Assembly (NCBI GenBank): GCA_030018895.1
Contig: JASEHM010000001.1
Coordinates: forward strand, 2,199 to 66,198
Length of the DNA stretch: 64,000 nucleotides
Direction of reading: 5' to 3'
Origin: Candidatus Omnitrophota bacterium
Lineage (GTDB): Bacteria > Omnitrophota > Gorgyraeia > Gygaellales > Profunditerraquicolaceae
Shown here: positions 1 to 64,000 of the stretch, in pieces
How positions within the stretch are numbered: position 1 is the first letter of the stretch
How the letters are laid out: the number at the start of each line of letters is the position of its first letter
Notes under the pieces: generated by a model
What the model was told of the DNA's origin: nothing
Databases searched by the model: none
What the model saw: the letters and a program-made list of their open reading frames with translations, nothing else
Program-made: the position numbers and the translations under genes

Positions 1-3000
1 CTTCAGATTTTAACCTATCTTAAAGGTTTTCAGCTTGACGTCCCAGAGGGATGTGCTGGAAATCCCCTACCTTCTCAAGGTTGGATTAATAAAGGAAAAA
101 TATCAGTAGGAAAAATATCAAAAGACATAGAACTCACAGGCTATTTCTCCTTTATTATAAATCCTGTACAGACAAATAGACGTAAGTTTCAAGCACAGGC
201 AATAGCCACAATCCCTTCAGAATTTTTAGGTATGGCTAAAGAAAAGGATATTGAAAAAATTGAGGTTAATTCAGCTACTTTTGGAGGAAGCGCTAAAGAG
301 CCTCTGGCGCGTACTTTAGGTACAGCGGACATATTTAGTAAAAGCAAAGAGAATAAAAATGATTTTGTGAATAGAATAGACGTTGATATTATTGCCAATA
401 AGAAAAATAAGGAAGAGGCTTTTTGGAATGTAAATCAAAAAACGCATACGTATTTTCAGCAAGGAAAAAAAATAGAAGAGAAATACACAGGTTGGATTGC
501 TGATCCTGGTGTAGTATTTCAAGATAATTTAGAAGTAAAACGCAAGATTAAACAAGAATTGGAGGCAATAGGTCTGAACAATGTTAATATATATTCAGAG
601 CCGAACATAGGAGCACATGTCATTCCCGCGAAAGAGGGAATCCAAGCGTCCGTCGGTGACTGGATGCCCGCTTTCGCGGGCATGACATCCGTTCCCCCGT
701 TCACTGACATATTACCAGATATTATCAGTAACAGTATCACTGTATACAGTCGTGATTCTAAAGGCGAATATGGAAAAAACCCATTTTTCTTTGGCCAGGA
801 ATCAACGCAAGATCCCTCCAGTGGATGGAGCGGCGCTTTTGTTTACGCAGATTTTAAAGGCGGGAACTCCCAAATAATCTATGATTATAACAAAGAAAAA
901 GTTGATAAATTAATAATCGGCGGCTTAATCAATCAAAATTCTACTGATGTACGTCTTATAATAGGAAGGGAAGACAAAGGCATTGAATTAACCAAGGACA
1001 AAGGAATTATTATATCAGAAGGGAAAACAGGCCTTTTAAAGGCTGTGCTTGATCATTATAATGGTGACAATAAACTGTTGAATCAGGAAATTAATGATTT
1101 TATTGTTGTTGCTTTGCCTAAACCTAAACAGGGATTTTTGCCAAACGCAATTACCACTCAAGAAAATATTACAGCTGCCTATAATGTTTTTCATTCAAAA
1201 ATTAATCCAAATGAACAAGATGAACAAGCAAAGAGCCAAACAAAATCTATAGAGAATGCACTTGCGCATTTACAGGGTAGTTATAATGAAGGCCTGAAAA
1301 CAAAAGTAATTAGCAACTTATCTTCTGCTGATTCTTCAGCCACGATAGGCGTTTTGACTCATCTTTGGACAAGCGATAACTACAATTTTGCTGTTAGTGA
1401 AATTATTGGTAAGGTTACCTTGTTTAATATCGGCAGTGACTTTAATGTGTACACTGATAATAGTGTTTTGACAGTTAAGGGTTTTGCCCGTCCTTATGAT
1501 TCTCGGGTAGGCTTTGACAATACAAGAATCATTAGTACGGTTGAAAAAAAAGACGATGATTACAATGTTGACCGTAAAATAGCCGCACTCTCGGGTTCAG
1601 AGGCAATTAATGAGCCAAAGATGAAACTTTTTGCTGATTTTAAGTTTCCTCTTGAAATGTTAATTTTGAATAACGAGAATAACAAAATCATATCAGCAGG
1701 AAAATTAACAAAAACAATAGAGTTTGTTGCTCGTAAGCTTGAGGGATCTGAAAAAGAAGGTTTTCATGTGACTCAGGATAGTTGGTTTCCTGTTTTGTTG
1801 GGTCACTTATTTAACCGTGACAAAGTTAAAAACTTCACAAAAGAAGAAATAGAAACAGCAAACAAAATGATAAAAGAGTTTAAAGAACAGCATTTTACCG
1901 GTAATATTTATCCCCAAATCAGGTTTTCTACGGATGACAAAGGCAGGCCGGATATATCTACTATATCTACGCTTTTTGTCGCAGGTTTACCTGAATCAAT
2001 TTCCGAAGTAAGTGGAAAGAAAATATATGTTCCCTCAGGAGAAAATAAAACCAGCAAAGTAATTACTCTTGGCGGCTTGCTTGGAGATGAAGGCCAATAT
2101 CAAGCTTGTTTGACGCCTAGAAATTATATTGCTAATAAAGAGCTCTTAGAAATATCCGGTTTAGCAGAGTCTAATGCCGCAGTATTTTTCCCTACTGTAA
2201 CAGGATTTTATGGCCGTATACCTCAAATAGGAGAAGTAGAGAATTTAGTATGGTCAGATAAGAGGCCACAAGGCAATGTTTCTTTAAAAATAATTGAAAA
2301 CTCTCCTTTTGAGCCGCTTTTTTGGGGAAAAGGAGGAATGCTTGGTAATGAGAAGCCTTCTGACTTTGGCTATAACAAAGAGATTAAATATCAGCAGTTT
2401 AACAAGGTTTTAACAGACGCTAGAGTTAATCAGGATGAAAAAAGCGGACATAATGTGCTAATAGGTCTTTATGGCCGTATGCAAGAAGGTAATGCTCAGG
2501 ATAAAATTTTTAATAGCTATAATGCTATTTTTCAACCTTTCTCAAAAGAAAAAAAATATTTTTCCTCCCGGATTATTGACAATACTCCTTACACAGAAAA
2601 CTTAAATTTTGCTAGTTTTGAAGGCATTGGTTCTTCAGAAGGAGGCATTAACTGGAATAAGGGAGAGATTGAAACAAGCATATTTGAGGGCAAACAGGAG
2701 TTTATGAGTCAAAAGATTGTCCCTAAGATTATATCCAATATAGTGTTTTTAGACTGGGATATAAAGAATTTTAAGATTGAGAAGGATTTAGCCTCTGGGA
2801 AGAAGAATAAGTCAGAAGGGCCTGTTCTTGATGGTTTTCTTTATCTACGTTTAGCAGAAGCAGAAAAAAAAGGGCTTTTACGCGGGGTTGTTTCTAAACT
2901 GAATGTAGAAGCAAAAGATGCAGGAGGGTATGCTTTAGCTTCTGGGAAGCTCTGGGAGGGTTTTGATTTCTTTAGCCCATCCGGAGGAGAGATAAATCCT

Positions 3001-6000
3001 TATTTTAGAGGACAAACCTTTTTAACTAACAATGCTGAGTGGCAGGTTAATTGCTGGGATAAAGAATCAGTTGAAGGGTTCAAAGATGGTAAGGGTAAAA
3101 TTAATCATATAAAAACAAACTCGGATAAGAAATTCACTGGTATTGATTTTGCAAATAAAGGGATTAAGCTTATTGATAGTGCTTTTCTGGCTCTTTACAT
3201 AGGCGAGGCTAAGAAAATTAAGTTTAGTGCAACAGGAGAACTTACCTTAGGCAAGGATACAAATTATGCCTTAAGTTTGTGGATAAATAATACTAATAAA
3301 AAGATAAGTAAGTTTTTGAACAATGTTAATAAGGGTTTAGGGTATCAGCTTGTTGTTAACCCTAAAACCAGAGATTTGGCAATAGGTAATACCCCCGAAA
3401 GCATTCCTTTTATCAAAGATGAAAAAATTAATCCGAAAATTTTTGAGAATTTCGCTTTTTCAATTATAGAAGAGGGAAAGATTAAAATCAGCAGAAATTT
3501 TGGGATTAATAATAAGGAAACAAGAGATATTATTCCTTTAGAAAAAACAAAAAATATCGCAAGCCTAACATCAGGTAGTATTCTTCCTTGGTATAAGGGA
3601 ATAAGGCAGATTCCGATTACTGCAGGGTATAATGATATTGCCATAAAGATTGATTCTTCTGGCTCAGGTAGTAAACCTTCTACTTCTAATAAATTAGCCA
3701 ATAGCTATTTTGAAATAGATCATGTTGCCCAGATTACTGAAACTGCAAATGAAGGAAAATACGGAAAGATAGGAGTGGTTAAAAAAGGGGAAAAACTTCA
3801 TTTTTCGTTAGTTACAGAAGAAGGCAAGGTTAAACTGTTTGATTTTGCTTATAAGATTGTTCCTGGGTTTGAGGGGGTAAATGTTAATCTTCCTCGGCCG
3901 GAATACTTTGGCCGTAAGGAAGAAAATGACATTGCTGTGCGGACAAATGGAGGAGAGTTTCTCAAATACGCTTCGGATGTATATATGAATAAAGGAAGAG
4001 CCAATGCCAATGGAGAGTGGAAGTTCTATGGGCATCGTCTGATAAAAATAAAAACGACTACGGATTCTTCTATTTTAGGGGCAGACAAAGATAATGCTGT
4101 TTCCCGACAGAATCGTTCCATAATCTTTAAAGATGATGAAGGGAAATTTGAAGTGAAAGGGATTGTGCCGGTTTATAAGAAATGGGGAGGCGATGTTGAG
4201 AATATTGGCACAATTGAACAATTACAAGACTCAAGCGGCCTGAAATGGAAGCGCTTAACAGGAAACATAGCTAAGTATTTAACTGCGGATAGTCAAAAAA
4301 ACTATAGCTGTAAAGGAAAATGGCAGGTACAATTTCCTGCTATTCTTTTAGAGAAAACAGACGATAATAAATATAATATTACAGGGGTGCAAATGCTGGT
4401 TGGCAAGGGAGGAGCTCCTTATAAGCTTCCTTCTGCGTCTTTGTCTGAAGGCAAAAAAGTAGGAAAACGGGCTGACAAAGCTGACAAAAAGGAATTAATA
4501 ACCACGCTTCGGGGTTTAGGCAGAGATATTGTTGAGCTTCCTAGAGGAAGTTATAGCATAAGGCTTGAGAATAAAGATAATAAATTTTCTTTAGGTAACC
4601 TTGATTATTCAGAATTAGGCACAATGAAAATAATTTTCCAGAAAAACTTAGCCATTCCGCATAATCAAAATGAGGTTTCTTATTTTTATCCTAAAAATAG
4701 CAAAGGAGAGGTAGTTTTGCATTACTTAGGAGACAGCCCTGTTGTAGAAGGTGTTCAAGGCGTTAAAGATCTGGTTCATATTAAGCATGATTCTTCCCAA
4801 AACACAGGGAATATAATACAGACATCTTATCTGGGTTTAAAACCGGAAGAAGTTTTGAAATTAATAAAAGAGAATCCAAGTGCACTAATTAAGGTAGGTA
4901 AATTTGGAGGAATTAAATCCGGGGAAAAAGCAGAAATTACCTGGATTAAAATGAGTAAAAATAACCTTCAAGGGGCGTATGATCCCAATGCCCCTTCTGA
5001 GATTGTTTTCGTAGATGGCAATTCCAAGGGAATTTATATAACTCCCCAGGGAGTAACAATTTCTTCTCTTGCGGAAAAAATAGAGATAAATGGCAAAAAA
5101 GTTGAAGATATATCTCCTGTTGGTGTATATTTTTATCGAGATGAAAAAGGGCAAAAAGGATTTTACTCCTGGGGTCCTTTAGGGACAAAAGAAATTAGAA
5201 TGTTGAAAGACGGAGAATTTAAATATTATACTATTCTTCCTGACGGCAGAAAGATTAATGGGCGGATAAATCCTAATCTTTTTAGTTTAGAAAATGCCAG
5301 CCTGATTAGTTTTTCCTCAGGTCAACTTGCTTTTGTCTATCAGGGGAAATTTTTTGTAGGAGAGGAAGAAATAAAGGCTTTAAATAAACTTCCCCAAGGA
5401 GTTTTAAATACAATTTTAAATGGACAGCAAACCCAGAAGATGTTTTCTGAATATGTCAAGGGGATTAAGGAAGCAGGAAACCCCAAAAAAGCAGAAGAGC
5501 TTAACAAGCATTTATTGTTTAGGGGTGGGGCTATTATAGACGATGAAAACCGAGATAAAGAAGCATTAGGGTTTGATATTTTTAGCCAGGAAATTAAGCA
5601 AAAAAGATTTAAAGATTTAGGAATATCTAAAAAAGATGAAGCTTGGCTGAGAAAAGAAGCTACTGAGCGTTTGCAAGGTTTAAGCCCGGAAAGTAAAGAA
5701 TATAAATACGGATACAGTAAGCTCTTTTCTGAATTTACCAATAAATGCGGCAAGCAGATGCTCGCTAAAGGATTTGTTCCTTTGGCTGTAGTTGATGATG
5801 CAGTAACTTGGGCTGATGCAGGAGTAGGGGTAGGGGCAACTGCGCTTGTTGTTACGGGTTGTGTTTTTGCGGCTCCTGTGATACTAGCGGGAGGGGCGGT
5901 AGGGGCGGTAGGGACAATACTTATAGGAACAGGCGTGAGTATAATAACAGGACTTGCAAATGCGGAATTGTTAAAATACTATACCACAGGCACGCACTTA

Positions 6001-9000
6001 GACTTTCTCGATGGCGGCATTGTAGCTGGCCTATCAGTTATTCCTGGAGGAGGAGTAGTAGGCCGGCTTGCTGCTCCTGCAGTAAAACAGTTTACTAACT
6101 TGATACGGCCACTAGGAGGAATTTTAGAAAAAGCAAAGTGGGTTCCTGTTATAGGAAAAGCTTTAGGAAAATTAAAAGAAAAAGTTTCTCCTGTTACTGA
6201 GATAGGACAGAACATAGCGCAACACACTCCACAGGGCCTAAAAATCGGGCTTAAGGCTATTTCCTCTCCGTCTTCAATGGCTTATATTTCTTATCAAACA
6301 GGCAATATAGCAAAGATTACTACTTCTCCTTCTGTCTATTATTTAGATGGCCAGGTATATATCCCGGATAAACATAGGGCATTCCGGCCTTTAGGCTTCG
6401 GACAAGGAACATTTGCCTTAGCCACAGGTTATGTCTTAGGCGGGACCGGGCCCTTGGCAAGGGGAATTAGCACAACAGGAATTCCCGTAATAAGTAAGGT
6501 GGTATCTCAGGGATTGTTATGGGGTACGACTTCTACAATTGTAAGAACAGCAGGCCAATGTTTTCAAGGCAATGGCGCCAGACTTACAGCTGATGACATT
6601 GCAGGATTTTATTGGGATGGTTTTAAAAGCGGTATGATATTTGGCGGTATTTTTGCAGTGGGTTCTGGAGTAAGTAGATTAGGCGCTTTAGCCAAAAATC
6701 CTTTAACAAGTTCAACCATAGGGACAATAAGTCAATTCGGCGTTTTAGTTAACAAGTATCCTTTAATAAGCTCAACCATAGGAGGCGCAGTAGGATTTCC
6801 ATTAGCTAAGACAGTTATAGAAAGCGGATTTTCTTTAGACAACCTCTATTCTAATTATTCTGATCCTGTTAATTATCTTAGAGGAGCAATTATTGGCGCA
6901 GGAATAGGTTTTGGGTATGGAAATTATACTGGCATAGGCAAGGGTTTATTAAAATCATTAGGCGCGGGTGTGCTTAAGAATGGCAATTTCTTTAGCCGGG
7001 GACTCTATGGCGGGTCCGTAGGACTGGCAACAGGCATGACAGGAAATGTTTTACAGGGAAATTATATAGGAAAGGATCATTTGGGAATAAAGCTAGCAGT
7101 AGATAGCGCAGGGTATTTTCTGATAGGAGGTTTAACTGCGGCATATTTAGGTGGACAAGGTAAAAATATTGTTAAAGAATTAGCTGGAACAGAAGCTAGG
7201 GAAATAAAAGTGTTTCATACCTTTAAGCTTAAACCTGCTGTTGGCACAGAGCTTCTTTATAATCAGGCTTTGGCTGGCGCTATTGAATGGACTTTGGTTA
7301 GCCCTGCATTTACTGCAGGCGGCGCTTTTTGGGAAGGGTTAAAGGGAAGTTGGAAATATTATGGTAAGGAATTAAGCGCAAAAGATGAAAAGCTATTTAA
7401 GAATTTTGTTTGGTGGCAACCCGGGACATGGGTAATGCAGGTTCCAAGTGAAGATGGAGGGTATGGATTTAAGAATTTAACCTGGGGAAGCGTACTTGAG
7501 TCTGCAATTGCAGGGCCAGAATCAGGTTTATGGATGAAGCCAATGTTTGGGGTGTTTCAGACAAAAGGGAACAATCCGGTTATAGGAGAAGGAGGAATAA
7601 TCCGCAAAATTATAAATGTAACAACTTGGGGAGGTGCAAAGGTAGCTGACAAGTGGAAATCTGTAGGGAGAATAGCTGAGAAGGCATTCAAGATCAGCCT
7701 TAAACCAGGAGAAAGTTTTAGCGAACGATTTGTTTCCAGCAGGGCTTATTCTGCGCTTGCAGCTCAGTCTGTTTTTTCATCTCTCTGGAAACAAGGATTA
7801 AAAACAAAAGCTGTAATAAATGGTTTAACGCCTTTTGTTAGCTGGATTGATTCTTCGGTAATCTGGATGCCGGGGTTTGTTACTGGCATTGGGGCTGGTA
7901 TAGATATGGCTGACAAAGCAGCTGCAAAATCTGTTGGTGTTTATAAGGTTAGTCCTCAGGAAACTGAACAGGGAACTGTTTATTCCCGCACAGGCTATGT
8001 ACCAGAAGGAATAAAGTCTTATGTTAACTGGCTGTTATTTTTTATGATTCCTTCTTATGAGCCTTCTTTAAAAGAAAGATTAGGCAAAGCCTTGTCCTCT
8101 CCAGAAAAAGATAATTTTTATAGCTTAATGAACGCAATCAGAGAATCTGGCGCTGGCTCATTAGAGAACGTAGTAAAAAAGAGCCAGATTTATACTTCTT
8201 TTGAGCAGACTAATCAAGAACTAATACAAAGGATATTAAAGAAGACTTTTAAACTTAGTGAGGAAGATGTAAAAACAATTGCAGAAAGCGGTCCAGACTA
8301 CGTAGATGTATTACCTATATTAGAACAATCCGTAGGTAAAGTAAAAATAGATACCATAAAAGATTTTTTAAGCAAGTTCCAAAGCGCGCAGGAGAATTAT
8401 AACCGAACAGATGAAAATAATAAAAATATTCAGGATGCGGAAAAAGATATTAATGAAGCGTTAAATATTGCCGCAAAACAGCAGGATACAACGTTTAATT
8501 CTGCTGAAAAAACAAAAGCCCGCAAAATTCTCAAAGATGTTTTAGGCAATTTTGAGGTTTTACCTAAGCAGACTTATGAAAATTTAAATCTGATTAGAGA
8601 TAGTATAGCGAGAGGCACTGGGTTAAGGGGAGTTTTAGCGATGTCTTTGGATTCAGCGCTGAAATTAATGGAAGATTGTGCTACTCATAAAAAATTGAAT
8701 AATATTAAATCCGGCAATCCCAGGGAATTTGAATTTAAATTTGGCGGAGATTTAATAAAGTTAGAATTAGCAGTTACTAACGACCTTATTAATAAAGCTA
8801 CGGATATAATTAAAGAGAGGCTGCGCTTAAAAGGAGAGTTTAAAATAGATTTTAAGCAAAAGTTAACTGAGATTAAAAAGTTCTTTAACCGTATTTTAGA
8901 GAAAGATATTCCCAATGAAAAATTGCGTCAGGCAGAAGTAGAAGGCTTGATGATTAAAGTTGACTTCTTAAAGGAAGCTCAGAGCAAAGCAGAAAATAAA

Positions 9001-12000
9001 GACACAAGAGAATATAATAAAGAATACTGGAAAGCAGAAATAGCAGTACAATCAGCATATCTTGAAGGAAGGCCTTTTGAGAGCAAAGACGTTTTAAAAA
9101 AAGCTGTTTCAAAGGCGATTAAAGAATGCGCTAAAGGGGAATCCAATGAGTTGAAGGAGTTAGTAAATAAGATTAGCCAGCGGTATTTTGGAGTTGAGAT
9201 AGAAGAAGGAAAAATAAAGGCGTTTTTGGAAAAGGTTTTACTAGATCATGTAAAAGAAAATGGCGCGCATAAGCCAATAGAAGAAGTTGGGGATATTTTG
9301 GAAATGTTTGAAGCAGGGCATCTCCATGTGTCAGAGAAAATAGGCATTGAGGCATTACGTGGACTTTTAGAGAAGCATAATCTTACCAGAGTTTCAAAAG
9401 ATGCTGAAAAATTAATGAAATTAGAAGAATTAATAAAAAAAGATAAAAAAGAACTAAGTGAAGAAGAAAAAGAATTAATAGAAAATGAGCGGGTTAAAAG
9501 AGGAATAAACAGATCTAATACTTGGAACAAGTCTATATACAAAGAATGGCAAAAAATTAGCGAAGAAATCAGCAAAGAACCTACCATCACCATAAAGTCC
9601 AAGGGTAAAGAAGTAATGCTTTTGGTTCCTGTTTTAGCGCGGCTTTCTCCTAAGATTGGCCATATGTATAACTTACGCTATGTTAGGGAAGTAATAAATG
9701 GCTATAAAGAAATTCTCAGTAAGGTAGAAATTAAAGCAGGATTTGAAAATAAAAATGAAAAAGAAGTTTTGGAGTTTAAAAAAGACAATTTATCTAAAAA
9801 AGAACTTAAAAAAATGGGTATCTTTTTGGATAAAATAAATAAATATTTAGAGAAAACTGCAGAACAAAATGATAAACCTTTAGAGTTATTAAAGGAGATT
9901 CAAAATAAAGAAATAGAAGATTGTGTGGCTTTGGTTATGGCTGATTATTTTAACTTTGCAAAACAAAAACTCGAGAGTCTTGGGAAAAAATTTAGTCCAG
10001 AGATTGCTGTAGGCCAATTAAAAATGATTCTTGGGTTTCAAGAAGGATTTAATGTTCATCAAAAGGCAGGAGGCGCTAAAAGTGATGCGTTTTTGGTGGA
10101 AATGGTAATAAATAATCTTTTAGGGAGACAGAACGGAAGCATCCCAAATCAAATTTTAATAGCAAAATGCTCTGTTGAGCAAAAAGGCATTATTGAAGAC
10201 AACAAAGGTAATGTGCAAATGAAAAAGTTTGTAGAACGTTATGATCTTAGATTAGAAGATGGAGATAAGCTTTCTTTATCCAATGGCATAGATCGAGGAT
10301 TGACAAACGCTTTAAATACAGGGAAGAAAATTGTGGTATTTAGCATGGAAAATTTCGGGCATTTAAGAAATAAGCTGAAGGAAACGAGTTTGCAGGACGC
10401 TATTTGTAATCAGGATGTAGTTAGATTTGATGAATTTCACATACCTTTTTCTGATAAAGCTACCTTTATTCTTTCTGATCAGGAAACAGCAGCGCTTCAG
10501 GGAAAGTTTATTATAAGAGCAGAAGATGCGCATAAGAAGCTTACTAAGGTACTTAAAGAAGGAAAGTTGAAAGAAATCAAAAATCCTGAAGATGCAATAG
10601 AAAATAATGATAAAGAAGCATTAATTCTTCTTGATAGCCAGGGAAAATTCCTTGGTTTAACCCGGAAAGCAGTAGGTGATTTAAAACCGCTTGGAATAAC
10701 TGAGGCTGAGATAAGCGCGTTTTTTACTGCCCGGGACCAGAATAGGTGGACGTTAACAGAGACGGGAGATAAGATTATTCCTAAAGGCGCGAGAGGCACT
10801 GCTGAAAACTCAAAGATTTTTAGCGACAGATATTTTCTGGCTGCGGTGTATGCTAAAATAAAGACAGAAGGAGCAGGTATTTTAAATAGTAAAGGAGAAA
10901 AGATTCAGCTGGATAATAAAAAATTAGAGATAATAAAAAACAATTTAAAGGTTTCAGCAGCTTCTTCCCATGCAACATTATCTGAGGTCCTGCGATTTAA
11001 ACAAGGCGCTTCAGTGTTAGGCGCTTCTGGAACAATTGAGACACTTGAGTCTATGTTGCTTTTTAATTTAGGCAAAGGCATAGTTGTTGCCAGTGAAACT
11101 AAGGATTTAACAAGCGCAGAAGTAAAGAAAGTTGCGGATTTAGAAAAAGGCTATAAGGAGATAGAGAATTTGTTAAAATCAAGCACAAGCACTATAGTTT
11201 TTGTAAAGGATACCAAAGTAATGGAGGAGTTAATTCAAAGGGTAGGGTTATTGCAAGGAAGGAAGATTAAAATTATAAATGAACATACTACGGATAAAGA
11301 AATAAAGAAAATCGAGCAGGATATAGGCAAAAAGAAAAATAAGAATTGGATTGTCATTTCTAATCAGCGCGGAGCAACAGGCATAGATTACCAGGGAAAT
11401 TTTGATGTAGTGGTATTTGACGGGCATAACTGGAGCAATTCGGATTTATTGCAAGCAATTAATCGGAACTTAAGAAGCGTTGACGCAGTAGGAGAGAGAA
11501 AAGTTTTGTTTGAAAGTAAAAAGTTATTGTCAGAAAAGAATATCCCTGGGGAGACATGGAAAGAGTTAACAGAGAGAGTTAAGCTGGACAATAACTTAGC
11601 AAAAGACCCAGATAAAGCAGGCTTGGATTACAGCGCCCGGATGAGAGATGCTTTGGAGATTTCAGAGTCTTTGGTATTCCAGATTGGCGAAGCAGCGCTT
11701 TCGCGCGGTTTAATTGAACATCTAAAAAAGATGTATGATCTGGCGCAAACCAGCAACGAGACATTGCAGGCAAATAAAATTGAAGAACTGCTTAAGGAAG
11801 CAATTAAGTATGAGGAAAGATATCATCTGGAATTGGCAGATATTGGACAAAAACCCGAAAATAGGGTAAAGGCTGCATTGCAAAATGCGGCGAATAAAAT
11901 AAAAGAAACTATGAATAAAATTAAGGAAGATACAGATATGCCTGGTTCTATTAAAACGTATGCCAGCGAAGTTCTTAGTGAAATTGATTTTATCTTAACT

Positions 12001-15000
12001 AATGAAGGTTATAACGCCATATCTCCTAATTATAATTGGTCATTGCAGAATGCAGTAAGTCTTTTAGGCGTGGCTCGGGTAGCTAAAAGATTGGATTTCC
12101 TTAAAAATATCTATACTGAAGAGATTAAGAATTCTAGTGTTAATTCATATAGCGCTGTTATACAGATGGTAGAACATGCAATAAACAATGAATCTGGCGC
12201 ATCTAAGAAAGGAAAGGCAAAATTGCCTTTAGAAGGCAGGCAGGAAATTTTAAGAAATGCTGAACATTTAAGAAATATGTCTAATGGTTCCAGAGGAGCT
12301 CCTCTGGCAAGGCAGACTCTCATTGATTCCATTTTAAAATATATCCCTGCCTCAAGTTCAGGCTATAATACGCTTAATCTAAGCAGCATCATAAATAATC
12401 AGTTTGTCCCGTCTCAGAACAGCCAATTTAATCCTATAAATGCTAATTATACAACCTTAGAGGATTATCAAAAGTTAGTTAGTCTCATAAATACAATAAT
12501 AAATTCTGAAGCAATAAAAGAAATACCATCCTTAGATACTGCCCCGATTAATCGATATGCTATTGCTGATGCATTAGTTTCATTAGTTAATCCTAATCAT
12601 ACGTATTCTTCATTAAACAGTGCTTTAGATACCTATAATTTACTTACAAAAGGAGCGCAAAATGCTTTGAATACCGCCATTACATCCAATTCGTTTGTAT
12701 TAAATATATTTTTAGCCCAGCACCAGGATGTTTTAGATGATTTAACCGACCTTGAGAAATATAGATATGCTACTGATGCCTTTAGATCTGTTATCACCAA
12801 AGAAAATTTATTCACCTCTAATCAAATAACCCGGTTAAATAAGATTACGGACAAATTTGTTAATATAATGATGAAGTTAATTAAAAACCGCGATTCACTC
12901 CAGATAGAAAAATACAGAGAGCCTACTAGCAGTCAGGTTAAGGGTTTTGTAACCCAATTATTAAAATCTTTTGACAACAAGACTAATTATTTAGCAGCGT
13001 ATCAATTACTCTTTTCAAAGGTAATGTATAAAGAACCCAAGATTAAGGAGTATTTAAAGGAACTTATACTAAAGGCTAACCGCGACCAGACAGATTTTGA
13101 GAAAGAAATTATATTGCCTGTTTATTATTCTTCCTTTAATAATGCAAGCCTTAAGGAATTTAGCGCTGTCAGGCTAGATGTTTTATTGACAAACTATTTA
13201 CAAACAGAAGTTGATGAAGAGAAGAAAGAGTTAGAACGCAGGTATCTTTTCTTAAATAGGTTGAATAAAGATAAAGTAGAATCTATTAAAAAATATCTTA
13301 AGAAGGCGCAAGATTCATTAGAAACAAAAGGCGAAGTATTGGAAAATTTCTCAGGTAGATATGAACAATTTGCAAGAGATGTTAGCGAGATCAACAGCGG
13401 CTATAGCGCAGTAGAAATGGATTTCCTTGCAGATATGCTAAAGGATAGGTATTACAGGAGTTATTCGGTAATGGCAGAGTTAAACAAAAATGCGAAAGAC
13501 AGGATCTTCGAATTGTTTGATAAGTTGAATATATCTTATGATAAGAACAGCATAAATTTATCCACAGCAATAAAAACAATGAATATGCTCTTGGAAGGTA
13601 ATAAAAACATCAGCGAACAGAACCCTGACTTGTTAAGAACTTTAAAAACCTTTAAGTGGATTGATTATCACACAGGCCTTAGGGATAAAATGGGTATCTG
13701 GTATGCGCCATATTTTAGGGCTGAAATGATGCAAAGGTATATGCAGGGGCTGATTGATTATCCGCAAGAGCTTTTAGATGCAAGAGAGGAGTTGCAGAAA
13801 AAGGTAAAAGAGGAAGTATTAACCGGAGACATAAGCAAGGAGTATCTTAAAGAAGTAGCGCCGACTTTAGTTAGAAGGCTTAAGGAAATTTTAGATGAAG
13901 AAGAACAGGTTATATCGAAGATAAAAGATAAGTCCAGACAAGAACGAAAGAATAAAGAAGAACAATTGCGGAAGGCAAAAGACGCACTTGGAGAATTTGA
14001 AAAAAATCTTGAACAGGAAAACGTTACGCTTGAGAAACTTTATGCAGGGTTTAAGCAAATCAACCAAACCAATAAATCTTTGGAAGTTGAAATTCTTCCT
14101 TTTGAAGAGCAGGAAAAACCAGAAATAAACGGCAGGAATGATGATTTTGGAAGAGGTGATATTACACCTAACTGGCTGATAAGGCTTAATCTTAAGTTAT
14201 TTTATGACCCAGCTAAAGGCAGAGGTGTTTTATTAAACCCAGGCGATTGGAGAGAAGATGTAAAAGGAGTAGCGCTTTTCCATGAAATTACCCATAGTTT
14301 CTGCGATTGGTTAGGTGAACTTTCAGGTATTGAGCGCCTGAAAATAGGTAATTCTGATAATGAAGGCATAATTGATTCCATAACAAAGAAAGATAATCTT
14401 GGTTCTATGACTCCGTTTGCGCGTAAGGAATTTTTTAAGTTTGGTGATTTGGAAGATAAAGATGGGAGTTTTGCAAAAAAGTTACAAGGAGCATATGATC
14501 TAACAAAAGGAATCTTTATGGAGAAAACCAATCAGGTATCCAAAGATATAAACGCTAATATTTTTCAAGACCATACGAAAACCCCTTCTTCTAAAGAAGA
14601 ATATACTAAGCTGGGTAAGTTACTTGTAGAACAAAGAAAACTTAGAGAATTAAAAGAAGATGTATTTAAAGGAGAAAAGACTGCTAAAGAGGTTGAAGAA
14701 CTATTAAATGATAAAAAAGAATGGCAGAAAATAATTGGACAAGAGGTAAGAGAGGCAAAAGACGATAAAAAACACAGTGCGCTTTGTAATGAAAATGCCC
14801 CTTCCTCTGCAGTATCTTTTACTCAACAACCTAATAAATCTGATATTGGCGCGGCGATTCAGGCGTGTTCTATGCCAATTGAGTTTGAAGATGAGATGAG
14901 GATGCTTTGGGAGGAGTGGAAGGAGCGGCTTAAAAGTATTATTCCCGCAATCTTTAATTTTAGAACAGCCCTTCTTCTTCCTCAGGGAATATTAGTAATT

Positions 15001-18000
15001 AGCTTAGATTTGGCTCTGAATCAGCAGAAAGAGCGGATATTCTTTGTGATACAAGGCAGAGGAGATGAATTAAAGGAGATTTATAAGAAATTAAGTGTCA
15101 GGACTCTTCGCAATGACGCGTTAACATCAAGAAGTAAAATTTTAAAAGCGGCCTTAGAGGCAATAATAAGATTTGAGGTAACAGTTCAGCCCCCGGAAGT
15201 AACCGTGTCATTGCGAGGAGCGGCAGCGACGAAGCAATCTCTGGTTAAAAGAAATAATAATGTAAAAGTGCCGGTAGCATCGCTTCCTTCTTCTCCGGCG
15301 CTACCAGCTGGGGAGAACACAACTACACAGGCAGGGACATTTATGGCAACAGGTGGCTCAGTTCTTACTGGAAACGCGCTTAATGGCACTACGTCAATAT
15401 ATCCTGCTATTCCGTACTCAATAAGCGTTTATCATTTAGGCAATAGAACAACACAGATTCCCATTAATATAGGTTCAGTAACTATACTTGGCCCGCCTTA
15501 TGGTCCTTCGACTGAAATTTACTCAATTTTCAGCCAAGGTTTTAGCATAAATGGGCAATCGAATCAACTATTTGGCGCACTTGTAACAGTTTGTTCAAGT
15601 AGCATGGCTTTAGATAATACTAAAACCGTAGGTTCTGGAGTTGCAAGCAGGGAAAGCAACAATACAGAAGATGCCCAAAGTGTAATCGCAGGTTCTGTAA
15701 ACGGAACTGGTGATGCTAGTAGTGCGATTATTAGAAAGGTACCAGGATTAAGATTACCTGAACCTTTAAGCAGGTTACCAAAGTGGCTTAATATTACGAT
15801 AGCGCCTCTTGGATATTCCTCATGTACTACGGGTTCGCCTAAAAAAGGCGCATCAGGTGTGCTTGGCAAGTTTTTGTTGTCTGAAGTTTTTTCTTTGGGT
15901 AAAAAGGACGAAGTTAGTGGTGCCGGAAGTGCGATTGCTGCTAAAAAGCAACTAAAGGCTTGGAGTCTACCTAATAGAGCAGATAAAACTTCGGGTCATT
16001 CTTTAAATGTAACCAATTCTTTTTCAAATAGAATTCCTGCAACATGCGGTTCGAATAGTTTCCAAGTTAACGATTTGGGAAATACAGGACGTTTTCTGGG
16101 TATAAACAACATAGAACTGAATTCAGCCGCTAACCATAAGGCACATGGATCAGCTCCTCCTTGGAATGTATTTAATTCTCTGCCCAATAAAATTTCCGCA
16201 TTATTATTTGCAAAATTCAACAATCGCCCCTTTAATCGCATCCTTAATATAAGCACCGGCATTCCATTAGAAGCGCTAGATTCAATTCTTTTCAATAAAA
16301 ATCTATTCGTAGAAAATAGCGGCACACAGGGTCATAATTACTTTAAAAATTCCGCAAGAAAATCTAACGTAACAGATCAACTTTTGAATGTATCTCGTCA
16401 TTGCGAGGGCAAAGCCCGAAGCAATCTCAAAATAGAGATTGCTTCGCCTTCGGCTCGCAATGACATCAATTATGTTAGTGATACTGTCATTGCCAGGAGC
16501 GACAGCGACGAAGTAATCCTTCTGTATGTCATTCCGAGCGAGGCCGTAAGGCCGAGTCGAGGAATCTATGTTCTTTTTAGATCCCTCGACTCGCTTTGCT
16601 CGCTCGGGATGACAAGACAACTGTCGCTCGCTCGGGATGACAAAGCGCTTCCGAAGGCTGAACTGTTACCTATCGCGGGATTTGCCGCAGGCACTTTTTC
16701 AGGCACTTTCACTGTTTCTGCTGATAATGATTTGAACATTCTGGCGGTAAAGGTAAATGATACTGCTTTGGTTAAGGTGAGCGGCAGCACAATAACCGCC
16801 CAGAAAAGTGTTTTCAAAATAGGGAATGACATTGTCATTGGTCATGTTCTCTCAGCGCAAAACCAGGAAAAAGAAAGTGGTTCCCCGATGGCAAAAGGTA
16901 TACCTGTTGAACCGCTGAACTTGGTTCAAAGAGAGTTAGAACTGCAGGCAGTCCAGATTATAAATTATTTAGCTAAAGTGAAGAAGGTAAATTTTGCCCA
17001 GGCAAAATACAAAATAATAATAGAAGCTTTAATGTCTATATTTGAGATTATTGGCGCAATAGAAAAAATTACTTGTCAAGGCCCTCCTTGGTCTGTCCTT
17101 ATTTTCGTTATTTTAAAAGGTCAGTATAATCAAGGAGGAAAAAATGTTGAAACTAATAGAATTTTAAAATCAGATGAGAACCTTAGAAACTCAATATGCA
17201 ATTCAATATTTGAACCAAATGCGCCAAAATTGTCATCTCTGGGAACAAAAGGAAAGACAGCTCAAAGCTCTCTTAAGCAGATCTCAAACAATGTCAAGGA
17301 AATTAAATATAACTATGGCATAATAGAGTTAAATTTCTTACTCGCTTTCGCCACTGTTTTATTAATCAAGCCGCAAATGCTATTTACCAAAACAGGTATT
17401 TTAGTGTTTGCGGTTTTTGTTGTTTCTAGCAGCCTCCCAGCGACCCCCCTCCTGGGACTGACCTTCGCTACGGAGCTGCTAGAGCAACAAATAATATTTG
17501 GAGGTGCGCTATGTGTCCTATTAAGTTTAATGAATTACAATTTAACCACATTGTTGAATCTGCAACAGGACCCACAGTCTTTGCAGCGGCTCGTGAAAAT
17601 GGCAGCAGACATTTCAGGCTCTTCCTTATTAATGAAGAAACTGGCAGTGTTAGAGTTCGTAATGGCAGTGCTAATACCTGGGAAGAGCTTTGGGGCAGTG
17701 CTCACGACAGTATCATCAACTGTCTTATTGCAAGCCGTAATAGCTGCATCCTCACTTATAGGACTAGAACAGGTTTCTAAGCGGTTTTTTTCTCCGTGGG
17801 TAATTATAGGGATGTCTGGTATTGCTGGTGTTGGCATAGGTTTTGTTTCAGCAAATCCGGTTCTTTTAAATTTCGTAATTGGAATAGTGGCTGGTTGGTT
17901 ACTTATACGAGAAATAAATAAAAATGTATCCCAAAGACATTTACAATCTTATAGAAAAGCTTCAACACCATGGCCTTTCCTAAAAATTGCTGTTCCTCTT

Positions 18001-21000
18001 TTAATGATTTTTTATGCCTGTTCTGACCTTCTTGACGATAAATTTTTGAAAAATAGAGAATTTATAAGAGGTCCAACCGTAGAATTGGTTCTTGATGTTA
18101 ATAAGGATGGAAGAGGAGATATTCGTATATCTTATCCGGAAAAAGATAAAATCTTTTCTAATGATTGGAAAGTACTGAGTGAGGTTCTTAGCGGCATACC
18201 TCCAGAAGATTTACAAAAAATAAAAGTAGTGGAACTTCGTTGGGAGCATGGTTCTTATAATTATCGTCCTGATTATAGCAAGAAAGAAGGAAAAACTCTT
18301 TATCTTACCATACAGAGTCTCAGACATTATGAGTGGGATAATGGTTTGAATATTTCTATTGACGGCAGCCCTAAGGTGGATGCTTTACGAAAACAGATTG
18401 AGGAGTGCCTTAAAACTTCCAGCTCCGTTACCTCAGATAAACGTATCTTGAGCCTGTTTGATCTTGCAAACAACAGACGAAGAGCGCAAGTAATAATCGG
18501 TATCTTAGGTATTACTTTACTTTCTTTCTTAAAAATAGCTCCTTCTGTTGCCGCAGTGCCTGAGGCAGAACAAGTTTTAAGAAACCCACCTGTAGAGATA
18601 TTTTCTCATCATACCTCCACTGTTACGCCTGTTTTTCCATTAGAATCAGCTCAAGAAAAATTTTCTGATGATGAAATACATCAATTCTCTACATTTGAAA
18701 AATTTGAAAAAATAGATGAGTTTGAAAATGTTTTGACCAATTATAGAAGGAAGAATGAAGGGTTTAACAAATTATATAAGGAAATAATTGAAGAAAAAGG
18801 CGTTGAAATTGTCTTCTTAAATAAAGATTTTGGTTTTCCTGCTGAATATAGGGTGTGGGAAAGAGAAAATGGAACAATTTTGTTTGATTTGCCCCAGTTT
18901 AAAAGTGGAGAGGAAATGGTTGTTGCCCTGGCACAAGAGTTATTCCATGCAGAGCAATTTATAGGAATAGCCCAGAAGACAAAATGGATTTCTTTCGTGC
19001 CCTTACGTTTATATTTAAGGGGTTTATTCTTTAGTGTGGAAAATGCATTTTTTGGAAGGGTATTTTTTGAAAAACCCGCCTTTGATTACGCTGAGAAAAT
19101 TAGAAAAGATTTTGGCTTACCCCAGAAAGATAAGTGGGAGGATCTGGAAAGATTTTATCAATTTCAACGACCAATGGATATTGTAAAGCCTTTCGTTGCA
19201 TTATTCCTATTGGTGGCATTAATGGGGCTTGGATATTGTTTTGTATATTACTTTGTAAAGAAAAATAACTTTTCATTAAATACCTTTAAAAAAGTAATAG
19301 TTCAGCTCTTGGAAGCGTCTCGTCGTCATTGCGAGCGACCGAAGGGAGCGAAGCAATCTCAAAAACGTGATTGCTTCGTCGCTGTCGCTCCTCGCAATGA
19401 CAAAATGCTTCCAAGCGCTGAACTGTTACTTAAAAAAGGAAATACCTCCAGCTCCATTACCACAAACTTTATAGAGGAGATAGTAAGGTTTAATGAAGAT
19501 TTGGAGAAAGCTGAAAATATTCCGTATTTAGTAAAGAAAGATTCTTGTTCTGTTGGTTCTCCGATTATGGGTAAGGCGGGCTCTTATTTAAAACACGTCA
19601 TATTTCAACAAAAAGGATATTTAGTAATTCTTGCTTTTGTTGTTGCTTTTGCCGCAGCATATTTGATGTCTATCCCTGCTGGAAGTATAGCTGCTTTATA
19701 TGAGGCGGGGGCTGCTAAACTGATTTTTTTACAAAAATTACAGTTGTTCGGTTTGTTTATGGCTTGTATTACTTTGGCAGTAATTATGCTTCAGTATTCC
19801 TTTACAGCTGTGATAGGAGTTATGAAAATCAAGAAAGGTAAAAATGCAGTATGGAGATATAGCTATAGAGAAATCTTCGGTAAAAAAGATTACCAGGCCT
19901 GGAAATCGCGTCTCAACTATGGAGCGCGTCGTTTGACGTTTGAGTATTTAAAGAATAATTATAAGCCTGTTGAGCATGGCCCGGTTCGGGATATTATAAA
20001 TACATTTAAGAGCTGGAAAGTTTCAGTGATAGTGTTTCTAATAGTTTCACTTGTATTAATTACCGCTCCGGAAGCCGTACTAGGATTAGCGGTTTTTGTA
20101 AATGCTCTGATTGTTACCTTACTTTTTCGGATATTACTAAATGCTACGATTTGGTTCTTCTATGATTCCTTCCCGCGCCGTACTGCATTAGTTGACCTGG
20201 CATATGCGTATTATAAAAAAGATCTATCAGGTGTTGCCAATAAGTTTATAGTAATAGATGAGAATAATCCTGATGGCCGAGCAATAATCTTGACAGACAT
20301 TGAAAAAGAAGCAGATAAATTCAAAGCTGAACTTAGAATCGGGAGCAAAGGTTACCGTAGGCAGCTTTTTGTTACCCGGTTAATAGAAATGGCTCCGCTT
20401 GAATCAGCAGGGCTCAAGTTTGTGAAAAGCAGGATGACAATTATCCTGCTTAGCGCGATCATTGTCCCTGCGCTTATGCTGAAGTTTATGCCGGGAATGA
20501 GCAGCGAATCATTCCTTTCGGAAGGATGGCTGCAAAACTTCTTTATAAAGTATCACTTTCCTCATACCTGGAGCGAGCTTATGCATACGGCGTTCCTTGT
20601 ATACGGGTTCAGGTACTTTGATTTAAAAAGAATAGCTATGATGATCTGGTCAGCAATGCTGAATAAAGTCTTTCCGGGTATGCCTATTGATATAAGCGCG
20701 GCTTATGATTTATATAAAAGGAAAAATAATGATAAAAACGTGAAGAAGTATCTTAAGCTTGCGCTTGAAAGAGGACTTTTAAACTCCTGGGGCAGAAAGA
20801 ATTTGAAAACGATATTGCGCAGTGAAATGGAAATGAACAAAGTTGTATTTGAAAAAGTAGGTAAGTTTGAGCTTGGATGGTGGGTAATCTCTCGCCTAGT
20901 GGCAATTATCATTACAGCGTTTGTATTTATACCCTTGATCCCTGTTTTTGTCGTTTTTTATCCTTACGTTGCAGGAAAGAGAAAACAGGGAGTAAGAGTT

Positions 21001-24000
21001 AACCCGTTGATTAAACTTGCGGCTCAAGAAGGAAAGCAATTCTGGGCAAGCCTTGTTTATATGTCAACGATAAGCGCGGAAATAAGCGCAGTTATAAGCG
21101 GAACAGATTGGTTGGCTACGCATGCGCATCCGATTTTAAAGCCGTTTGGTTTTATAGCCCAGAAATTTGCCTATGCTTTGGAAAGTGAGTATGGCATTAT
21201 ATCTCTCGGCCAATATGCAAACTTAACCTTTACCGGTATGACGAATATTGACCTTACTAATGTGGCATATCACTGCATGGGAGGAAAAGGAGATTTTCAG
21301 GCAAATTATGAAATTAATGCGGCTTTTGGCTTAATCCAAGAAACAAAGATAAAGGAAGAAGCAAGAAGAATTGTAAAAGAAATATCGGAATTAGAGGCTG
21401 AAAAAGAGCTAAAGTTTAGCCAGCAATATAGGCTTGAGGAATTAAGGCATAAGCTAAAAGATATATTTGCTTTGGCTAAGGCTAAACAATTAGAGGAGGA
21501 GGTAAAGAGGCTCAATGACTCAGCTAAACCCAGACAAGGGAAGACGTTTGCTGATGTGGAGGAAAGGTTTAATGAGTTAAAAGGGCAGGGATTTCCTGGG
21601 TTTGATCCTGTTAATGGGGATGAGCCCTGGGTTAAAGAGGTTAAGGGATATTTAGGGCAATGTAATTCTCAGCAACTCCAAATTTTAGAATCTTTAATCA
21701 AATCAGGCAAATTAAGAGCTGGGCCTGATGAAAAGTCAGTTTTTTACGGTGCTAATAATGGCGAAATTATTCTTATTGACATCAATAACAATCCTGATTT
21801 AGCCGCAACTTTAATATACGAACTTAATGCCTTCCAAGGTGGCACTCCTGAAGAAAATCAAAAGGTAGAAAGAGAATTTGAGATTGCTTCGCTCACCAAG
21901 GACGCTCGCAATGACGAAAAGAAAGCGGACGTTCGCAATGACGAGGGGGCGCAAAATGCGGACGCTTGCAATGACGTGGGGGCACAAAATGCGGTCGCTT
22001 GCGATGACGAAAAAAAAGTTGACACTTGCAATGACGAAAAGGCGCAAAATGCGGTCGCTCGCAATGACGAGGCGTCTCTATCAGGCATTAATTGGCAGAT
22101 GCCTATACAAGGATTTGACCCTAAAAATATACTGTCTGAAGATGAATTTAACGCTCCTCGCTCTGGGGGTAATGGCCATGAAGGCCTTGATTTCCGTGCT
22201 TCTGAGGGCACACCTATTCACGTAGCTGAACAGGGGATAGTTTTTTATGCAGGAGAAGGGAATGGTTATGGAAAGGTAGTTATTATTAATCACAATAATG
22301 GCTATTTTACTTTATATGCCCATAATCAAGAAAATCTGGTTAAAATAGGTGATAAGGTAGAAAAAGGCCAGAAAATTGGCCTGGTAGGTAAGAGTGGTAA
22401 TGCTGAGCAAATTGGAGAAATGTTGCATTTTGAGATACGGCAGGTGGCTAAAGAAGGAATTATTAAGGAATATTCAGATTTGGTTGCTTCGGAGAATGAA
22501 GAAAATGGTACAGTTAAAATTTTAGATCCTGCAAAAGAATTAGAAGCCCTATCAGAGAAGCCGCAATTAATGGTGGATATGATGATGTTTTCGGGGAATA
22601 GTTATCAGCATTCTTTTTTAAATATACCAGTAGATGAATATCTTGTTAATAGTTATCTTTTGGGTGTTGAAGAAGAATATTCAGACTTAGTTGCAAAAGA
22701 GAATGAAGATAATAACACAGTTAAAATCCTGAATCCTGCAGAGAAACTTAGCGGACAAGATCCAGATAATGCCTATTTTGGCTGGTCCCATGAAGAAGTA
22801 AATAGAGAGATGAGTAAATATGCAAGGGAAAATGCGATAAGAGAGCCTAATTTTGAAGAGAAGAGGTTGATTGAGTCGGCTTTAGGCAAGGCTTTAAGAT
22901 ATTTTAGCAAGACTAATTTGGGCAGGAACCCGCCAGGGGTTAAGATTATTGAGACAGAAAAATTAACCTTTGGCGCAACTTATGGTGAATACAATCAAAC
23001 CACTTCTCAAAATAGCCTCCTCTATATAGAAAAGCCGCTTATTAACAGTCCTAAATATAATCTTGCCTGCGTATTTATCCATGAACTTAATGGAAAATCT
23101 CATTTCTTAAACTGCTTAGCAGAGTATGATTTTAAATTAAGACAGATTGGAGCAGAATTTAGCTTACAGGTAAGTTTATCTCTTGATTCTCTGGCTAAGA
23201 ATTACCAGGAAACAAAAGCCAACTTTAGCAGAAATACCAAAAACACCATTATTGCCACTGCTCTCTTAGCCAGTCAAATTATCTCTCAGTTTTCAGCTTT
23301 TGCTATTCCTGCTGTAGAAGCCGCCCCTTCCGCAGTACACAGGGTGGTCACCCCAGAAACTTATACTGTTCGGAAAGGCGATACATTATGGAGACTTTTT
23401 AAGGAAAAATGGAATGATATTTATCAGTTGAATCCTCAGATTCAGGGCCGCAAAGGCGAGAAAATAGACCCTGCATATCCTGATACTAAGCAAATAGTAA
23501 TTATCTATCCAGGGGAGAACATTAAGATACGCGGGGAACAGGAACAGGTTAAAGCATCTATAGATAAGACTAAGATAGACAGGGAAGAGGTTAAAGTATC
23601 TACAAAAGATAAGACTGAGACAGACAAGAAACAAGTTTCAGAAGTAAATCAGGGTGTCATTCCCACCCCTGTTTTCACGGGGGTAAACTCCAGCGGGAAT
23701 TCAAGAGGGGATGACAGAATGGATGCCCGTTTTCACGGGCATGACAAAAACAAGAGGCGAGAACTTCAGAAAGCTGAACTGTTACAGATAAAAGGAATTA
23801 GACAGGAAGGAATCAGCCCAACCTGTGCGCTTGAACAGGTTTTTGGCCAGGGTTATCAGAATTGTCAGCAAGAATTGGAAAAGAGATTTAATACCTTGGT
23901 TAAAGAATCAGGGGTTGAAGAAAAAGGGATAAAATACCATGAAGAAGGCCTGACTTTGGAGGATTTGAAGGAGAAATATTTAGAAGGTAAGCGCTGGAAA

Positions 24001-27000
24001 GAGGCAATCAAAAAATTATATGATAATAAAGAGGGGTTATTCGCAGTTTTGGTTTCTATGCAAAAAGGGGAGAGATGGCAGATAATGAAGAGTTTTGGAA
24101 CACATATTGATTTCCGTGAATTCGTGGATAATCCTAATCTTAAGGTTTCTGTATATGAATATCCGGCTTTAGGTGAGAGAGGCAATGAATTTGAAAGAGG
24201 GAGAAAATTAAATGCAGCAGAGGTTCGTGAGATTGAAAAAGACGGCATTCCTAAGATGGTTTTTGTCAAAGGCCAGGATGAGCAAGGCAAAGAATTTGAA
24301 TATCTTTTAATGACAGGTATTAATGCGGCTTTAGCAGTAAAGGAAATAAAGGAATCCTATGTTTTTAGCCGGAACTTGTTATTAAAGGCAACTAAGATAT
24401 TAAGTATGAATAATCCTGCAGAACAATTTGAGGCAATTAAAAAGAGCGGGTTATCGATTCTTAATATGCCCTCTAAGGTTTCTTCTCGCGCGTTTATGGC
24501 CGTAGAGGCAGAAAAGGATCAATACGGTAATTATAAAGGCATCAGGCGTTTTTATACTGAGGATGAAATGCATGCAAAGAGTAATCCGCAAGAAGGCGAA
24601 AGCATGGTTCTTTATGAGGGAAGAAATAAGGCGGGTGTTGCCAGGGCTTATGTTTATGAAGGGAGTAGCGGAAAATTAAGGCATAAACTTGTGGCTGGCC
24701 AGGCTGATGTAACTGTGTTAGTTGTAGACGGTACATTCAAGGATAAGCCGCAATTAGGCAATCAGATATTATTTGGCCGTAATCAAGCTGAATATAATGT
24801 GGCTTTAGCAGGTATGGGGCTTATTTTAAGCCAGTATCAGGAGAAAAATATCAGCTTGGCGCAGGAAAAAATCAAAAAGGATAAAACACTAGAGGGTGTT
24901 TTGGCAATAACTAATATCGTAGGCGGCGCATATGGCTGGGCACCTGCAAACATAGTAACTGGCGCAGGCAGGTTCCTGTATAATCTTTTTGTCAGCCGTG
25001 AATATCAGCCTCAGGCGCCAACAGTCTTAGAGCTTCAGGAATTAGTGGGAAATTATCTTAAGGAAAATTATCCTCAGGAAGATATCCAGGGTTTCTTAGG
25101 TAAGGTTAATGAGAAGGAAATTGAAGGGCTCCTGAGGTATGCTCAAGGCCAGGAGAATTTTGCTAAATACCAGTTATTTTTCAGCCTCCTGGCAGATGCA
25201 GCAAAGGCCGCAGAACTTAGCCGTTCAGGAATCCTTAAAGATATCTTTGCTAATCCGTATTTCTCTTTACCTGGGGCAAGTGTAGATGTCAAGAATGTTA
25301 TTGCTTCTGTTGTAGGCGAGAAATCAGTTATCCTGGGCAAAGGATCAAGTCTAAAAGACCTTTCAAGAGGCATAGGCGAGAATTCAAGCTGGATGCAATT
25401 CTTTGGCATAGAAGTAGATGCTGCTGCCTTTATAAATACCTTAAGCGATTTGGCAGGCAGGGATGTCAGCCAGAGGCCGCTTCCTTATCGGCCCAGCCTG
25501 TCTTCTTTGGCTGCTTATGAAATCAGGGCTTTTGGTTTTCCGTTTTTAATATTTGCCAAAGAGAAGATGCTGGAAAAATATGGCCAGGCATTTGAACAGG
25601 CATACGCGTTTAAGGTTAATGCGGGTTTTCCGGATAAATATGAGAGCTATACTATGGATCAACTTGATGGCTTAGTTGAGCAAAGAATAGTAGCGCCTGT
25701 GGGTTATATCAAGGTTCCTGGACCAGACGGGATAGAGCGTGCTTTGCTGCCGGTTTTTGCGCATAAAGACGGCGGCATTATTGTATATGGAGAAGAGGCT
25801 TATAAGGAACAATCTGAAAAGATGAAACGGGCTTTAGAGAGATTTGATCGTTATGCAAAAGGCCTGGACCAGGGTATGGTAATTACTAAAATTGAAAAAT
25901 CCATTCAGCCGATGTCCTTAGAAAAACGCGAACCGCAGATTAGTTTAGATGTCAAAGATAAGGAGCAGGCAATAAACTTACTAAAGTTGTTTTTAGAATT
26001 AAGGGATTTAGAGAGTGAAAAGAATATAACTTCCGAGGATAAGCAGAGGTTGAATGAAATAAAGGTAAAATTAGGCAATAAAAAACTTATTGATTATGAT
26101 ACGGAATTTTTTAGCAATTTCCGTTATCAGGATGAAGAAGGAAATGAAATAAGGGTAAGCATTATCTATTCCCTTCAAGAGTCAATCAGGGATCAGGAAA
26201 GGGCGAAAGAGAATCTAGAAGTGATAAACAATATTGGCAGAATGTTTAAAGAAGATGGCGGTGTTCTGCTTAATCAGGCTATAGTAAACAGTAGGGGTGA
26301 GTTAAAAATCGGCCCGCTTTTAAGAGACAGCCAGGATAAGATATCAGGCGTAAACATCGGCAAGGAGAGTTTAGAAGGGATTTTAGCTAAGATAGCTGAA
26401 TTGCCTAATAAAGAACAGGCGCAGATTCAATTTAATAATTTTAATCGGTTTATTCTTAATTTAAAAATAGGCGGCAAAGAGGAAAAGGTTTTTGTAACAG
26501 CAGTATTTCCTTTAGATAAAGAGATACGAAGCAGGTCTATTAATCCCCACAGCGGCAAAGAAGAGGTTAATATTTATAAAGAAGGTTTAAAGAGATATAC
26601 CATAGATAGGACGCGTATTACAGCCTATTTGTATAATCAATACCGTATAGAGGCTGAAACTAAACTATTTAAGAATCCTTTAGGAGTTAATTGGCAGGAG
26701 AAGGTATTAAAAGAGAATATTCCTATTGAGCCGTTAATAGAAAATCAATTAAGCATTGGCCGGACAGTAACTACAGAGTATTGGCTTAGAGATTTAGGCC
26801 TTGCGAATATTAATCCTGATGCTCCGATAATTGCTAAATTATCCGGTAATTTTAAAATCGGAGAATTTAGCAAGGATATTTATGGCCTATATTTTTATCC
26901 AACAGAGAAAATAGACGGCCGCTATATTACTAAGACAAGGTTTAATGACTATAGCATTATTAGATCTGCTATAGCATTAGACAATAATGGCAGTATACTC

Positions 27001-30000
27001 AATCCTGTTCCTGGCAAGCTAAGATTTATCTTTACCTCAACTATCCCTATAGATGTATTAAAAACCCTCTGGAATCTAAAGCCCTATGGATATAAAACCC
27101 CGGTGCAAAGACTTGATGTGATTAAGGATTTATCTAAGAATATTATTTTTGACAATGCCAATTACGGAAGAAAGGCAGAAGAATCCTATGCAGATTATTT
27201 TGATGGCACAAGGACGTTTAAGGTAAAGGTTAAATATGGATATCATGAGGATTTTGCATCTGGGCTTATACCCTGTATTAGCCGTATGCATAGTGTTGAT
27301 ACCGGCGAATTCTTAGCTGAGGTTTTAACTATCGGCTATAATCCTCTGACTCGCTACCTTATAGGCAGAGAAAGAGATTATAAAGGCAAAGTTACTATAA
27401 AAGAATTTGATTACCGCTGGGAGGCGCCAGTTAAGGCTAAGAGCGAGGATGGAAAGTGGGCTACTAAGTTTGCCCATAACAGAGAAGAGACTTACACTGA
27501 GGCGATCACTTATTATAATGGGATTGCAGTGATTCCTTCTGTTTTAAATTATAAAGACGGCCGCTGGGAAAAGGATGATCAGCTCTTTCATTGGGGAAAA
27601 GATGGAATTAAGGTTCCATTAATTAAAAAGAGCCTGCTAAGCTCTTATGGAAAATTGATTTGGGAGGAGAGTTGTTTTAAAGACGGTATATTCCGCAGAT
27701 ATAATCCGGGATATGATGCAAGCGGAAAAGAATTTGCCGGCAAAGGCTTTAAATTTGATACGCAAAAAAAAGATTGGGTGAATGAGCTTGATTATTTTAA
27801 TTATCGCTATAATCATGGAGAAGTTAGCATGGAGTGCATGGAATTGCACAATAGAAATAAAACCGATACCCTTGTTTTTGATGCGCAAGGCCGGGTAAAG
27901 GGAGAAATAATAACTCTTTATATATTAGAGAGTGGAAGGCTTATCCCTAATTGGGAATTCAAAGAGGAGGATAAGGATAAAGTTATTGGGACTGCTTTTA
28001 TAGAGGTGTCTTATATCTATGATGGCTCTATCCTAAATTGTCCGCTTATTGCTGATAGAGGCAAAACAGTAGTTTATGGCAAGATAAACGGGGAAAATTT
28101 CATGATAAATTGGAGTAAATCAGAGGCCGAGGATTTTAAAGATGGCTTCCTTGCCTTGAAATTGGAAGATCTTTTGTGGGGAAAAACCTGGTTTGAAACA
28201 ATGGACCTTTTAACCCGTAACAGAATCCATAAGGCCTGGTTTAAGCTTCCGGGAGGAATTAAGGTAGAAACAAGCTATTTTTATGAAACTAAATCTGTGC
28301 CAGGCGCTAAAAGGGATCTGGCTTTTTATGATAAAGCCTCAAAATCTGAAACCGAGGTTATTTTCTCTGATGGCACAAAACAGGAATTTTACGATTTAAA
28401 TGGCTTGCCCACTACTACATTTAACTCTTCAAAGGCCATAGATTATAACCCTAAGACAGGAAATTTAACTGCGCAGCTCATTGATCATGCTGGCGGCTAT
28501 ACTGATCCTTTAGTTCATCAGGAGATAAAGAATAACCGCGACCAAGTAGAAAAAATTATAAGAGGGAGCTTAAAAAAGAATAAATTTATTCCTGAGGAAA
28601 AAGAGGTTCAAGAATATAAAGGTATTCCGGGATTAGTTAATATACCCACTCTTAATCACGCAACACCCGTAAGCCCGTACCCATTTCCTAATGATACCTT
28701 ACAAAAAGTAGAAAGTAAATCCTGGGTCATAGGTGATGACGGTAAAAAGGTTGATATCTTGAATCCAAAAGCGCTTGAGCGGATAATTGATTTTCAAGGA
28801 AGGATCAGGTATCAGAAAGAAGATACATATAAAGTCTTTGATGAAGGCAAGTGGATAGAAAATACTTTTCGCTCTCAGGTGGTTAAAAACAAATACGGTA
28901 ACCCCGAAGAAATCTCATTTTTAGATGAAAATAAAAATATCATGTCTACACTTTATCTTTTCTATGAATATAGTAAGGATAAAATAGGCCAGTTAAATAG
29001 AGCCCAGTGGAGCAGGGTGGTAGTATTTGATGGAAAACGCCAATATATCTTTGCCGCTGCTAATTGTACGCAATTAGACAGAAAATCAGGAGAGCTTTAT
29101 TTTAAGGTAAAGAAAGGGTTGGAACTAAAAAACATAATAAAAGATGGCCAAAAAAGAATAGCTCATATTTCTTCAACGGGTGATTTATTAATTTGCCGAA
29201 ATGGCCTAACCTATGAAGATTTAGCAAAGCTGCATAATAACCTGGTTAACTTCTTTACAGTAACAGCCTATGATGAGGTTCAAAACAATCGCGGACAGCC
29301 AATAATCATAAAAAGCGGCCACTCTAAGATAAACAAACAAACCGGTTTTGCTGAAGGCGATCCTTGCTGGATTGATTTCTCACTTTATCCAAAATATCCC
29401 TATATCCCATTTAGCCTGGAAAGCTACACCTATAGATGGAATAAAACCAAAGGGAATGACTCTACAAACTACGCTCAACCTACCTGGTGGGCAAGGAATG
29501 TTGCTTCTCTCCGGAGAGATATTGATAGGTGGCAGGATAGTGATTGGGTTGCAATGACTTATGATTTAAGCACTGAGAAGGATGCTGAGGGTAGCTATTA
29601 TATGAAGTATAAAGTTATAGACCACAGATACGGCCCGTCTTTAATTTATAAAGCTAATTTATTCGATGGTAGAAAATTGTTTGAAGAATACAAAGGCAAA
29701 CCTGGAGAATCAGATAATATAAGGGTATATTATTCTGAAAATGAAATTTCTAAATATACTTTGGGTATTAACAAAGATGGCACATCGGAAATCTGGCGGT
29801 ATTATAAATTGGCTGCAATGAGAAACGATGGCCATAAATACCTAATTTTTGAAGAAATTGATCCTTTACGCGATAAGCACTCTTGGTACTATTGGCTGAG
29901 CAAGCAGATTTATCCGGAGTTGAGCTGGAGAGTAATTCGCGATGGTGTCTTTTTCGCACGCATCGATAAATGGGACTACTCTACAGAAGAATATAAGGGA

Positions 30001-33000
30001 AGCAGAAATCTTAACGATGATGTGGCGAATAGTATGCTATTTAGGTTATTTTCTGCCCATAGAGAACGTGTTAAAGAAAGTAGGGAAATTAGAGATGTGG
30101 CTTTAGATCAAAATAATTTTGTAATGATTGATAGTGGTAATAAGATGCAGTGGGATTTAGATAAGGCATGGCATAATCGCATAGACAGATTTTTGCATTC
30201 TAATGCTATAGTGGGATTGGTAATTGGTTTCATTGTTTGCTGGGTGTTTATTATGTGGTGGATATTGAAGTTATTTGTGCCTAAGGTGAATATTAACTCA
30301 GCAGATAAAGAAGAGCTGACCCAAGTATTTTCTCCACATGATGCTGGCAATATTATTTCTCTCAGAACAAAACTCGATGTTATAAAGAATATATCAGAGC
30401 TTGAAGGAGAGGACAGAGGAATACCTATATTTAGAGATATAACAGTCAAGAAAATAAAGAGAAAAATTCGTTTTGATGAAAAAACAGGAGGTATCACCAA
30501 CATAGCAATAAACGATCTCAGGAATACTACGCTTAAGACACTGTCAAATACTATTCTTGAGCCTGTGGCGGGGTATATCAACGATCTTATTGAACAGAAA
30601 TTTATTACTTTAGGAGAAGTAGAAAATATAATACATGATTTAGCGCGTAAACTATTTGAAAATGTTCTTCCTGTAGAGTTGGTAAGGGCGAAATTATTAA
30701 GCAAGATATTTATGCGCGCTTATTGGGATGATAATTTACTTTTTAAGAATAGTGTAAGAGAAAGTTTGCGAGTATCAATAGAGGGTATCTTCCGGAGAGT
30801 TGGCATGCCGATGTCGAAAGAGTCTGTCGACCTATACATTAATGAAATCATCCAGGAATTTTCCACGCAACGTCCTGGAGAATTTGTGTACCAAAATGAC
30901 AGAAGTAAATATAAAGACAGTAATAAACATGAAAGCGGTGATAATCTGTCGCTCAATACGCATCTTTGGGTTTTTGATCCAAAAATGGGCTTCCAACTGA
31001 TTTCATTGGAGGATTTTGTACTGCAATATAAAGTCGTCTATACCATGGTTCCTTTCTTCGGAGGCCATACGCCTGTAGTTCGTTGGTTCGCAATAGAGAT
31101 AAAGAAGCTCTTGGAAAGCAAGAGAGATAGTGAGGTAAAACCGTTCCTACAAGCACATCGTAAGTTTTGGTATCAGGTGCTAAAAGACCAATTAGATAAT
31201 AAATGGGAAAATATGCGCGATGACCGTAGAAAAGGGCCTGCGTATAAAGATGAAAAGACAAAGCAATGGCAGTATCTTTTAACGTGGGAAGAGTTCAATG
31301 ACCTATTCCGCTATTTATTAGAAGAAGATGATTATGGCGCGCCACTTGCTTTTAAGGATACCGCTGAGTTTTTGGCATACAAGAACAATGTTATGGAAAA
31401 TGTAATTAATAAGATTTACGTTCCTGTACAAACAAACGCCTCCAGTCCCTTTACAGATAGTATGTCTAAAGAAGAAATACAGGATTTAGGGAGCACTTAT
31501 CTCAAGTCATTTATCCTTTACTCAAGAGAGAATTTAGGAATACCTCGTTATGATAGAGATACATATAAAGAGAATGATAATCAAAGCAGATTATGGAATA
31601 AGATTAGGCAATATATTCCTATTGTTAGAAGATGGAGGAGTCCTGAACGAGGCGAATTAGGAGTGTGGGCATTTGTTGCGAGTAAGCTCCTATTTAATAA
31701 GAAATTCTGGAGCCAGGACAAACGAGATGAAAAAAGAAAATTAGGCGTCGAGAAAAATGAGGCGATTAGCAAGATTCCTGTTTGGTTAAGAATAGTTTTG
31801 TATATGGTATTATCGGCACTAAGTATTTGGTTAATCCCTTCATCTTTAAATATTGTTGGATTATCTTTAACCTTGCCCTGGTGGCTGAAGGGCATATTTT
31901 TTATTGCAATTGTCGCTACGGCAAGGCTTTTCTTGGGAGAGCGCACTTTAAAATCCCGCCGGTCATCCTTATTCTGGGGTGCAGTAAGTATAGTAACGCT
32001 CGGATTTATTGTTTATATCATTGGATTTGTTGCGGTCAATTGGATTTTTATGCCAATTCCTTTTGAAATTAACCTGTTCAGCTTAACTCTTTATCTGCCT
32101 TGGTGGACAAAGGCCGTTTTAGTTGCTCTATCAGTCTCACCTTTTCTGGATATGTTTTTTCTTACCTATTTCTCTATAGCAAACTTAATGAAGGCAGGTG
32201 TACGATGGTACATAGGTTGGAAATATAAGTTTTATAAAGTTAGGACATTTGAACAAGCAATGCAAATTTTACCAGAGATTCTAAAGAATAAAGAGAATTG
32301 GAATAAGTTTAAAGATATTGTGGATGATTATTATGAAATATATCGTCTGACAACAGCCGAACACGGTATGTTTATTAAGGTTTTAGAGGATATTCAGACG
32401 AATGCTTCTAGAAAGGATAACGAACCCAAAGAAATTAAAAAATTAAGGATTAAAATTACAGAACAGGAAATCAAAGATTTTGTAAATAAGAAATTCCGTA
32501 AAGATATGTCTTCCGAACCAAGAGACCTTTCTGAGTTGCGTTCTTTTGTAATACAGATAAGTGGTTTTGGCGAAGCTCCGTATTTCCTTTTCACGGATAT
32601 TAATAAGCTAGATGCAGGCAAGATTCAGACCCAACTGGGGATGTTTGCTAAATCTTATCCTGACCAGTGGCAGGTGTTTGTGGAGAGATTGGAAGAAGAG
32701 AAAAATATCATTAATGAAAAACAAAAGCAAGAATTATTGAAACTAATTGAGAATCCCGATTATGTCCTTAAGTTGTTTAATGACGCAGATTCACAAAAAG
32801 CAAGAGAAAAAATTGAAGAGTGGTTTAACCTGAATATACAGTCAGGTTATGCCAATATAAAATCAGCACTTAAATTAAAAGAAGTATACAAACATTATAT
32901 AAAGAAATTTGTTCCTGGCTTGGATGACGTAAAGGTTGAAGCTTTAGTAAATGATTATCTCCAGTTTGTTTTTATTTATGATCAATGGGCGCAAGAGATA

Positions 33001-36000
33001 GAGATTATCCTAAGAAGAGAATTAAACAAGCCAGAATTGAATTTAGACGAATTCATAAAATCTTTATCCGAGGAGAAGGCGAAGGTAGTGTTAAATACAA
33101 TAACTACCATATGTTACGACCGCAATGCAAATGATGAAAAGAAGAAATCCGATACTATTATGCACAAGTATTTCCTTCTAGCTTTAGTGAAGAATAAGGT
33201 AACTATCTCAAAAGGAGGTATTTTCAAGCCGGATAATTTACCTATTTCTGAAAAAACCAATATTCATGACGCAAAATATACAAGCTGGATGAGCTTTATG
33301 TCCAGAATGAGAGGAGAAATCAATTTTTCTCTTGACTGGGACCACATTCATCCATTCAGCGAACTTTGGTTTATACCTAATGCAGGAATGGAGTTTCTTT
33401 TTGATGACTGTCTCGTAGGCGGTCCTTACAATAGCGATATTTTTTCTCGCCCGATTTCTACGACTGCCAATGTTTTTGGTTTGATGGAAGAAGGCTGGCT
33501 TGACGGAGAGCAACCAGTTAAGGACGAGATTGATTCAATTCTTTTCTATGGGAAAGGTTTTCAAAAAGTAGCAGCTTTGAGGAACTTTGAGATGCTGGCT
33601 GCAGATGATAGCGTGCAGGAAGATGCTTTTGGTTTTGCAAAAGCCCTAATGCAAGGAGGCAGGTCAAGGGCATTTCACTTCTTTAAAATATTAAAAGGTT
33701 TAAGTAATCTTGTATTGGGAGCATTAATTCCATTGAAAAAATGGAGCGGTGATTCTTCAGAAGCAGTAAGATTACCAGCAGGCATTAAATTCTTTTTGAG
33801 CCCTAATATTTCCTGGACGAAAAAATTAGGGAATCTCATCAACTGGGGATTCTATATGAAAAAGCCCTCTGTAATGAGGGTAACAGTTTGGGTTATTATT
33901 CTTTATTATCTCGCTAATCTCAATCCTTGGTTTGGATTAGCTTTCTCTTTATGGTTTACTAGTATTCTTCTTGCTCAGGCAATTTCCTATGGCGGATTCT
34001 TTAAGTATACAAGTAAATTTGGAAGGATAAAAGGGGCATTGTTCTTTTTGCGGGATTTACTTACCAAGTTCTTTATCTTTTCCACTGGCATTATCCCTTC
34101 TTATGCTGATAGTGTAAAACGCGGTTTTAGCGCCTTTTGTAAGTTTATTAGGACAGGTGGCAAAGCCGGCACATTAGGCCGAACTAAAGGGAGTGAACTT
34201 TATATCTTTGGACATAAAGGAATCAGTGTAGCAGCTGCGCTGTTACTGTTTATTGCTTTTGCATCTTTTGATCCTATGAAATTTATAGTCTGGCTTCCTC
34301 AAATCGCTACAATCGTGGGCTGGTTAACGTTTATCTTCTTATTGGAACCGGTAAGTTCTAAAAAGCACGTACTTCTGAATATTGCTAATGTCGGATTAGG
34401 GTTTATATTAGGAATAGTAGATTTTGTTGCCAATATTATGACTAATTCTAAGGTTTTAAGTATCCTTACCGGCATACTATTATTATCACTTCCGGACTCT
34501 TTACCTGCCTGGATTCTTATATCTTGTATTGCTATAGCAGGTAGTATTGGCTTTGGCTTAAAATGGAGCAGGATGCTCTTTAATAAAAAAGTTTGTGAAG
34601 AGGCAAAGACTGTGCTAAAGCTGGCAAAGGATTATAAGATAAAGGGATATGCAGTTACTATACTTGAATCTTTTGTTTTGTCTACCGGATTTCATTACGC
34701 TTTAGAAGGTTATATTGAAGGAAGAATTAAAGGCTTACCTTCATTTATTATGGTATTACGTATTCTGTGGTTATCAAGAGATAAAGCACTTAACGAAAAT
34801 ATTAAAAAATCAGAGTTAGAAAATAAGCAAAAGGAAGAGGAAAAGAAGAAAGCAGAAGAGAGACAGAATGCAAAAGGCTCGTCTCCGGTAACGACTTCTT
34901 CACCTATTCCAACTCTAAATAATACTCAGCCAGATCAAATAATAAATACCGATAATGCGAACAACGAGCGCTTTGGCATTGCCAGAGAGCTTACCAAGGG
35001 CTTGGTAGCAGAATTACCCCAAGTATTAGGTAAGGTAGATATCTACGAGTTACTTAAAGCAGCTAATGGCATTCTGATTCTTGACCGTAACCGCTCACCC
35101 ACTGACATAGATGCTCATGCGGATAAAGAACGTAACTCTATTTGCGTCACTGTGCGTTCTGATGAAGACTTCCTTAATTTATCTATCCCAGAAGTAGCTA
35201 CCACCCTTATCCATGGAGCCATAGAGCTTGCCACAAAACAAGAAGCCTTAAGACGTAATATCGATTGGGAACAAATCGCATCGCTTGCCCAACAAACTGC
35301 CCTTAACTTTGCCCAGAAATATCAAGAAGTCATTACCCACAGATATGACCGCTTGCTGATGAGACAAGATATGCAGGTTGCCTTTAAAAATGGCTGGCGC
35401 GTAAAGAAGATTTACCAGACTGCCTTTAACCATGTTCAGGCTGATATGTATGCCTCCCAGGTTAATCCTGAAGATTATCCTCAAGACACTGAAGTCATCC
35501 CTGTAGCGGACCCCCCTCCTTATTATAATAAGGTAAGGGCTTTTGGTAATGGCTTAGCTAACCTGAATATAGTAAGGAACTTTGTAGAAAGGCTAATCCA
35601 GGAATTAAAATTAGAGCCGGGAACCTATAATTTAGTAGAACTTCTGGGTAATACCTTAATTATCGGCTTGCACGGTGGCGGCCAATCAGCCAGGAATCCT
35701 AAATATACCCAGATTGGTAAATTTAATGGTTATCTGCCTATAAGGAGCTTAAACAAAGACTTACCCGCTACCCTGCAGGAAGAACTCCTGGTGCCAGCAG
35801 CGGTCTTAAGCAGAATCTATCCAGACAACTTACCCGGCTACATCAATATCTACGGAGATGCCTTAATTACCTTTAATCCAAGAGAAGTAGAAAAAATTAT
35901 TAAGGCTAATCCTGAAATGGCCCAGGGTTTGATGATCTTCTTAAGAAAAGTTCCTGCTCGCGAAGCTTCTACTTGGGGTGCAGGTGCCGTAGATGAATCC

Positions 36001-39000
36001 TTGCGCATTCACCAATTTGTAGAAAAGGCCTTCAAGAGCACAGGTGAAATATCCAAAGGTATTATCCATGTGAATGAAGAGGGCTTTGTAATAGACACAG
36101 ATTTAGATAAAGCCAAACAACTTCTTGCCAATAAATACAGGCTCTTAGTAGAAGACCAGTATATTCTTATGAACACTGCCTTTGCCATATTAGGCCCACT
36201 TGCCCTTGTGCGCTGGGCGATTCTTTCAGGCATTGACATAGATACAGAAGGTAATTTTATCATTACAGAAAAAGCCAAGGCTTCTTACAACACAAAGAGC
36301 TTTTATGACTTAGTCCTAACCTATGGCTCAAGTGTAGATACCTTTGGTGATTTAGTGCCTCCTATGGGCGAAGACTTAAATATCATTGACTTTATCTTCT
36401 CTGTTGGCACCAAACAGCTTGAAGAGGCCAAGAAGAAAATCCACGCTGAAGCCTTACCTATCATAGAAGACATGGAAGGTAGGCTACAGGATTTACGCCG
36501 AGACTTCAAAGAAGATAGTTTCTCCTTGAAAAAATTAGAGGACAGTTTGAATAGCCTCTTAGAATCTCTTAAGAAAAGAATCCAAGAGGTTCAGGATGAG
36601 AAGACTGTTTCTGTGTTAAATGTCTGTGTATCTAGCATCTCTCAAATCCTGCTGCGTCAGATGCTCATTGAGGTTTTACGCCGCGGTGGCGCTGGCTCAA
36701 AAGCATGGGCTATACCCATAGAGGGTGAGTGGTTGGATACTGGAAGAACCATCGAGGAAGCACAAATCATTCTGGCCGAGGGAAAAGCCAACAGGCAGAT
36801 AGCCTCGGTGTTTGACTTTGAGAAGTCCATTGCCGCAAAGACCAATGTAGCAAGCCACTCTTTTGTCAGCATCATTGAGGCAGAACCTAAATCTCAAGTT
36901 GCCACAGATTCCATTCAGATTGCCTCTTATCTGAAAGGCAAAATTCATATGGACTCCAGATCTCAGGTGCACCTTGTAGACTGGCAAGGCGATTTACACC
37001 TCAACTCAGACGTGGTGATGTCTGAGGCAACCACCAGATATCAAGAGAAAGAATGGGTCGTGCACCTGCTCTGGGGATTACAGGATGGAGAGACCAATAA
37101 AATCAAGACCCACATAGGCCGTTCCTTAGAGGAATGGTTCACTGAGTTAAGTATTGACATAGATAAGATTTGGCCTCCTGCAACTGCGCATCTCTTAAAC
37201 ACTGCCAGAATCTTCCCTGGCTTAAGTCAGCAGATTTTAGAGCAAGGAAAGCAAATAGATGACTTGGATAGAGAGCTCTTTGACTCTATGAATGATATCT
37301 GGGGCTTCTTACAAGGACATACTGCCCCAGTTCCTGTTGCCTGGCTGAAAGCTTTAGAAGCAGAACGCCTCTTCTCTATGACTGATGCCTACAGTAAACC
37401 CGCCACTGAACTGATGCAACAGAGAAGAGAAGGATTGATGAGGAAGAAGAAAGCAGAAGAGAGACAGAATGCAAAAGGCTCGTCTCCGGTAACGACTTCT
37501 TCACCTATTCCAACTCTAAATAATACTCAGCCAGATCAAATAATAAATACCGATAATGCGAACAACGAGCGCTTTGGCATTGCCAGAGAGCTTACCAAGG
37601 GCTTGGTAGCAGAATTACCCCAAGTATTAGGTAAGGTAGATATCTACGAGTTACTTAAAGCAGCTAATGGCATTCTGATTCTTGACCGTAACCGCTCACC
37701 CACTGACATAGATGCTCATGCGGATAAAGAACGTAACTCTATTTGCGTCACTGTGCGTTCTGATGAAGACTTCCTTAATTTATCTATCCCAGAAGTAGCT
37801 ACCACCCTTATCCATGGAGCCATAGAGCTTGCCACAAAACAAGAAGCCTTAAGACGTAATATCGATTGGGAACAAATCGCATCGCTTGCCCAACAAACTG
37901 CCCTTAACTTTGCCCAGAAATATCAAGAAGTCATTACCCACAGATATGACCGCTTGCTGATGAGACAAGATATGCAGGTTGCCTTTAAAAATGGCTGGCG
38001 CGTAAAGAAGATTTACCAGACTGCCTTTAACCATGTTCAGGCTGATATGTATGCCTCCCAGGTTAATCCTGAAGATTATCCTCAAGACACTGAAGTCATC
38101 CCTGTAGCGGACCCCCCTCCTTATTATAATAAGGTAAGGGCTTTTGGTAATGGCTTAGCTAACCTGAATATAGTAAGGAACTTTGTAGAAAGGCTAATCC
38201 AGGAATTAAAATTAGAGCCGGGAACCTATAATTTAGTAGAACTTCTGGGTAATACCTTAATTATCGGCTTGCACGGTGGCGGCCAATCAGCCAGGAATCC
38301 TAAATATACCCAGATTGGTAAATTTAATGGTTATCTGCCTATAAGGAGCTTAAACAAAGACTTACCCGCTACCCTGCAGGAAGAACTCCTGGTGCCAGCA
38401 GCGGTCTTAAGCAGAATCTATCCAGACAACTTACCCGGCTACATCAATATCTACGGAGATGCCTTAATTACCTTTAATCCAAGAGAAGTAGAAAAAATTA
38501 TTAAGGCTAATCCTGAAATGGCCCAGGGTTTGATGATCTTCTTAAGAAAAGTTCCTGCTCGCGAAGCTTCTACTTGGGGTGCAGGTGCCGTAGATGAATC
38601 CTTGCGCATTCACCAATTTGTAGAAAAGGCCTTCAAGAGCACAGGTGAAATATCCAAAGGTATTATCCATGTGAATGAAGAGGGCTTTGTAATAGACACA
38701 GATTTAGATAAAGCCAAACAACTTCTTGCCAATAAATACAGGCTCTTAGTAGAAGACCAGTATATTCTTATGAACACTGCCTTTGCCATATTAGGCCCAC
38801 TTGCCCTTGTGCGCTGGGCGATTCTTTCAGGCATTGACATAGATACAGAAGGTAATTTTATCATTACAGAAAAAGCCAAGGCTTCTTACAACACAAAGAG
38901 CTTTTATGACTTAGTCCTAACCTATGGCTCAAGTGTAGATACCTTTGGTGATTTAGTGCCTCCTATGGGCGAAGACTTAAATATCATTGACTTTATCTTC

Positions 39001-42000
39001 TCTGTTGGCACCAAACAGCTTGAAGAGGCCAAGAAGAAAATCCACGCTGAAGCCTTACCTATCATAGAAGACATGGAAGGTAGGCTACAGGATTTACGCC
39101 GAGACTTCAAAGAAGATAGTTTCTCCTTGAAAAAATTAGAGGACAGTTTGAATAGCCTCTTAGAATCTCTTAAGAAAAGAATCCAAGAGGTTCAGGATGA
39201 GAAGACTGTTTCTGTGTTAAATGTCTGTGTATCTAGCATCTCTCAAATCCTGCTGCGTCAGATGCTCATTGAGGTTTTACGCCGCGGTGGCGCTGGCTCA
39301 AAAGCATGGGCTATACCCATAGAGGGTGAGTGGTTGGATACTGGAAGAACCATCGAGGAAGCACAAATCATTCTGGCCGAGGGAAAAGCCAACAGGCAGA
39401 TAGCCTCGGTGTTTGACTTTGAGAAGTCCATTGCCGCAAAGACCAATGTAGCAAGCCACTCTTTTGTCAGCATCATTGAGGCAGAACCTAAATCTCAAGT
39501 TGCCACAGATTCCATTCAGATTGCCTCTTATCTGAAAGGCAAAATTCATATGGACTCCAGATCTCAGGTGCACCTTGTAGACTGGCAAGGCGATTTACAC
39601 CTCAACTCAGACGTGGTGATGTCTGAGGCAACCACCAGATATCAAGAGAAAGAATGGGTCGTGCACCTGCTCTGGGGATTACAGGATGGAGAGACCAATA
39701 AAATCAAGACCCACATAGGCCGTTCCTTAGAGGAATGGTTCACTGAGTTAAGTATTGACATAGATAAGATTTGGCCTCCTGCAACTGCGCATCTCTTAAA
39801 CACTGCCAGAATCTTCCCTGGCTTAAGTCAGCAGATTTTAGAGCAAGGAAAGCAAATAGATGACTTGGATAGAGAGCTCTTTGACTCTATGAATGATATC
39901 TGGGGCTTCTTACAAGGACATACTGCCCCAGTTCCTGTTGCCTGGCTGAAAGCTTTAGAAGCAGAACGCCTCTTCTCTATGACTGATGCCTACAGTAAAC
40001 CCGCCACTGAACTGATGCAACAGAGAAGAGAAGGATTGATGAGGAAGTTGAAGAAAACCTCATCCCCTATTTCCACCCCTATTTCTAACTTCTCAGATAT
40101 AAAGACATTAATAAAAGCTTGTAGAAATGCAAATCCACAGGCAAAAATATTTGTTCCAGAGAAATCGAGTTTTGGAAAACTCTCTTTAAAAGAAATTCTC
40201 AGTTTAACAACCTCCAGTTCCCTGATACTTTCCTTAGAATCTAGACTAGTAGCAGCCATCGCCAAGAAGAATTCTTTTATCCAAGGCTCCAGCCCGCTTT
40301 CAGAAGTTATCCTGCCTGGTTTAACGTGGGGATTTTATGTTTTTGAGATTCGCGAATCAAAGGTAGGTGGAATTGCCGATGTCGCTGAAGGCCTTCCGGA
40401 AGCAATAGTAAGGGCTAAGACGCTTGATGGAAAGCCTCATACAGTTTATCGGGTGACCCCGTATTATAGAGATATATTCACTATGACTAATAAAATTCGT
40501 TTGGAAGACCAGAAATTAGTAGCTCAACTATGCATTCCTTATCAGCACCAAATAATTACTGTGGATGTATATAAAAGATTGCATGTTTCTAATATGGTTG
40601 ATTATCTGCTTGTAAACGAAATATTTAGCCGCCCATATGATAAATCAGATACCAAGAATCAAACTGAATCTGAAGAAGAGGTAGTAATATTTAATATTGT
40701 TTCAGCAATACTCATTATTTTAGGGGAAACTCAACCTGATGTGCTGCTTCTATCAGATTGGCAGACAGGTTTACTGCTTTCCTATTTAGAAGAAAGTGTT
40801 TCAGAGCCAACCGCGATATTAAGGAAGGTTGTTGTTAAGACAGAGAAAGGCAATGTTTCTGGTGAAGAATTAGTAAACGAATTTGTACGTTTAAAAGTAT
40901 ATGAATGGATGATACCGATTTGTTGGATTAATAATGAAGCTTATAGAGGGCAATTTCCTGTAAAAAATAGAGCGGACTTTAAGGCAAAAACAGGATTAGT
41001 TTCTCAGCATGGCTTTGAGTATGCAAGATGGATTACCCCAACAAGAGAAAGCGAACAATTTATGATTATGCTTAAGTTAGGGATAGAAAGCACTAATCGT
41101 TGTGGAGGAAAAATAGTCACAGTTAGCCAGGCTTATGCCAGAGAAATTATGGGTATAAACCTTAAACCAGAAAATCATCCTGGGATGCTTCACGGTATTT
41201 TAAAAAGAACAGAGGTTACAGGAATACTAAACGGCACTCCTAAAGAATGGAAATACATTACGGATTTAAAACAGAAGAGAGAGGCGAAGCGGTTGTTACA
41301 AGAAATATTAGAGTTAGATAAGTTTGCCTCTGCAATGTGCGGAGGGGAAATAGAACGATTAAAGCGAAAAAATTTTTGCTGTTTGGGAAAACGCTTGCGT
41401 TTTAGTTATAGTTATCTTAGCTCCTTGCCTTCTGGCTCCTTATTATACCTCGCCGTGGCTGGTGGGATACAAGGCGTTGTTGGTTCAAGCCAGAGGGCAG
41501 GGAGTTTTTTGATAAAGGAGTTTATTAATAAGGTAAAAAAATTATTACCACAAAAAGGAGGCGCAGGATGTATAGACTCAGAGAGGTGCAGATTAGGTCT
41601 TTTGAGGTGTTGCAGGAAAACAAGGGAATTTTTGTTCTGGCAGGGTTTCCGGGTTGGCATTCTACTTATGATTTCCTTATTCAGTCTAATGGAGAAGTTA
41701 AGGGAAGAACACACGATAATTGGCAGCTCCTTACAGATGAGACAGCTGAGATTATTAAAGGGAAGTTTAAAGAGGTACTTACAAGGAATTGATTTAGCGT
41801 TTGAAAGCAGCTCGGCGAGGTTGACGCAGGCACAGAAAAGAGTTACTAACTCGCCGTTAAGGTTGGAGAAAGAAACAGAAAAGATAAACAAAAATTTGAA
41901 TGAGCTTACGAAAAATGCAGTGGCATTATCAGACCAAAAAAAATTTTCAATTGAGGAGGATATACTTCTTATTGAGACTAACCTTAAGGAAATAGGGCGG

Positions 42001-45000
42001 TTGGGGTCTTTAGCAGAAGATTCACAAAAAATAGAAAATGACATTGATTTTATTCAATTACTCAATGAGGTAATAGATGATTTTAAAAAGAGGTTTCCTG
42101 ATATTACTTTTGTGGTTGAGAATAAGGCAGATGAAATTAAATTACCTGGTATTCGAAAAATAATAGAACACATCTTAAGGGAAATTTTCCAGAACAGTGT
42201 TAAGCATGAAGGTAAACAGATTAATATAGAGATTTCAAGAACAGAAGGCAAAATAGAGATTAGTATAGAGATTAGCATAATTGATAATGGTGAGGGTATT
42301 TCTAAAGAGAAACTGGAGAGGATTCGTAAAGTTTTGGCGCAGGCAGATACAAAGCAAAGCGAAAAAGAGAGTAGGGGCAGAGGCCTTTCTTATTTAAATA
42401 AACTTCTTTATGAGTACACTTTAATTGAAGAAAACCTAGAAATATATTCTGAAGGTGAAGGCAAAGGCACAAGGGTAAGATTCTTTTTACCTTTAGCTCA
42501 AGAAAAATACAGGGTGCCAGATATTCATAATCGGATAAAATTTATTATCCATGAGATAAACAATATTCTATGTACAGTGCAAAAAGCTTTTTTAAATGAA
42601 AAAAATACTGTGTTGGCAGATGCAACCAAAGGCACAATTTTAGTAGTGGATGATGAAGAAAACATTTGCGTCATATTACAAATGTGTTTCGAACAAGTTG
42701 GTTATACGGTTGTTACTGCTGCCACAGTAGAACAAGGATTGGAGACTTTCAAAGAAAGGCAGAAAGAAATAGGATTAGTTTTAATAGATTATACATTACC
42801 TGGTGGAGATGGATTACAATTAACAGGGAAGATTAAAGAGGTTTCTAAAGATATTCCTATATTTATTATGACAGGAAGGAGTCTACGCGAAGAAGATATT
42901 TTAAACTCAGGAGCAAAAGAAGTAATTCCTAAGCCTTTTAAATTTGAGGAATTACTAAAAAAGGTAGAAGAAGCGGTAACAGTTCAGCGTTCAGAAGTAA
43001 ATCAGGGTGTCATTCTCGCCCCCGTTTTCACGGGGGTAAACTCCAGCGGGAATCCAAAGATGGTTGACAGAATGGATGCCAGTTTTCACGGGTATGACAA
43101 AAACGGGAGGCGAGAACTTCCGGAAGCTGAACTGTTACAAGAAGCGGTATCTTCAGCAGTAGAGATTGTTAAAATGTTGTCATTGCGAGCCCGCCACACT
43201 TTGTGGCGAGGCGAAGCAATCACTTTTTTGAGATTGCTTCTTGCTTCGGTTTCGCCTCGCAATTGCAATGACGCGAAAATGGATTTTTTCAGCGTTTTCC
43301 TAGAATATCACTTGATACAACAAGCCTTAAAGGGTTTTTTCGGTCGACTTAATTCAGACTTTTCTAAACAACTTTTAAGCTCTCGCCAAACAATTCCTTT
43401 AGCAGGTTCTCCTTTTACAGAATTAGTTTCTAGTTCTTTGTTTGTTTTTAGTCTAACAGAGGCTATTAAGTTGATTCAGATTTTTGTTAAGGAGAAGGAA
43501 GGGGCTGAGATTGGAGAGAAGATAGGGAGCCTTAGTTCTGAAGAACTAAACGTCCTTACGGAAGCGATTATTGCTTGGAAAGAGTTGGAAGAGATTGAAG
43601 TAGGAGAGAAAGAAAAGAAAAGATTCATTGATATCTATTCTTCTAATTGCCAGTTCAGTAGTTTTGTTGGTTTTTTAAAAGATGCTATGCAGTCAAGGTT
43701 AGTAGAGCAGAGGGCAGAAAGAGAAAGTATTCTTTATGAAATTGTCGAGGAAATTGGGAAATTAGAGGGGGTTAGCCCGGATAAAATAGAGGAAGAGTTC
43801 GCTAGATTTAAGATGAAGGCATTAGAGGAGCTTCTTAAGGCATGGGGGTATAGCTATGAGATAGATGAGGAAGATAACTTAAGCCTTATTTGTTCAACAG
43901 ATGGACTAAAGGAGTCGAGTTATAAATTAACACCGCGAAAGCCTAATGACCCGGAAAAGAGTTTTCTTTGGGATTTTCTTAAAAAGTATTGGGAGCAGAA
44001 AAATACCCTTTCTGGGCAAAAGAAATTATTGGAAGGATTTAAGAAAAAATTGCCTATAGAGATAGTAGAAGTAATTATCTGGGATGGCGTTTTTCGGGGG
44101 CTATGGATTAAAGATAGATTCGCCTTTCTTAAGAAATTTTATCCGGAAAAAGTAGATAATGGAGTTTTAGATCAACTTGCCTCTGGCCATATCTTCTCAA
44201 GATTACAAAATATTTGCCTTCCTCAAAATTTAAAAGACGACTTAACTTGTTATCAAGGAGTTTTGCCTAAAGAGCTTATTTTTCTCCTTCCTCTCCCGGG
44301 AAAAGGAAAATATATTTATATGTTACATAACTGGGCTCAGGCCAGTATTGAAAATAAGCAATTTATCCCTCTAATTAAAGAAAAAAAGATTTTTTTCTAT
44401 TTGTTTAGGGCAATAGATGTCATTATTAGAGAAAAGGAAAAGATAAAACAAAGGATAACTGATAGCCGTACAGGTTTGTATAATGCCTGGTATTTAAAAG
44501 AAGAGCTGGAGAGACAAATAGGTTTGGCCAAAAGGCATGATAATCCCCTGGCGATATTAATGCTGGACATAGATCATTTTAAGAATTTTAATGATACATA
44601 TGGCCATTTAATAGGCGATATGGTTTTAAAGTATGTTGCTGAGGTGTTTAAGAGGATGGCAAGGAAAACGGATATTGTTTGCCGTTATGGCGGGGAAGAA
44701 TTTATGATTATCCTGTCTAACGCGGATTTAGAAGGAGGGGTGGTTGCCGCAGAGAGAATTAGGGAGGCGGTGAAAGAAATGAAAATTAAAAATATTAATG
44801 AAAAAATAACTATAAGCATTGGCGCAGCTTCTTTAGATAAGAGTTTAAGAAGTATCTCTGACTCTGAACAATGCCAAAAGGCATTTATTAAAGAGGCTGA
44901 TCAGGCGGTTTATATAGCCAAGGCAAAGGGGAGAAACCGAACAGAATTTACTATAAAACAGGTAATCCCTTATTTAGAGCCGGAAGAAGAATTATTTCCT

Positions 45001-48000
45001 GAGAAGTCTGTTTCTCTTTTGTATAAGGTGAAGGCGGAGTTCAAAGGAGGCAAGGAAGGGGAGAAATATACAGCATTGGAAAGGTGCTATATTATTAAGC
45101 GGCCTAAGCTGACTGTGCGCGATAATCGAGGCGAAAGGCTTTTGATAGAGAAGGTTGATGATATGCTTTTAGAAGAATTTGCTTATTGGGTTAGCCAAAA
45201 AGCAGGGTTGGGCTGGAAAAAAGATGGAAGGATTTTTCCTGTTGCCGAGGTGATTCAGAATGAAGAAATTTTAGAGAAATGCTGGATAGGAGCAGGGAAT
45301 GAGGCGGCGGTAATCATTGAGGAAATACCGGATATTAAAAAAAAAGAAATAATAGTGGATTCTCTTCTGAAAAGGAACCTTACTAAAGAAGAAAAGGAAG
45401 ATATCTGTGATATTATTATTCTTCATGCCTATTTGGCTAGCCAGGATTTAGAAACCCACCTTATATTATTTGATGAGGAAAATAGGATTGGCACCCTTGA
45501 TTTGGGAGCAGGGACATTGTTTCATTCGCGAAATCTTAATTCTATTTTGGAAGAACTTTTGAGTTACGTATCTCCTTTTATAAAAAAAGGGATAATAACA
45601 GCGAACGGCCTTGAAAAGTCTATTAAAAAGATAGAGCAGAATATTACTCGCAAGGATTTAGAAGAATTTTTTCAGGTGCTTAGGCAGAGGCGTTTACTTG
45701 ATAAAGGCTACGAAAAAAAAGCAGTAAAAGAATTATGGGAGCGGATTGCAAAACTACAGGGTTGCCTAGAATGGTATTTTGGCCTTAAGGAAACCTCAAA
45801 AGAGTATATTTGGAATATTGAAAGGCTATCAGAGAAAGAAAATTTTGAGCCACTTTTTTTAAAGCAATATATCATAAGGGCGATAGAGAGAATGGAGAGA
45901 GAAGGCCTTCTTAAAAGAAGCTTTAAAGAGTTAGAGATAGAAAATTTATCTGAGGAAATAACAAAAGTAGAGATTAGGTATCTTTCTTTTGAAGAAGATA
46001 TTTTGATTAATAGATTAAAATTTAAACTTATTTTTGGTGATGCGGTAGAGCATCAAGCAGAATTAGTCTTAACCCTGTATGTGAATAAGGGTTTTGGTGT
46101 ATTAAAAGAGAGCTTAGATATTTCTTATATGGCTGAGGAAATAAAAAAAGAGGTTTCTTTAAAAGAACCTCATGACCGCTGGCTCTGGGAGCCTGTTGGG
46201 CATTATCTTTGCTTAACCTTATCTGCCGCTTCAGCAGTGGTTTTTATAAATAGACTTATTACACAAAGATTTGGCAGGAAAGTAGGCTCTTGTCTTTTGT
46301 CTGTTAATTCGCCAATAAGAGGGCCCAATAATATATCAACGGATGAGCGTAAAAAATTTTCGGGAATTCCTAAAGAAGAAAAAATTAAGCTTATCAAAGA
46401 GTGTTATGGCAATTGTCGGGAGATTGCTAAAGCTGTTAAAGAATTGGGTGTTGAGATAACTTTTCAAGGGGTTGCAAGTTATATTCAGGGGGAGGAAGAG
46501 TTAAAACAGATTTGTATTGAGGCAAGAAAAAATCGTCCTTCAAGAGACATTAGAAAGCTTATTTTGAAACGTTGGAAGGATGAGAAATCAGGCTCAAGAA
46601 AGACTTTTATTGCGGCAAGAAAAAATCGTCTTTTAGGAAAATCTAAAGCACCTATTTTGGAATCTTTGGATAGTGTAATTGCAGAATGGATAAAGAATGA
46701 TTTCCAAAAAACTCCAGAGTTTTTTATTAGCGATAGAAATGAAGAAGATCTTCTTGCTCTCCCTGATTTGTTAATAAAGTGTTTTAAAACTGCTCAGACG
46801 CGACGCCAACGCGATAATTTAGCTAAGGCTGTTGAGTATGCCAGGTGCGTTTTGCGCTTACCTTCTTGTGATTGGCCAAATTACTATGGTTTAATAAAGA
46901 CAAAAGAAGACGCAGAAGGAGACTTTCTTGGCTTATTACAGGTAGTTTTAACTACTCAAGATGAAGAGGAGCGAATAACTGCAAGGATTCGCCTTGTTGA
47001 TATCATTGAGATTATTCCAGAAAAGTATAAAATTTTCTTAGTGGGCTATGAATTTGCAACGGATCCTAAAATTAAGGATAGGTATAGCGAACTAATAAAA
47101 TTTGGTATTGAACCATTTATATATTCGTCCCGCCTTAAGGCGGGGGGCTTTAGTATTTTGCCCCAAGAAACCTCTCTTATGGCGAGGGAGAGCTTCATAA
47201 TTGCTAACCAGGATGTTGAAAACTACCAAGACCTATTTAAGCGGATAGCCGGATTGTTTATATCTTTGCCTTACTTTAAGATGGGGCAGAGTTTCATTGG
47301 GGCTTCGCAGACTCAAAAAAATAATCTTCTAAGTAGCCTTAATTCTATTAGCATATATGTGCCTAAACATATTGCCAGTCTAGGAAATCTTGATCTCAGT
47401 CTCAAATGCTTTTATTGTGTTGAAACTGTTTCTCAGAGAAATACATTATGTTTTGTGATTAAGAATATTATCCGCGTGATTGGGCCTGGAAATATTCATT
47501 CTGATTGTATTGAAAAAATAAAAGAGCTTCTCTGGGATAATTGGCCTCAAGGAAAGACGATTTTCTTTGCTTCAGAAGCAGTGCTTAGGGAGAAATTTGA
47601 CTTATTGAAACTAGGAAGGGCAGGCTCTGCAATAAGCATGCCCAATAGGGCTATTCTTTGTTTAATTTTGCTGCTCTTGTCATTGCCAAATCGCAGTTTT
47701 GGCCAGATTGGGACATCTGCAGAAATATCTCTAGGAACATCTCCAGGAATATCCAAGGAAATATCTGTGAGAACATTTACAGAAGCGCCCCAAGGGTATC
47801 AAGATAAATACAAAGAACCAGTAGTAAATAAGCGGCTCCAGAAAGAAATAGAGCGGGCTTTGGAGCCAAAGAATGTAAAAAGGACAGAATATGCAGCAAA
47901 TAATCCAACAAGACTAAAAAATTCAAAGTCGCTTCCTATAAATTGCGGGGCTTTGCTTAGCTGGTTTTCATCTATTATATTTGAGGGCATAGTGAGTAAT

Positions 48001-51000
48001 CAGGTAAATGCGATTATAAAATTAGGCCTTTTTGGTGCGGGTTGGACATTGCCAATAAACTTATGGAAATCCGGATGGGAAATATCGTATAAAATGGAAA
48101 ATAATCTTCCTTTAGAAGAACAAATTGTTTTGCATGCGCTGGAACAGGCCATAGAAGAAGAGTATCAGAGGCTTTGTAAGAATAAGGAACTCTCTACTAG
48201 AAATATAATGAGTATTCTTAGAAATGAAAAGATTCAGATCAGAGAATATCTTCCTGATAGCTGGAAGGATTTAGCTAATGTGTATAAAGGGAGCCTGAAA
48301 AATATTTATTGGCAGATTTTTGAAAAAGTAGAATTTCCTCATTATTTTCTTAAAGATATAAGGCCTTTGTGTGTCCTGTGTTTTTATTATCCGGATTCAC
48401 TATATCTAGCAGATGCTTCTTTAAAGGGCAAAATAGTTAAAAATGATGTAGTCGGTTCTGTTGAGCAATCTATGAATAATTTTAGGAATACCCATGTGGG
48501 AATGGTGGTTGAAACAGAAAAAAAAGAGTTTTTTCATCCAGCAGGGACGCAAAAGATCGCTTTAAAGGAATTTTTAAAACAAAAATATGGCTTACAAAAG
48601 GACTCTTCATTAGATGCCCTGCTTATTTATTCCTTATATCAAGGAGAATACAAAGAGATAATATTAAATGAAGAAGGGGAGGGATTTTGTTTTGTTGATC
48701 AGGCTATTAATTGTCCTGTTATCTGGAAGCCTGGGGTATGTATAAAAGTAATTTCTCAGATTGTTATTCATGAATTTGCAGGAAAAGCAAGAATAGAGAA
48801 TTTAGCTAAAACTATTGATGACGACAAAGAAGGATTTAAGTTATGCGCGGTAATAAGGCTGGATGAAAAAAGAATCGAAGAGCTGTTTAATGAACAGGGC
48901 AACAACAGCCTAATAGATACGCCCCCTAAAAAAACAAATTCGCCGCTATATAAACAGCTGCCTTGTTTTTCGTCTTCTCCTGTAAGAACTTTCGCACATA
49001 ACCCTGCTGAAGAGTTAAGCGGTGAGGGTTCTAAATTAGAAGAAGGTATAAGAGAAACTGGTGAGTATAAAAAAAGAATGAGGCATATTAGAATAGTGGA
49101 TTTTAAAAGAGAGATTATAAAAAAAGATTTTATGAAAATAGATCCGGAATTAAAAAGCGCTCAAGTGGATGAGATAAATATTTTGGAATTAGGAAAAGGG
49201 CAGGAGTTTATTTTTAAAGATGTTTTGCCTATAGGTGAACTTTATGAATTATGCAATATTTCGGCTCGTTTGGCTGCAAGGTCTTTGAGATATTTAAGTA
49301 AGAATAGGAATAACTTTAATATTTTTAGAAAGGTATTGGCTGATTTGCAATGGATACGGAGAATTTTAGGAAAAGATCTTAAGTATTTTTATTCAGTATC
49401 TTGCGCAAGGACAAAACCTGGTCAGGCTGGATTGGAGCCAGGAGAGATACTTGGTTATGGAGAAAATAAGATTTGCATGGTTTATTTGCCTTTAGAGTTT
49501 TCCCAGGGATTAATTACTTCTGGCTGGATGGGAACAACAATTGGGTTTTTGTTTGCCAAAGATATAAAAAACTTGCCGCCAGGATACTTTTTTAAGGTAG
49601 TAACTCCTAAGAAGATAAACCTAAGCGAGATTTTAAAAAAACATTACGGTAAAAAAGATTTCTGTTCTTTGGTATTTAAGGAAATAAAGAAAGAAATACC
49701 TGAATTTAGGCCGCTTGTTTTGTTTAGAGAGTACAATCTTCCCGTAATAGAAGCGATATCCGGAGAAAAGGTAGAAGATTATTCAGCATTAAAGAAACGG
49801 CTGGAACGTAACAAGGGAAGGCTTTGGTATAAGGGTATGCTTCTGGTGCTAAATGATGATTGGTCAAGATTAGATTTAGGATTAGGGGAGAAGGTTAATG
49901 GGGTTATGGGTATAGGAGGCATGCCTCAGGCATTGTGGTCAGCAGCGCAAATATTAAAATTAGAAAAAAAGAATTTAGATTTTGCCGGTTTTTTTGTAAC
50001 TGAAAAAGGCGGGTTGCCCTGGGAAAACACTTTTTTACTTGAAGAAAAAGAAATATTCAAACGATATGGAATAACCTTGGATACAGTTTTTAAGGCAAAA
50101 GAGTTGATTCCCTGCCTGCCAGAGGAAATATTAATGATTCTGAGCGTAATAACCCCTTATCGTTTCAAAGATAAGATTATCCCTGGGCCAAAAATAGATG
50201 ATAGCGGAAAAGAGACAGTTCATATAGTAATGGTAGATATAGATGGAGGTATATTAGACATCCCTGTAACTTATACAACAGGGATTTGTTTTAATCGTAA
50301 CGTTAAGAAGATTTTAAGCCTTGCTGAATTTGGTTTATTTTTTCCGGGGCTAGAAGAACTTAAGAAACTAAAAGGCCTTAATTTGTCTTTTATAGAATAT
50401 CGAATATTAAGGTATTACCTCTTAGGATTATGGAGTTTAAATTTTAGCCGAAAAGACCCTAATCAAAAAGCTTTAAAAAGTTTTGAGCAGGCCATTGAAT
50501 TAATAATAAAACATAACATTAAAATATTCAAAGGGTTGAATTTATCAGGAAAAATAGCCAGGATTTACCAATTTTTAAGAGATGAAGAAGACAGAAAGGG
50601 AAATCTTGAGAAAGCCTTAGAGTCTGCTGAGCTGGCAGTTAAGCATAAAACAGATTTGGAAACAGTGAGGAGGTATTATCGTTTATTGTTAAAAGATGTT
50701 GTATCCGGCTATAAAAATGAGAGTGATTTAGAGAAGGGTTTAGAAAAGCTGTCCCAGCTCAAATGTCCTGGCTTAGAAAACAAAGATAAAGATTGTTTAT
50801 TTTTTGCTTTCTTGCTAGAGACATTCCTTTTAGAAAAGCATCCTCTTGAACAGGTTAAAATTGTAAAGGGGCTATTAAGATATAAGCAGGAGCAGATAGG
50901 AAAAGATGGCAGATTAGTAGATTCATTTTTAAAAAATAACAACCCGGGCATTATTTCTTGGATTAATAATCTTCAGGAAAATTTTATGTTTAAGATATTA

Positions 51001-54000
51001 AACTTTCGTTTCTTGGAGAGGCTGGGATATTTTCCTGTTACAGATACTCAATTGAACCATTTTTCTCGAGAAGTTCAGGACTTACTGGATGCGCATCTGG
51101 AGTTGGGCATGATGCCTCAAGAGGCAGTCTTTTCTTTAGGAAGCATGTATTATTTGCAAGGAATATTTTTGCTGGCTTTAGATTATAAAGAAATGGCAAG
51201 AAAAAATATCAACAAGGCTATTGACCAATTTGGTTTAATTATATTTAAAAAGGGGGGTCCTTTTGGGCTGATGGCATACCAATTAATTCTAGAAATTCAT
51301 CAAGAGATGCCGTTATTCTTTGGCCAGCTTATTCACAATGGTGGAATGGAATTAACGTTAGATGGGTTAGCTGAAAAGTATGGGAAACATTGTCCTGAAG
51401 AGATTATAAAAGGCCAGACAGAGTTCATAAAGAATTTGACAGAACAGTCCCAGTCGGAGAATGAACTCGCAACTTCTTCTTCTGCAAGGAGTTGTGTAGA
51501 AACGGTACTATTAAATTCACTAAACTCTTCAAGCCCTGTTAAGCGGGTAGGTCCTGTTGGATCCGTCTCGAAATTTGAGTCTCTGCTACGAAAAGAGTTG
51601 GCCGCGATGAAGGATTCCGGGGGAACGAAGTTGTACCCGTCCAATGTGTCGCGTCAGAATAGGGTCACGATTGCGCCGTGTCGGGTGGATAGGGTCACGA
51701 TTAGTAAAGAGGCCCGGGAGATATTCAAAAATGCAAGGCCCAAGTCCAGCCAGCCGTCGATCATGTCGGAAAAAGACCTTAACGGCAATCTTGATTTCAT
51801 ATCGTCCCTGTGTGAGTTCGTAAAGCAGTTTATAGAGGTATTTTGGACAGTGAAATCTTCTGAGGATACGGATCACGAGAACAAGGATGGCGTTTCTGCG
51901 TCTTCTGTCAAGGAAGGATCTTCTTCGGTCGTTTATTCCAGCAGTCCGAAGGCTTCTTCCTCATTTAAGCAGGCACGAAGCCGCGCTCCGCCCTTTGTAG
52001 TTGTGTTATTAATAGTTCCCTTCATATTTTGTGAAGGAGAGACAAGGAATTTATCAAAATCCCTGCCCCCATCTTTACCTTCGTTTTCAAAGCACAGTAG
52101 AGTTCTTGAAACAAAATCTCTACCCACATCTTTATCTTCGTTTTTAGATCATAGTAGAGTTCCTCCCCTTTCAAATTACAGTGGAGTTCTTAAAAACGCG
52201 CGCATTAATTCAAAAGATCGATTTGGAATAAAGGCATGGACAGCCTATACAATGTTGGATGAGATTACTAAGAAGCTGTATTCTGAAAAAACAGTATCAG
52301 AGCGTCGTTTAATAAATAAATACGTATTAACCAATATTTATCATGAATCGCTTTTGATATATAGGAGGCCTATATATCGTGGCGGGACTGAGCGCGGCTT
52401 GGCTCAAATAAAGGTGGGCACTGCCAGGGATATCCTTGAGAGGCTTGTAAAGGGAAAAGCTAATTGGGAGGAGTTTATTGCAGATATTAGCGGTTATTCC
52501 TTCTATGCAGACCTTTTAAACGAGAATAATGCTGTTCTTGGCAAGATGTTAGAAGATAATGATGGGTTTAGTTTTATTCTTTCAACAATATATAGTATGA
52601 ATAGGTTAGATAAGGAATCTCTGCCTGTAGATTTAGAGGGGATGACAAAGTGTTGGGCCAATTATAATGGGATTGGGAAAAAGCAAAGAACGCCTCCAGA
52701 GGAAAAAAGATTAAAGGATTATAAAGTTCATGCAGAGATAATTAAGCCTATTCTTGAAAGAATCATTTCTTTAGAAAGGTTCTTAAATTTTGAAGAGTTT
52801 CTGAATCCTCCAAAAAATATTGGAAACTGTTTCCGTCCCAATCGGGAAACTGTTTCCAGCGCAATCGGGACAGTGGGATGCAGTGAAGTTGACATAAGCT
52901 GTTCTGCTTTGAAAATGAAGGGGTTTGTCGGTTCGCCAGTTAGCCGGTTGCTTGAAATTGCCGGCTCGCCGGTGAAATATAGCTTGTTAGTTGATATGTT
53001 GTTAATACTTGTTGATTTTGATGGTTTTTGCAAGGCAGGGATGGAAGATGTTCACGGTCTTGAGGATAGGATTAGGGTCTCCTCGCCCGTATTTTCGATA
53101 CCGAAAGATACCGAAGATTTGGATTTTGCTTGGAATTTGATGGAATTAAATGCTTTTAACCCCGGATTAGAACATAAAATTTCTTTTGTCTCCAGTCCAA
53201 TTTTTAAAATGCGGCCGAAGGTAACAGTTCAGCGTTTGGAAGTTCCAAGCGCTGAACTGTTACCTTCGGAGACTGAAATTGGGGGTAAGAAAAGGAAGGA
53301 AGAGAATGATCTTTTTATTGAGATGGATACGTTAAAAAAGAAATTGATGGGTTGTCTTAGAAAAAGTCCTTTACTTGCAAAAATATTACAATGGATTTTA
53401 GATGAATTAGAAAAAAAGAACAATAATAATGGAATCATAAAAAATAAACTGTCTTTTTTTAGTCCACACCAGAAGCGTAAAGTAAAACAAGAAATTTTTG
53501 CTTGGATGAATAAGGAGCATTGTGAAGTGGCAGCCGAGTTTTCTACGGAGTTAATTTTTCTAGTTGTGGATTTGGTTAAAAATATAATCTTTTCTATAAA
53601 AAACGAAAAAATAAATAAAGATAAATTAGAGGAGATTCAGTCTTCTTTGGATGAGATTGTCGCTTTGAATAACAAGATTGAGAAAATAGCGGAACTGTGG
53701 CGAAAGATAAAAGAGGAGATAGTGGAACAAAATGTAGGCATAGTAACATCTATCGTGACTAAAAACTATTTTAATGGGGCTTTATTCTTTGAGGAGCGGA
53801 TACAGGCAGGGTTGATTGGGCTAGCTGAGGCTGTAGAGAGGCACGACTACAGAAAAGGTATATTATTTTCTACCTATGCTGATTGCTGGATTAAGCGGGA
53901 AATACTAATGGTTATGCAAAAGGAGAGTAGTGATATCTGGATTCCCGTGTATATGCAAGAGAAGCATACAGGGCTTGAGAATAAAAAGACAGAATTAATC

Positions 54001-57000
54001 CAGAAACTTCTAGGAGACCCGACAATTGGCCAACTTGCTCAAGCCTTAGGATGGCCAGTTGAGGAAGTAAAAGAAGTTTTAAATGTTCCGATGCATGTAG
54101 TTTCTCTATCTACACCTGTGGGTAAGGAAGGAGAAACTTCTCTTGGCGAGCTTATAGAGAGTCCACAGGCACGGGATTTGGAGGGTTCAATCATAGAAGA
54201 ATTGAGTGCTGAACGGCCTGAAGAGACCCTTAAAAAGGCCTTGCATCAACTTCTTCTCATCGATAGGCTAATTGTATGTTTGCATAATGGCTTGTCTATT
54301 ACTGGAGAAGTAGTTAGCAATGAAGAAATTAATCAACTTAAATCATCTATTAAAAAAGAAGCACTAAATAAGGCTATTATGAACATGAACCCCTTAAGTT
54401 ATCGCAAGATTGGTGAGCTATTGGGATACACCGGGGAACGCATACGTCAACTCAAAAAACAAGCGTTACTAGATTTAAAACAACTAATAGGGGGAGGTAT
54501 AATCTTAACCGATAGTATGATACTTAGCAAAGTTAAGCCTATTAAGAAGATCCCTGGTGTAATCAGAATTTTAATGGAAGAAAAAGGAATTATTATTCCA
54601 TCTATGGTTGTTAAGTCGTTAGGGATTTCTATTCCGACACTTACTAAATATATTAAAGATAATCCTTCTGATGAGATAAAAGATTTGATGAGGCAGCTAG
54701 GTATTCATAATCAGATTCTTCGGGCGATAAAAAGGCTAGAGAGGCTGCCCAAAGCGAAACAAAAACTAATTACGGTAAAGATGCTTGTTCAAGAAATAAA
54801 GTTTTTTTCTTTAACAGACATAGAAAAAGCAAAAAATGAAATAAATAAACGTATAGAAAAACATCTCGGGGCGAGAAAAGAAATATTAAAACATGTGGGA
54901 GCGGTGCCAATATTCAATTGGGAAACTGTCAATTGGGAAACTGTTTCCAGCTTAATCGGGACAGTGAGACGCAAGGTCAAAATCGCCGGCTCGGAAGTGG
55001 ATTTATCTCTAACTTCTTCTTCCGTAAGCAGTTCCGTTATTAATTCAGCAGGCCAAAGCAACAACGCGCCGGAAAAAATTGAAATAATTGAATTTTCGTT
55101 TCTGAAAAATACTATGGGTTGTATCATAGAAGCTGGTAAAAGAGATATGCAAAAACAGAAGATTGAGAAAATTTTGATTTTGCGTAATTTAGGATTTATT
55201 TTAAAGGAACTAAAAGAGTTAAAGAATATGAATGCTATTTTGAATAAATGGGCCATAGAAATTATTATAAGGTTTAGAAGACAGCTTATTGAAGAATTTA
55301 GAAAAACAGAGAATTCTATTTCTAATGGCAAAGAAAGCAGTAATGACATAAATATTAAGGAGCAGTTTAAAAAAATAAATATTAGAGAAAAAATAATATT
55401 AAATTTTTATTGGGTAGGAAAGAATCGGTGCTGGAAGATTTTAGAAGAAGGATTGAGTAAGCCTTGGTTTATTCCTGATATTGGAAGAGTGGATGAAGAG
55501 CTGGTGCAGGAGAAAAAAAGAAAAGAGGAGTTGATAGCCACCATCTTAGGGCAGTTACAAACAGGCACAATGATTCAACGTCAGATAGAAGAGGAGCAAG
55601 ATTTAAGACAATATATACCGCGAATAAAGATAAAGATTGAGTCTGCGGAAGAAAATCTGGGAGAGGCAGCAGTATGGGCAGAGGAGGTTTTCGCAAAAGG
55701 AGTAGATAGTTTTAAAAAAGATGCAGATACAGTGGAGAATAGGCAACTCAAGGCATTTGCTATGGAGTTAGGGGGCGTATTGGAGAATATGATTTGGCTG
55801 GGAGTTCGTGCTTATGATTATCAAGATGAAGAGACGATAGATTTTATAGGTAAGGCCAAAAAGGAGGAAATGATTAAAGATTTAGTCAAAGGATTGATAA
55901 GTAGTATTGATCAAGGCCTTAGTAAAGAGCCTGAAATTATGCAATATACTTTGCAAATTATAAGACAATATTTGCAGGGGCTTCTTTTAGAGGATTTAGC
56001 CTTAGGATATGAAAACGTGCTTATGCAAAAAAGGGTTAAGTATGCATTAAGAGAAGCATTTATAGGTTTCAAGAGGCTAAAAACAGAGATGCTTGATTAT
56101 CTGCATGAGCTTTTGAAAGAAAAAAAAGAAAAAGTAGATGTTAATAAGTATTTCAAAGAAGGCATTGAAAGAATGCTTCAGGGTATAGGAAATTATCTTA
56201 TTAATAAAGTAGAATATCAAACAGCGCATTATGAAGGAGAAGACTCAGTGATTTTAAAATTGAATTATATACCTACTCCACAAGAATTTTTAAATTGCTT
56301 TATAAAGGTTTATGGCAAAAAATTGGCTGCAATTATTACTTGTGCAGGAACGCCGCAGGCACATTATGCTTTGTTGGCTGAGTCTGAAAGAATACCAGTT
56401 TTTATTATTGCCAGGGAAGATACGGATTTAATTAAACAAAATGATAAAGTTGTGATTTTTAGTAATGGAGAGGTGATTATTAATCCTAGTCCGCAAACAC
56501 AAGACGAATTTGCCGTTGCACAAGGAGTTCAACAAAAGATTGACGAATTTTATAGTGAAAAGGCGCCGGAGTTGTTAAAAATACCGGTTGAAATGAACGC
56601 TGATTCTAAAGATGAGATAGAAGTAGCAGTGAATATTGTCCAGGGTATTGGCCTGGTAAGGACTGAGAACTTATGCCAGGGAATTTTACCTTTTTTAATT
56701 ACTGAATGGCAGGATTTATTCAGGGAAATTTTAAAATCTGCAAAAGGAAAAAGAGTTACTTTTAGAGTCATTGATTATCAACCGGATAAAAAGCCTTTGC
56801 CTTTTGCTTATCAACGCTACCTAAGGCCTAAATGGTGGAAAGATCATCCCCTGGGCAGAGCAGTGGCATTACAGATATTACAGGCTCTCATCAGATTGGG
56901 AAAAGAAGGGTATGGTTTTTTTCGAGTAATGTTTCCTATGGTAGAAGATGTTAGTGATTTGCAGGCAATAGAGCAGATAATAAAAAAAGCGCAAGAGAAG

Positions 57001-60000
57001 GAAGGCCAAGGGACAGAGCTTACTATAGGCATTATGGTAGAAACTAAAAAGGTAGTTAATAATATAGATCTAATAATTAAGACTATAGAGAAAATCCCCG
57101 CAATAAAGTTTTTTAGTGTTGGATCCAATGATTTAATTCATTTCTTTTACAATATCCACAGGGATAATCTCCAAGATTATAAAAAGTATTATGAGGGGAT
57201 TGCCCCCCCGCTTATTCTCAAAAAGATTTTAGAAGTTGTAAAAAAAGCCAAGGAAGCCGGTTTAGAAAGTAGTTTATGCGGAGACTTAGCAAGGAATGAG
57301 CAATTCTGGCTGGTCTGGTATTATTTTAAGCATAATTATAATGTAGAAATTCTTTTAAGTATGCCGGATATAAAGATCGCAGAGAGATTTAAGGTTTGGA
57401 TAAATTATATTGATAATCATTTAGAGCAGATACCATGCTGGAAAAACTTAACTGATTTATTAAAGAAGATGTTTGTTTATAAATATGATGATGAGATTGA
57501 TGAAAAATATTGGGATGCGTTAAAGAAACAACTAAATGCTGTGATTAGCGAAATACAAGCGGTTTTAAATAAGGCTATAGAGAAAGACAAAAATGTAAAG
57601 ATAGAACTAAAAACAAAAGAAGAACTGCCTAAAGCAGAAGAGGAGAAAAAGTGGTCTGATAATGAAGGTAATATAATTGGGTTATTAAAAGGTTTCCATG
57701 CTTATGCCCAGGGTCATCTAAGTGGTTTGATTAACTCATATTGGGAGAAAGAGTTGCGAGTAAAGATAGAGTGTTTAAAAGAAGAGCAATGGCAGGAGTT
57801 TTATGATGGTAGCGTTTTATGGGACATATTTGATTTTATGGAAGCCGAATTTATTGTGGGTAGTTCTAAAGAATTTAGATTTAGCGCATCTGAGCATTGT
57901 TCATTAGGCAAAGAAAAAGCAGACTCTCTTTTGAAAGGGTTTTTAGATGAGTTTGTAAAACAGCTTTGCGGAAAAGACGATGAATTTGGAGGCAGAAGGT
58001 TTGATTTAGAGGTTCAAGAAGAAGATGCTGTAAAAGAAACAGAACAAACGCAATGTAATAAGCTCCCCCTAGTAGAGATAGTACGTATTTTTGAGATCAA
58101 TCCAGGCAAAAAAGCGGCTTCTTCTCTGATGTCGCTAGAAAAGCATGTGGTGGATATAAAAGAGTATGCGGATATAATAGCCAGGCTTTTGCTTTGCAGT
58201 ATGAAATATAAGGGGAATAATAGAAACGAGTTGAATTGCTATTCTCTACGCGCTGATCTTATTCAAGTATTACAAGAAAAGCTTGGTTATGACAAGATAA
58301 AAAATATAAAAATTATAGGAATGAGCGGTGGGCGTAAGAAGTTGCCTCTTATACCAATAGATACGGAATTGGGGGTAGGCCCTGAGAAAATATATTACTT
58401 AGGGTTGCCGCTTGATAAATTAGGAGGATTGGGAGACCCTCATCAGAAAGGGCCTATTACTGGCCATGCATGGTGCTCAAAAAAAATAAATAGTTTGCCG
58501 GATTGTTATTTCCTTAAAATTGAGGTTGGTTTTAACAAAAATGCTGAAAAATTAAAAGCTCTTATCACTAATAATATAAACCCATGCATTGGAAAGGTTG
58601 ACTGGGATTCATTAGCTAAGGGTTATCTTGAATTTTGTTTAACAGGATCAGGTAAATCCATAAAAGATCTTAAGATAGGGGTTTTGTGCCGGCCTTATAA
58701 CCGGCAGTTAATTGAGGCATTGATAAGGGCTTTTAAAGCCAAAGGCGCAGGTGTTCCAATTAAAGATTATGTTCGGATAGCCAAAAAATGCAAGAGACAA
58801 GGTTCATTTAATAATGGCGGGATTTTTCTTTATCAAAATGACGATTGGTCAAGTAGTATAGATATGGATGAGAAAGATGGTTTAGATGGCTTTATGGGAA
58901 TAGGCGGTTATCCTGAAAAAGGAATGAGCAGCTTGATAATTAGAAAAAAAGGTAAAGGGGCATTGACTGGCCGTTTTATCAGCCAGGAGTATATTGAAAA
59001 AACAAATAGAGCGGTAACTGCGCCAGAACCTTTTGTCCTGACGAACTTTAGTCCTGGGGAGTTGGCAAATTTTGATAAAACGGGTATTAAAACTGAAAAT
59101 AAAGAGCATCTCAGGGTTTTTACTGACAAGGATATTATCTCTGCGGATATAAAGGGAGAAGATATTATTTTACTAATTGGGTTAATCGGAGATGCTGCTT
59201 ATTTTGGCTGTCGTATTTCAGGAATTACTGTGGATGCTCGGAAAGGATATATAAAAGCCAATCTCTTAGAGATTAATGAGAAAAAGAAGGCTTGTGTAAT
59301 TGAAATAAAATACCCTTTAGTATCTATTCAAAAATATTTAAAAGAGCTTTCTTATGCAAAAGATCCAAAAGTTTATAAAAAGTTAGCTTTTGCCTGCGCT
59401 GAAGCCGGGGACTATCATCTGGCAAATGAATATCTTAAGAAGGCTCTCAAAGACAAAGAGTCTCAAATATTATTTTACTATATTAGGGGTATGAACATTC
59501 AGGCGCAGAGTAAAATAAACCCTAATATTAGGGCATTAAGACTATATATGAAGGCTTTTGCGATTTGGAAAAAGCTGGTTCCTCAAGGACAAGCAGCGCT
59601 TGAAGAATTAGGTTTGGACCTGATAAAAACGATTCGGCGCACCCGGGTTTTCTTAAGAATTCAATACCAGCTTAAAGGAAATTGGCTTGAAGCAGTAAAG
59701 CATTCTTGGCCAGCAGTAAGGATTTCACAAGAGGAGTTTGAAACCATTTTTCAGCATAATCGGCTTGTTTTAATGTCCATTGTTGAAGAATATTACAGGC
59801 TTATTAAAGATGTAGACGAATCCAATATTAAAGCCAAGATTGAATTAGCCTATGAAGCATATCTTAATTGGGAAGAAAAGGCAACGAATAAGACCAGATC
59901 TTGCATGGAGGATTATAGAAAATTTTTAGAATTCTATCAAGGAGATTTCTTTGTCTGCTTGCTTTTTGAAACTGTTTTTAGGGGATTTAAATCTTCTGAA

Positions 60001-63000
60001 AGGGCAATTATTTGTTGGAAGATTTTGTATATGAAATTAAATAAAAACTACCGCGAGGATTTATTATGGGTTATGCGGAATGAGTCTGAAAGAAATAACC
60101 TTATAAATGATTTAAAGCAGACAATAAATTTTACCGATGAAGAAAAAGAAGATTTTAGGATTCCTTTAGAAGAAGGGATATCTACTCGTACGAGCAAAAA
60201 AATTCTTTCCCAATTATTACGGTTTTATAGTAAAGAACCAGTTATTTATTTAAGGAACCAGGAAGTAGCTTATAGTATATTTAGGCAATATTTTAGCGAA
60301 GCGCTGTTTTTAAGAATCTTTGGTCATTTTCAGAGCAGCCAAAAACATGTTGAAAAAGCTATCCATGCCTGCGAGCAGATATATAAGGTAAAGGATTTAG
60401 GCCTGTTTATGACAACCTTGCCAAGGGATACAATCAATTTTTATCTAAGATTAGCTGATATAGAAGAAAATTCAGATAGAAAAAAACAATTCTTGCAAGA
60501 GGCGCAAGGATTGTGCTGCGGGTTTTTAACTGGTGATTATTTTAAAGAGATTATAGCAGAAGCTGATTCCCAATTAGCTTCTAGAGAGTTTATTAAATTA
60601 ACAGCATGGAAACCTGAAAGTTTGTGGGAAGGCCTTGCAAAAACTTCATTAGAAGGACTGCTTAGGAAAAAAATTCAGCTATATGTTTTTGATATGAATG
60701 GGGTCAAGAATATTCAGAAAAAGATAGAAGAAATATTATTTAAAAAATCAATAATATTCTTCGGAGGGACAAGCAGAAGAGCAGGCCTTAAACCACTTCG
60801 CAATTATCCTGTTTCTACTAATATAAATATAAAAACATCAGAAATAAATCAGGATAATGTTTTTTTATCTATTGACCTAAAGAAAAAGGTAGACTATTTT
60901 AAGGGAATAATTTTTTCTATCTTACTTGAAAAGAAATGTGAAGAAAATTGGGATATAAAAGGCAAAATAATTCCCTATTTTCAAGGGCCCTTGATATTAA
61001 TAACAAAAAAGAAAGAGCAAATTCCTGAAGTATGTAATGATTTGGTAGAAGAATTACAGGGGGCCGTTGAAAATCAATATACAGTAGAGACAACAAGTAT
61101 TGGTATGGAAGTTTCGTCGATTGACCGAGGAGATGTACTGCTTTATTTAGCAGAGCAGATTGCTAATAAAGACAAAAAGAACCTTATAGATTTATTAGTG
61201 CAAACCTTTGTCGTAGGCAATAGCCGCGCAGATCTATTTATGCTCAATATTGTAGCCAGTCATGGCGGGTTAGCTATATTTGTGGGCCAGAATATTCCAG
61301 AGGGCCTATCTAAAAAGGTTCTTGTAATTCCGCTACAAAATCCTCAAGGAATAGAATTTCTTATAGAGTTAATTGCTAAGGCCTCCAACTCGGCAGGTAT
61401 AGAAAATCATCTCCAGAGCCTGCAAAATTCTGTTAGTGAAGAGGAAACTGTTTCCAGCGCAATCTTGGCAGTGGGATGCAGTGAAGTTGACATAAGCTGT
61501 TCTGCTTTGTTGAAAATGAAGGGGTTCGTCGGTTCGCCAGTTAGCCGGTTACTTGAAACCGCCGCCTTGGCGAAGGGGGATGGGGGTCAGTTCTGTTGTA
61601 ATTCTTTGCCTATCAATGGGGGAATTCTGGGGACACAAGACTTAATTCGGAGTACTGATTTGCCATCCGCTATTGCTATCGCCTCGCCGGTGAGGGATTT
61701 GTTTGCAACTTCTTTTCCCATAATAGATTCCGCAGAAACGACACTAAATATACTGTTTTTATCTCGTTTAGGCGCTCTGCGTACAGGTACAAATGCCCCG
61801 CCATTAGTTGTTAATAATGCCGCCTTTGTCTCGGTATTATTTCGCACCTATTTAGAGACCTCATCACAACCTACCCCTTCTATTACTATTCCAGAACTTA
61901 TTGTCTGCTATTTATTACTTGCTACTATTAAGGTATCCTTTGCTTCGTCGGCGGTGGAGAATTTATCTACAAGTTTTTCTTTCGCAGGCATTTTTTTGAC
62001 TATTAAGAAAGTGTTTAAAGGGTCGAAGATAATAATAGATAAGGTTATTGGAGTCGGCGAAAATGGATATAGAAAAATAGAAAAAATTATCTGGCAATTT
62101 TTACAGAAAGCTTGGCAATGTATACAGAAAATTCCGGTCGGCTTTGCGCCGGACAGTGAAGGCCGGGTTACCGTTGATGCTCTCATAAAATATCTTTCTG
62201 TGGCTCCTTTCGCAGTAGATGCGACGTTGGAAGCCTTCTTTTCGCAATTGAAAAATCCCAAAGCTCAGGCAGCAATTGCTTCCGGTGGCCTTGGTTTTCT
62301 TGCCGGAGAAACCCTTAATGCTTGGGTCAAGGTATCTCAGCGGGTAGTCGGGTTTATGCCTCTTTATGAAGGTAATATTAACTGGGATAGTGAGGCAGGG
62401 ATACAGCCGATTATCGGGTCAGGCGGCAAACCGCTTACTCTGGAAGTCAATTTTAAGGAGGTCGGGCAATTACAGGAGAAGCCATATAAGGTTAGCTACT
62501 ACATTATTAACGCCAATGGCACTCCGGTAATCCTGGCGCGCCAGCCGAAGATTAACTACGCGCTTTATCCTTGTGATTCGGATAAATATCGGCAGATGGC
62601 TTTCTTAGGTAGGGCATATACGGAATTTTTTAAATATTTAGGCGTTGTCCCGGATATCTTGCGCTTCAATGAGGCGCAGGTATTTTTCCTTCTTACTGCG
62701 ACTGATAATGATGTTGATTGGTTTGCTCGGGAGAGAGAGAGAACTAAAACCGAAAGCCGCAGCGTTCATGAGAATACCAAATACATCCTTTTTACCACGC
62801 ATACCCCGGAAGTAGCCGCTTTACCGAGAGAAAACGTAGGCCGGTTAAAGAACCTTATCGGTAGCGGGATGATTCCGAAGAAAGCAGATGGAAGTGATTA
62901 TGCGGATGGGGAAGAATTGGATTTTGTTCATCATTTAGTTAACGACTCGCGGGTCGTCGTTATCAATGGCGTTTCCCAGGAACACGGGGAAGTAACTAAG

Positions 63001-64000
63001 CTGGTGATTGTACCGGAGGCAAGGGGAAAAATTTTAGCTATAACCAATAGTTCGGATTCCGAGCTATGGCTTAATGAGGAGCTGGCAAAGTTAAAGAAAA
63101 AAGGCACGAAAATAACAGGTCGGATACTTTTCAATGCCGGACAAGAGGCCAAGGAAAAATTAAATGAGTTCCTTGAAAGGGAAATAGGCATCAAATTCAC
63201 CGATCTGAAAAGGCCGTTAGCCGGGTTGGTGCGCCGCTGGGTGGAATACAAAGAGCAGATTATATTCCGCGATATCATGGAATGGTTGGTTGGCGATAGG
63301 GAAGATACCGAGAAGATATACTATTTGCCTTGGAGTGTTGCTGCCGAGCAGATACTTTTCGAAGCGAGGCTGGATGTGGATAGGATTTTCGAAGAGTTGG
63401 TCAAAAAAAATTATATAACGCAGGAATTTTGCGTTAAAGATATCTCCCGAAAATTAGACCAGGATTTTAAAGCCGCTTTTCCGAAATACGGCGAGTCGGA
63501 ATTTGATAAAATTGAGGCTGTTTTACAGTCTGCTATTGAAGGTAAGAAGCTTGCGGTGAATCATGGGTTAGGTATGAATGTCCTTTTAGGCGGGGTTGGG
63601 CGCGACGAGGTCGGCAAGAAATGGTTTGAGCAATTTGAACAGTTAGCTCAAGAAGAGAAATTCAAGGGTAAGTTTATAATGCTTAAAGGTTTGGATATTG
63701 AAAAAATGAAGCTTGCCACGCAGGCAGTTGATGTATGGGTAAGCGAGCCGCGGTCGACGAGAGAGGCAAGCGGGACCAGCGATCATCGCCCTGCCTTTAA
63801 CGGCCATCTTAATATCGCTACCTTAACCGGCGGACCAATGGAATACATTAAGCACGGGACTAATGGCTGGCTGATGGATGTTTTTGCTGGGACAGGTTAT
63901 TCTTTTGTCGATCTTGTCTGCGCCATGCAGGGAGGTGATCGGTATGCGGAGGTGGTACAGCTGTATCGAGCGCGTTCACAGCGGCTCCTCGGTAAATACT
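1..64000 (+). CDS. Internal fragment of a giant multi-domain membrane-associated protein gene. Frame +1 is open across the whole window, at least 21,333 codons, with both ends outside the window.
   Basis: Frame 1 (positions congruent to 1 mod 3) has no TAA/TAG/TGA in any of more than 60 lines I checked, including all repeat regions. The ORF track lists no frame-1 ORF; every minus-strand ORF is 210 aa or shorter and looks like shadow noise. The frame-1 translation is K/E-rich and contains recognisable domain motifs (M23, LysM, HATPase_c, REC, GGEEF, sigma-70, PEP-utilizing, phosphorylase). Confidence 0.8.
619..686. repeat. Palindromic hairpin module of the GTCATTCC...GGGAATGAC / GATGCCCGCTTTCGCGGGCATGAC type. 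It is internal only, without the outer termini.
   Basis: Two adjacent perfect or near-perfect hairpins (ttccc-gcgaaaga-gggaa; gcccgc-tttc-gcgggc). Same module type as at 23,652 and 43,008. In-frame in the giant ORF. Confidence 0.55.
5800..7200 (+). other. Glycine-rich hydrophobic region of the giant protein containing predicted transmembrane helices.
   Basis: Frame-1 translation includes VGATALVVTGCVFAAPVILAGGAVGAVGTILIGTGVSIITGLA, followed by G-rich segments with small-xxx-small (glycine-zipper-like) spacing. Confidence 0.5.
9600..11500 (+). other. Degenerate SF2 helicase-like ATPase domain (DExH-type motif II, C-terminal helicase motifs V/VI).
   Basis: Motifs in order: QKAGGAKS (weak Walker A-like); VVRFDEFH (DExH motif II, about 10,420); LGASGT (motif III-like, about 11,010); ISNQRGATGIDYQGNFDVVVFDG...LLQAINRNLR (helicase C motifs V/VI, about 11,340-11,480). 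Confidence 0.4.
14270..14300 (+). other. HExxH (HEITH) zinc-metallopeptidase-like motif.
   Basis: Frame-1 VALFHEITHSF. Motif-only evidence. Confidence 0.2.
15178..15242. repeat. Truncated left half of the palindromic element (left terminus GTAACAGTTCAGCCCCCGGAAG plus left arm GTCATTGCGAGGAGCGGCAGCGACGAAGCAATCTC).
   Basis: Matches the left end of the complete copy at 19,294. No right half is present. In-frame. Confidence 0.6.
16370..16669. repeat. Composite palindromic element made of several nested hairpin modules, with right terminus CTTCCGAAGGCTGAACTGTTAC.
   Basis: Hairpin gtcattgcgagggcaaagcccgaagcaatctc/gattgcttcgccttcggctcgcaatgac; hairpin gtcattccgagcgagg.../...tcgctcgggatgac; degenerate left terminus gtaacagatcaac. 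In-frame and stop-free. Confidence 0.65.
17330..18040 (+). other. Cluster of predicted transmembrane helices.
   Basis: Long hydrophobic runs, e.g. ILVFAVFVVSSSLPATPLLGLTF, LAVLEFVMAVLIPGKSFGAVLTTVSSTVLLQAVIAASSLIGL, VIIGMSGIAGVGIGFVSANPVLLNFVIGIVAGWLLI. Confidence 0.5.
17511..17780 (+). CDS. Hypothetical 89-aa ORF in frame 3, nested out-of-frame inside the giant ORF, with a canonical Shine-Dalgarno sequence.
   Basis: GGAGG at 17,500-17,504, 6 nt before ATG at 17,511. The ORF is listed in the track. This may be coincidental or a relic start of a captured gene. Confidence 0.12.
   Translation: MCPIKFNELQFNHIVESATGPTVFAAARENGSRHFRLFLINEETGSVRVRNGSANTWEELWGSAHDSIINCLIASRNSCILTYRTRTGF
19294..19429. 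repeat. Complete palindromic (MITE/RPE-like) element with terminal inverted repeats and a central GTCATTGCGAG...CTCGCAATGAC hairpin.
   Basis: gtaatagttcagctcttggaagcg ... gtcattgcgagcgaccgaagggagcgaagcaatc tcaaaaacgt gattgcttcgtcgctgtcgctcctcgcaatgac ... cgcttccaagcgctgaactgttac. The terminal inverted repeats have 1 mismatch. In-frame. Confidence 0.75.
19610..20180 (+). other. Cluster of predicted transmembrane helices. A further helix lies at about 20,860-20,960.
   Basis: YLVILAFVVAFAAAYLMSIPAGSIAALY, LFGLFMACITLAVIMLQYSFTAVIGVM, VSVIVFLIVSLVLITAPEAVLGLAVFVNALIVTLLF. Confidence 0.45.
21880..22075. repeat. Degenerate tandem array (about 6 units of 27-36 bp) built from the ...GCTCGCAATGAC arm of the palindromic element. 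All six frames are open here.
   Basis: Repeated cgcaatgac-gaRRRGgcgcaaaatgcggWcgctYg units. The track shows overlapping ORFs on both strands (21811..22047, 21858..22211 on -; 21878..22225 on +), as expected for a low-complexity repeat. Frame 1 reads ARNDE/ACNDV-type peptide repeats. Confidence 0.7.
22100..22445 (+). other. Peptidase M23 (LytM/lysostaphin-like) domain.
   Basis: NGHEGLDFRA (HxxxD), GIVFYAGEGNGYGKVVIINHNNGYFTLYAHN, GQKIGLVGKSGNAEQIGEMLHFEIR (G-S-G...HxH-like). The motif order and spacing are canonical. Confidence 0.85.
23350..23540 (+). other. LysM-like peptidoglycan-binding domain.
   Basis: YTVRKGDTLWRLF...YQLNPQI...IIYPGENIKI matches the LysM consensus (YtVkkGDTLwsIA...N.l.......i.pGq.l.iP). 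Confidence 0.6.
23627..23785. repeat. Palindromic element, GTCATTCC subfamily, about 90% identical to the copy at 42,976-43,138. Right terminus GAACTTCAGAAAGCTGAACTGTTAC.
   Basis: ttcagaagtaaatcagggtgtcattcccacccctgttttcacgggggtaaactccagcgggaattcaagaggggatgacagaatggatgcccgttttcacgggcatgac...gctgaactgttac. In-frame. Confidence 0.7.
31770..32200 (+). other. Cluster of predicted transmembrane helices.
   Basis: IPVWLRIVLYMVLSALSIWLIPSSL, GIFFIAIVATARLFLG, FWGAVSIVTLGFIVYIIGFVAVNWIFMPIPF, AVLVALSVSPFLDMFFLTYFSIANLM. Confidence 0.45.
33850..34760 (+). other. Large polytopic membrane segment with 8 or more predicted transmembrane helices.
   Basis: VTVWVIILYYLANLNPWFGLAFSLWFTSILLAQAI, ISVAAALLLFIAFASF, IVWLPQIATIVGWLTFIFLLEPV, LLNIANVGLGFILGIVDFVANIM, LSILTGILLLSLPDSLPAWILISCIAIAGSIGFGL. 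Confidence 0.5.
34846..37446 (+). repeat. Copy 1 of the in-frame tandem duplication. The unit is 2,601 bp (867 codons) and has higher GC3 codon usage than its flanks.
   Basis: The offset to copy 2 is exactly 2,601 bp, which is 3 x 867. All five minus-strand track ORFs in the unit recur at +2,601 with identical translations (e.g. 35248..35484 = 37849..38085). Confidence 0.9.
37447..40047 (+). repeat. Copy 2 of the in-frame tandem duplication.
   Basis: See copy 1. Junction ...gaaggattgatgaggaag|aagaaagcagaagagag... The unit begins with a K/E/S/T-rich linker (KKAEERQNAKGSSPVTTSSPIPTLNNTQPDQ). Confidence 0.9.
40290..41340 (+). other. N-terminal half of a glycogen/starch synthase (GT5, GlgA-like) domain.
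   Basis: KVGGIADVAEGLPEA (compare KTGGLADVVGALP); LLLSDWQTGLL (compare HAHDWHTGL), about 130 aa downstream as in GlgA; VTVSQAYAREI...GILNGTPKEWKYITD (compare TVSPTYAEEI...GIvNGiD...WnP.tD). Confidence 0.6.
41340..41830 (+). pseudogene. Decayed continuation of the GT5-like domain. The ancestral reading frame has shifted to frame 3, while frame 1 remains open as atypical Cys/Arg/Leu-rich 'linker'.
   Basis: Frame-1 translation here (GGAGCIDSERCRLGLLRCCRKTREFLFWQGFRVGILLMISLF...) is unlike the rest of the protein. The frame-3 ORF 41568..41792 reads ...EVLQENKGIFVLAGFPGW...SNGEVKGRT...AEIIKG, resembling the GlgA C-domain LLEQGGQLALLGAGDP...YPGQVGV...AHRIYAG. The expected distal GT5 motifs (SRFEPCG, TGGL) are missing. 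Confidence 0.35.
41568..41792 (+). CDS. 74-aa frame-3 ORF with a strong Shine-Dalgarno sequence (AAAGGAGG, 6-nt spacer). It is probably a fossil fragment of the GT5 C-terminal domain rather than an independent gene.
   Basis: SD at 41,554-41,561; ATG at 41,568. The product is globular-looking and GlgA-C-domain-like (see the pseudogene entry). Confidence 0.2.
   Translation: MYRLREVQIRSFEVLQENKGIFVLAGFPGWHSTYDFLIQSNGEVKGRTHDNWQLLTDETAEIIKGKFKEVLTRN
42130..42500 (+). other. Histidine-kinase-type ATPase domain (HATPase_c).
   Basis: N-box IRKIIEHILREIFQNSVKH; G1 IIDNGEGI; G2 GRGLSYLNKLL; followed by the G3-like GEGKGTRVRFFLP. Confidence 0.8.
42630..42975 (+). other. Response-regulator receiver (REC) domain, preceded by an H-box-like segment (FIIHEINNILCTV, about 42,540-42,580).
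   Basis: ILVVDDEENICVILQ...LVLIDYTLPGGDGLQL...IPIFIMTGRS...KPFKFEELLKKV has the acid pocket DD...D, the T/S and the K of the canonical REC fold. Confidence 0.85.
42976..43138. repeat. Complete palindromic element (GTCATTCC subfamily) with both termini, inserted exactly at the C-terminal boundary of the REC domain.
   Basis: gtaacagttcagcgttcagaagtaaatcagggtgtcattctcgcccccgttttcacggggg...gatgccagttttcacgggtatgac...gaacttccggaagctgaactgttac. In-frame (163 bp). Confidence 0.75.
43184..43272. repeat. Adjacent GTCATTGCGAG...GAAGCAATC/GATTGCTTC...CTCGCAAT(TGCA)ATGAC hairpin module without outer termini.
   Basis: gtcattgcgagcccgccacactttgtggcgaggcgaagcaatc acttttttga gattgcttcttgcttcggtttcgcctcgcaattgcaatgac. 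In-frame. Confidence 0.6.
44440..44950 (+). other. GGDEF diguanylate-cyclase domain with an intact GGEEF active site and an RxxD I-site.
   Basis: DSRTGLYNAWYLKEEL...[27 protein letters not shown]...RKTDIVCRYGGEEFMIIL...ADQAVYIAKAKGRNR. Confidence 0.85.
52822..52975. repeat. Second repeat family, full copy. It begins with tandem GGAAACTGTTTCC palindromes and translates in-frame to a Cys-containing peptide (ETVSSAIGTVGCSEVDISCSALKMKGFVGSPVSRLLEIAGSPV).
   Basis: About 95% identical over about 125 bp to the copy at 61,444-61,570. The partial copy is at 54,918-55,000. Confidence 0.65.
53214..53270. repeat. Solo-termini form of the palindromic element: a 55-bp near-perfect palindrome CCGAAGGTAACAGTTCAGCGTTTGGAAG|TTCCAAGCGCTGAACTGTTACCTTCGG with no internal module.
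   Basis: Read directly. In-frame, encoding RPKVTVQRLEVPSAELLPSE. Confidence 0.65.
53690..54480 (+). other. Sigma-70 family domain (regions 2, 3 and 4) embedded in the giant protein.
   Basis: Region 2: GLIGLAEAVERHDYRKGILFSTYADCWIKREI (compare [32 protein letters not shown]). Region 2.4/3: SDIWIPVYM (compare RTIRIPVHM). Region 4.2: SYRKIGELLGYTGERIRQLKKQALLDLKQL. Confidence 0.7.
54918..55000. repeat. Second repeat family, internally deleted copy (caattgggaaactgtc aattgggaaactgtttccagcttaatcgggacagtg...gccggctcggaagtgg).
   Basis: Shares the start (ggaaactgtttccagc.taatcgggacagtg) and end (gccggctcg) with the copy at 52,822. Confidence 0.5.
56280..57330 (+). other. PEP-utilizing enzyme domain (PtsI/PPDK/PEP-synthase-like): phosphohistidine mobile domain plus C-terminal TIM-barrel.
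   Basis: CAGTPQAHYALLAESERIPVFII (compare GGRTSHAAIVARELGIPAVVG; the His is present). GIGLVRTENL (signature GlGLfRTEfL). MFPMVEDVSDLQAI. IGIMVETKKVV. FFSVGSNDLIHF (compare FFSIGTNDLTQY). LCGDLA. Confidence 0.7.
61444..61570. repeat. Second repeat family, third copy (GGAAACTGTTTCCAGCGCAATCTTGGCAGTGGGATGCAGTGAAGTTGACATAAGCTGTTCTGCTTTGTTGAAAATGAAGGGGTTCGTCGGTTCGCCAGTTAGCCGGTTACTTGAAACCGCC).
   Basis: Near-identical to 52,845-52,975. In-frame. Confidence 0.65.
61650..64000 (+). other. Alpha-glucan/glycogen phosphorylase (GT35)-like domain, running off the window end. The PLP-binding lysine is replaced.
   Basis: AIASPVRDLF (compare LAxAVRDRL); ASGGLGFLAGE (compare GNGGLGRLAAC); ILFTTHTPEVAALP (compare VFTTHTPVPAG); DVWVSEPRSTREASGTSDHRPAFNGHLNIATLTGG (compare [34 protein letters not shown]). 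The MK of ...GTSGMK... is HR here. Confidence 0.65.

Follow-up and report, generated by a model that had tools for sequence, protein, structure and literature searches.

The stretch of DNA analysed here (the window, 64 kb) is one frame-1 open reading frame (ORF) of the Omnitrophota giant-gene type, encoding a domain mosaic of Helicase_C, Peptidase_M23, fucose pyrophosphorylase, GT5, HATPase_c, Response_reg, GGDEF, sigma-70 r2–r4 and PEP-utilizer. West-Roberts et al. 2023 (bioRxiv 10.1101/2023.11.21.568195) describe 'Archaeovorin'-type Omnitrophota giant proteins, in which the commonest glycosyltransferase domains are GT5 domains homologous to glycogen synthase and in which GGDEF, HATPase_c and pyruvate-phosphate dikinase-type domains also occur. 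Judged by its domain set (GT5, HATPase_c, GGDEF, PPDK-type and helicase), which matches, and by its closest relatives, which come from Omnitrophota, the giant ORF of the window is a candidate member of this type; the relatives of its GT module carry the names Candidatus Omnitrophota or Omnitrophica. Scanning of genome and metagenome contigs for an orthologous giant gene returned only the GT module, in giant ORFs that were not colinear with the window, and none of these covered the seam studied here, which comprises a GT5 domain, a junction and a complete small gene in another frame (Table 1).

Table 1. Features of the seam and of the giant ORF that contains it (positions in the window).
Feature	Position (nt)	Strand	Remarks
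Giant ORF, frame 1	1–63,999	+	21,333 codons, stop-free across the whole window and extending beyond it on either side
GT5 (glycogen/starch-synthase-like) N-terminal Rossmann domain plus helix to the interdomain boundary	40,288–41,361	+	Frame 1; PF08323, tblastn
Junction, ~205 nt	41,362–41,567	+	Frame 1 open; no codon periodicity in any frame
Hairpin	41,421–41,504	+	Arms of 17 nt (41,421–41,437 and 41,488–41,504), 88% complementary, with a loop region of 50 nt; precedes the small gene
A_AAA_AAA heptamer	41,535–41,541	+	Giant frame; lies in the small-frame leader, which is stop-free for 36 nt; candidate −1 slippery site
Shine–Dalgarno (SD) AAGGAGG	41,555–41,561	+	6 nt before the small-gene ATG
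Intact small gene, 74 codons	41,568–41,792	+	Frame 3, i.e. the −1 frame of the giant ORF; TGA at 41,790–41,792
Frame-1 coding phase resumes	41,793–42,156	+	Weak in 41,793–41,900, strong from ~41,900; leads into HATPase_c, Response_reg and GGDEF
HATPase_c	~42,157–42,498	+	Frame 1, followed by Response_reg and GGDEF

The GT5 domain matched PF08323 (Glyco_transf_5) with an E of 3e-18 (66.8 bits, the cut-off being 22.7), was 51–59% identical to Omnitrophota GT5+GT1 modules in tblastn, and corresponded to residues 12–367 of P0003, a stand-alone relative of 558 aa. Its frame-1 translation contains KVGGIADVAEGLP, SDWQTGLL and VTVSQAYAREI, by which an earlier reading of the letters without database searches (the sequence-only reading) had rightly recognised the domain, as well as the N-terminal K-x-G-G motif in the form ESKVGGIADVA, relatives mostly having Q or M for the K. 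In the AF2 model of the GT5 region, pLDDT was mostly 60–95 for residues ~10–310 and fell to ~30–45 after residue ~340. This N-domain belongs to the same group as the GT5 modules of Archaeovorin-type giant genes, but in the window the homology to GT relatives stops at ~41,361, just before their conserved FMVSRLVSQKG segment, whereas the full module (P0003 residues ~15–555), with its GT1-type C-terminal half, is kept in the giant-ORF relatives L002, L003/L009, L004 and L007 and in the stand-alone P0003 and P0004. The lost C-terminal Rossmann half carries a conserved YEPCG motif in the GT relatives, and in GT-B enzymes it is this half that binds the nucleotide-sugar donor, so that the N-domain left behind cannot by itself act as a glycosyltransferase. 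At 50–59%, the identity of the N-domain to its relatives falls within the GT family's own range of 46–70%, and at otherwise invariant columns it has two private changes, compared with 1–13 in complete copies. Judged by these comparisons, the retained domain does not look like a decaying relic. Of the proposal that it is a fossil, the truncation and the absence of the catalytic half hold true, but the domain is without excess divergence.

Across the junction, the phase log-likelihoods of the three frames lay within about 5 nats of each other. The frame-1 junction peptide is rich in Cys, Arg, Leu and Ser, with an AF2 pLDDT of about 30–45, and the frame-1 residues of 41,341–41,830 were enriched 4.8-fold for Cys, 2.3-fold for Arg and 1.7-fold for Leu relative to the rest of the protein, in agreement with the Cys/Arg/Leu-rich turn that had been noticed and that we place after about 41,360. 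No homologues were found for the frame-1 peptide of 41,362–42,156. The RNA fold of 41,341–41,575 had a z of −3.4, with none of 200 shuffles being equally stable; promoter and terminator scanning and Rfam gave nothing above chance, with no terminator-like site in 41,000–42,200. Using tblastx, we found no duplication of the seam inside the window or the loci.

The small gene that follows encodes MYRLREVQIRSFEVLQENKGIFVLAGFPGWHSTYDFLIQSNGEVKGRTHDNWQLLTDETAEIIKGKFKEVLTRN, and its ribosome binding site is of a kind seldom found in this DNA, as AAGGAGG-N4-9-ATG occurs at only two sites on the + strand of the window. Position-specific base composition favoured frame 3 by +14.5 nats over 41,536–41,820, and in sliding 225-nt segments the frame-3 maximum of the whole window was +15.3 at 41,566 (mean −12.9, sd 6.0), this ORF being its strongest codon-phase anomaly. 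Searching 1.84e9 representatives with phmmer gave 21 matches at E ≤ 1e-3 (best 5.5e-8), nearly all of them proteins of 74–89 aa aligned over nearly their whole length, with several alignments starting at the Met; P0022 (768 aa, '4 stretches') was rejected as a relative, being an ankyrin-repeat protein with a spurious match. The named family members are hypothetical proteins of Candidatus Omnitrophica, and no called gene on record corresponds to the 74-aa product itself. All of the conserved residues W30, F36, G42, G46, W52, L55, I63 and K66 are kept in the window protein, GIFV.A.YPGW is a conserved motif of the family, and the family HMM, of which the window copy is a part, matched the window only at 41,568–41,786. 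AF2 modelled the protein with a pLDDT of 91.6 and a pTM of 0.78 as five β-strands and a C-terminal helix, which is therefore not a Rossmann fragment; the small protein is predicted to be a compact independent fold. The frame-3 ORF, which the sequence-only reading had picked out behind its SD and ATG, is on this evidence a full-length member of a conserved small-protein family unrelated to GT. Other ORFs were considered and rejected: a second nested gene at 17,430–17,777 (frame 3, 116 codons, GGAGG-N6-ATG) had a weak phase of +2.3 to +3.9 nats and a hydrophobic frame-1 peptide, and was judged a composition effect, and a 210-aa minus-strand ORF at 41,412–42,044 had the same codon register as the two other long minus-strand ORFs of the window and no Pfam match.

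Our small sample comprised six nested copies of the gene and eight free-standing ones. The nested copies lie within long ORFs on six independent contigs (the window, L012, L015–17, L018, L022–24 and L027), each open end to end, and every one of them is in the −1 frame of its long ORF, which puts the long ORF in frame +1 as seen from the small gene. All six have a strong SD 4–7 nt before the ATG, with the AAGGAGG of the window found also in L012, L018, L022 and L027 and a GGAGG in L015. L015–17 are identical to one another and L022–24 almost identical, with differences within these groups too few for measuring selection. Upstream context amounts to 41.5 kb in the window and to 19–246 nt in the other nested contigs, in which gene callers start the long ORF 11–164 nt past the small gene. 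Within the gene, the coding phase of every copy switches to the small frame, and in L015 and L027 giant-frame coding phase was seen both upstream and downstream of it. The flanking giant-frame sequences have no homology between nested loci, and a single shared origin of the nesting therefore cannot be shown. Three contigs each have a free-standing copy downstream of where a large or giant ORF ends, this ORF measuring at least 6,803 aa in L028, at least 1,376 aa in L013 and at least 760 aa in L025.

Inside the small gene, the giant frame has no stop in any of the six nested copies, where synonymous recoding predicts three to six per copy, which indicates selection for read-through. Under this null, which assumes independent codon choice, the probability of zero stops was 0.001 for the window (74 overlapped codons), no more than about 0.001 for L012, L015 and L018, 0.017 for L022 and 0.020 for L027; that frame 1 would hardly have stayed open by chance, as had been suggested, is thus borne out. 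The off-frame stop density was 0.088–0.103 per codon, and free-standing copies had 0–5 stops in the corresponding frame, with none only in L013b. The mean pairwise BLOSUM62 score was 123 for the small frame versus 11 for the giant frame. In these alignments, selection on the synonymous sites of the small gene demonstrably keeps the giant frame open, and both frames are kept by selection, the small frame via amino-acid conservation and the host frame via stop avoidance.

Could these instead be two separate giant genes with the small gene between them, the downstream part being translated alone (e.g. by termination–reinitiation) and the stop-free frame 1 across the seam having no translational meaning? 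The seam does look intergenic, with its lack of codon phase in 41,362–41,567, its stable hairpin and its strong SD; gene callers begin the long ORF just past the small gene in short contigs, L012 has a GAGGAG plus GTG 53 nt after the small gene, and the free-standing copies in L028, L013 and L025 are positioned past the stops of large ORFs or giant genes. However, ribosomes arriving from upstream must continue because there is no stop codon, the nested copies lack the giant-frame stops that would be expected of them, and in L015 and L027 the giant-frame phase is still present ahead of the small gene. In the window, moreover, no SD-plus-start for a separate downstream gene was found close after the small-gene stop, and the surrounding sequence has no terminator-like site. 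We regard such a two-gene arrangement as improbable.

A programmed −1 ribosomal frameshift, by which some ribosomes on the giant ORF would slip into frame 3 at the A_AAA_AAA heptamer, join the small domain onto the upstream part and stop at 41,792, seems to us very unlikely. It would agree with the small frame being the −1 frame of the giant ORF at all six loci, with the in-phase position of the heptamer in the stop-free small-frame leader of the window, with the rarity of in-phase A7 heptamers (23 in 64 kb) and with a T_TTA_AAA at the equivalent place in L012. A slippery heptamer is nevertheless absent from L015, L018, L022 and L027, and L022 has a small-frame stop 21 nt ahead of its ATG, the interval containing no heptamer. 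The SD plus ATG, on the other hand, is conserved in all six copies, and the free-standing copies would be translated as separate genes.

According to the sequence-only reading, the frame-3 ORF was what remains of the C-terminal half of GT5, a fossil domain frameshifted by an indel, after which frame 1 was kept open. Its position directly after the N-domain fits that idea, as do a superficial likeness between ENKGIFVLAGFPGW and GGQLALLGAGDP and a weak tblastn fragment aligning P0003 residues 411–439 to frame 3 at 41,670–41,756 (E 3.3). Profile searches, however, found no GT5 similarity in frame 3, the very outcome that the reading itself had named as refuting it: PF00534 (Glycos_transf_1) had no match at E ≤ 10 in either frame 1 or the frame-3 ORF, no other Pfam GT family matched the ORF, and a C-domain profile made from eight relatives scored −4.6 bits in frame 3, while matching the window through its first 31 columns only. 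FMVSRLVSQKG, GDIxLFPSLYEPCG and TGG..ESA occur in each of the eight relatives and in none of the frames of 41,323–42,150, and frameshift-aware profile-to-DNA alignment over the same range gave 17.2 bits against a null of 15.3 ± 2.1, a score reached by 16.5% of shuffles (p = 0.165), as compared with 333 bits for a truly frameshifted GT copy in L006 used as positive control. A PDB sequence search with the region gave no GT match, and a C-domain placed in the frame-1 peptide by global MAFFT alignment was forced, being non-significant by both hmmsearch and local frameshift-aware alignment. GIFV.A.YPGW belongs as a conserved motif to the unrelated small-protein family; the ORF aligns with that family over its entire length, Met to stop, and the predicted fold, all-beta with one helix, is not β-α-β. 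The distal catalytic motifs are accordingly missing, as had been noted, but we give the proposed remnant next to no credence; the C-terminal catalytic half is, on these searches, lost outright and not shifted into another frame, and no indel or frameshift is needed to explain the seam. Equally implausible is an artefact of assembly or sequencing, with indels or a chimeric join feigning a continuous ORF: the source is of metagenome type and L006 shows that frameshifted GT modules occur in such contigs, but the same nested architecture is found in independent assemblies from different samples, including the identical and nearly identical contig groups, and stop-avoiding synonymous codon choice cannot come from errors.

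We thus find it probable that 40,288–41,830 is a seam at which an Omnitrophota giant ORF reads through a still-functional small gene, in the manner of comS in srfAB. The GT5 module ends at its interdomain boundary upstream of the seam, with its C-terminal half lost, whereupon the seam runs ~205 nt through structured sequence without codon periodicity and then crosses the complete 74-codon gene. Internal initiation would yield the small protein with its predicted five β-strands and helix, while ribosomes translating the giant ORF would pass through the same nucleotides in frame 1, producing a composition-skewed and presumably unstructured linker for which the absence of stops would be the only constraint; both products are presumably expressed. 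The arrangement may have arisen when two giant-gene units became fused by read-through, with a small gene between them that is otherwise found just past a giant-gene stop. With regards to the earlier suggestion that the giant gene gathers captured fragments while one frame is kept open, the mosaic has indeed engulfed other coding sequence under stop avoidance, but what it has engulfed here is an intact gene.

Same-strand genes nested out of frame are known from other bacteria, such as comS, a small gene with a separate product in the very large multi-module srfAB gene of Bacillus subtilis (PMC8160284, PMC11230408), and gndA within gnd of E. coli (PMC11230408), although few have been functionally characterised (PMC11230408). 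A keyword search of the 2023 (bioRxiv 10.1101/2023.11.21.568195) and 2026 giant-gene papers found no description of a nested small gene. Like comS in srfAB, the gene in the window is a complete out-of-frame ORF on the same strand of a larger multi-module ORF. Its predicted 74-aa product is, however, unrelated to ComS, and whereas comS overlaps a functional NRPS domain, the host frame in the window is an unstructured seam between modules. The small gene of the window is furthermore also found free-standing after the stops of large ORFs or giant genes, and its nesting recurs in several lineages, with the phase the same each time. Phage lambda has a further same-strand nested gene, Rz1 in Rz, and both Rz1/Rz and gndA/gnd are usually explained by overprinting, in which a new frame is born inside an old gene. 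They share with the window a complete ORF with its own start in another frame of the host, under dual-coding constraint. Unlike Rz1 and gndA, the nested frame of the window is the older one, conserved, of typical codon phase and with free-standing homologues, while the host frame, unlike Rz and gnd, is the newcomer, with its odd composition and only stop avoidance to constrain it. Stop-loss read-through fusion of adjacent genes likewise turns two units into one ORF, and the seam, lacking codon phase and having a hairpin and an SD, resembles this; but the putative fusion in the window, unlike the usual case, crosses a third gene in another frame that is intact and undestroyed, and sustained selection on the synonymous sites of that third gene is therefore required.

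The nested candidate described here is conserved across lineages, its free-standing homologues can act as natural controls, and its fold is predicted with confidence. The seam bears on how bacterial genes running to tens of thousands of codons come about and persist, as it is a sequence-level record of one step in that process: a catalytic module has been cut at a domain boundary, and an intergenic-like stretch together with a whole small gene has been absorbed into the ORF, with quantitative evidence that selection at the seam acts only to keep the giant frame stop-free. Pfam domains in giant proteins are not to be taken as complete enzymes, and the calling of a giant ORF as one gene also hides nested genes such as that of the 74-aa product. 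More broadly, and as a tentative proposal that we hold at slightly less than even confidence, Omnitrophota giant ORFs may grow by reading through whole neighbouring genes without destroying them. A conserved gene of ~78 aa, normally located just past the giant-gene stop, would on fusion be retained as a functional and separately initiated nested gene that marks the seams; the small protein may then be a dedicated partner in the production or function of giant proteins (e.g. a regulator or chaperone whose synthesis keeps pace with that of the giant protein from its mRNA), and the orphan N-domain of GT5 would be a by-product of one such event of fusion or deletion.

Frame 1 of the window is free of stops over all 64,000 nt (21,333 codons), with open stretches of at most 118 codons in the other frames, and by codon usage it is the top-scoring frame in 99.5% of 150-nt windows, the strongest exception being 41,536–41,820. 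The giant ORF encodes a mosaic of Pfam domains (Helicase_C, Peptidase_M23, fucose pyrophosphorylase, Glyco_transf_5, HATPase_c, Response_reg, GGDEF, sigma-70 regions 2–4 and PEP-utilizers), and the nearest relatives of its glycosyltransferase (GT) region are annotated as Candidatus Omnitrophota/Omnitrophica. Giant genes of Omnitrophota have been described by West-Roberts et al. (bioRxiv 10.1101/2023.11.21.568195), who report that glycogen-synthase-like GT5 domains are the commonest glycosyltransferase domains of the 'Archaeovorin' type, so that the presence of GT5 in a gene of this kind is already known. At the exceptional region we consider it likely that the giant ORF carries a seam: a GT module cut short, then intergenic-like sequence taken up into the ORF, then a small gene, still intact, that nests in the −1 frame, with both frames translated. 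The small gene would be translated from its own SD-ATG, and the giant ORF would be read in frame 1 through the same nucleotides as a linker with stop avoidance as its sole constraint.

The 74-codon frame-3 ORF with its SD-ATG, already noticed in the sequence-only reading, was found as described. In a phase test using position-specific base composition, which is independent of stop codons, frame 3 was preferred by +14.5 nats over 41,536–41,820, and in a sliding scan of the whole window the top twelve frame-3 windows all fell within 41,521–41,686, with a maximum of +15.3 against a mean of −12.9 (sd 6.0). Two further frame-3 stretches are listed in the table; at the one beginning at 17,430, the second place with codon usage in favour of frame 3, the stop-independent test was weak (+2.3 to +3.9 nats), and its frame-3 preference is therefore probably a composition effect.

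An exhaustive phmmer search with the 86-aa open frame-3 stretch against 1.84 billion representatives gave 21 matches at E ≤ 1e-3 (best 5.5e-8, 47% identity), nearly all of them 74–89 aa long and aligned over nearly their full length, with several alignments beginning at query residue 13, the Met of the 74-aa ORF. Every conserved position of the family consensus (M.xL..L.I......GIFV.A.YPGW..EY.F.I..DG.VKGRT..G.W..LS.E.A.II..K) is retained in the window copy, and the motif GIFVLAGFPGW, quoted in the sequence-only reading, is a hallmark of this family, since the consensus carries GIFV.A.YPGW. Where members are named, they are hypothetical proteins from Candidatus Omnitrophica; the family has no model in Pfam, NCBIfam or PHROGs, and PADLOC gave a single chance-level match among 20 members. 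AlphaFold2 with the family alignment predicted five consecutive beta-strands and a C-terminal helix (pLDDT 91.6, pTM 0.78), a model by which the small protein would be no piece of a beta-alpha-beta Rossmann domain, and structure searches returned weak, uninformative matches only. Part of the family profile weakly resembles RecA C-terminal domain residues 275–305 (W..L...ETA.EI..K), with E 0.93 against a single RecA C-domain and lower E-values from artificial multi-RecA fusion chains only; we treat this as a lead, not a finding.

Among contigs fetched for encoding members of the small-protein family, the gene is nested in six independent cases (the window, L012, L015/16/17, L018, L022/23/24 and L027), in each of which the enclosing ORF is open from contig end to contig end (at least 9,482 aa in L012), occupies the +1 frame of the small gene and has zero stops within it. 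Free-standing copies (two in L010, L013a–c, L019, L025 and L028) have 0–5 stops in that frame, zero in L013b only; the loci compared are few, and of the six nested contigs five have short flanks. Coding phase in the frame of the long ORF is at normal strength on both the upstream and the downstream side of the small gene in L015 and L027, and in every copy the phase switches to the small frame inside it. A −1 programmed frameshift at A_AAA_AAA would slip in the fitting direction, and the heptamer lies within the 36-nt leader, but four of the six nested loci have no heptamer at all and the SD-ATG is kept in all of them, a strong SD (AAGGAGG in five, GGAGG in one) standing 4–7 nt before each ATG.

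The open state of the giant frame was evaluated against random synonymous recoding, given the sequence of each small protein and the codon usage of its host. This null expects on average 3–6 host-frame stops, and the probability of none was 0.001 for the window, about 0.001 or lower for L012, L015 and L018, 0.017 for L022 and 0.020 for L027. As none of the six copies has such a stop, we have direct evidence of a constraint on the codons of the small gene that keeps the giant frame open. The suspicion that frame 1 stays open improbably was thus borne out, and there is quantitative support for two broader proposals, accretion of other coding sequence by the giant ORF and selection that mainly keeps one frame open across it. 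The stop-avoidance figures also speak against a pair of distinct giant genes separated by an open frame of no significance, a reading we disfavour also because no SD-plus-start for a separate downstream gene was found after the small gene in the window. An assembly artefact is argued against by the same arrangement in independent assemblies and by the codon-level signal. Amino-acid conservation among the nested copies resides in the small frame, where the mean pairwise BLOSUM62 score was 123, versus 11 in the host frame. Because the small gene also stands free past the end of large or giant ORFs (at least 6,803 aa in L028, 1,376 aa in L013 and 760 aa in L025), the nested state may have arisen by read-through fusion of adjacent giant-gene units.

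Table. Positions of features in the window and on comparison contigs
Locus	Positions	Frame or strand	Feature	Observation
Window	17,430–17,777	3	116-codon stretch with frame-3 codon-usage preference	Frame-1 peptide strongly hydrophobic, transmembrane-like in look
Window	17,500–17,513	3	GGAGG-N6-ATG	Before 89-aa ORF
Window	20,454–20,618	3	55-codon open stretch	Mild phase preference (+6.0 nats)
Window	30,108–30,704	minus	Long ORF
Window	40,288–41,361	1	GT homology	tblastn; none beyond
Window	41,341–41,535		Codon phase absent	Stop-independent base-composition test
Window	41,412–42,044	minus	210-aa ATG ORF overlapping the seam, longest outside frame 1	No Pfam match; shares codon register with the other two long minus-strand ORFs
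Window	41,421–41,504		Hairpin, 17-nt arms, upstream of small gene	RNA fold z = −3.4
Window	41,535–41,541		A_AAA_AAA
Window	41,568–41,792	3	Small gene, 74 aa	AAGGAGG, 6 nt, ATG
Window	41,694–41,786	3	Small protein residues ~43–73	RecA-like part of profile
Window	53,700–54,500 and elsewhere	1	Normally separate cytoplasmic domains	Sigma-70 regions 2–4, response regulator, histidine-kinase ATPase, GGDEF, PEP-utilizer, fucose pyrophosphorylase
Window	54,789–55,349	minus	Long ORF
Window	62,005–63,999		3'-end domain	Weak Pfam GT5 + GT1 matches (E about 1e-4)
L003	11,540–12,889		Homologous to 3'-end domain	Directly after GT module
L007	19,550–20,635		Homologous to 3'-end domain
L005	10,001–10,111		First ~35 GT5-module residues (LLPGLNWGFYVFEIPESMVGGVADVAKGLP)	About 70% identical
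L006	232–1,870	1, 3, 2	Full GT5+GT1 module on 4,978-nt metagenome contig	P0003 residues 2–426, 392–456, 448–558, respectively
L010	9,416–10,270		Two adjacent free-standing copies
L013	4,333–5,401		Three free-standing paralogues in tandem	After the long ORF
L013	4,612–4,839		Middle copy, stop-free +1 frame	Overlapped by 163-codon open stretch
L015	1–255		Several hairpins	z −4.1
L022	1–196		GC-rich stem; 32-nt direct repeat (1–32, 124–155)	z −2.9

The GT5 N-domain motifs quoted in the sequence-only reading are present in the frame-1 translation (PF08323, E 3e-18). The C-terminal half is well conserved in relatives (FMVSRLVSQKG, GDIxLFPSLYEPCG, TGG..ESA), both in the stand-alone P0003 (558 aa) and P0004 and in modules within the giant ORFs of L002, L003/L009, L004 and L007. 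A profile of this half matched the window over no more than its initial 31 columns, as far as the LGL at which clear homology ends, and had negative scores in frames 2 and 3; a purpose-written local profile-to-DNA alignment allowing frameshifts, with column-shuffled profiles as null, gave 17.2 bits over 41,323–42,150 versus 15.3 ± 2.1 for the shuffles (reached by 16.5%), and 333 bits for the positive control L006, a GT module truly split over three frames, whether as a genuine pseudogene or through sequencing indels. The distal catalytic motifs are indeed missing. With no GT family found by Pfam either, the claim that the frame-3 ORF is a frameshifted GT5 C-half is refuted, and that half is gone, not shifted into another frame.

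The break lies at P0003 residue 367, after the helix ending LQxxLGL and just before FMVSRLVSQKG of the relatives. In GT-B enzymes the donor nucleotide-sugar is bound mainly by the C-terminal domain, so that a lone GT5 N-domain should not catalyse transfer. Five Omnitrophota proteins are 51–59% identical to the GT region. Identity of the N-domain to relatives is 50–59%, relatives being 46–70% identical among themselves, and it has two private changes at otherwise invariant columns versus 1–13 in complete copies. By these comparisons it does not look decayed, contrary to the notion of a relic, and either truncation was recent or the domain still serves in some way other than catalysis, for instance by binding glucan. 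L005 is a second case of a GT5 fragment within a giant ORF, there running in frame into unrelated sequence that is cupin-like by eye. At the 3' end of the window, TREASGTSDHRPAFNG resembles the glucan-phosphorylase EASGTSNMK motif, with Arg at the would-be PLP-lysine position, in line with the reported lack of that lysine.

No codon phase is seen in the 205 nt that separate the GT N-domain from the small gene, and past 41,361 Cys (4.8-fold), Arg (2.3-fold) and Leu (1.7-fold) are over-represented in the frame-1 peptide, as the sequence-only reading had remarked. For the frame-1 peptide of 41,362–42,156 we detected no homologue and obtained no confident predicted structure (pLDDT about 30–45), whereas the GT N-domain is predicted to fold (pLDDT mostly 60–95). 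Regions upstream of the small gene are unusually structured also in L015 and L022, not in L027; such RNA structure could serve regulation of internal initiation or RNA processing. No terminator-like site was found at the seam, and frame-1 coding phase is back by about 41,900, followed by HATPase_c, Response_reg and GGDEF.

Characterised nested genes on the same strand are few in bacteria (PMC11230408), and keyword searches of two papers on Omnitrophota giant genes gave no account of nested genes. Mechanistically the nearest analogue is comS, a small gene that lies out of frame within srfAB of B. subtilis (PMC8160284). The difference lies in which frame came first: in the window the nested frame is conserved and would be the older, having free-standing homologues and normal codon phase, whereas the stretch of host frame that spans it is a linker of aberrant composition. 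Such features argue that a growing ORF engulfed a gene already there, and not that a new one was overprinted. The original observation was thus largely right but its interpretation as a domain fossil wrong, and what the seam actually contains is more interesting than such a fossil; as the GT5 case exemplifies, completeness of the domains embedded in the giant ORF is not to be assumed.

Follow-up and report, generated by a model that had tools for sequence, protein, structure and literature searches.

Two neighbouring insertions (hereafter E7 and E8) directly behind a receiver (REC) domain in a very long Omnitrophota ORF are best explained, with a probability of about 0.7, as a pair of mobile-DNA remnants, read through within a giant protein and kept where tolerated. 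Frame +0 of the 64,000-nucleotide stretch analysed (hereafter the window) is free of stop codons over its whole length, whereas the remaining frames have 726-2205. The pair and its setting comprise the following features:

1..63999, plus strand: host, one ORF without stops that continues past each end of the window (frame +0, at least 21,333 aa)
42637..42969, plus strand: REC domain, directly upstream of E7 (Pfam PF00072 Response_reg, E=1.9e-20, profile positions 1-111 of 111)
42968..42975, plus strand: left target-site duplication of E7, 8 bp, AAGAAGCG
42976..43138, plus strand: E7, a 163-bp MITE with the same ends as full-length IS66-family elements; in-frame translation VTVQRSEVNQ...PEAELL
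43072..43099, minus strand: hairpin within E7 matching the Ssn-related motif (SRM; PMC11893778)
43139..43146, plus strand: right target-site duplication of E7, AAGAAGCG, a perfect match to the left copy
43147..43176, plus strand: spacer of ten host codons (VSSAVEIVKM) separating E7 and E8
43177..43275, plus strand: E8, a core-only palindrome GTCATTGCGAG...GCAATGAC (nhmmer, MITE profile positions 28-107, E=2.7e-9)

The initial annotation had described a palindromic mobile-element insertion at 42,976, immediately after the REC domain, and E7 does begin at exactly this nucleotide (...KKVEEA followed by VTVQRSEVNQ), two codons past a full-length Response_reg match that ends at nt 42969. Its mobile origin is borne out by target-site duplications and by an autonomous IS66-family parent with the same ends. 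The terminal inverted repeat GTAACAGTTCAGC of E7 (42976-42998 and 43116-43138) has 23-nt arms that are 87% complementary, and is far beyond chance because the same repeat recurs in the window, at 23636-23785, 19294-19429, 16369-16669, 15178-15243, 53221-53263 and other places. A genome scan found at least 84 loci of the family, and among the matches listed about 33, in at least 12 genomes, are from Omnitrophota. Family members have the hallmarks of MITEs, being 136-163 bp long, multicopy and without a transposase gene, and all 17 of the 17 complete copies, E7 and E4 (below) included, are flanked by perfect 8-bp duplications. Two full-length 2-kb elements (L001:3485-5477 and L053:77-2008) have ends and a duplication length identical to those of the MITEs and encode DDE_Tnp_IS66 (PF03050; E=8.6e-34 and 1.8e-35, respectively), and their ends match the window copies by blastn. 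IS66-family elements typically have ends starting GTAA and generate 8-bp duplications (PMC11946415). On the strength of the transposase encoded by these 2-kb copies, E7 is assigned as an IS66-derived MITE. It is thus a non-autonomous miniature derivative of an IS66-family insertion sequence, which a transposase supplied in trans would have inserted with duplication of AAGAAGCG; no transposase remnant was found within the window.

The interior of E7 consists of two inverted NTS/SRM-type hairpins, a class of repeats linked to GIY-YIG Ssn nucleases. The degenerate motif published for SRM, HGTCWYN(0-2)YYVSBRHN(0-5)WNVSBRGN(0-2)RNCYNB (PMC11893778), is matched three times in the window, at 660-687, 23719-23746 and 43072-43099 (minus strand), against 0.11 times in shuffles. 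These matches lie in the cores of E1, E6 and E7, whereas the GTCATTGCGAG core shared by E4 and E8 does not match. A GIY-YIG gene adjoins the E7 hairpin in two of seven metagenome contigs that carry it (L091 and L088; PF01541, E=2e-15), both from other genomes, and no Ssn or GIY-YIG gene is present within the window. E8 corresponds to the commoner 136-bp MITE reduced to its hairpin core, minus the transposon ends. It lacks IS66-type ends and an 8-bp duplication, and its flanking repeat is 6 bp at most (AAAATG at 43171-43176 and 43276-81, 105 nt apart), which could be chance. E8 and E1, which has no such ends either, are core-only relics or hairpin repeats spreading independently. The RNA of 42976-43272 has a folding energy of -116 kcal/mol (z=-6.5).

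Besides this pair, at least seven further element-derived loci lie in the host ORF, and six copies in the window bear transposon ends:

603..702, plus strand: E1, a 100-bp palindrome of two inverted SRM/NTS-like hairpins, without IS66-type ends
15102-15132: E2a, a weak MITE fragment (E=0.07)
15178..15243, plus strand: E2b, a left half-MITE (profile positions 1-67, E=1.6e-16)
16369..16669, plus strand: E3, a composite MITE with a degenerate left end, an intact right end and extra internal hairpin modules
19294..19429, plus strand: E4, a canonical 136-bp MITE (profile match E=3e-32)
21877..22075, plus strand: E5, the right half of a MITE core, expanded into a 33-nt tandem array (11-aa repeats), directly upstream of an M23 peptidase domain
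23628..23785, plus strand: E6, another 163-bp-type copy whose left end is eroded (E=2.4e-35 against E7)
53215..53269, plus strand: E9, a 55-bp perfect-type palindrome (core 53221-53263)

E4 is flanked by a perfect duplication, TTAAAAAA (19286-93 and 19430-37), and lies in a hydrophilic loop between membrane helices, 12 codons past a predicted membrane helix. E6 is 90% identical to E7 over 23636-23785. The core of E9 is simply two IS66-type ends joined, and E9, like E1 and E8, has no clear target duplication. A composite transposon or decayed IS spanning 15178-16669 was also considered and rejected; the interval shows neither a transposase remnant nor duplications that match, and E3 carries a left end of its own.

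How has the host ORF survived so many insertions? Each copy is read in a phase free of stops, and most copies have just one or two such phases out of six. The stop-free orientation-phase combinations are one of six for E3, E6 and E7 and two of six for E4, E8 and E9, and all nine end-repeats in the window share one phase (VTVQ or AELL); in either of the remaining phases, transposon ends would themselves read TAA or TGA. The intact copies E4 and E7 add 136+8=144 bp and 163+8=171 bp (57 codons) with their duplications, both multiples of three. Both members of the pair would therefore persist because the gene is left unbroken, each element with its duplication being a multiple of three (171 bp for E7, probably 105 bp for E8) and read in a stop-free phase; the same tolerance filter could account for the remaining copies. 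The product of the stop-free fractions over nine loci is about 3e-5 by simple multiplication, and internal evidence thus indicates that the full-length ORF is kept open by selection. The proposal that selection on insertions is visible within one gene is sustained in this respect, since all copies are read without stops and leave the frame intact. By contrast, the element-encoded peptide itself looks unconstrained, since 11 of the 12 codons that differ between E6 and E7 are non-synonymous. The pair is presumably translated within the giant protein, and would then yield junction and element peptides such as VEEAVTVQR and SEVNQGVILAPVFTGVNSSGNPK.

Introns or inteins that remove the inserts, or an assembly artefact, are scarcely credible alternatives and are effectively refuted; no support for them was found. 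No Rfam family, self-splicing introns included, was detected anywhere in the window; the inserts are just 31-57 residues long without a Hint, endonuclease or intein domain by Pfam; and transposon ends and duplications are present while the frame stays open across all copies.

The structural setting of the pair is consistent with tolerance at the protein level. The REC domain retains its conserved Asp, Thr and Lys positions in sequence and is modelled by AlphaFold with a pLDDT of 94-98, helix alpha5 occupying model residues 115-135. In the insert, residues 136-174 form a coil of low confidence (pLDDT 32-49). Values of 46-61 follow over the spacer and E8, and a confident helical domain (pLDDT 78-90) begins about 55 residues past E8 in a part of the model built on a single sequence. 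Both Pfam and AlphaFold therefore place E7 and E8 outside compact domains, and no excision junction is spanned by a Pfam domain. The roughly 57 and 35 extra residues would fall in a helical linker leaving the last REC helix, where a floppy loop would be tolerated. Tolerance need not mean neutrality: in the model, helix alpha5 runs on for about 10 residues into E7 and the ancestral linker after REC was probably one long helix, so that the insert may perturb REC-to-output coupling. A second AlphaFold model, of 14101-17700 with the copies at 15-16 kb, was built on a single sequence and is uninformative (mean pLDDT 33.6).

Elsewhere in the ORF the position of the elements between recognisable domains, as first proposed, stands in part: no domain is interrupted, but this is close to the null expectation. 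The copy at 21,880 stops 9-10 residues short of the point where alignment to solved M23 structures begins. That at 23,627, said to lie beside LysM, follows a LysM-like match by 33 residues in a Lys/Glu/Thr-rich stretch, but the match is weak and sub-threshold (Pfam E=0.014, PDB E=0.027). The palindrome at 53,214 is set in unannotated sequence, and any sigma-70 homology is 100 or more residues further downstream. The loci at 603, 15.1 kb, 16.4 kb and 19.3 kb are surrounded by sequence without detectable domains, and NCBIfam added nothing to the domain annotation at the unannotated insert sites.

Could the elements have been filtered for frame and stops only, and otherwise have landed at random in a mostly unannotated giant ORF? 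This is possible, if doubtful. Pfam domains span only about 8-11% of the ORF and eight random sites would therefore be expected to miss them all by chance (P=0.51); four to five loci lie in sequence without a detectable domain, where the one AlphaFold model is uninformative, and the flagged copy was chosen because it abuts REC. The enrichment test that had been suggested gave P=0.03-0.06 for proximity to domain edges with post hoc thresholds (one locus 2 residues from an edge, P=0.033; two within 40 residues, P=0.06) and a borderline P=0.03-0.10 for disorder that depends on the window used for the score, all from 8 independent loci in mostly unannotated protein. General enrichment at domain boundaries is therefore only suggestive. 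Random placement is nevertheless harder to reconcile with the locus 2 residues off a domain edge, with E5 ending 9-10 residues off the M23 start, with the absence of any interrupted recognisable domain and with E7 and E8, which are independent of each other yet share one linker at a distance of about 10 codons.

Targeting at the level of DNA, to AT-rich 8-mers or existing palindromes, with clustering in linkers as a by-product, is unlikely. Target duplications are 74% A+T, and elements cluster or nest (E7 with E8, the modules within E3, and seven of ten units at 15-24 kb). However, AT-rich phase-compatible 8-mers show an excess of just about 1.2-fold outside Pfam domains (41% against 33% inside), the E7 duplication AAGAAGCG is not notably AT-rich, and targeting leaves the stop-free phase of every copy unexplained. 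An insertion-site preference for linkers, the other suggestion of the initial annotation, likewise found little support, the duplications being merely AT-rich. We infer that protein-level tolerance, rather than chance or choice of DNA target, decides where copies survive.

An independent view of such tolerance comes from an Omnitrophota valyl-tRNA synthetase (ValRS), in which the element peptide is present in frame with the duplication footprint KNH...QNH. In T. thermophilus ValRS numbering the insertion point falls between residues 203 and 208, within a hairpin loop that lies 12-16 residues into the editing domain. The insert sites are therefore better described as tolerated loops or hinges than as domain boundaries. 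Besides ValRS and the N-terminus of a TPR protein, element-peptide profile searches for in-frame copies in real proteins returned only short spurious ORFs.

Exaptation of the elements, as flexible linkers, repeat spacers or mRNA hairpins serving to stall ribosomes or to flag sites of processing between modules, is very unlikely. It would fit the strong folding of the RNA over the pair, the amplification of a half-core to an in-frame 11-aa tandem repeat beside M23 and the retention of old, eroded copies. Strong folding is nonetheless inherent in any palindrome, the elements contain no promoter-like or terminator-like site (one weak promoter-like match lies upstream) and have no Rfam match, the E6-E7 substitutions are overwhelmingly non-synonymous as noted above, and in related Omnitrophota genomes the same MITEs are mostly intergenic. 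A related idea, likewise improbable, is that the family is adapted to very long ORFs. Together with its duplication, a canonical copy measures exactly 48 codons and, whichever way it is oriented, has one phase free of stops. This holds for nearly all copies across several Omnitrophota species, and about one third of insertions into coding regions would consequently be frame-neutral. That the family thereby serves as a regular source of linkers and repeats, with hairpins that may punctuate translation between modules, is a distinctly long shot; if true, such elements could supply new linker and repeat sequence in lineages where giant genes take up a sizeable share of the genome, the 11-aa array beside M23 being one example.

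Relics of this kind bear on whether giant ORFs are real genes, as nine independent mobile-element loci have never shifted the frame. The inserts amount to a natural insertion scan, marking sites that tolerate 30-60 extra residues, and, given many genomes, they could serve to chart the limits of modules in proteins otherwise about 90% unannotated. They also link an IS66 transposon shell, Ssn-type hairpin repeats and protein-coding sequence, which are usually treated apart. Literature searches found no mention of so many retained copies within one ORF and, to our knowledge, none has been described before.

The host ORF, a mosaic of enzyme and signalling domains by Pfam, is probably an Omnitrophota giant gene of more than 64 kb. 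The giant genes described in this phylum (“Archaeovorins”; bioRxiv 10.1101/2023.11.21.568195, 10.64898/2026.06.07.730766) are likewise tens of kilobases long, and they share with it HATPase_c, REC, GGDEF, PEP-utilising and glycosyltransferase domains amid unannotated sequence. Palindromic repeats, MITEs and in-frame insertions are absent from the texts of both papers (10.1101/2023.11.21.568195, 10.64898/2026.06.07.730766). The window has no detectable orthologue in the databases searched: a protein word-index search with the REC-GGDEF region gave generic REC/GGDEF matches only, a scan of the metagenome collection with the insert-free protein confirmed none, and an exhaustive HMMER search with the 437-aa inter-domain region had zero matches among 1.84 billion representatives.

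Among mobile elements, IS66-family insertion sequences have the same GTAA-starting terminal inverted repeat and 8-bp target duplication, but the full-length elements found here carry one transposase ORF and a DUF6788 ORF (about 2 kb) in place of the classical three ORFs, and the MITE interior, unlike its IS66-derived ends, is a hairpin-repeat core that is not transposase-derived. The E1, E6 and E7 cores start GTCATTCCCGC..., as does the Neisseria NTS (PMC11893778). Here, unlike in the NTS/SRM repeats described (PMC11893778), the hairpins sit in a transposon shell inside coding sequence, and the commoner GTCATTGCGAG core falls outside the published SRM motif. Small non-autonomous repeats such as ERIC, BOX and Correia-type MITEs occasionally form in-frame fusions with host ORFs (PMC10969869), but these are other families in other hosts.

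The closest analogue is the Rickettsia palindromic elements (RPEs; Ogata et al., 2000), which, according to a later summary, are palindromes of about 100-150 bp lying in frame in genes (PMC10969869). RPEs and the present MITEs have in common many in-frame copies and a peptide that is tolerated, typically at the protein surface (PMC10969869). Housekeeping genes are struck in both, ValRS being the RPE-like case here, and in both a palindromic insert is in frame in a host protein that is presumably functional. Unlike RPEs, the elements described here have IS66-type ends, 8-bp duplications and an identified autonomous parent, occur in Omnitrophota, pile up in a single giant ORF and are mostly intergenic in related genomes. 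A sequence relationship is not expected, and the likeness is one of working alike rather than of membership; it would extend translated selfish DNA of the Rickettsia type to another host-dependent lineage.

The whole 64-kb window is a single open reading frame, with 0 stops in the 21,333 codons of frame +0 and 726-2205 stops in each of the other five frames at ~36% G+C; the encoded protein is at least 21,333 aa long and both ends are open. A mosaic of Pfam domains is scattered along it (Helicase_C, Peptidase_M23, two fucose-pyrophosphorylase domains, starch-synthase-type and GT1 glycosyltransferases, HATPase_c, Response_reg, GGDEF, sigma-70 regions 2-4 and PEP-utilising), covering only ~8-11% of the protein and leaving ~90% without a detectable family. 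Giant genes of the same mosaic character are known from Omnitrophota (bioRxiv 10.1101/2023.11.21.568195; 10.64898/2026.06.07.730766). Genomes of this phylum also hold most of the relatives of the repeats described below, so an Omnitrophota source is very probable. A ~2.6-kb segment holding one fucose-pyrophosphorylase domain is tandemly duplicated (34817-37474 and 37418-40075); the copies are near-identical, with mismatches at the edges only, and reflect either a very recent event or an assembly effect. Nine element-derived loci (E1-E9) were located in this ORF with a profile built from copies elsewhere, plus inspection of the sequence.

Element-derived loci along the giant ORF (window positions)
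603-702: E1, related sequence without transposon ends
15102-15243: E2 (fragments E2a and E2b), related sequence found by profile or inspection
16369-16669: E3, composite
19294-19429: E4, intact, with duplication TTAAAAAA
21877-22075: E5, half-core turned into a 33-nt tandem array
23628-23785: E6, 90% identical to E7
42976-43138: E7, 163 bp, with 23-nt inverted ends starting GTAACAGTTCAGC
43177-43275: E8, palindrome GTCATTGCGAG...GCAATGAC without E7-type ends
53215-53269: E9, merely both ends joined

The interval 42976-43272 thus holds two separate palindromic elements, E7 and E8. A perfect 8-bp direct repeat, AAGAAGCG, lies on either side of E7 (42968-75 and 43139-46), and AAAATG copies 105 nt apart around E8 may be a flanking repeat. 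The E5 array (21925-22072) comprises 4.7 copies of a 33-nt unit from the right half of the core (...CGCTCGCAATGAC...); in the protein it reads as an 11-residue repeat (...ARNDE...) that immediately precedes the M23 peptidase domain. Upstream of E2, an HExxH motif (...ALFHEITHSF...) at ~14400-14430 in unannotated surroundings may mark an unrecognised metalloprotease module. Between E2b and E3, 15244-16368 encodes 375 residues rich in Ser/Thr/Gly/Asn, predicted as coil (pLDDT ~25), for which no homologues were found; GC skew is ~0 in the 16-18 kb bin and ~0.2 across most of the window.

A scan of one genome per species for one element end returned at least 84 loci, and among the matches listed ~33 come from at least 12 Omnitrophota assemblies. 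The typical Omnitrophota copy is 136 bp long, and the same ends enclose a core of the form GTCATTGCGAG...CGAAGCAATC...CTCGCAATGAC. Perfect 8-bp duplications, 74% A+T, flank 17 of 17 complete copies examined, including the two intact window copies. Two loci hold 2-kb elements that share these ends and are flanked by an 8-bp duplication, each encoding an IS66-family DDE transposase (PF03050, E ~1e-34) and a DUF6788 protein. Ends starting with GTAA and 8-bp duplications are the hallmark of IS66 (PMC11946415). Because they share these features and the ends of the transposase-encoding elements, the end-bearing copies are miniature non-autonomous derivatives (MITEs) of an IS66-family element. E8 and E1, which have no transposon ends, could be MITEs that have eroded, or else hairpin repeats with a different way of spreading. 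The 13-nt end sequence also occurs in gut Firmicutes (Fusicatenibacter/Lachnospiraceae; loci L004, L005, L008, L021, L026, L034, L035, L044, L057 and L069) in the form of 28-bp mini-palindromes (GTAACAGTTCAGCnnGCTGAACTGTTAC), of which an 8-kb locus holds several, and on a full-length IS66-family element in Collierbacteria, a candidate-phyla-radiation genome (locus L053); this subgroup of IS66 ends is therefore very widely distributed. A second in-frame repeat family of 130-160 nt (52816-52975, 61442-61572 and 54921-54976; the first two 89-96% identical) opens with a small palindrome, GGAAACTGTTTCC, and has no relationship to the MITE with IS66-type ends.

The MITE interiors are a repeat of a different kind from the IS66 shell. 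The cores of E1, E6 and E7 match, on the minus strand (660-687, 23719-23746 and 43072-43099), a published degenerate motif that describes the hairpin repeats (SRM/NTS) associated with GIY-YIG Ssn single-strand nucleases (PMC11893778), three matches against 0.11 expected. Of seven metagenome contigs with the E7 hairpin, two show beside it a gene for a small GIY-YIG (Ssn-like) nuclease (L091:493-783; L088:168-449). Together, motif and neighbouring gene suggest that IS66-type MITEs of this lineage may carry Ssn target hairpins. On another metagenome contig (L090, Ga0209343_10144300, ~1637-1885) a small E7-type hairpin lies in frame (...RLLSVIPAPVFTGVNSSGIQTLYSY...) within a YD/RHS-repeat-like ORF.

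All nine end-repeats of the window share one phase (VTVQ.../...AELL); in the remaining two, TAA or TGA falls within the ends themselves. One of six orientation-by-phase combinations is stop-free for E3, E6 and E7, and two of six for E4, E8 and E9. Every element occupies a permitted phase (product of fractions over nine loci ~3e-5), and the length added by intact copies is an exact multiple of three (136+8=144; 163+8=171). Copies of these MITEs from other Omnitrophota genomes are intergenic or sit at the ends of genes, and 0 of ~33 loci among the matches listed fall mid-ORF. On these grounds, the giant ORF keeps only non-interrupting insertions. The encoded peptide itself seems unconstrained, since 11 of the 12 codons differing between E6 and E7 are non-synonymous. 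In a Hainich-Omni-XXI contig (L019), a minus-strand ORF that runs off the locus and spans at least 2,458 aa ends 27 codons into a MITE; the C-terminal tail and the stop codon of this other very long gene thus seem to come from the MITE.

The initial annotation placed the copy at 42,976 directly after the receiver (REC) domain, and this is borne out: the Pfam match is complete (profile 1-111/111) and its last nucleotide is 42969, two codons before E7 starts. An AlphaFold2 model of 42601-43800, built with a 45-sequence REC alignment, gives REC at residues ~11-130 (pLDDT 94-98), with helix alpha5 (115-135) extending ~10 residues into E7. The rest of E7 (136-174) is coil (pLDDT 32-49), the spacer and E8 (~175-230) form low-confidence helices (pLDDT 46-61), and a confident helical domain follows from ~281 (pLDDT 78-90). 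E7 and E8 are thus both predicted to lie outside compact domains, between two confidently folded units, with the caveat that the downstream part lacks homologues altogether. With all elements removed in silico, no Pfam domain spans an element junction. The proposal that other copies separate LysM, M23 and sigma-70 domains fits E5, which ends 9-10 residues before the alignment with solved M23 structures starts, but less so E6, 33 residues past a weak LysM-like match within a charged stretch, or E9, separated from sigma homology by at least 100 residues. E4 is found 12 residues past a predicted membrane helix, within a loop. Domain searches after element removal gave no annotation around E1, E2 and E3, where a single-sequence model was uninformative.

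Enrichment at domain boundaries is suggestive, not demonstrated, because all thresholds for the eight independent loci were set with the data already in view, and it was the very property under test that led to the choice of the flagged copy. Finding one or more sites within 2 residues of a domain edge has P=0.033, two or more within 40 residues P=0.06, and a permutation test on disorder propensity gives P=0.03-0.10 depending on window; eight random sites would avoid all Pfam domains with P=0.51. Insertion-target preference at the DNA level accounts for the positions only weakly, AT-rich phase-compatible 8-mers being merely ~1.2-fold commoner outside domains than inside.

Tolerated sites need not be boundaries. 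In an independent case, an E7-type peptide, with a duplication footprint (KNH|...|QNH), is inserted in an Omnitrophota valyl-tRNA synthetase (P0057) between residues 203 and 208 of the Thermus thermophilus enzyme. The insertion falls in a hairpin loop, 12-16 residues within the editing domain as crystallised, so the place that tolerates it is a loop close to a hinge and not a boundary in the strict sense. Compared with its T. thermophilus counterpart, this essential enzyme has the MITE insertion at 206-276 and two more at 495-530 and ~569-590, which look repeat-derived (...SLSRDEVEPS..., ...SAHRLTGSSAHRLT...).

The main use of these copies is as evidence of selection keeping the giant ORF open, and they also form a natural insertion scan exploitable with larger datasets. 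Neither giant-gene preprint mentions palindromic repeats or MITEs in its text, the one also checked for in-frame insertions does not mention those either, and a literature search with the literal element sequences turned up only the Ssn paper (PMC11893778). The closest likeness is to Rickettsia palindromic elements, a functional analogy in which selfish palindromic DNA sits in frame within genes (PMC10969869). Unlike these, the window copies occur in a different phylum, have an identifiable transposon parent and an Ssn-hairpin-type core, and are concentrated in one giant gene.

Follow-up and report, generated by a model that had tools for sequence, protein, structure and literature searches.

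A signalling block that joins a kinase-type ATP-binding domain, a receiver and a diguanylate cyclase inside a giant bacterial protein raises the question of whether it is a rewired device, idle cargo or an ordinary signalling module in a very large host protein. The window, i.e. the whole stretch of 64,000 nucleotides of Candidatus Omnitrophota DNA analysed here, is read through by one frame: from nt 1 there are zero stops over 21,333 codons, and the other five frames contain 726-2,205 stops each. The block therefore does lie inside a giant ORF, as the sequence-only reading of this DNA had described. The ORF has 42 hydropathy peaks and Pfam matches to Helicase_C, Peptidase_M23, Fucose_pyrophosphorylase, Glyco_transf_5, HATPase_c, Response_reg, GGDEF, PEP-utilizers_C and Sigma70 r2/r3/r4, the last forming a complete r2-r3-r4 module at ~nt 53722-54480, 11 kb downstream of the HATPase_c domain. 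A second Glyco_transf_5 and a Glycos_transf_1 match remained below threshold (19.4 bits each; Glycos_transf_1 cut-off 26.4), and the GT1 half of a glycogen-synthase fold was not detected upstream of the block. Around the block, internal promoters and terminators were not enriched over shuffles. The features on which the argument turns are as follows.

1..64000, + strand: single uninterrupted ORF (at least 21,333 codons) with both ends outside the window; Omnitrophota 'Archaeovorin'-type multi-enzyme giant gene, as judged from its domains
41632..41688, + strand: helix of weak hydrophobicity, LFWQGFRVGILLMISLFSL, immediately 5' of the block (Kyte-Doolittle 19-residue mean 1.64)
41701..42030, + strand: helical region of ~110 aa at the place of a DHp domain (AF2 helices with a break at a Pro, pLDDT 40-65)
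42034..42507, + strand: histidine-kinase-type CA domain (Pfam HATPase_c; matches to the CA domains of YycG/WalK and ThkA; AF2 pLDDT 76-94)
42523..42612, + strand: 30-residue helix in the CA-REC linker, with an H-box-like motif (AF2 helix, pLDDT 58-70)
42637..42969, + strand: complete receiver (REC) domain (Pfam; alignment with TrrA and Spo0F; AF2 pLDDT 93-98)
42968..43146, + strand: in-frame MITE-like insertion (163-nt element at 42976-43138 plus duplicated flanks)
43147..43950, + strand: orphan spacer of ~268 aa, predicted to be all-helical (AF2 helices, pLDDT <50)
43951..44385, + strand: alpha/beta domain of ~145 aa that adjoins the cyclase stalk (AF2 pLDDT 50-75)
44386..44457, + strand: stalk (signalling) helix (AF2 helix 416-439; alignment with the DgcR stalk, 6zxm)
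44458..44940, + strand: GGDEF diguanylate cyclase domain (Pfam and TIGR00254; alignment with DgcR, PleD, WspR and DosC; AF2 pLDDT 97-98)

The predicted domain set of the ORF is that of the Omnitrophota 'Archaeovorin' multi-enzyme giant proteins, with which it shares glycosyltransferase, peptidase, PEP-utilising and helicase domains (here GT5, M23, PEP-utilizers_C and Helicase_C above threshold), many hydrophobic helices and a stop-free giant ORF; HATPase_c, receiver and GGDEF domains are likewise embedded, and most of the sequence is without homologues in both. Many Archaeovorins carry GGDEF domains, HATPase_c and GGDEF are among the 20 commonest Archaeovorin domains, and CheY-like receivers have been noted (West-Roberts et al., 2023; 10.1101/2023.11.21.568195). 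Among 779 long Omnitrophota proteins, 136 contain HATPase_c and 105 contain Response_reg (Nielsen and Lui, 2026; 10.64898/2026.06.07.730766). A further Omnitrophota giant-protein fragment, P0181 (MBU4312050.1), also has PAS-GGDEF and REC. The earlier view that such a module is unusual in a giant protein thus does not stand, as these domains were already reported to be common in Omnitrophota giants. The Archaeovorin papers give domain counts, and the anatomy of a module is described only for the block in this window; a CA domain without recognisable DHp or His, the H-box-like linker helix, the ~495-aa REC-GGDEF spacer and the MITE insertion are not in those papers. Separately, an SSP[IVLA] junction motif recurs and is common to the giant ORF and an Omnitrophota giant fragment.

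The HATPase_c, complete receiver and GGDEF domains named in the sequence-only reading are all present, and Pfam profile alignments confirm them with key residues intact. We checked the catalytic residues of the three domains by alignment to solved structures. HATPase_c (PF02518) matched nt 42157-42498 with 59-62 bits (E ~1e-16), and all boxes of the CA domain are intact, including the N-box Asn (nt 42193), the G1 motif DNGEG (from 42283), the G2 motif GRGLS (from 42376) and GKGT. By both structure and sequence, the nearest relatives of this domain are the CA domains of the sensor kinases YycG, ThkA and PhoR, and a NahK/ErcS hybrid-kinase profile aligns without a break from CA through REC. Response_reg (PF00072) matched nt 42637-42969 with 71-73 bits (E ~1e-20); the acidic pair DD (42649-42654), the phospho-acceptor Asp of LIDYTLPG (42787-42789), Thr (42871) and Lys (42931) are all in place, and the AF2 model superposes on solved receivers with an rmsd of 1.0-2.1 A among the top Foldseek matches listed.

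The cyclase gave the strongest profile scores (PF00990, 148-151 bits, E ~1e-44, nt 44458-44940; TIGR00254, 163 bits), and its best sequence match among solved structures is DgcR (E = 6e-33). The A-site GGEEF (44689-44703) follows the I-site RKTD (44662-44673) by five residues, so that RKTD-IVCRY-GGEEF aligns with RKSD-IISRF-GGEEF of DgcR; the alignments to solved structures agree with the earlier description of these residues, and of the phospho-acceptor Asp, as intact. An RxxD inhibitory site is present in many, not all, GGDEF diguanylate cyclases. The metal-binding Asp (44566) and the ligand residues Asn (44590), Asp (44617), Lys (44926) and Arg (44932) are also present, and the stalk helix additionally aligns with the coiled-coil structures of WspR and DgcB. 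CA, REC and GGDEF are thus complete and together hold every residue that is required to bind ATP, to phosphorylate the Asp, to condense GTP and to let c-di-GMP act as a feedback inhibitor.

The kinase half is most likely degenerate or rewired. HisKA, HisKA_2 and HisKA_3 gave no Pfam match in the block even at E<=10; a DHp+CA profile built from four hits did not align upstream of CA, a 16-sequence profile of HELRTPL-type DHp domains run with filters off aligned the CA domain alone, and hmmalign to two kinase profiles (257-260 columns) left the region upstream of CA unaligned. In 57 relatives the phospho-accepting His lies 110-121 residues before the N-box Asn, with a mode of 118 (116-121 in the HELRTPL-type relatives), and the block has no such His at ~110-121 residues N-terminal of its N-box Asn. 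The sole His of the 41701..42030 region, at nt 41710-41712, is 161 residues from that Asn. Exactly 118 residues before it stands an Arg (nt 41839-41841, in QKRVTNSPL), which tentatively occupies the canonical His position; this register is based on spacing, the kept SPL and low-confidence helices, and ranked 57 of 283 in a gapless PSSM scan, i.e. it was not favoured. Two other assignments were rejected. LNELTKN was dropped as a degenerate H-box because it stands too close to the N box and is assigned, weakly, to DHp helix 2 by a profile, and the MAFFT pairing of the homologues' His with the Arg of LKRYLQG requires a 28-residue gap. Kinase-like proteins without a phospho-accepting His include DivL of Caulobacter, which has Tyr, and the subfamily-2 plant ethylene receptors. 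Like them, the block appears to retain a DHp/CA-like scaffold with the canonical His replaced; those proteins form conserved families whose regulatory roles have been demonstrated, whereas the Arg of the block is assigned from spacing in one sequence.

The H-box-like helix behind the ATP-binding domain is present as first described (FIIHEINNILCTV, with its His at nt 42550-42552). Its motif IIHEINNILCTVQKA (nt 42544-42588, core IIHEINNIL) has a single occurrence in the 21,333 aa, where 0.0035 would be expected, and is the only H-box-like sequence there, which upholds this part of the earlier description. The label of H-box stands in part: the motif matches the IAHDFNNLL consensus of the closest kinase relatives (local profile E=0.007 over the block), and Pfam HisKA alignment yields no match. 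Over the whole giant protein the same profile match, 15 residues long, has E=0.19 and 2.9 bits. The motif lies within 15 residues of the C-terminus of CA and 28 residues before REC, and the 27 relatives that bear it each have it only once. Together with the missing canonical His, this helix makes the block look odd at the sequence level.

The domain order itself is less exceptional than had been proposed. CA-REC-X-GGDEF is the usual order in standalone proteins, i.e. the HisKA-HATPase_c-REC-GAF-GGDEF proteins P0255, P0208 and P0205, and P0218, in which Pfam finds no GAF; the block shares with these hybrid kinase/cyclases the order of CA, REC, sensor-like domain, stalk helix and GGDEF. The H-like helix lies in a CA-REC linker of normal length (46 aa here and 43-56 aa in the standalone proteins), and a helical region of DHp length does precede CA, though without a usable His; the claim of a non-canonical order was thus not borne out. 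Differences lie elsewhere. The standalone proteins have a clear HisKA whose His precedes the first residue of the HATPase_c match by 104-105 residues, whereas the block has none; their REC-GGDEF spacer is ~180-200 aa compared with ~495 aa; and they are 860-1,584 aa long, whereas the block is inside an ORF of >21,000 codons. With DgcR of Leptospira (6zxm), WspR (3bre, 3i5a) and PleD (1w25), the block shares the receiver, GGEEF, the RxxD I-site and the stalk helix, but in those proteins the receiver runs straight onto the stalk helix, and PleD has a second receiver-like adaptor domain that the block lacks. The PleD family model NF007135, which stands for a REC-REC-GGDEF architecture, scored 170 bits where its cut-off is 474, the block having a single receiver far from the cyclase.

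The gap between receiver and cyclase, put at 1.4 kb in the earlier reading, is 1,488 nt and has three parts. The first is a 163-nt element that satisfies the description of a MITE, with imperfect terminal inverted repeats of ~22 nt and, on either side, an 8-bp target site duplicated without mismatch (AAGAAGCG). Of its six frames only the one that the ORF uses is open; the RNA fold has z = -4.7. Two unrelated Omnitrophota proteins contain segments that match its peptide at 76% and 53% identity, a second copy of the element lies at nt 23632-23787 (these being the only two long copies in the window, besides solo repeat ends), and partial copies occur in seven metagenome contigs. Rickettsia palindromic elements and other MITEs (reviewed in PMC10969869) are likewise short, palindromic, inverted-repeat insertions that preserve the frame of a coding region, and as with the Rickettsia elements the same peptide turns up in unrelated proteins; the element here belongs to another sequence family and apparently another phylum. 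The second part is the orphan spacer, for which no Pfam or NCBIfam match and no homologue among 5.8 billion proteins was found. The third, the alpha/beta domain, is possibly a degenerate GAF/PHY-like sensor fold according to structure models. Foldseek alignments run through it to the phytochrome-cyclase IsPadC (5llw, 400 columns) and the GAF-GGDEF protein Dcsbis (4zmu, ~256-260 columns), and a BLASTP alignment to P0260 reaches into it; there was no Pfam GAF match, and hhalign against GAF domains was negative (probability 0.06). The MITE and orphan spacer could have uncoupled REC from GGDEF.

Searches for relatives of the entire block returned single domains. Among 5.8 billion proteins, matches covered 15-30% of the block and no orthologue appeared; when 1.84 billion representatives were searched exhaustively with phmmer, the top match was an unrelated 8xGGDEF protein, and a scan of GTDB genomes was dominated by the generic GGDEF peptide pattern, again with no orthologue. 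The linker found no match in JGI metagenomes, and protein searches with the linker alone or with the 1,344 aa downstream found no homologue. CA, REC and GGDEF are each only 25-45% identical to their nearest relatives. Because no orthologue was found in the collections searched, purifying selection on the catalytic residues is not directly demonstrable. In codon usage the block resembles the rest of the gene (its distance to the gene is 0.098, and equal-sized windows give 0.128 +/- 0.018), and a recent foreign origin of the block was rejected on this ground.

As to location, the helix at 41632..41688 is possibly a membrane anchor, and a marginal one to judge by its sequence. Downstream of the block, hydropathy next peaks at nt 46207-46263 and 47629-47685, which would place the signalling block within one compartment, a topology derived from crude hydropathy alone. 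The placement of the module in a surface protein, one of the options of the earlier reading, is unlikely, because the domains need ATP and GTP, the block sits between weakly hydrophobic segments, and enzyme domains of cytoplasmic type flank it. The bulk of the Omnitrophota giant proteins is also interpreted as cytoplasmic (10.1101/2023.11.21.568195; 10.64898/2026.06.07.730766).

We therefore favour, with a probability of about 0.6, the reading that the block is an ordinary modular signalling protein, made of hybrid kinase, receiver, sensor-like domain and diguanylate cyclase, carried in a giant ORF and likely to act as a cytoplasmic source of c-di-GMP. The block would lie on the cytoplasmic side and supply c-di-GMP locally. 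Cyclase domains would pair through the stalk helix, the second one being supplied by another copy of the protein or by a partner; their activity may be set by the neighbouring alpha/beta domain and the phosphorylation state of the receiver, and binding of product at the RKTD I-site would cap it. As the DHp-like region is without a His at canonical spacing, the phosphoryl group of the receiver most likely comes from another kinase or a small donor, and the His of the linker helix is a less likely source. The c-di-GMP could then be read by PilZ proteins, as most of the giant genes are closely followed by pilZ genes (West-Roberts et al., 2023; 10.1101/2023.11.21.568195).

The loss of the canonical His and of a recognisable DHp, the transposon and orphan spacer between REC and GGDEF, and the orphan surroundings of the block would also suit a swallowed signalling gene that now serves as a spacer, kept open by selection against stops, with its three activities irrelevant. 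We consider this unlikely. Roughly two dozen catalytic and ligand residues are intact at 25-45% identity, which seems hard to square with neutral drift; AF2 models REC and GGDEF with very high confidence, and the same domain classes recur in hundreds of Omnitrophota giant proteins. Nor does composition support the captured cargo that the sequence-only reading had offered as one option. Still less likely is a rewired phosphorelay, in which the His has moved behind CA (a permuted alpha2-CA-alpha1 arrangement) and CA would phosphorylate His 42550, which would pass the phosphoryl to Asp 42787 and turn the cyclase on. That the only H-box-like sequence of 21,333 aa falls between CA and REC, that it matches a consensus derived independently of the query, that the CA boxes are intact while the canonical position is without His, and that AF2 gives a 30-residue helix at the motif all speak for it. 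Yet the whole-protein match is as short and weak as stated above, Pfam HisKA does not recognise it, the AF2 monomer confidence is only moderate, and there is a single helix, the second DHp helix being absent between the motif and REC; no orthologue is at hand to show conservation of the motif, and a literature search yielded no precedent for a permuted DHp. If true, a permuted alpha2-CA-alpha1 kinase would be a kinase topology without earlier description.

The fuller form of that idea, a working kinase with its His on a helix C-terminal of CA and a cis relay from His(42550) to Asp(42787) that switches the cyclase in a membrane-anchored giant, is improbable. Most improbable of all is that the HATPase_c domain is an anti-sigma-type Ser/Thr kinase, similar to RsbW/SpoIIAB, which would need no DHp and would target the sigma-70 module 11 kb downstream. 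The missing DHp and His, a weak HATPase_c_2 match (E = 0.0025, 18 bits) and the presence of a complete Sigma70 r2-r3-r4 module in the same protein point that way, but the HATPase_c_2 score is under its cut-off of 27.4, compared with the 59-62 bits of PF02518, the best relatives of CA are sensor kinases, CA-linker-REC aligns with hybrid-kinase family profiles, and a partner STAS domain was not detected in the window.

The ordinary signalling module thus remains the preferred reading, and it gives the residue-level anatomy of one such module in a giant protein, where earlier work consists of domain counts. The signalling fragment of ~1,100 aa is tractable by experiment, whereas the rest of the protein is intractable, and the missing canonical His together with the H-box-like linker helix is a minor peculiarity of two-component signalling that can be tested. 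The in-frame transposon and the SSP[IVLA] junction motif are relevant to the growth and open frame of giant genes. An active cyclase would mean that giant multi-enzyme proteins have their own second-messenger source, which would be consistent with the pilZ genes reported adjacent to them.

Pfam profile matches placed the HATPase_c (CA), receiver (REC) and GGDEF domains where the sequence-only reading had put them, and alignment to solved structures, together with a coordinate script, showed that all three retain every residue normally required. Frame 1 of the + strand contains no stop in 21,333 codons and is open at both window ends (a six-frame count gave 726 to 2,205 stops in each of the other five), so the block sits within a single giant gene. 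Its features are as follows.

42157-42498, +: HATPase_c (Pfam, 59-62 bits); N-box Asn 42193, G1 DNGEG, G2 GRGLS, GKGT turn
42523-42612, +: linker helix with H-box-like motif (AlphaFold2 helix, pLDDT 58-70)
42637-42969, +: Response_reg (Pfam, 71-73 bits); acidic pair 42649-42654, phospho-acceptor Asp (LIDYTLPG) 42787, Thr 42871, Lys 42931
42976-43138, +: MITE-like element (non-autonomous palindromic transposable element), 163 nt, directly after the last receiver helix (42968-43146 with flanks)
44458-44940, +: GGDEF (Pfam, 148-151 bits); metal Asp 44566, guanine Asn 44590 and Asp 44617, I-site RKTD 44662-44673 (exactly five residues 5' of GGEEF, as in DgcR and PleD), active-site GGEEF 44689-44703, phosphate Lys 44926 and Arg 44932

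AlphaFold2 modelled the receiver at pLDDT 93-98 and the cyclase at 97-98. In Foldseek, the receiver model matched solved receivers with an rmsd of about 1.0-2.1 Å among the top matches listed, and the cyclase model superposed onto solved cyclases.

The domain order had been described as non-canonical. Among the retrieved proteins, four standalone relatives share it: P0255, P0208 and P0205 are arranged HisKA-HATPase_c-REC-GAF-GGDEF, and P0218 has the same order with no Pfam-detectable middle domain. Further, the hybrid-kinase family profile NahK/ErcS aligns without a break from CA through REC. The oddity therefore reduces to a recognizable His-bearing helix that lies after, not before, CA. The H-box of the nearest kinase relatives reads GGIAHDFNNLL, and a profile built from 38 such segments scored positively at a single site within the block, IIHEINNILCTVQKA (local match, nt 42544-42588, 2.9 bits; E = 0.007 within the block and 0.19 across the whole giant protein). 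Across all 21,333 residues the pattern H[DE][FILVM][NRK]N[FILVMP]L matches a single time, where 0.0035 matches would be expected, and a second copy was found in none of 27 motif-bearing relatives. The H-box-like helix is real as a motif; it is not a complete DHp, the HisKA-type phospho-His helical domain, because only about ten residues remain before the receiver starts. It occupies an ordinary CA-REC linker (46 aa versus 43-56 aa in standalone relatives). The only block feature that could be new in kind is this His-bearing helix after CA, and it comes from a single 15-residue match in one sequence.

No HisKA-type domain was detectable on either side of CA by Pfam at E<=10, by a DHp+CA profile built from relatives, by an unfiltered DHp profile of the HELRTPL type, or by forced alignment to two kinase profiles. 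About 110 residues separate a weakly hydrophobic helix (nt 41632-41688) from CA, and AlphaFold predicts helices there with a break at a Pro (pLDDT 40-65). The phospho-His of 57 relatives precedes the N-box Asn by 110-121 residues. The block residue 118 positions upstream of that Asn is an Arg, in QKRVTNSPL, which retains the [ST]PL of HELRTPL; the sole His of the region is 161 residues upstream. The spacing suggests that Arg replaced the canonical phospho-His, an argument from position rather than demonstrated homology, as a gapless profile scan ranked this register 57 of 283. The kinase half seems to have been degraded or rewired. Opposite the region just upstream of CA, an antisense ORF (nt 41412-42044, - strand, 210 aa, ATG start), one of only three ORFs of at least 150 aa outside the giant frame in the window, is probably a by-product of coding-strand composition.

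The REC-GGDEF spacer spans about 495 residues, compared with about 180-200 in the standalone proteins, and comprises the MITE insertion, an orphan helical stretch, an alpha/beta domain and a stalk helix. The MITE is flanked by a perfect 8-bp target-site duplication, AAGAAGCG, and its terminal inverted repeats, about 22 nt long, are imperfect; element plus duplication add 163+8 = 171 nt, or 57 codons, and its removal leaves ...KKVEEAVSSAVEIV... It is open in one of six frames only, the one used by the giant ORF, has G+C above its surroundings and forms a strong RNA fold (z = -4.7). Two unrelated proteins annotated as Candidatus Omnitrophota contain segments with 76% and 53% identity to a 55-aa peptide of the block, which suggests an Omnitrophota origin; the MITE peptide lies within a valine-tRNA ligase of Omnitrophota (P0048) and N-terminally in a TPR protein (P0038). 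Seven metagenome contigs (L081-L087) carry partial copies, and further traces lie in the window. Among known elements, Rickettsia palindromic elements behave most similarly (PMC10969869).

23632-23787, in frame: second MITE copy, 5'-truncated, 90% identity
near 16648-16669, 19408-19429 and 53221-53264: solo MITE repeat ends

The predicted helical orphan stretch (about 268 residues) has no homologue among 5.8 billion proteins. The alpha/beta domain before the stalk (about 145 residues, pLDDT 50-75) is traversed by Foldseek alignments to IsPadC, a phytochrome-cyclase (400 columns), and to Dcsbis, a GAF-GGDEF protein, and a BLASTP alignment to the protein P0260 reaches into it. Since hhalign against GAF domains was negative, the fold is a possible GAF-like one. 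Orphan sequence makes up much of the giant protein: nt 44941-48972 (1,344 aa) and 43141-44457 (439 aa) have neither a Pfam match nor a detectable homologue among 5.8 billion proteins.

Whether the block is functional or captured cargo was weighed on indirect evidence, which favours a functional receiver and cyclase. The domains share no more than 25-45% identity with their nearest relatives, yet retain about two dozen catalytic residues, and the very high model confidence points the same way. The block's codon usage does not stand out from the gene (distance 0.098 versus 0.128 +/- 0.018), the block's domain classes recur in hundreds of long Omnitrophota proteins (Nielsen & Lui, 2026, 10.64898/2026.06.07.730766), and P0181 (MBU4312050.1), a second Omnitrophota giant fragment whose 5,552 aa take up a 16.6-kb contig, has a receiver as well as PAS-GGDEF. 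Protein, genome and metagenome searches found no orthologue of the block, linker or downstream flank, consistent with the published report that sequence singletons are the majority of long Omnitrophota proteins.

The giant frame combines usually separate proteins: a helicase, an M23 peptidase, glycosyltransferases, a sigma factor and a PEP-utilising enzyme. Such a repertoire is that of Archaeovorin-type giant proteins of Omnitrophota (West-Roberts et al., 2023, 10.1101/2023.11.21.568195), named "multi-enzyme long proteins" by Nielsen & Lui (2026). A Pfam scan of the whole translation gave the following.

about 11160-11475, +: Helicase_C
about 22174-22446, +: Peptidase_M23
about 36800-37224, +: Fucose_pyrophosphorylase, duplicated
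about 40345-40806, +: Glyco_transf_5
about 53722-54480, +: Sigma70 r2-r3-r4, full set
about 56569-57303, +: PEP-utilizers_C
near the 3' end, +: Glyco_transf_5 and Glycos_transf_1, sub-threshold (19.4 bits each, under Pfam cut-offs)

The sigma-70 module (regions 2, 3 and 4) lies about 9 kb 3' of the cyclase, and no anti-sigma or STAS partner was detected in the window. Nt 34843-37443 and 37444-40044 form an in-frame, 100% identical tandem duplication (unit 2,601 nt = 867 codons; local G+C raised to 0.43) carrying the Fucose_pyrophosphorylase domain, either a very recent event or an assembly artefact. The motif (S)SSP[IVLA] occurs 11 times against 0.93 expected, with differing codons (+ strand; residues 5097, 11627, 11633, 12494, 12500, 13354, 13430, 16325, 17177, 17694 and 17731; nt = 3 x residue - 2), and 18 times against 0.43 expected in P0181. 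It usually stands 10-20 residues ahead of a recognizable domain, e.g. GT5 (motif at nt 40288), and may be a module-junction mark, a processing site or a linker. A crude hydropathy scan gave 42 hydrophobic peaks, with clusters at 17-21 kb, 30-34.5 kb and elsewhere.

Hydrophobic segments are absent from about nt 41700 to 46200. Given this and the need for ATP and GTP, we infer a cytoplasmic location for this stretch, in agreement with the reading of Nielsen & Lui (2026). As is known for the PleD, WspR and DgcR families, two cyclase domains would pair via the stalk helix and produce c-di-GMP. Product bound at RKTD would cap output. Pairing may be tuned by the adjacent alpha/beta domain and the receiver's phosphorylation state; the long spacer makes receiver-cyclase coupling uncertain. 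The phosphoryl donor is probably external or, less likely, the linker-helix His. Pfam found no PilZ, EAL or HD-GYP domain in the window, past whose end the giant gene runs. Most giant genes of this kind are reported to have PilZ proteins encoded immediately 3' of them (West-Roberts et al., 2023), and such PilZ proteins would sense the c-di-GMP. That giant Omnitrophota proteins carry HATPase_c, receiver and GGDEF domains is already published; the block is a new, individually dissected example.

Follow-up and report, generated by a model that had tools for sequence, protein, structure and literature searches.

What are the short, nearly identical repeats that lie within a single extremely long bacterial gene, and how did they come to be there? 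The window, i.e. the whole 64-kb stretch of DNA that was analysed, stays open throughout in frame 1 of the + strand (21,333 codons, no stop), while the remaining frames contain hundreds of stops. Pfam domains mapped on this ORF include helicase, M23 peptidase, GT5, HATPase/REC/GGDEF, sigma-70 r2-r4, PEP-utilising and GT1. The host gene encodes a giant multi-enzyme protein of the kind known from Omnitrophota, with the same domain repertoire (HATPase_c, GGDEF, REC, PPDK/PEP-utilising, GT1, helicase) as the giant 'Archaeovorin'/multi-enzyme genes described in this phylum (bioRxiv 10.1101/2023.11.21.568195, 10.64898/2026.06.07.730766). Neither report speaks of palindromic or hairpin sequences, of REPs or of dispersed nucleotide repeats within the giant genes. 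The window also carries a 2.6-kb tandem duplication with 99.9% identity.

The first-pass annotation had listed three repeat copies, and all of them are present: c1 (52822-52975), c2 (54917-55000) and c3 (61443-61575), each of them in frame within the single ORF. Exact GGAAACTGTTTCC occurs at 52822, 52845, 54936 and 61443. Allowing up to 2 mismatches on both strands, we found 10 matches against 1.62 expected, and 10 or more were seen in 0 of 100 shuffles. The GC content of the copies (0.51-0.52) is above that of the window (0.378), where just 2.2% of 125-nt windows reach 0.50 or more. The features are given below, with scores from a PWM built solely from four RAYT-flanking loci; P0121 is a 925-aa Omnitrophota protein, the one close homologue of the neighbouring sigma-70-like module.

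1..64000, + strand: host gene, frame-1 ORF running off both window ends, >64 kb
51526..53307, + strand: 1.78-kb block absent from P0121, containing c1 and a 55-nt perfect palindrome
52822..52844, + strand: c1 REP unit 1, GGAAACTGTTTCCGTCCCAATCG; codon phase 0, GNCFRPNR; PWM 41.5 bits, the best in the window
52845..52880, + strand: c1 REP unit 2 and terminal half-site, GGAAACTGTTTCCAGCGCAATCGGGACAGTGGGATG; phase 2, ETVSSAIGTVG; PWM 21.4 bits
52881..52975, + strand: c1 'part B', ~95 nt (…CSEVDISCSALKMKGFVGSPVSRLLEIAGSPV), common to c3 only by alignment
53308..54912, + strand: sigma-70-like module, bracketed by c1 and c2, 47% identical to P0121
54917..54931, + strand: c2 truncated unit, AATTGGGAAACTGTC, a tandem duplicate of the 15 nt that follow; PWM 5.4 bits at 54898
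54936..54971, + strand: c2 REP unit and half-site, GGAAACTGTTTCCAGCTTAATCGGGACAGTGAGACG; phase 2, ETVSSLIGTV; PWM 22.9 bits
54972..55000, + strand: c2 tail, in which AAAATCGCCGGCTCGG matches the c1 3′ end GAAATTGCCGGCTCGC
61443..61478, + strand: c3 degenerate REP unit, GGAAACTGTTTCCAGCGCAATCTTGGCAGTGGGATG; phase 2; PWM 1.2 bits
61479..61575, + strand: c3 'part B', the counterpart of 52881-52975 plus an inserted TTG codon

The basic unit is 23 nt long, GGAAACTGTTTCC-AGNNNAATCG, and is present in many Omnitrophota MAGs. Pairing of its GTTTCC arm with GGAAAC encloses the loop AGNNNAATCG and gives a short imperfect palindrome of the 20-40 nt stem-loop kind; the 13-nt 'palindrome' of the first-pass annotation is created by the overlap of 23-nt units. 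A 19-base pattern matched 20 genome loci against ~4 expected by chance, nine of them in different Omnitrophota MAGs with 23-nt-period arrays, and a metagenome scan returned further loci with the motif. The first-pass refuting condition of copies confined to this gene fails: no fewer than nine other Omnitrophota MAGs carry the motif, which occurs in coding as well as non-coding DNA and in either orientation. Even with the exact 19-base pattern, several separate sites per MAG were recovered in PCWB01, JAHIKK01, JAFGHF01 and JAPLLS01 (loci of at most 8 kb).

In ordinary Omnitrophota DNA the units occupy short intergenic spacers, as hairpin doublets or tandem arrays of 2-3 units in both orientations. 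Non-coding units were found between dapB and an aminotransferase gene and 3′ of a DEAD-box helicase gene (two species each), between archease and rtcB, and 3′ of clpB. The form with two inverted REPs (REPIN) is present in the external loci L001, L008, L032 and L033, and external doublets fold into strong hairpins (z -3.3 to -5.5). In the window, the only intact REP hairpin predicted by folding is that of c1 units 1 and 2, and the folding of c2 and c3 does not exceed that of shuffled sequence (z +0.37 and +0.25). No Rfam 15 covariance model matched the motif, whether in the window or at 8 external loci.

Regarding the transposase, a single Y1 gene is flanked by inverted units in all five loci examined (L020 and L044-L047, all from relatives). 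At L020, a 164-aa ORF lies between inverted arrays, is recognised by Pfam Y1_Tnp at 1e-13 and passes the NCBIfam model NF047646 REP_Tyr_transpos (81.9 bits, cutoff 80). An ordinary IS200 transposase was rejected for this ORF (NF033573, 16.5 bits, cutoff 55). Its sole PDB match is E. coli TnpA-REP (4ER8), with the HUH (HxH) and Tyr motifs aligned. Four more homologues, with 57-66% identity and fetched by protein identity, carry the motif inverted on both sides in 4/4 cases, and the gene occupies a syntenic site in L020 and L044 (rsmE / miaB-like neighbours). The outermost RAYT-flanking units start with (A/G)GAGACG, i.e. CGTC on the other strand, in 6/8 cases; inner units and window copies do not. 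The GTAG terminal tag is absent from the 23-nt unit family.

When the PWM was run over both strands of the 64-kb window, its top three matches were 52822 (41.5 bits), 54936 (22.9) and 52845 (21.4), against a null maximum of 19.2 bits in 200 codon shuffles. These are exactly the two units of c1 and that of c2, which belong to the RAYT-associated family. Moreover, AATCGGGACAGTG in c1 unit 2 is identical to a RAYT-flanking unit of L044. Background loci of ~100 kb in total contain one above-threshold match (27 bits, L005), so scores of 21-23 bits alone are supportive rather than decisive. The c3 unit, with its conserved CGGGA core mutated, scores only 1.2 bits and was assigned via its 95% identity to c1. 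If c2 and c3 are REPs, they are decayed ones. This takes the first-pass idea of a DNA-level element a step further, since the unit can be assigned to the REP type and linked to a RAYT transposase.

The lineage-wide family covers only the 5′ ~40 nt of the copies. The 3′ ~85-95 nt (part B) are so far private to c1 and c3, with no relatives in any fetched locus or in the protein database and no inverted REP by PWM; hence c1/c3 is not a canonical REPIN doublet. For the window copies as a whole the REPIN doublet was rejected, with no minus-strand PWM match in part B and c3 unfolded. Relative to c1, c2 consists of 44 nt at 88.6% identity and a 14-nt 3′ piece, AAATYGCCGGCTCG. It may be internally deleted, as first described, or an older, diverged copy. 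The truncated unit of c2 is the 23-nt unit minus 8 nt, so the reading frame is kept, and the 15-nt tandem duplication reads NWETV NWETV.

The comparison of c1 with c3 points to copying at the DNA level. The first reading of about 95% identity over about 125 bp holds only for a 111-nt core (5 differences, 95.5%); the blastn alignment, 125 nt long with a 3-nt TTG indel, is 91.2% identical. The edges of the segment are sharp: just outside it identity falls to 22% on the left and 28% on the right, and the left edge lies exactly at GGAAAC. The other part of the first-pass refuting condition, conservation mainly at nonsynonymous sites, fails as well (pS 0.095, pN 0.092). Together with the copies elsewhere, this supports the first-pass preference for a mobile or gene-conversion unit, and an ancient protein repeat or domain is rejected on these rates and the dissimilar flanks. 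No Pfam family covers the copies. A TR/VR pair of a diversity-generating retroelement was also rejected, the changes between c1 and c3 being G>T, G>T, A>G, T>C, G>A, T>C and others. Mixed changes, with mismatches not confined to adenine, were likewise observed in another repeat family at 23637/42990.

As c1 and c3 have ~90 nt of adjoining DNA in common, one was copied recently from the other as a discrete ~125-nt DNA segment, part B along with the REP unit. The direction and mechanism of this event are inferred: a piece bounded by the REP may have transposed, or a short tract may have been converted starting from the REP. Both copies have drifted neutrally since.

Our preferred reading, to which we give a probability of about 0.75, is that the repeats are a REP-type element of a lineage-wide, RAYT-associated Omnitrophota family, translated within the giant gene, and that c1/c3 were recently copied. 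The window units would sit in permissive, non-conserved linkers of the giant ORF and simply be translated; they were probably moved by the RAYT and presumably have no function in the protein. In its sense frames the 23-nt unit carries no obligatory stop, and its ETVSS-x-IG reading is hydrophilic. Neither a target-site duplication nor an empty site was seen, which speaks against this reading. In this view the intragenic copies are selfish DNA of an ordinary sort, and what is unusual is the gene that hosts them. The odd repeat is thus explained as a familiar class of selfish DNA. Although the Cys-containing peptide quoted in the first-pass annotation was correctly read from the sequence, it is incidental; the GGAAACTGTTTCC palindrome is not a peptide motif, and the suggestion of a special Cys-rich one is removed.

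The Rickettsia palindromic elements (RPEs) were originally reported in Science in 2000. Like the copies described here, RPEs are selfish palindromic DNA of ~100-150 bp lying in frame in protein-coding genes, and each RPE family encodes one conserved peptide in one reading frame, as is also found here, the analogy being functional only (PMC10969869). They come from a different lineage, are probably unrelated in sequence and have no known transposase, while here a 23-nt REP core comes with a cognate RAYT. Intragenic REPs were catalogued by Di Nocera et al. 2013 and are most numerous in Opitutus terrae and Rickettsia conorii (PMC3733652). There too, units are single or grouped, lie wholly within ORFs and add tens of amino acids in frame; here the host is a giant multi-enzyme ORF and a ~90-nt non-REP segment was co-copied. 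Since intragenic REPs and RPEs precede it, the new REP family is a further case of a known phenomenon.

The external loci resemble REP/REPIN and RAYT systems (E. coli TnpA-REP 4ER8; Pseudomonas REPINs; PMC3116915, PMC3337134, PMC5581495) in their short imperfect palindrome unit, in doublets forming long hairpins in intergenic spacers near gene 3′ ends, and in inverted arrays around a single, syntenically placed (L020/L044) Y1/HUH gene that passes the REP_Tyr_transpos model. In the Omnitrophota family, by contrast, overlapping direct arrays with a strict 23-nt period are common and there is no GTAG tag; the window copies lie inside a gene, are translated and do not form REPIN doublets. The tag expected of REPs is a conserved terminal tetranucleotide, GTAG or CGTC, and REPs tagged with CGTC are reported to have no dedicated transposase (PMC3733652), unlike here, where the outermost RAYT-flanking units end in GACG/CGTC. 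The Omnitrophota REP/RAYT is apparently a new sequence family, undescribed in the phylum, and its simple 23-nt signature can be used to annotate it in Omnitrophota MAGs. That giant genes of Omnitrophota tolerate and translate extragenic-type repeats bears on annotation, alignment and ideas of gene growth.

An alternative origin, which we consider unlikely, is that the ORF grew by fusing neighbouring genes and swallowed their spacers with the REPs, so that c1-c3 mark former gene boundaries rather than insertions. REPs of ordinary loci do lie in very short spacers between co-directional genes, the window copies lie between different functional modules, and c2 starts within ~5 nt of where the homology to the normal-sized P0121 stops. 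But P0121, which has neither c1 nor c2, runs for another 165 aa past the position of c2, and no trace of its N-terminal part was found beside any copy. Its residues 155-184 correspond to nt 51436-51525 and residues 184-760 to nt 53308-54930; the 1.78-kb block separates two segments that are adjacent in P0121, and c1 lies inside this lineage-specific block rather than at a clean boundary. Moreover, c1 and c3 are 95% identical over ~111 nt whereas the closest paralogous protein modules reach only 24%, which makes at least one of the copies recent.

It is rather improbable that the repeats act as a functional cis element in DNA or RNA. Such an element might bind RAYT or some other protein, form a hairpin that stabilises the mRNA or causes attenuation, or serve for internal termination or processing, allowing separate expression of parts of the >64-kb transcript. 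Outside giant genes the unit position is kept across species (L008/L033, L001/L032), and the L032 unit can form a terminator-like hairpin followed by a T-run. The window copies lie upstream of enzyme modules, and 10/11 giant-ORF units are on the coding strand. However, the left hairpin arm is missing in the window copies, c3 has lost its conserved core, c2 and c3 lack folding beyond the shuffled level, and no Rfam family was found.

A bolder version of the RAYT-associated reading seems similarly doubtful. REPs might be selfish DNA with coding capacity that has adapted to giant genes and enters them every time in the frame of a harmless hydrophilic linker (ETVSSPIGK), and REP/RAYT might create or mark the breakpoints for insertion, duplication or exchange of modules, as one engine of gene growth to tens of kb. 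Pointers to the breakpoints are the position of c2 at a homology breakpoint, that of c1 beside the 55-nt perfect palindrome in the lineage-specific block, and the CGTC-like ends of RAYT-flanked units, a class previously thought to be transposase-less. A further pointer is that other extragenic-type repeats adjoin REPs inside the giant ORFs of L012 and L013.

Very unlikely is a conserved protein motif of giant proteins, ETVSS-x-IG-(K/T), serving as a linker, cleavage or docking site, with the DNA similarity as a by-product. Across the giant ORFs of 6 genomes, every leading or single unit is read in one frame (10/10, ETVS...) with non-homologous flanks, which purely random insertion does not predict and which counts against our preferred reading. 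This uniform frame hints at selection on the encoded peptide or at another constraint, and is a lead for the many complete Omnitrophota genomes now appearing. Against the motif, identical DNA occurs in non-coding spacers in both orientations and flanks a transposase gene, and synonymous sites are as conserved as nonsynonymous ones. The two c1 palindromes are 23 nt apart and hence in different codon phases, the first reading GNCF and the second ETVS, and the tandem units of L012 pass through three frames; with such shifting phases no peptide is conserved across tandem units. Also, a search of 5.8 billion sequences returned no protein homologue of the 401-aa segment that surrounds c1.

An assembly or sequencing artefact (chimeric join or collapsed repeat) is hardly credible: the tandem duplication mentioned above is of a type that assemblers sometimes mishandle, but the copies are only 83-154 nt long, differ mutually and keep the 64-kb frame open, and the motif is present in many independent assemblies.

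The first-pass annotation had described a family of three in-frame copies encoding an atypical Cys-containing peptide. All three are present, are read in frame on the + strand and encode this peptide:

52822-52975, + strand: first copy (c1), beginning with two short repetitive palindromes (REPs)
52881-52975, + strand: 'part B' of c1, the DNA following the REP unit
54917-55000, + strand: second copy (c2)
61443-61575, + strand: third copy (c3)
61479-61575, + strand: part B of c3, shared with c1

The exact motif GGAAACTGTTTCC stands at 52822, 52845, 54936 and 61443, and with up to two mismatches it was found 10 times on both strands of the window against 1.62 matches expected, a count that none of 100 shuffles reached. 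The DNA identity of about 95% claimed over about 125 bp holds for a 111-nt core of c1 and c3 (95.5%), while the full 125 nt, with a TTG indel included, are 91.2% identical. The similarity of these two copies begins sharply at GGAAAC; outside the segment only 22% of positions agree in the 60 nt to the left and 28% in the 60 nt after it. The c2 copy has the first 44 nt of the repeat (88.6% identity) and keeps a 14-nt piece of the 3′ end. The two palindromes of c1 are spaced 23 nt apart and are consequently read in two codon phases (GNCF, then ETVS). The c2 copy carries a 15-nt tandem duplication (NWETV NWETV) corresponding to the 23-nt unit minus 8 nt, so the frame is kept. The GC content of the copies is 0.51-0.52 versus 0.378 for the window, where 0.50 is reached by only 2.2% of 125-nt windows.

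Copies outside this gene, whose search had been proposed, do exist in other Omnitrophota MAGs, in both coding and non-coding DNA. Scanning one genome per GTDB species with the pattern GGAAACTGTTTCCAGNNNAATC (19 specified bases, about 4 chance matches expected) returned 20 loci, nine of which belong to separate Omnitrophota MAGs and one to a MAG labelled Planctomycetia, and a metagenome scan added more loci of the Omnitrophota type. In these loci the motif forms a 23-nt unit, GGAAACTGTTTCC-AGNNNAATCG, usually as two to three overlapping tandem units with a terminal half-site GGGAAA(C/G)nG, or else as an inverted doublet. The matches in other phyla are single and isolated, score nil at the matched position with the weight matrix described below, and look like the expected chance background. 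The Planctomycetia-labelled MAG (L018/L039, GC 0.59) has the same REP unit, one copy of which lacks 3 nt internally; the REP family may reach beyond Omnitrophota within the PVC group, or this contig could be mis-binned. Neither Rfam, which holds no family matching the motif, nor the searchable literature, where the motif strings retrieved unrelated primers only, gave a match.

One setting of the unit is the spacers between genes, as listed here.

Intergenic and gene-flanking positions of the unit in other genomes
L008/L037 and L033 (two species): 69-nt gap between dapB and an aminotransferase gene
L001 and L032 (two species): just 3′ of a DEAD-box helicase gene
L017: between archease and rtcB
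L019: 3′ of clpB
L020: 3 nt past the rsmE stop codon and just 5′ of a miaB-like gene

The spacer doublets form strong hairpins of the form TTTCCCGATT-n5-GGAAA-CTG-TTTCC-n5-AATCGGGAAA, with z of -4.4 in L001, -4.6 in L008 and -3.3 in L033. The hairpin of L032 (-34.6 kcal/mol, z -5.5) is followed by T7 and resembles an intrinsic terminator, and some REP copies may have been co-opted. Two intergenic positions each keep a REP doublet in two species, at dapB-aminotransferase (L008 3284-3340, L033 1840-1900) and 3′ of the helicase gene (L001 1191-1260, L032 1620-1680). The unit was also found within very long open frames of five further assemblies (L002, L004, L012, L013 and L041).

Its neighbours link the unit to a transposase. 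In L020, arrays in opposite orientation (4616-4693 and 5276-5357) bracket an ORF of 164 residues with a Pfam Y1_Tnp domain (E = 1e-13). The protein passes the NCBIfam equivalog model NF047646 for REP-associated tyrosine (Y1/HUH) transposases, or RAYTs (81.9 bits, cutoff 80), and fails the IS200 model (16.5, cutoff 55). In the PDB it matches only E. coli TnpA-REP (4ER8), and the alignment covers the HxH and catalytic-Tyr regions. More than 500 homologues were recovered, many of them Omnitrophota-labelled and typically one per contig. Four further RAYT homologues (L044-L047, 57-66% identity) were picked by protein identity irrespective of the DNA motif; L044 shares the rsmE/miaB-like position of L020, and L047 and L019 belong to one MAG. 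All four carry the unit on both sides, inverted and with a 23-nt period, reading AATCGGGA(A/C)A(G/C)TGTC upstream and its complement downstream. Inverted units around a RAYT gene are the layout that defines REP/RAYT systems, and L044-L047 show it (PMC3337134, PMC3116915, PMC5581495).

A 36-nt position weight matrix was derived solely from the 12 RAYT-flanking units in L044-L047 and run over both strands of the window. The top three sites in the 64 kb were 52822 (41.5 bits), 54936 (22.9) and 52845 (21.4); in 200 codon-shuffled windows the best score averaged 0.4 (sd 4.0) and never exceeded 19.2. One 27-bit match (L005) was found in about 100 kb of unrelated background loci, so scores in the low twenties are supportive, not decisive. 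The family argument is carried by the 41.5-bit site, the clustering and the exact match of 19 bases. The window's AATCGGGACAGTG is identical to one RAYT-flanking unit of L044. The c3 copy scores only 1.2 bits because it has AATCTTGGC in place of the conserved core AATCGGGAC; what places it in the family is its 95% identity with c1. Of the five core differences separating c3 (61464-61469) from c1 (52866-52871), three cluster in this change from AATCGGGAC to AATCTTGGC, at the most conserved REP positions, which could reflect one complex mutation or selection against an intact intragenic RAYT site.

The host of these units is a giant gene. A scan of all six frames showed 21,333 codons without a stop in frame 1 of the + strand over the full 64,000 nt, and more than 700 stops in each of the remaining five frames. 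Pfam places unrelated enzyme and regulator domains along the ORF (Helicase_C, Peptidase_M23, NTP-transferase/fucose pyrophosphorylase, Glyco_transf_5, HATPase_c, Response_reg, GGDEF, Sigma-70 regions 2, 3 and 4, a PEP-utilising enzyme and Glycos_transf_1). This is the same architecture as that of the multi-enzyme 'Archaeovorin' giant genes reported in Omnitrophota (bioRxiv 10.1101/2023.11.21.568195; 10.64898/2026.06.07.730766), two reports in which palindromes, hairpins and dispersed nucleotide repeats go unmentioned. Together with the Omnitrophota origin of the closest homologue, P0121, and the distribution of the repeat, this architecture suggests that the window comes from Omnitrophota. A 2601-nt tandem duplication of 99.9% identity (34843-37452 and 37444-40056) doubles the NTP-transferase/fucose-pyrophosphorylase module and is either a very recent event or an assembly issue. 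Short in-frame tandem repeats with a 33/60-nt period (21900-22072 and 22456-22749, 69-81% identical) and a 29-aa repeat pair lie on both sides of the Peptidase_M23 domain.

The sole close relative of the sigma-70-like module adjacent to the copies is P0121, a 925-residue protein of an Omnitrophota MAG with CYTH and sigma-70 r2-r4 domains. Its residues 184-760 correspond to nt 53308-54930 (47% identity), and the alignment decays within about 5 nt of the c2 start (window ...KEILKHVGAVPIF|NWETV, P0121 ...KEILKHVGYAPILTGITIFNEIE). Residues 155-184 correspond to nt 51436-51525 (60% identity, E 5e-4), so the window has an extra 1.78 kb (51526-53307) relative to P0121. This extra block includes c1 and a near-perfect palindrome of 55 nt, and neither c1 nor c2 is present in P0121. 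On this alignment c1 and c2 both sit in lineage-specific or junction sequence, outside the conserved protein. Such a position fits insertion into permissive linkers, though no clean REP-sized insertion was isolated in the comparison. It also leaves room for a fusion relic, in which REPs were taken in together with gene boundaries. A reading of c2 as the spacer of two tandem P0121-like genes was rejected, as the N-terminal 160 aa of P0121 match nothing significantly upstream of 51436, after c2 and after c3. The 55-nt palindrome (53215-53269) has 27-nt arms that are 96% complementary with 1 nt between them, and as RNA it folds at -53.7 kcal/mol (z -8.7). It is read in frame within the giant ORF (…KVTVQRLEVPSAELLPSE…), 240 nt 3′ of c1, and P0121 homology resumes 39 nt later. 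It is probably a further embedded palindromic element or a recent inverted duplication.

We also considered whether c1 and c3 are REPINs, i.e. inverted REP doublets. Degenerate half-sites (GTTTGTCGGTT, GTTAGCCGGTT) and a pairing of GCAATCGG with CCGGTTGC can be seen, but the weight matrix detects no inverted unit in part B and c3 does not fold. Only c1 keeps an intact REP hairpin (units 1 and 2; z -2.0 for the whole segment), and the folds of c2 and c3 are no more stable than those of shuffled sequence (z +0.37 and +0.25). All three copies lack the left arm TTTCCCGATT seen in the intergenic doublets, and relatives of part B, some 85-95 nt past the REP unit, are absent from every fetched locus. 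Having neither inverted unit nor relatives in part B, c1 and c3 are not canonical REPIN doublets; each consists of a REP unit with the DNA next to it, copied as a single piece of about 125 nt.

Between c1 and c3, Nei-Gojobori counting found 2 synonymous and 3 nonsynonymous changes in the 37-codon core (pS 0.076, pN 0.035); over all 43 codons pS is 0.095 and pN 0.092, so that synonymous sites are conserved as much as nonsynonymous ones. This outcome of the proposed site comparison, with the sharp edges and the occurrence of the motif elsewhere, supports the original view of a DNA-level unit. An ancient internal duplication, of a module of about 700 aa without any Pfam match, does precede c1 and c3 on their upstream side (49237-51222 vs 58153-60363; 24% identical in amino acids, E 1e-22). 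The copies are not its positional homologues, as the module stops 542 and 361 aa before them and nothing between aligns; DNA identity of 95% against 24% for the module, across an unalignable gap, calls for a recent event in either case. For the 401 residues around c1, a search of 5.8 billion proteins found no homologue. The pS/pN values, the paralogue gap, the GC content and the missing homologues exclude an ancient repeat held by peptide selection. Also set aside were a DGR TR/VR pair, whose mismatches would be adenine-specific and here are not, and parS, matS or Noc sites, CRISPR repeat termini and ECF or sigma-28 promoter consensus sequences, which do not fit in half-site order and spacing, the RAYT association accounting for the data.

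The reading frame is the single real loose end of the case. Ten of the 11 giant-ORF units are on the coding strand, and every single or leading unit is read in one phase, (x)G GAA ACT GTT TCC = ETVS (sites covered: the second unit of c1, c2, c3, L002, three sites in L004, L012, L013 and L041). The proteins flanking these sites have no detectable similarity, save where windows of a single locus trivially overlap, so the sites show no sign of common descent. Normally no fewer than four of the six frames are stop-free, so chance alone is unlikely to explain the uniform phase. The simplest account would be selection for the most innocuous, hydrophilic reading. Selection of this kind is reported for the RPE families of Rickettsia, with one conserved peptide encoded per family (PMC10969869).

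The window holds an ordinary element class in an unusual host gene. RPEs are the classic palindromic selfish DNA translated within genes, and REPs, REPINs and RAYTs are already well described. The units of the window belong to the RAYT-associated family and lie in linkers; REP units would have become embedded in these non-conserved parts of the giant ORF and be read through as harmless peptide. The REP-led segment of about 125 nt was recently copied at the DNA level between 52.8 kb and 61.4 kb, presumably by transposition or short-tract conversion. A published catalogue lists in-frame REPs wholly within ORFs, which are most frequent in Opitutus terrae and Rickettsia conorii (PMC3733652). What appears to be new is this Omnitrophota REP family, whose overlapping arrays keep a strict 23-nt period, the finding that it is present and translated in giant genes of at least six assemblies, and the uniform reading frame of the embedded units. 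The outer ends of the RAYT-flanking units are GACG/CGTC, and CGTC-tagged REPs have been reported without a dedicated transposase (PMC3733652); CGTC-ended units beside a RAYT may be a further novelty.

The giant ORF contains another in-frame repeat family (23637-23786 and 42990-43139), a hairpin-type element reading …VIPxPVFTGV…MDARFHGHDK…, which is 90% identical in nucleotides but only 72% in amino acids, with pS 0.09 versus pN 0.11; codon positions 1-2 hold 13 of the 15 differences. Its mismatches are not adenine-specific either, which dismisses a DGR TR/VR pair, and its peptide strings gave nothing in the literature. An element of this type (…MDSRFRGND) adjoins the REP array in the giant ORF of L012, where, at about 6200-6300 (- strand), a REP unit is immediately followed by in-frame …LPGLTGQ…MDSRFRGND. 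In L013 (about 4250-4420, - strand), a REP unit is likewise directly followed by extragenic-type repeats in frame (…VLSLSKGVVDGPLDSRG). This suggests that translated repeat DNA is common in the giant genes of Omnitrophota.

Follow-up and report, generated by a model that had tools for sequence, protein, structure and literature searches.

A strongly diverged sigma-70 module within a giant Omnitrophota open reading frame

What could a sigma factor domain do inside a protein of more than 20,000 residues? The original prediction placed sigma-70 regions 2-4 at 53690-54480 of a 64-kb stretch of DNA (here the window, to which all nt positions refer; features lie on the + strand unless stated otherwise), within a transmembrane giant protein, either as captured cargo or as a tethered regulatory arrangement. 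The giant frame is real. On the + strand, frame 0 reads through nt 1-63999 without a stop (21,333 codons; 0 TAA, 0 TAG, 0 TGA) and crosses both window ends with no terminus inside, so its length is a lower bound, and the minus strand beneath the sigma region holds short ORFs only (64-186 aa). Elsewhere in the window lies a 2.6-kb tandem duplication with 100% identical copies. Assembly quality is therefore not to be assumed, and a separate sigma gene might only seem to be fused if the assembly, the reading frame or the assumption of a standard genetic code were wrong. However, zero stops of all three kinds contrast with the 1,879 and 2,205 in the other two + frames (64-kb window), all Pfam matches of the window share frame 0, the sigma flanks are conserved in frame with a second protein, MDI6758612.1, and no start or stop borders the sigma domain. 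We consider the chance of such an artefact negligible.

Besides Sigma70, the giant ORF contains Helicase_C, Peptidase_M23, two Fucose_pyrophosphorylase, two Glyco_transf_5, HATPase_c, Response_reg, GGDEF and PEP-utilizers domains, and by domain content it is an Omnitrophota "Archaeovorin"-like membrane protein. Hydrophobic segments do exist (36 windows of 19 residues with a Kyte-Doolittle mean ≥1.7, 7 of them reaching ≥2.2), with clusters at aa 5771-6985, 10070-10724 and 11400-11510. The label "transmembrane" stands to that extent; it and the topology are read from Kyte-Doolittle hydropathy alone, and transmembrane predictions for Omnitrophota giant proteins are reported to be unreliable (10.1101/2023.11.21.568195). 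The sigma module lies ~17,900 residues into the ORF, with at least 3,100 residues after it, and thousands of residues separate it from the nearest strongly hydrophobic segment in the hydropathy scan. Since its neighbors HATPase_c, GGDEF and PEP-utilizers need ATP, GTP or PEP, and since the scan found no strongly hydrophobic segment across aa 13,600-21,333, the module is probably on the cytoplasmic side. In GC content and codon usage it does not stand out from the remainder of the ORF and is thus host-like, which suggests a long-resident part of the gene.

This placement bears on whether the module could be an effector, delivered or exposed to bacterial prey or a host so as to hijack or block its RNA polymerase. 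To our knowledge, archaea use no sigma factors. V. archaeovorus is described as preying on an archaeon, Methanosaeta (10.1101/2023.11.21.568195), the flanking domains are of a nucleotide-dependent cytoplasmic type with no strong hydrophobic segment between, and no secretion or translocation signal was found near the module. An effector is therefore very unlikely, even though a predation or attachment role has been proposed for Omnitrophota giant proteins and many of their domains are predicted to be extracellular (10.1101/2023.11.21.568195).

The sigma-70 identity of the module is clear. In a Pfam search of nt 53401-54900, Sigma70_r2 (nt 53722-53922, 28.7 bits vs. GA 24), Sigma70_r3 (nt 53986-54174, 57.1 bits vs. 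GA 25.3) and Sigma70_r4 (nt 54391-54480, 28.1 bits vs. GA 24.1, covering profile positions 20-49 of 50 only) all scored above GA, and of the originally predicted coordinates the end is exact and the start deviates by no more than about 30 nt. RpoD-type NCBIfam models matched at E 1.8e-37 to 1e-34, a PDB sequence search matched SigA/RpoD at E 2e-30, and a profile of 120 free sigmas gave a single match in the giant ORF (aa 17865-18099, 151 bits, E 2.7e-48, plus aa 18128-18161). The predicted fold agrees with solved sigma factors, with confident AF2 models. Identity to any free sigma is only about 30-33%, regions 1.1 and 1.2 are lacking (Pfam Sigma70_r1_2 was undetected in nt 53401-54900), and the module keeps 54/111 (49%) of near-invariant positions (those ≥90% conserved among the 120 free sigmas), against a minimum of 76% and a median of 99% in free sigmas. 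Could this be the organism's housekeeping sigma, encoded solely within the giant gene? RpoD/SigA-type models do score best, but the NCBIfam RpoD equivalog cut-offs are far out of reach (129 vs. 384.5 bits; 120.5 vs. 555 bits), regions 1.1/1.2 and the residues W433, Q437, T440 and R441 are lost, and in the same phylum normal SecA is present alongside the copies in giant genes (10.1101/2023.11.21.568195). That role is extremely improbable; judged by sequence, the domain is a strongly diverged, primary-type paralogue derived from RpoD.

The module sits within a conserved "sigma cassette" of ~535 residues (nt 53311-54915, giant aa 17771-18305) that consists of an N-domain, sigma domains 2-3-4 and a C-domain. 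Among billions of proteins searched, its sole relative is MDI6758612.1 (P0121), a 925-aa protein from a Candidatus Omnitrophota MAG, in which aa 184-~720 are collinear with the cassette at 49% identity. The N-domain (nt 53311-53610, aa 17771-17870) is helical, with a net charge of +6, pLDDT 50-72, 58% identity to the relative and no family match in a domain search. The C-domain (nt 54547-54915, aa 18183-18305) is also helical, with a net charge of +12 and 51% identity; Pfam gave a weak HTH_26 signal below GA (E 0.0074) and a PDB search no informative match. Both proteins have the same cassette order and the same insertion site in region 4. Conversely, MDI6758612.1 differs in having an N-terminally truncated CYTH domain upstream of the cassette, a retained W433, a C-domain present twice and a longer region 4 insertion. 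It is annotated as "class IV adenylate cyclase", and its 925-aa CDS, with a title not marked partial, lies on a 6.1-kb contig; it may represent a protein in its own right or one piece of a giant gene that was broken up.

Along the sigma module (residues numbered as in E. coli sigma70) the degree of conservation differs between regions. A long lead-in helix (nt 53611-53709) shows little conservation (27% identity to MDI6758612.1) and a weak alignment to the last part of region 1.2 in free sigmas; the free-sigma profile match starts at aa 17865. Domain 2 (regions 2.1-2.4/3.0, nt 53710-53970) retains N383, Q406, G408, F427, S428, T429, Y430, W434, P453 and E458 and carries R385G, D403E, E407A, N409L, Y425I, K426L, W433C, Q437R, T440L, R441M, R451W and H455Y. 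Region 2.2 keeps Q406, G408 and its hydrophobic face, with E407A and N409L at positions implicated in core binding in the mutational literature, and region 2.3 keeps F427 to Y430 and W434. Substitutions affect the residues responsible for reading or melting the -10 element (W433C, Q437R, T440L, R441M, R451W, H455Y and R385G). The -10 helix, predicted as an unambiguous match, is thus recognizable but has its base-reading residues W433, Q437, T440 and R441 replaced. Domain 3 (regions 3.0-3.1, nt 53971-54099) is modeled with pLDDT >90, and its Pfam match extends over most of the region 3.2 "finger" linker (VSLSTPVGKEGETSLGELIES, nt 54100-54180), which retains the SL.TP.G....LG motif and is 58% identical in MDI6758612.1. 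We know of no role for this finger beyond the RNA polymerase active-site cleft and RNA exit path seen in holoenzyme structures. Region 4.1 (nt 54181-54300, aa 18061-18100; 60% identity) has HNGL in place of RFGL (RNGL in MDI6758612.1). It is separated from region 4.2 by a 28-residue insertion (nt 54301-54384) that is missing from every free sigma aligned, is predicted to form short helices (pLDDT ~61-66) and is 31 residues longer in MDI6758612.1. The region 4.2 helix-turn-helix (YTGERIRQ, nt 54385-54486) has a net charge of +4 and is the domain segment with the lowest identity to the relative (38%); R584 is changed to G and E585, R586, R588 and Q589 are retained.

Repeats surround the cassette. 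A near-perfect, in-frame palindrome of 55 nt with 27-nt arms (nt 53215-53269, unstranded; 26-bp stem, dG -47.9 kcal/mol) lies 42 nt upstream of the cassette start and corresponds to two terminal inverted repeats, back-to-back, of a MITE-like element family whose 15-mer occurs 9 times vs. 0.02 expected. Farther upstream, in-frame copy A of a repeat element (nt 52822-52971, ~130-150 nt) contains the palindrome GGAAACTGTTTCC twice, and a third copy at nt 61437-61572 is 89-96% identical to copy A. A short copy (nt 54925-55000) begins 10 nt past the cassette end, where homology to MDI6758612.1 stops. The cassette is thus a discrete unit bracketed by in-frame MITE-like hairpins and other repeats. 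The idea of captured cargo gains some support from this arrangement, from the host-like GC and codon usage of this RpoD-derived paralogue, and from the different domain (CYTH) that precedes the cassette in MDI6758612.1.

One possibility is that the module is a relic: an rpoD paralogue that the giant gene took up as it grew, by accretion of domains or by shuffling via repeats, now a folded spacer without transcription function that persists because the frame must stay open. The bracketing repeats, the low identity to any free sigma, the loss of near-invariant and key -10 residues and the extreme rarity of the module in public data all speak for this, and the domains of Omnitrophota giant proteins, SecA among them, are generally reported to be paralogues that have diverged far from the normal genes (10.1101/2023.11.21.568195). 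However, the cassette is collinear in a second protein, and its domains (51-60% identity) are conserved about twofold better than its linkers (20-27%), as expected from purifying selection on the folds. The finger motif and recognition-helix residues persist without a structural role in an isolated fold, and the AF2 models are confident. Furthermore, both proteins share the same departures from RpoD (IWIP.YMQ, with R451W and H455Y; GLIGLA; the region 4 insertion), which points to a specificity that is derived yet under constraint, and not to random decay. We regard a relic as doubtful.

A second possibility is that the module is a dock or decoy that still binds core (or DNA) but has lost initiation, so that RNA polymerase is localized or sequestered at the giant protein; transcription might be kept close to where proteins are inserted co-translationally into the membrane, or core titrated. 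Core-contact elements (Q406 and the region 2.2 hydrophobic face, the 3.2 finger and domain 4) have changed less than the -10 readers, the domains are conserved relative to the linkers, and a huge polypeptide is permanently present on both sides. Yet a pure dock would not need Y430, W434, F427, S428, T429 or most of the -35 recognition helix, and the co-conserved basic C-domain suggests DNA contact; its charge and that of region 4.2 fit nucleic-acid binding. A mere dock is unlikely.

We favor, at a probability of roughly 0.45, a functional but diverged sigma module on a cytoplasmic part of the giant membrane protein, either tethered or released. An rpoD-like paralogue has been built into the giant protein as the conserved cassette; it would dock RNA polymerase core via region 2.2, the 3.2 finger and domain 4, and would bind DNA via the region 4.2 helix-turn-helix and possibly the C-domain, with a promoter specificity that differs from that of the housekeeping sigma. 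It might act in place, held by the giant protein's long flexible linkers, or once freed by proteolysis, and in both cases could couple transcription to the HATPase_c, receiver and GGDEF signaling modules of the same polypeptide. The sigma domains and fold, the cassette shared with MDI6758612.1, the retained finger, region 2.2/2.3 and region 4.2 residues, the shared derived motifs, the charged C-domain and region 4.2, the resident composition and the cytoplasmic-type neighbors argue for this reading. Against it stand the replaced near-invariant positions, -10 residues, E407 and N409, the lack of regions 1.1/1.2, the split region 4 with its weakly conserved region 4.2, the thousands of residues joined to both module ends and the single relative. 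Domain searches of the 64-kb window also found no processing-type protease domain, cleavage motif or anti-sigma domain, the last neither next to the sigma module nor elsewhere. In favor of this reading, protease domains and cleavage into several products have been proposed for Omnitrophota giant proteins (10.1101/2023.11.21.568195).

Among known systems, RpoD/SigA of groups 1-2 provide the best sequence and structure matches, sharing the three-domain core, the 3.2 finger and residues such as Y430, W434, Q406, E585, R586, R588 and Q589; they differ from our module in identity, in regions 1.1/1.2, in the -10 readers, in the absence of a region 4 insert and in being free-standing. MzaA of the MZA anti-phage system (NCBIfam NF041931) likewise has a sigma-70 core within a larger protein (E 2.8e-29); membership was rejected at 102.5 bits vs. 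a cut-off of 800, with the match limited to the generic sigma core. Pro-sigma-K, with SpoIVFB, is a related case of a proteolytically activated sigma, and the SpoIVFB:pro-sigmaK complex (PDB 8vjl) is among the PDB matches listed.

Archaeovorins resemble the giant ORF in size (tens of thousands of residues), in their numerous hydrophobic helices and in their mixture of glycosyltransferase/starch synthase, HATPase_c, receiver, GGDEF, PPDK/PEP-utilizing and helicase-type domains (10.1101/2023.11.21.568195; 10.64898/2026.06.07.730766); Pfam detected Helicase_C only, and not SecA_DEAD, in our window. Their domains are fast-evolving paralogues of normal genes (10.1101/2023.11.21.568195). The main texts of both papers mention neither "sigma" nor RNA polymerase binding or transcription domains, and Sigma70 Pfam accessions are absent from one supplement of the giant-protein literature.

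Finally, a tethered regulatory arrangement, the alternative originally proposed, does not conflict with the data and is our preferred reading, and sigmas covalently joined to a membrane-anchored polypeptide exist in IutY/ECF243, ECF36 and ECF48/52/53 (PMC8999054). Those sigmas belong to group 4 (without sigma domain 3) or group 3 and their extensions, from tens to about 400 residues long, come with a transmembrane helix close by, whereas our module is group-1-like and internal, with thousands of residues on either side and neither a recognizable anti-sigma domain nor an adjacent transmembrane helix. The likeness is therefore loose, since no anti-sigma domain adjoins the module and the hydrophobic segments are thousands of residues away. 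Release by cleavage is the known activation route of membrane- and anti-sigma-fused sigmas, and the IutY and ECF36/48/52/53 fusions are precedents for membrane-tethered sigmas freed by proteolysis (PMC8999054).

The original prediction placed sigma-70 regions 2–4 at nt 53690–54480, inside a membrane protein of more than 20,000 residues, and both the domain and the size of its host are borne out. In a Pfam scan of window:53401-54900 against gathering scores (GA), all three regions exceed GA: Sigma70_r2 (PF04542; nt 53722–53922, 28.7 bits vs. GA 24), Sigma70_r3 (PF04539; nt 53986–54174, 57.1 bits vs. 25.3), and Sigma70_r4 (PF04545; nt 54391–54480, 28.1 bits vs. 24.1), the last match being partial because a 28-residue insertion parts region 4.1 from 4.2. 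RpoD-type models of NCBIfam reach E 1.8e-37 to 1e-34, and PDB sigma chains are matched at E 2e-30. A profile built from 120 free sigmas finds one place only in the giant ORF (aa 17865–18099 plus 18128–18161) and no second sigma-like domain in it. The presence of the sigma domain at these positions is far beyond chance. Its host, an uninterrupted frame of 21,333 codons, is open at both ends.

By best match the domain is RpoD-like, yet it is very probably no housekeeping sigma. Regions 2 and 4, both over GA, place it in the sigma-70 family, and region 3 together with a 3.2 linker that retains the finger motif SL.TP.G....LG places it in groups 1–3. An ECF-type sigma, with domains 2 and 4 only, was considered and is ruled out by domain 3 and by the closer match to RpoD (E 1.8e-37 vs. 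5.6e-14 for ECF). Identity to any free sigma is about 30–33% across the whole domain, with partial matches reaching 41%, and a protein search with the sigma segment alone returned free sigmas only (~30–41% identity over the matched part); in the same alignment, regions 2–4 of free primary sigmas are nearly identical among themselves. Among the 120 free sigmas, 111 positions are at least 90% conserved; 54 of these remain in the giant's domain, against 76% or more (median 99%) in a free sigma. The RpoD equivalog and subfamily cut-offs are all missed (TIGR02997, 129.2 vs. 384.5; TIGR02393, 124.5 vs. 354; NF004208, 120.5 vs. 555), and regions 1.1 and 1.2 (PF03979 and PF00140), both present in most free homologues, gave no match at E ≤ 1 in the scan of window:53401-54900. 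Despite its RpoD-like best match, the domain is therefore extremely unlikely to be the sole housekeeping sigma of the cell, given the missed cut-offs, the undetected regions 1.1 and 1.2, and the replaced −10 residues.

Conservation at individual positions is selective. In E. coli sigma70 numbering, cross-checked against the PDB chain range 358–540, the giant's sigma keeps N383, Q406, G408, F427, S428, T429, Y430, W434, P453, and E458, as well as the finger motif and E585, R586, R588, and Q589. Changes comprise R385G, D403E, E407A, N409L, Y425I, K426L, W433C, Q437R, T440L, R441M, R451W, and H455Y in domain 2, and R584G in region 4.2. The match to the −10 recognition helix claimed in the original prediction thus holds in part: within the −10/extended −10 set, Y430, W434, and E458 are kept, and W433, Q437, T440, R441, R451, and H455 are lost, so that the conserved −10 recognition and melting residues of group 1 are not preserved as a set. 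What the domain has selectively retained is the 3.2 finger, some of the aromatic cluster in region 2.3, and the greater part of the −35 recognition helix; the residues that read the −10 bases are lost. The Q-A-G pattern in region 2.2 is similar to that of some group 3 sigmas, e.g., FliA, and we therefore do not take E407A/N409L as proof of lost core binding.

The sigma lies within a larger conserved cassette shared with the one relative found. An exhaustive HMMER search with the sigma and its flanks (1,200 aa) against 1.84 billion representatives found one protein far above the rest (E 8.8e-138, 49% identity): MDI6758612.1 (hereafter P0121), a 925-aa protein on a 6.1-kb contig of a Candidatus Omnitrophota MAG, annotated as "class IV adenylate cyclase." Ordinary sigmas come next, at E 1e-37 or weaker, and P0121 was also the sole relative in a profile search of 5.8 billion proteins. 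Searches for orthologous giant genes in genome and metagenome contigs (with an 800-aa segment and a two-sequence profile) matched only a fragment of an ordinary planctomycete sigma (L001), and viral contigs yielded only two distant matches (L002 and L003, 28–31% identity). P0121 aligns collinearly with aa 17771 to about 18305 of the giant (nt 53311–54915). The aligned stretch begins with a helical N-domain of ~100 residues without a family match, continues through the sigma core, where the region 4 insertion occupies the same site in both proteins and is 31 residues longer in P0121, and ends in a helical, basic C-domain (+12) that is present in two copies in P0121. A PDB profile search with the C-domain gave designed coiled coils only and its Pfam HTH_26 match is below threshold, so its HTH-like character stays a weak hint. 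Identity to P0121 is 51–60% in folded segments, 38% in region 4.2, and 20–27% in linkers. Both proteins have the derived features IWIP.YMQ (equivalent to R451W and H455Y) and GLIGLA, and in both NGL replaces FGL (HNGL in the giant, RNGL in P0121, and RFGL in free sigmas). That the cassette is a functionless relic of domain accretion strikes us as unlikely: the loss of about half of the conserved sigma positions stands beside a cassette that is conserved and a 2-3-4 core with a predicted fold.

Upstream of the cassette the giant and P0121 are unrelated, with a CYTH domain in P0121, which makes the cassette look like a movable module. In P0121 (aa 1–150 and 620–925), a Ser-rich stretch and a CYTH domain lacking the first ~48 profile positions stand at the start and the C-domain occurs twice; the protein looks like part of a larger giant gene, possibly a broken one, to which an adenylate cyclase annotation was given. 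Recent horizontal acquisition was rejected, since GC, GC3, and codon usage of the cassette are within the spread of the remaining ORF; the cassette is thus no recent arrival. An internal start yielding a separate sigma was likewise rejected: Shine-Dalgarno-like contexts are weak ones only and there is no downstream stop, and hence no discrete protein.

The giant ORF is the only gene content of the window. Frame 0 of the + strand is stop-free from nt 1 to 63999 (TAA, TAG, and TGA all 0), stops number 1,879 and 2,205 in the other two + frames, and on the minus strand below the sigma region the ORFs listed are all short. Both ends run past the window edges, making 21,333 codons a lower bound, and such a length, in the tens of thousands of codons for one ORF, is shared with the Archaeovorin type. 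GC is ~0.33–0.45 across the window and GC skew is positive throughout. With the frame free of stops and the cassette conserved, we find it scarcely credible that the arrangement is an artefact.

Pfam scans of the translated ORF place all domain matches in this same + strand frame: Helicase_C (aa 3720–3825), Peptidase_M23 (aa 7392–7482, nt 22174–22446; E 3.9e-28), a duplicated Fucose_pyrophosphorylase/NTP_transferase (aa ~11950–12408), two copies of Glyco_transf_5 (aa 13449–13602 and near aa 20760), HATPase_c (aa 14053–14166), Response_reg (aa 14213–14323), GGDEF (aa 14820–14980), Sigma70 r2/r3/r4 (aa 17908–18160), and PEP-utilizers with PEP-utilizers_C (aa 18773–19101). HATPase_c, Response_reg, and GGDEF are consecutive at nt 42157–44940 (aa 14053–14980), some 2,800 residues ahead of the sigma cassette, and probably constitute an on-board two-component/c-di-GMP signalling unit. 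A hydropathy scan found 36 candidate windows of 19 residues with a Kyte-Doolittle mean of at least 1.7 (7/36 at least 2.2), in three clusters at aa 5771–6985, 10070–10724, and 11400–11510, and just four weak candidates beyond aa 13,600. Peptidase_M23, a peptidoglycan endopeptidase family, lies ~400 residues past the largest hydrophobic cluster, a position that fits the cell-wall-degrading role proposed for Omnitrophota giant proteins.

Two families of in-frame repeats are found around the cassette. A 55-nt near-perfect palindrome at nt 53215–53269 (26-bp stem, dG −47.9 kcal/mol, ViennaRNA) ends 42 nt upstream of it, each of its arms being a terminal inverted repeat of a MITE-like family. Of the 15-mer GCGCTGAACTGTTAC in these inverted ends there are 9 copies at ≤2 mismatches vs. 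0.02 expected, and family sites lie at nt 15178–15192, 16400–16690, 19290–19433, 23637–23786, 42972–43260, and 53215–53269, all in frame and without stops. Full copies at nt 19290–19433 and 42972–43142 form single hairpins (dG −83 and −66 kcal/mol), and the inner units GTCATTGCGAG...CGAAGCAATCTC pair into perfect hairpins of 12 bp at 16417, 19349, and 43212. These elements encode peptides such as VTVQ..E...SLRGA..TKQS...AELLP and are reminiscent of the in-frame Rickettsia palindromic elements. A 150-nt direct repeat (nt 23637–23786 vs. 42990–43139, 90% identity; peptides aa 7878–7929 vs. 14329–14380, 77%) terminates in a MITE-type terminal repeat in each copy, and its second copy directly follows the receiver domain. 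The other family, whose core palindrome is GGAAACTGTTTCC (4 exact copies vs. 0.1 matches expected at ≤1 mismatch), is a ~130-nt repeat that encodes ETVSSAIGTVGCSEVD... and has long copies 89–96% identical to each other. Two of its copies bracket the sigma cassette, one upstream at nt 52822–52971 and a short one at nt 54925–55000 that starts 10 nt past the cassette end, where P0121 homology stops; a third is at nt 61437–61572. We infer from these positions that the repeats may mark or mediate module junctions. No Rfam family reached its gathering score in the window.

Larger duplications are also present elsewhere in the ORF. A ~0.9-kaa module with Fucose_pyrophosphorylase/NTP_transferase is tandemly duplicated at nt 34708–40110 (aa 11570–12506 vs. 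12435–13370), with 100% identity across 433 aa and 97.7% across a further 432, a DNA period of 2,601 nt, and an exact 300-nt repeat (34843–35142 = 37444–37743); it is either a very recent event or an assembly artefact. An unannotated module at aa 16413–16900 (nt 49237–50700), upstream of the sigma cassette, resembles aa 19385–19927 (nt 58153–59781), downstream of the PEP-utilising domain, at 25–29% identity over ~300 aa, which suggests old internal paralogy. The 1,161 aa directly upstream of the cassette (aa 16400–17560, nt 49198–52680) had 0 homologues in a word-seeded search of 5.8 billion proteins, and aa 17001–17900 had no Pfam domain at E ≤ 0.1.

We propose that the sigma module would lie in the cytoplasm, bind RNA polymerase core, recognise promoters different from the housekeeping ones, and work tethered or after cleavage. 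A cytoplasmic location is suggested because neighbouring domains depend on ATP, GTP, or PEP, with no strongly hydrophobic stretch between them and the module; that the module is instead an effector directed at prey appears very unlikely. Core binding would follow from retention of the 3.2 finger, which is not known to have a role elsewhere. Given an ultra-small cell and linkers that are long and Ser-rich (around aa 17690–17770 and 18306–18345), tethered action is plausible. This whole reading has a probability of roughly 45%. The retained finger and the lost −10 residues would also suit a core or DNA dock, or a decoy, without initiation, which we consider improbable. The original prediction offered captured cargo or a tethered, anti-sigma-like regulator, and both options stand; the anti-sigma-like detail found no support, as the cassette flanks contain no Pfam match to an anti-sigma domain (ZAS or similar) at E ≤ 0.1.

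It is also conceivable, if doubtful, that the giant is a membrane-anchored regulatory and metabolic hub whose on-board RpoD-derived sigma would recruit RNA polymerase core to a polypeptide that also carries sensor kinase, receiver, and GGDEF modules, or that the sigma module would be excised from what is in effect a bacterial polyprotein. In both versions, an ultra-small cell would have its transcription initiation physically wired to machinery for envelope or prey contact, and the sigma would be the first internal group-1-like sigma to operate as one domain within a larger protein.

Normally a sigma factor is a free subunit that can be exchanged, and to our knowledge the tethered sigmas described so far are small ECF sigmas, each fused to an anti-sigma of its own. 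A three-domain RpoD-derived sigma as a conserved internal cassette of a protein of >21,000 residues would widen how initiation can be organised and would surprise sigma-factor specialists. It is already known that giant proteins collect divergent housekeeping-like domains; new here is that a group-1-like sigma, of putative function, forms an internal cassette in a giant protein of Omnitrophota type. With ~535 residues, the cassette is of a size that can be expressed and assayed with RNA polymerase core, making it a tractable test piece for the giant-protein problem and a handle on two questions: whether giant proteins are processed into separate products, and whether housekeeping-like domains are working parts or accreted cargo.

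Membrane-tethered sigmas freed by regulated proteolysis are known only among ECF-type fusions, e.g., IutY and ECF36/48/52/53 (PMC8999054). An ECF sigma consists of domains 2 and 4, whereas the giant's sigma has domain 3 too. Unlike IutY/ECF52-type fusions, it also has no adjoining anti-sigma and transmembrane helix by Pfam and hydropathy, the nearest upstream hydrophobic candidate (aa 17329–17347, Kyte-Doolittle 1.78) being weak and ~440 residues before the cassette. Giant ORFs are common in Omnitrophota, poorly conserved, and rich in predicted transmembrane helices; they hold fast-evolving paralogues of normal genes, including SecA DEAD helicase, PPDK, glycosyltransferases, HATPase_c, receiver, and GGDEF, and the presence of C39 and S8 peptidase domains has led to the proposal that they are cut into several products (10.1101/2023.11.21.568195; PMC10066038; 10.64898/2026.06.07.730766). 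Sigma, RNA polymerase binding, and transcription domains are unmentioned in the main texts of 10.1101/2023.11.21.568195 and 10.64898/2026.06.07.730766, and one supplement to this literature contains no Sigma70 Pfam accessions. The domain content of the giant ORF fits the published description of Omnitrophota giant ORFs, and this fit, taken with the taxonomy of P0121, makes Omnitrophota the likely origin; P0121 is the sole taxonomic marker for the window. Of the repertoire seen in the Archaeovorin type, Pfam detected Glyco_transf_5, HATPase_c, Response_reg, GGDEF, PEP-utilizers, and Peptidase_M23 in the window; for the divergent SecA DEAD helicase it detected Helicase_C and no SecA_DEAD in this stretch, beyond which the N-terminus of the gene lies.
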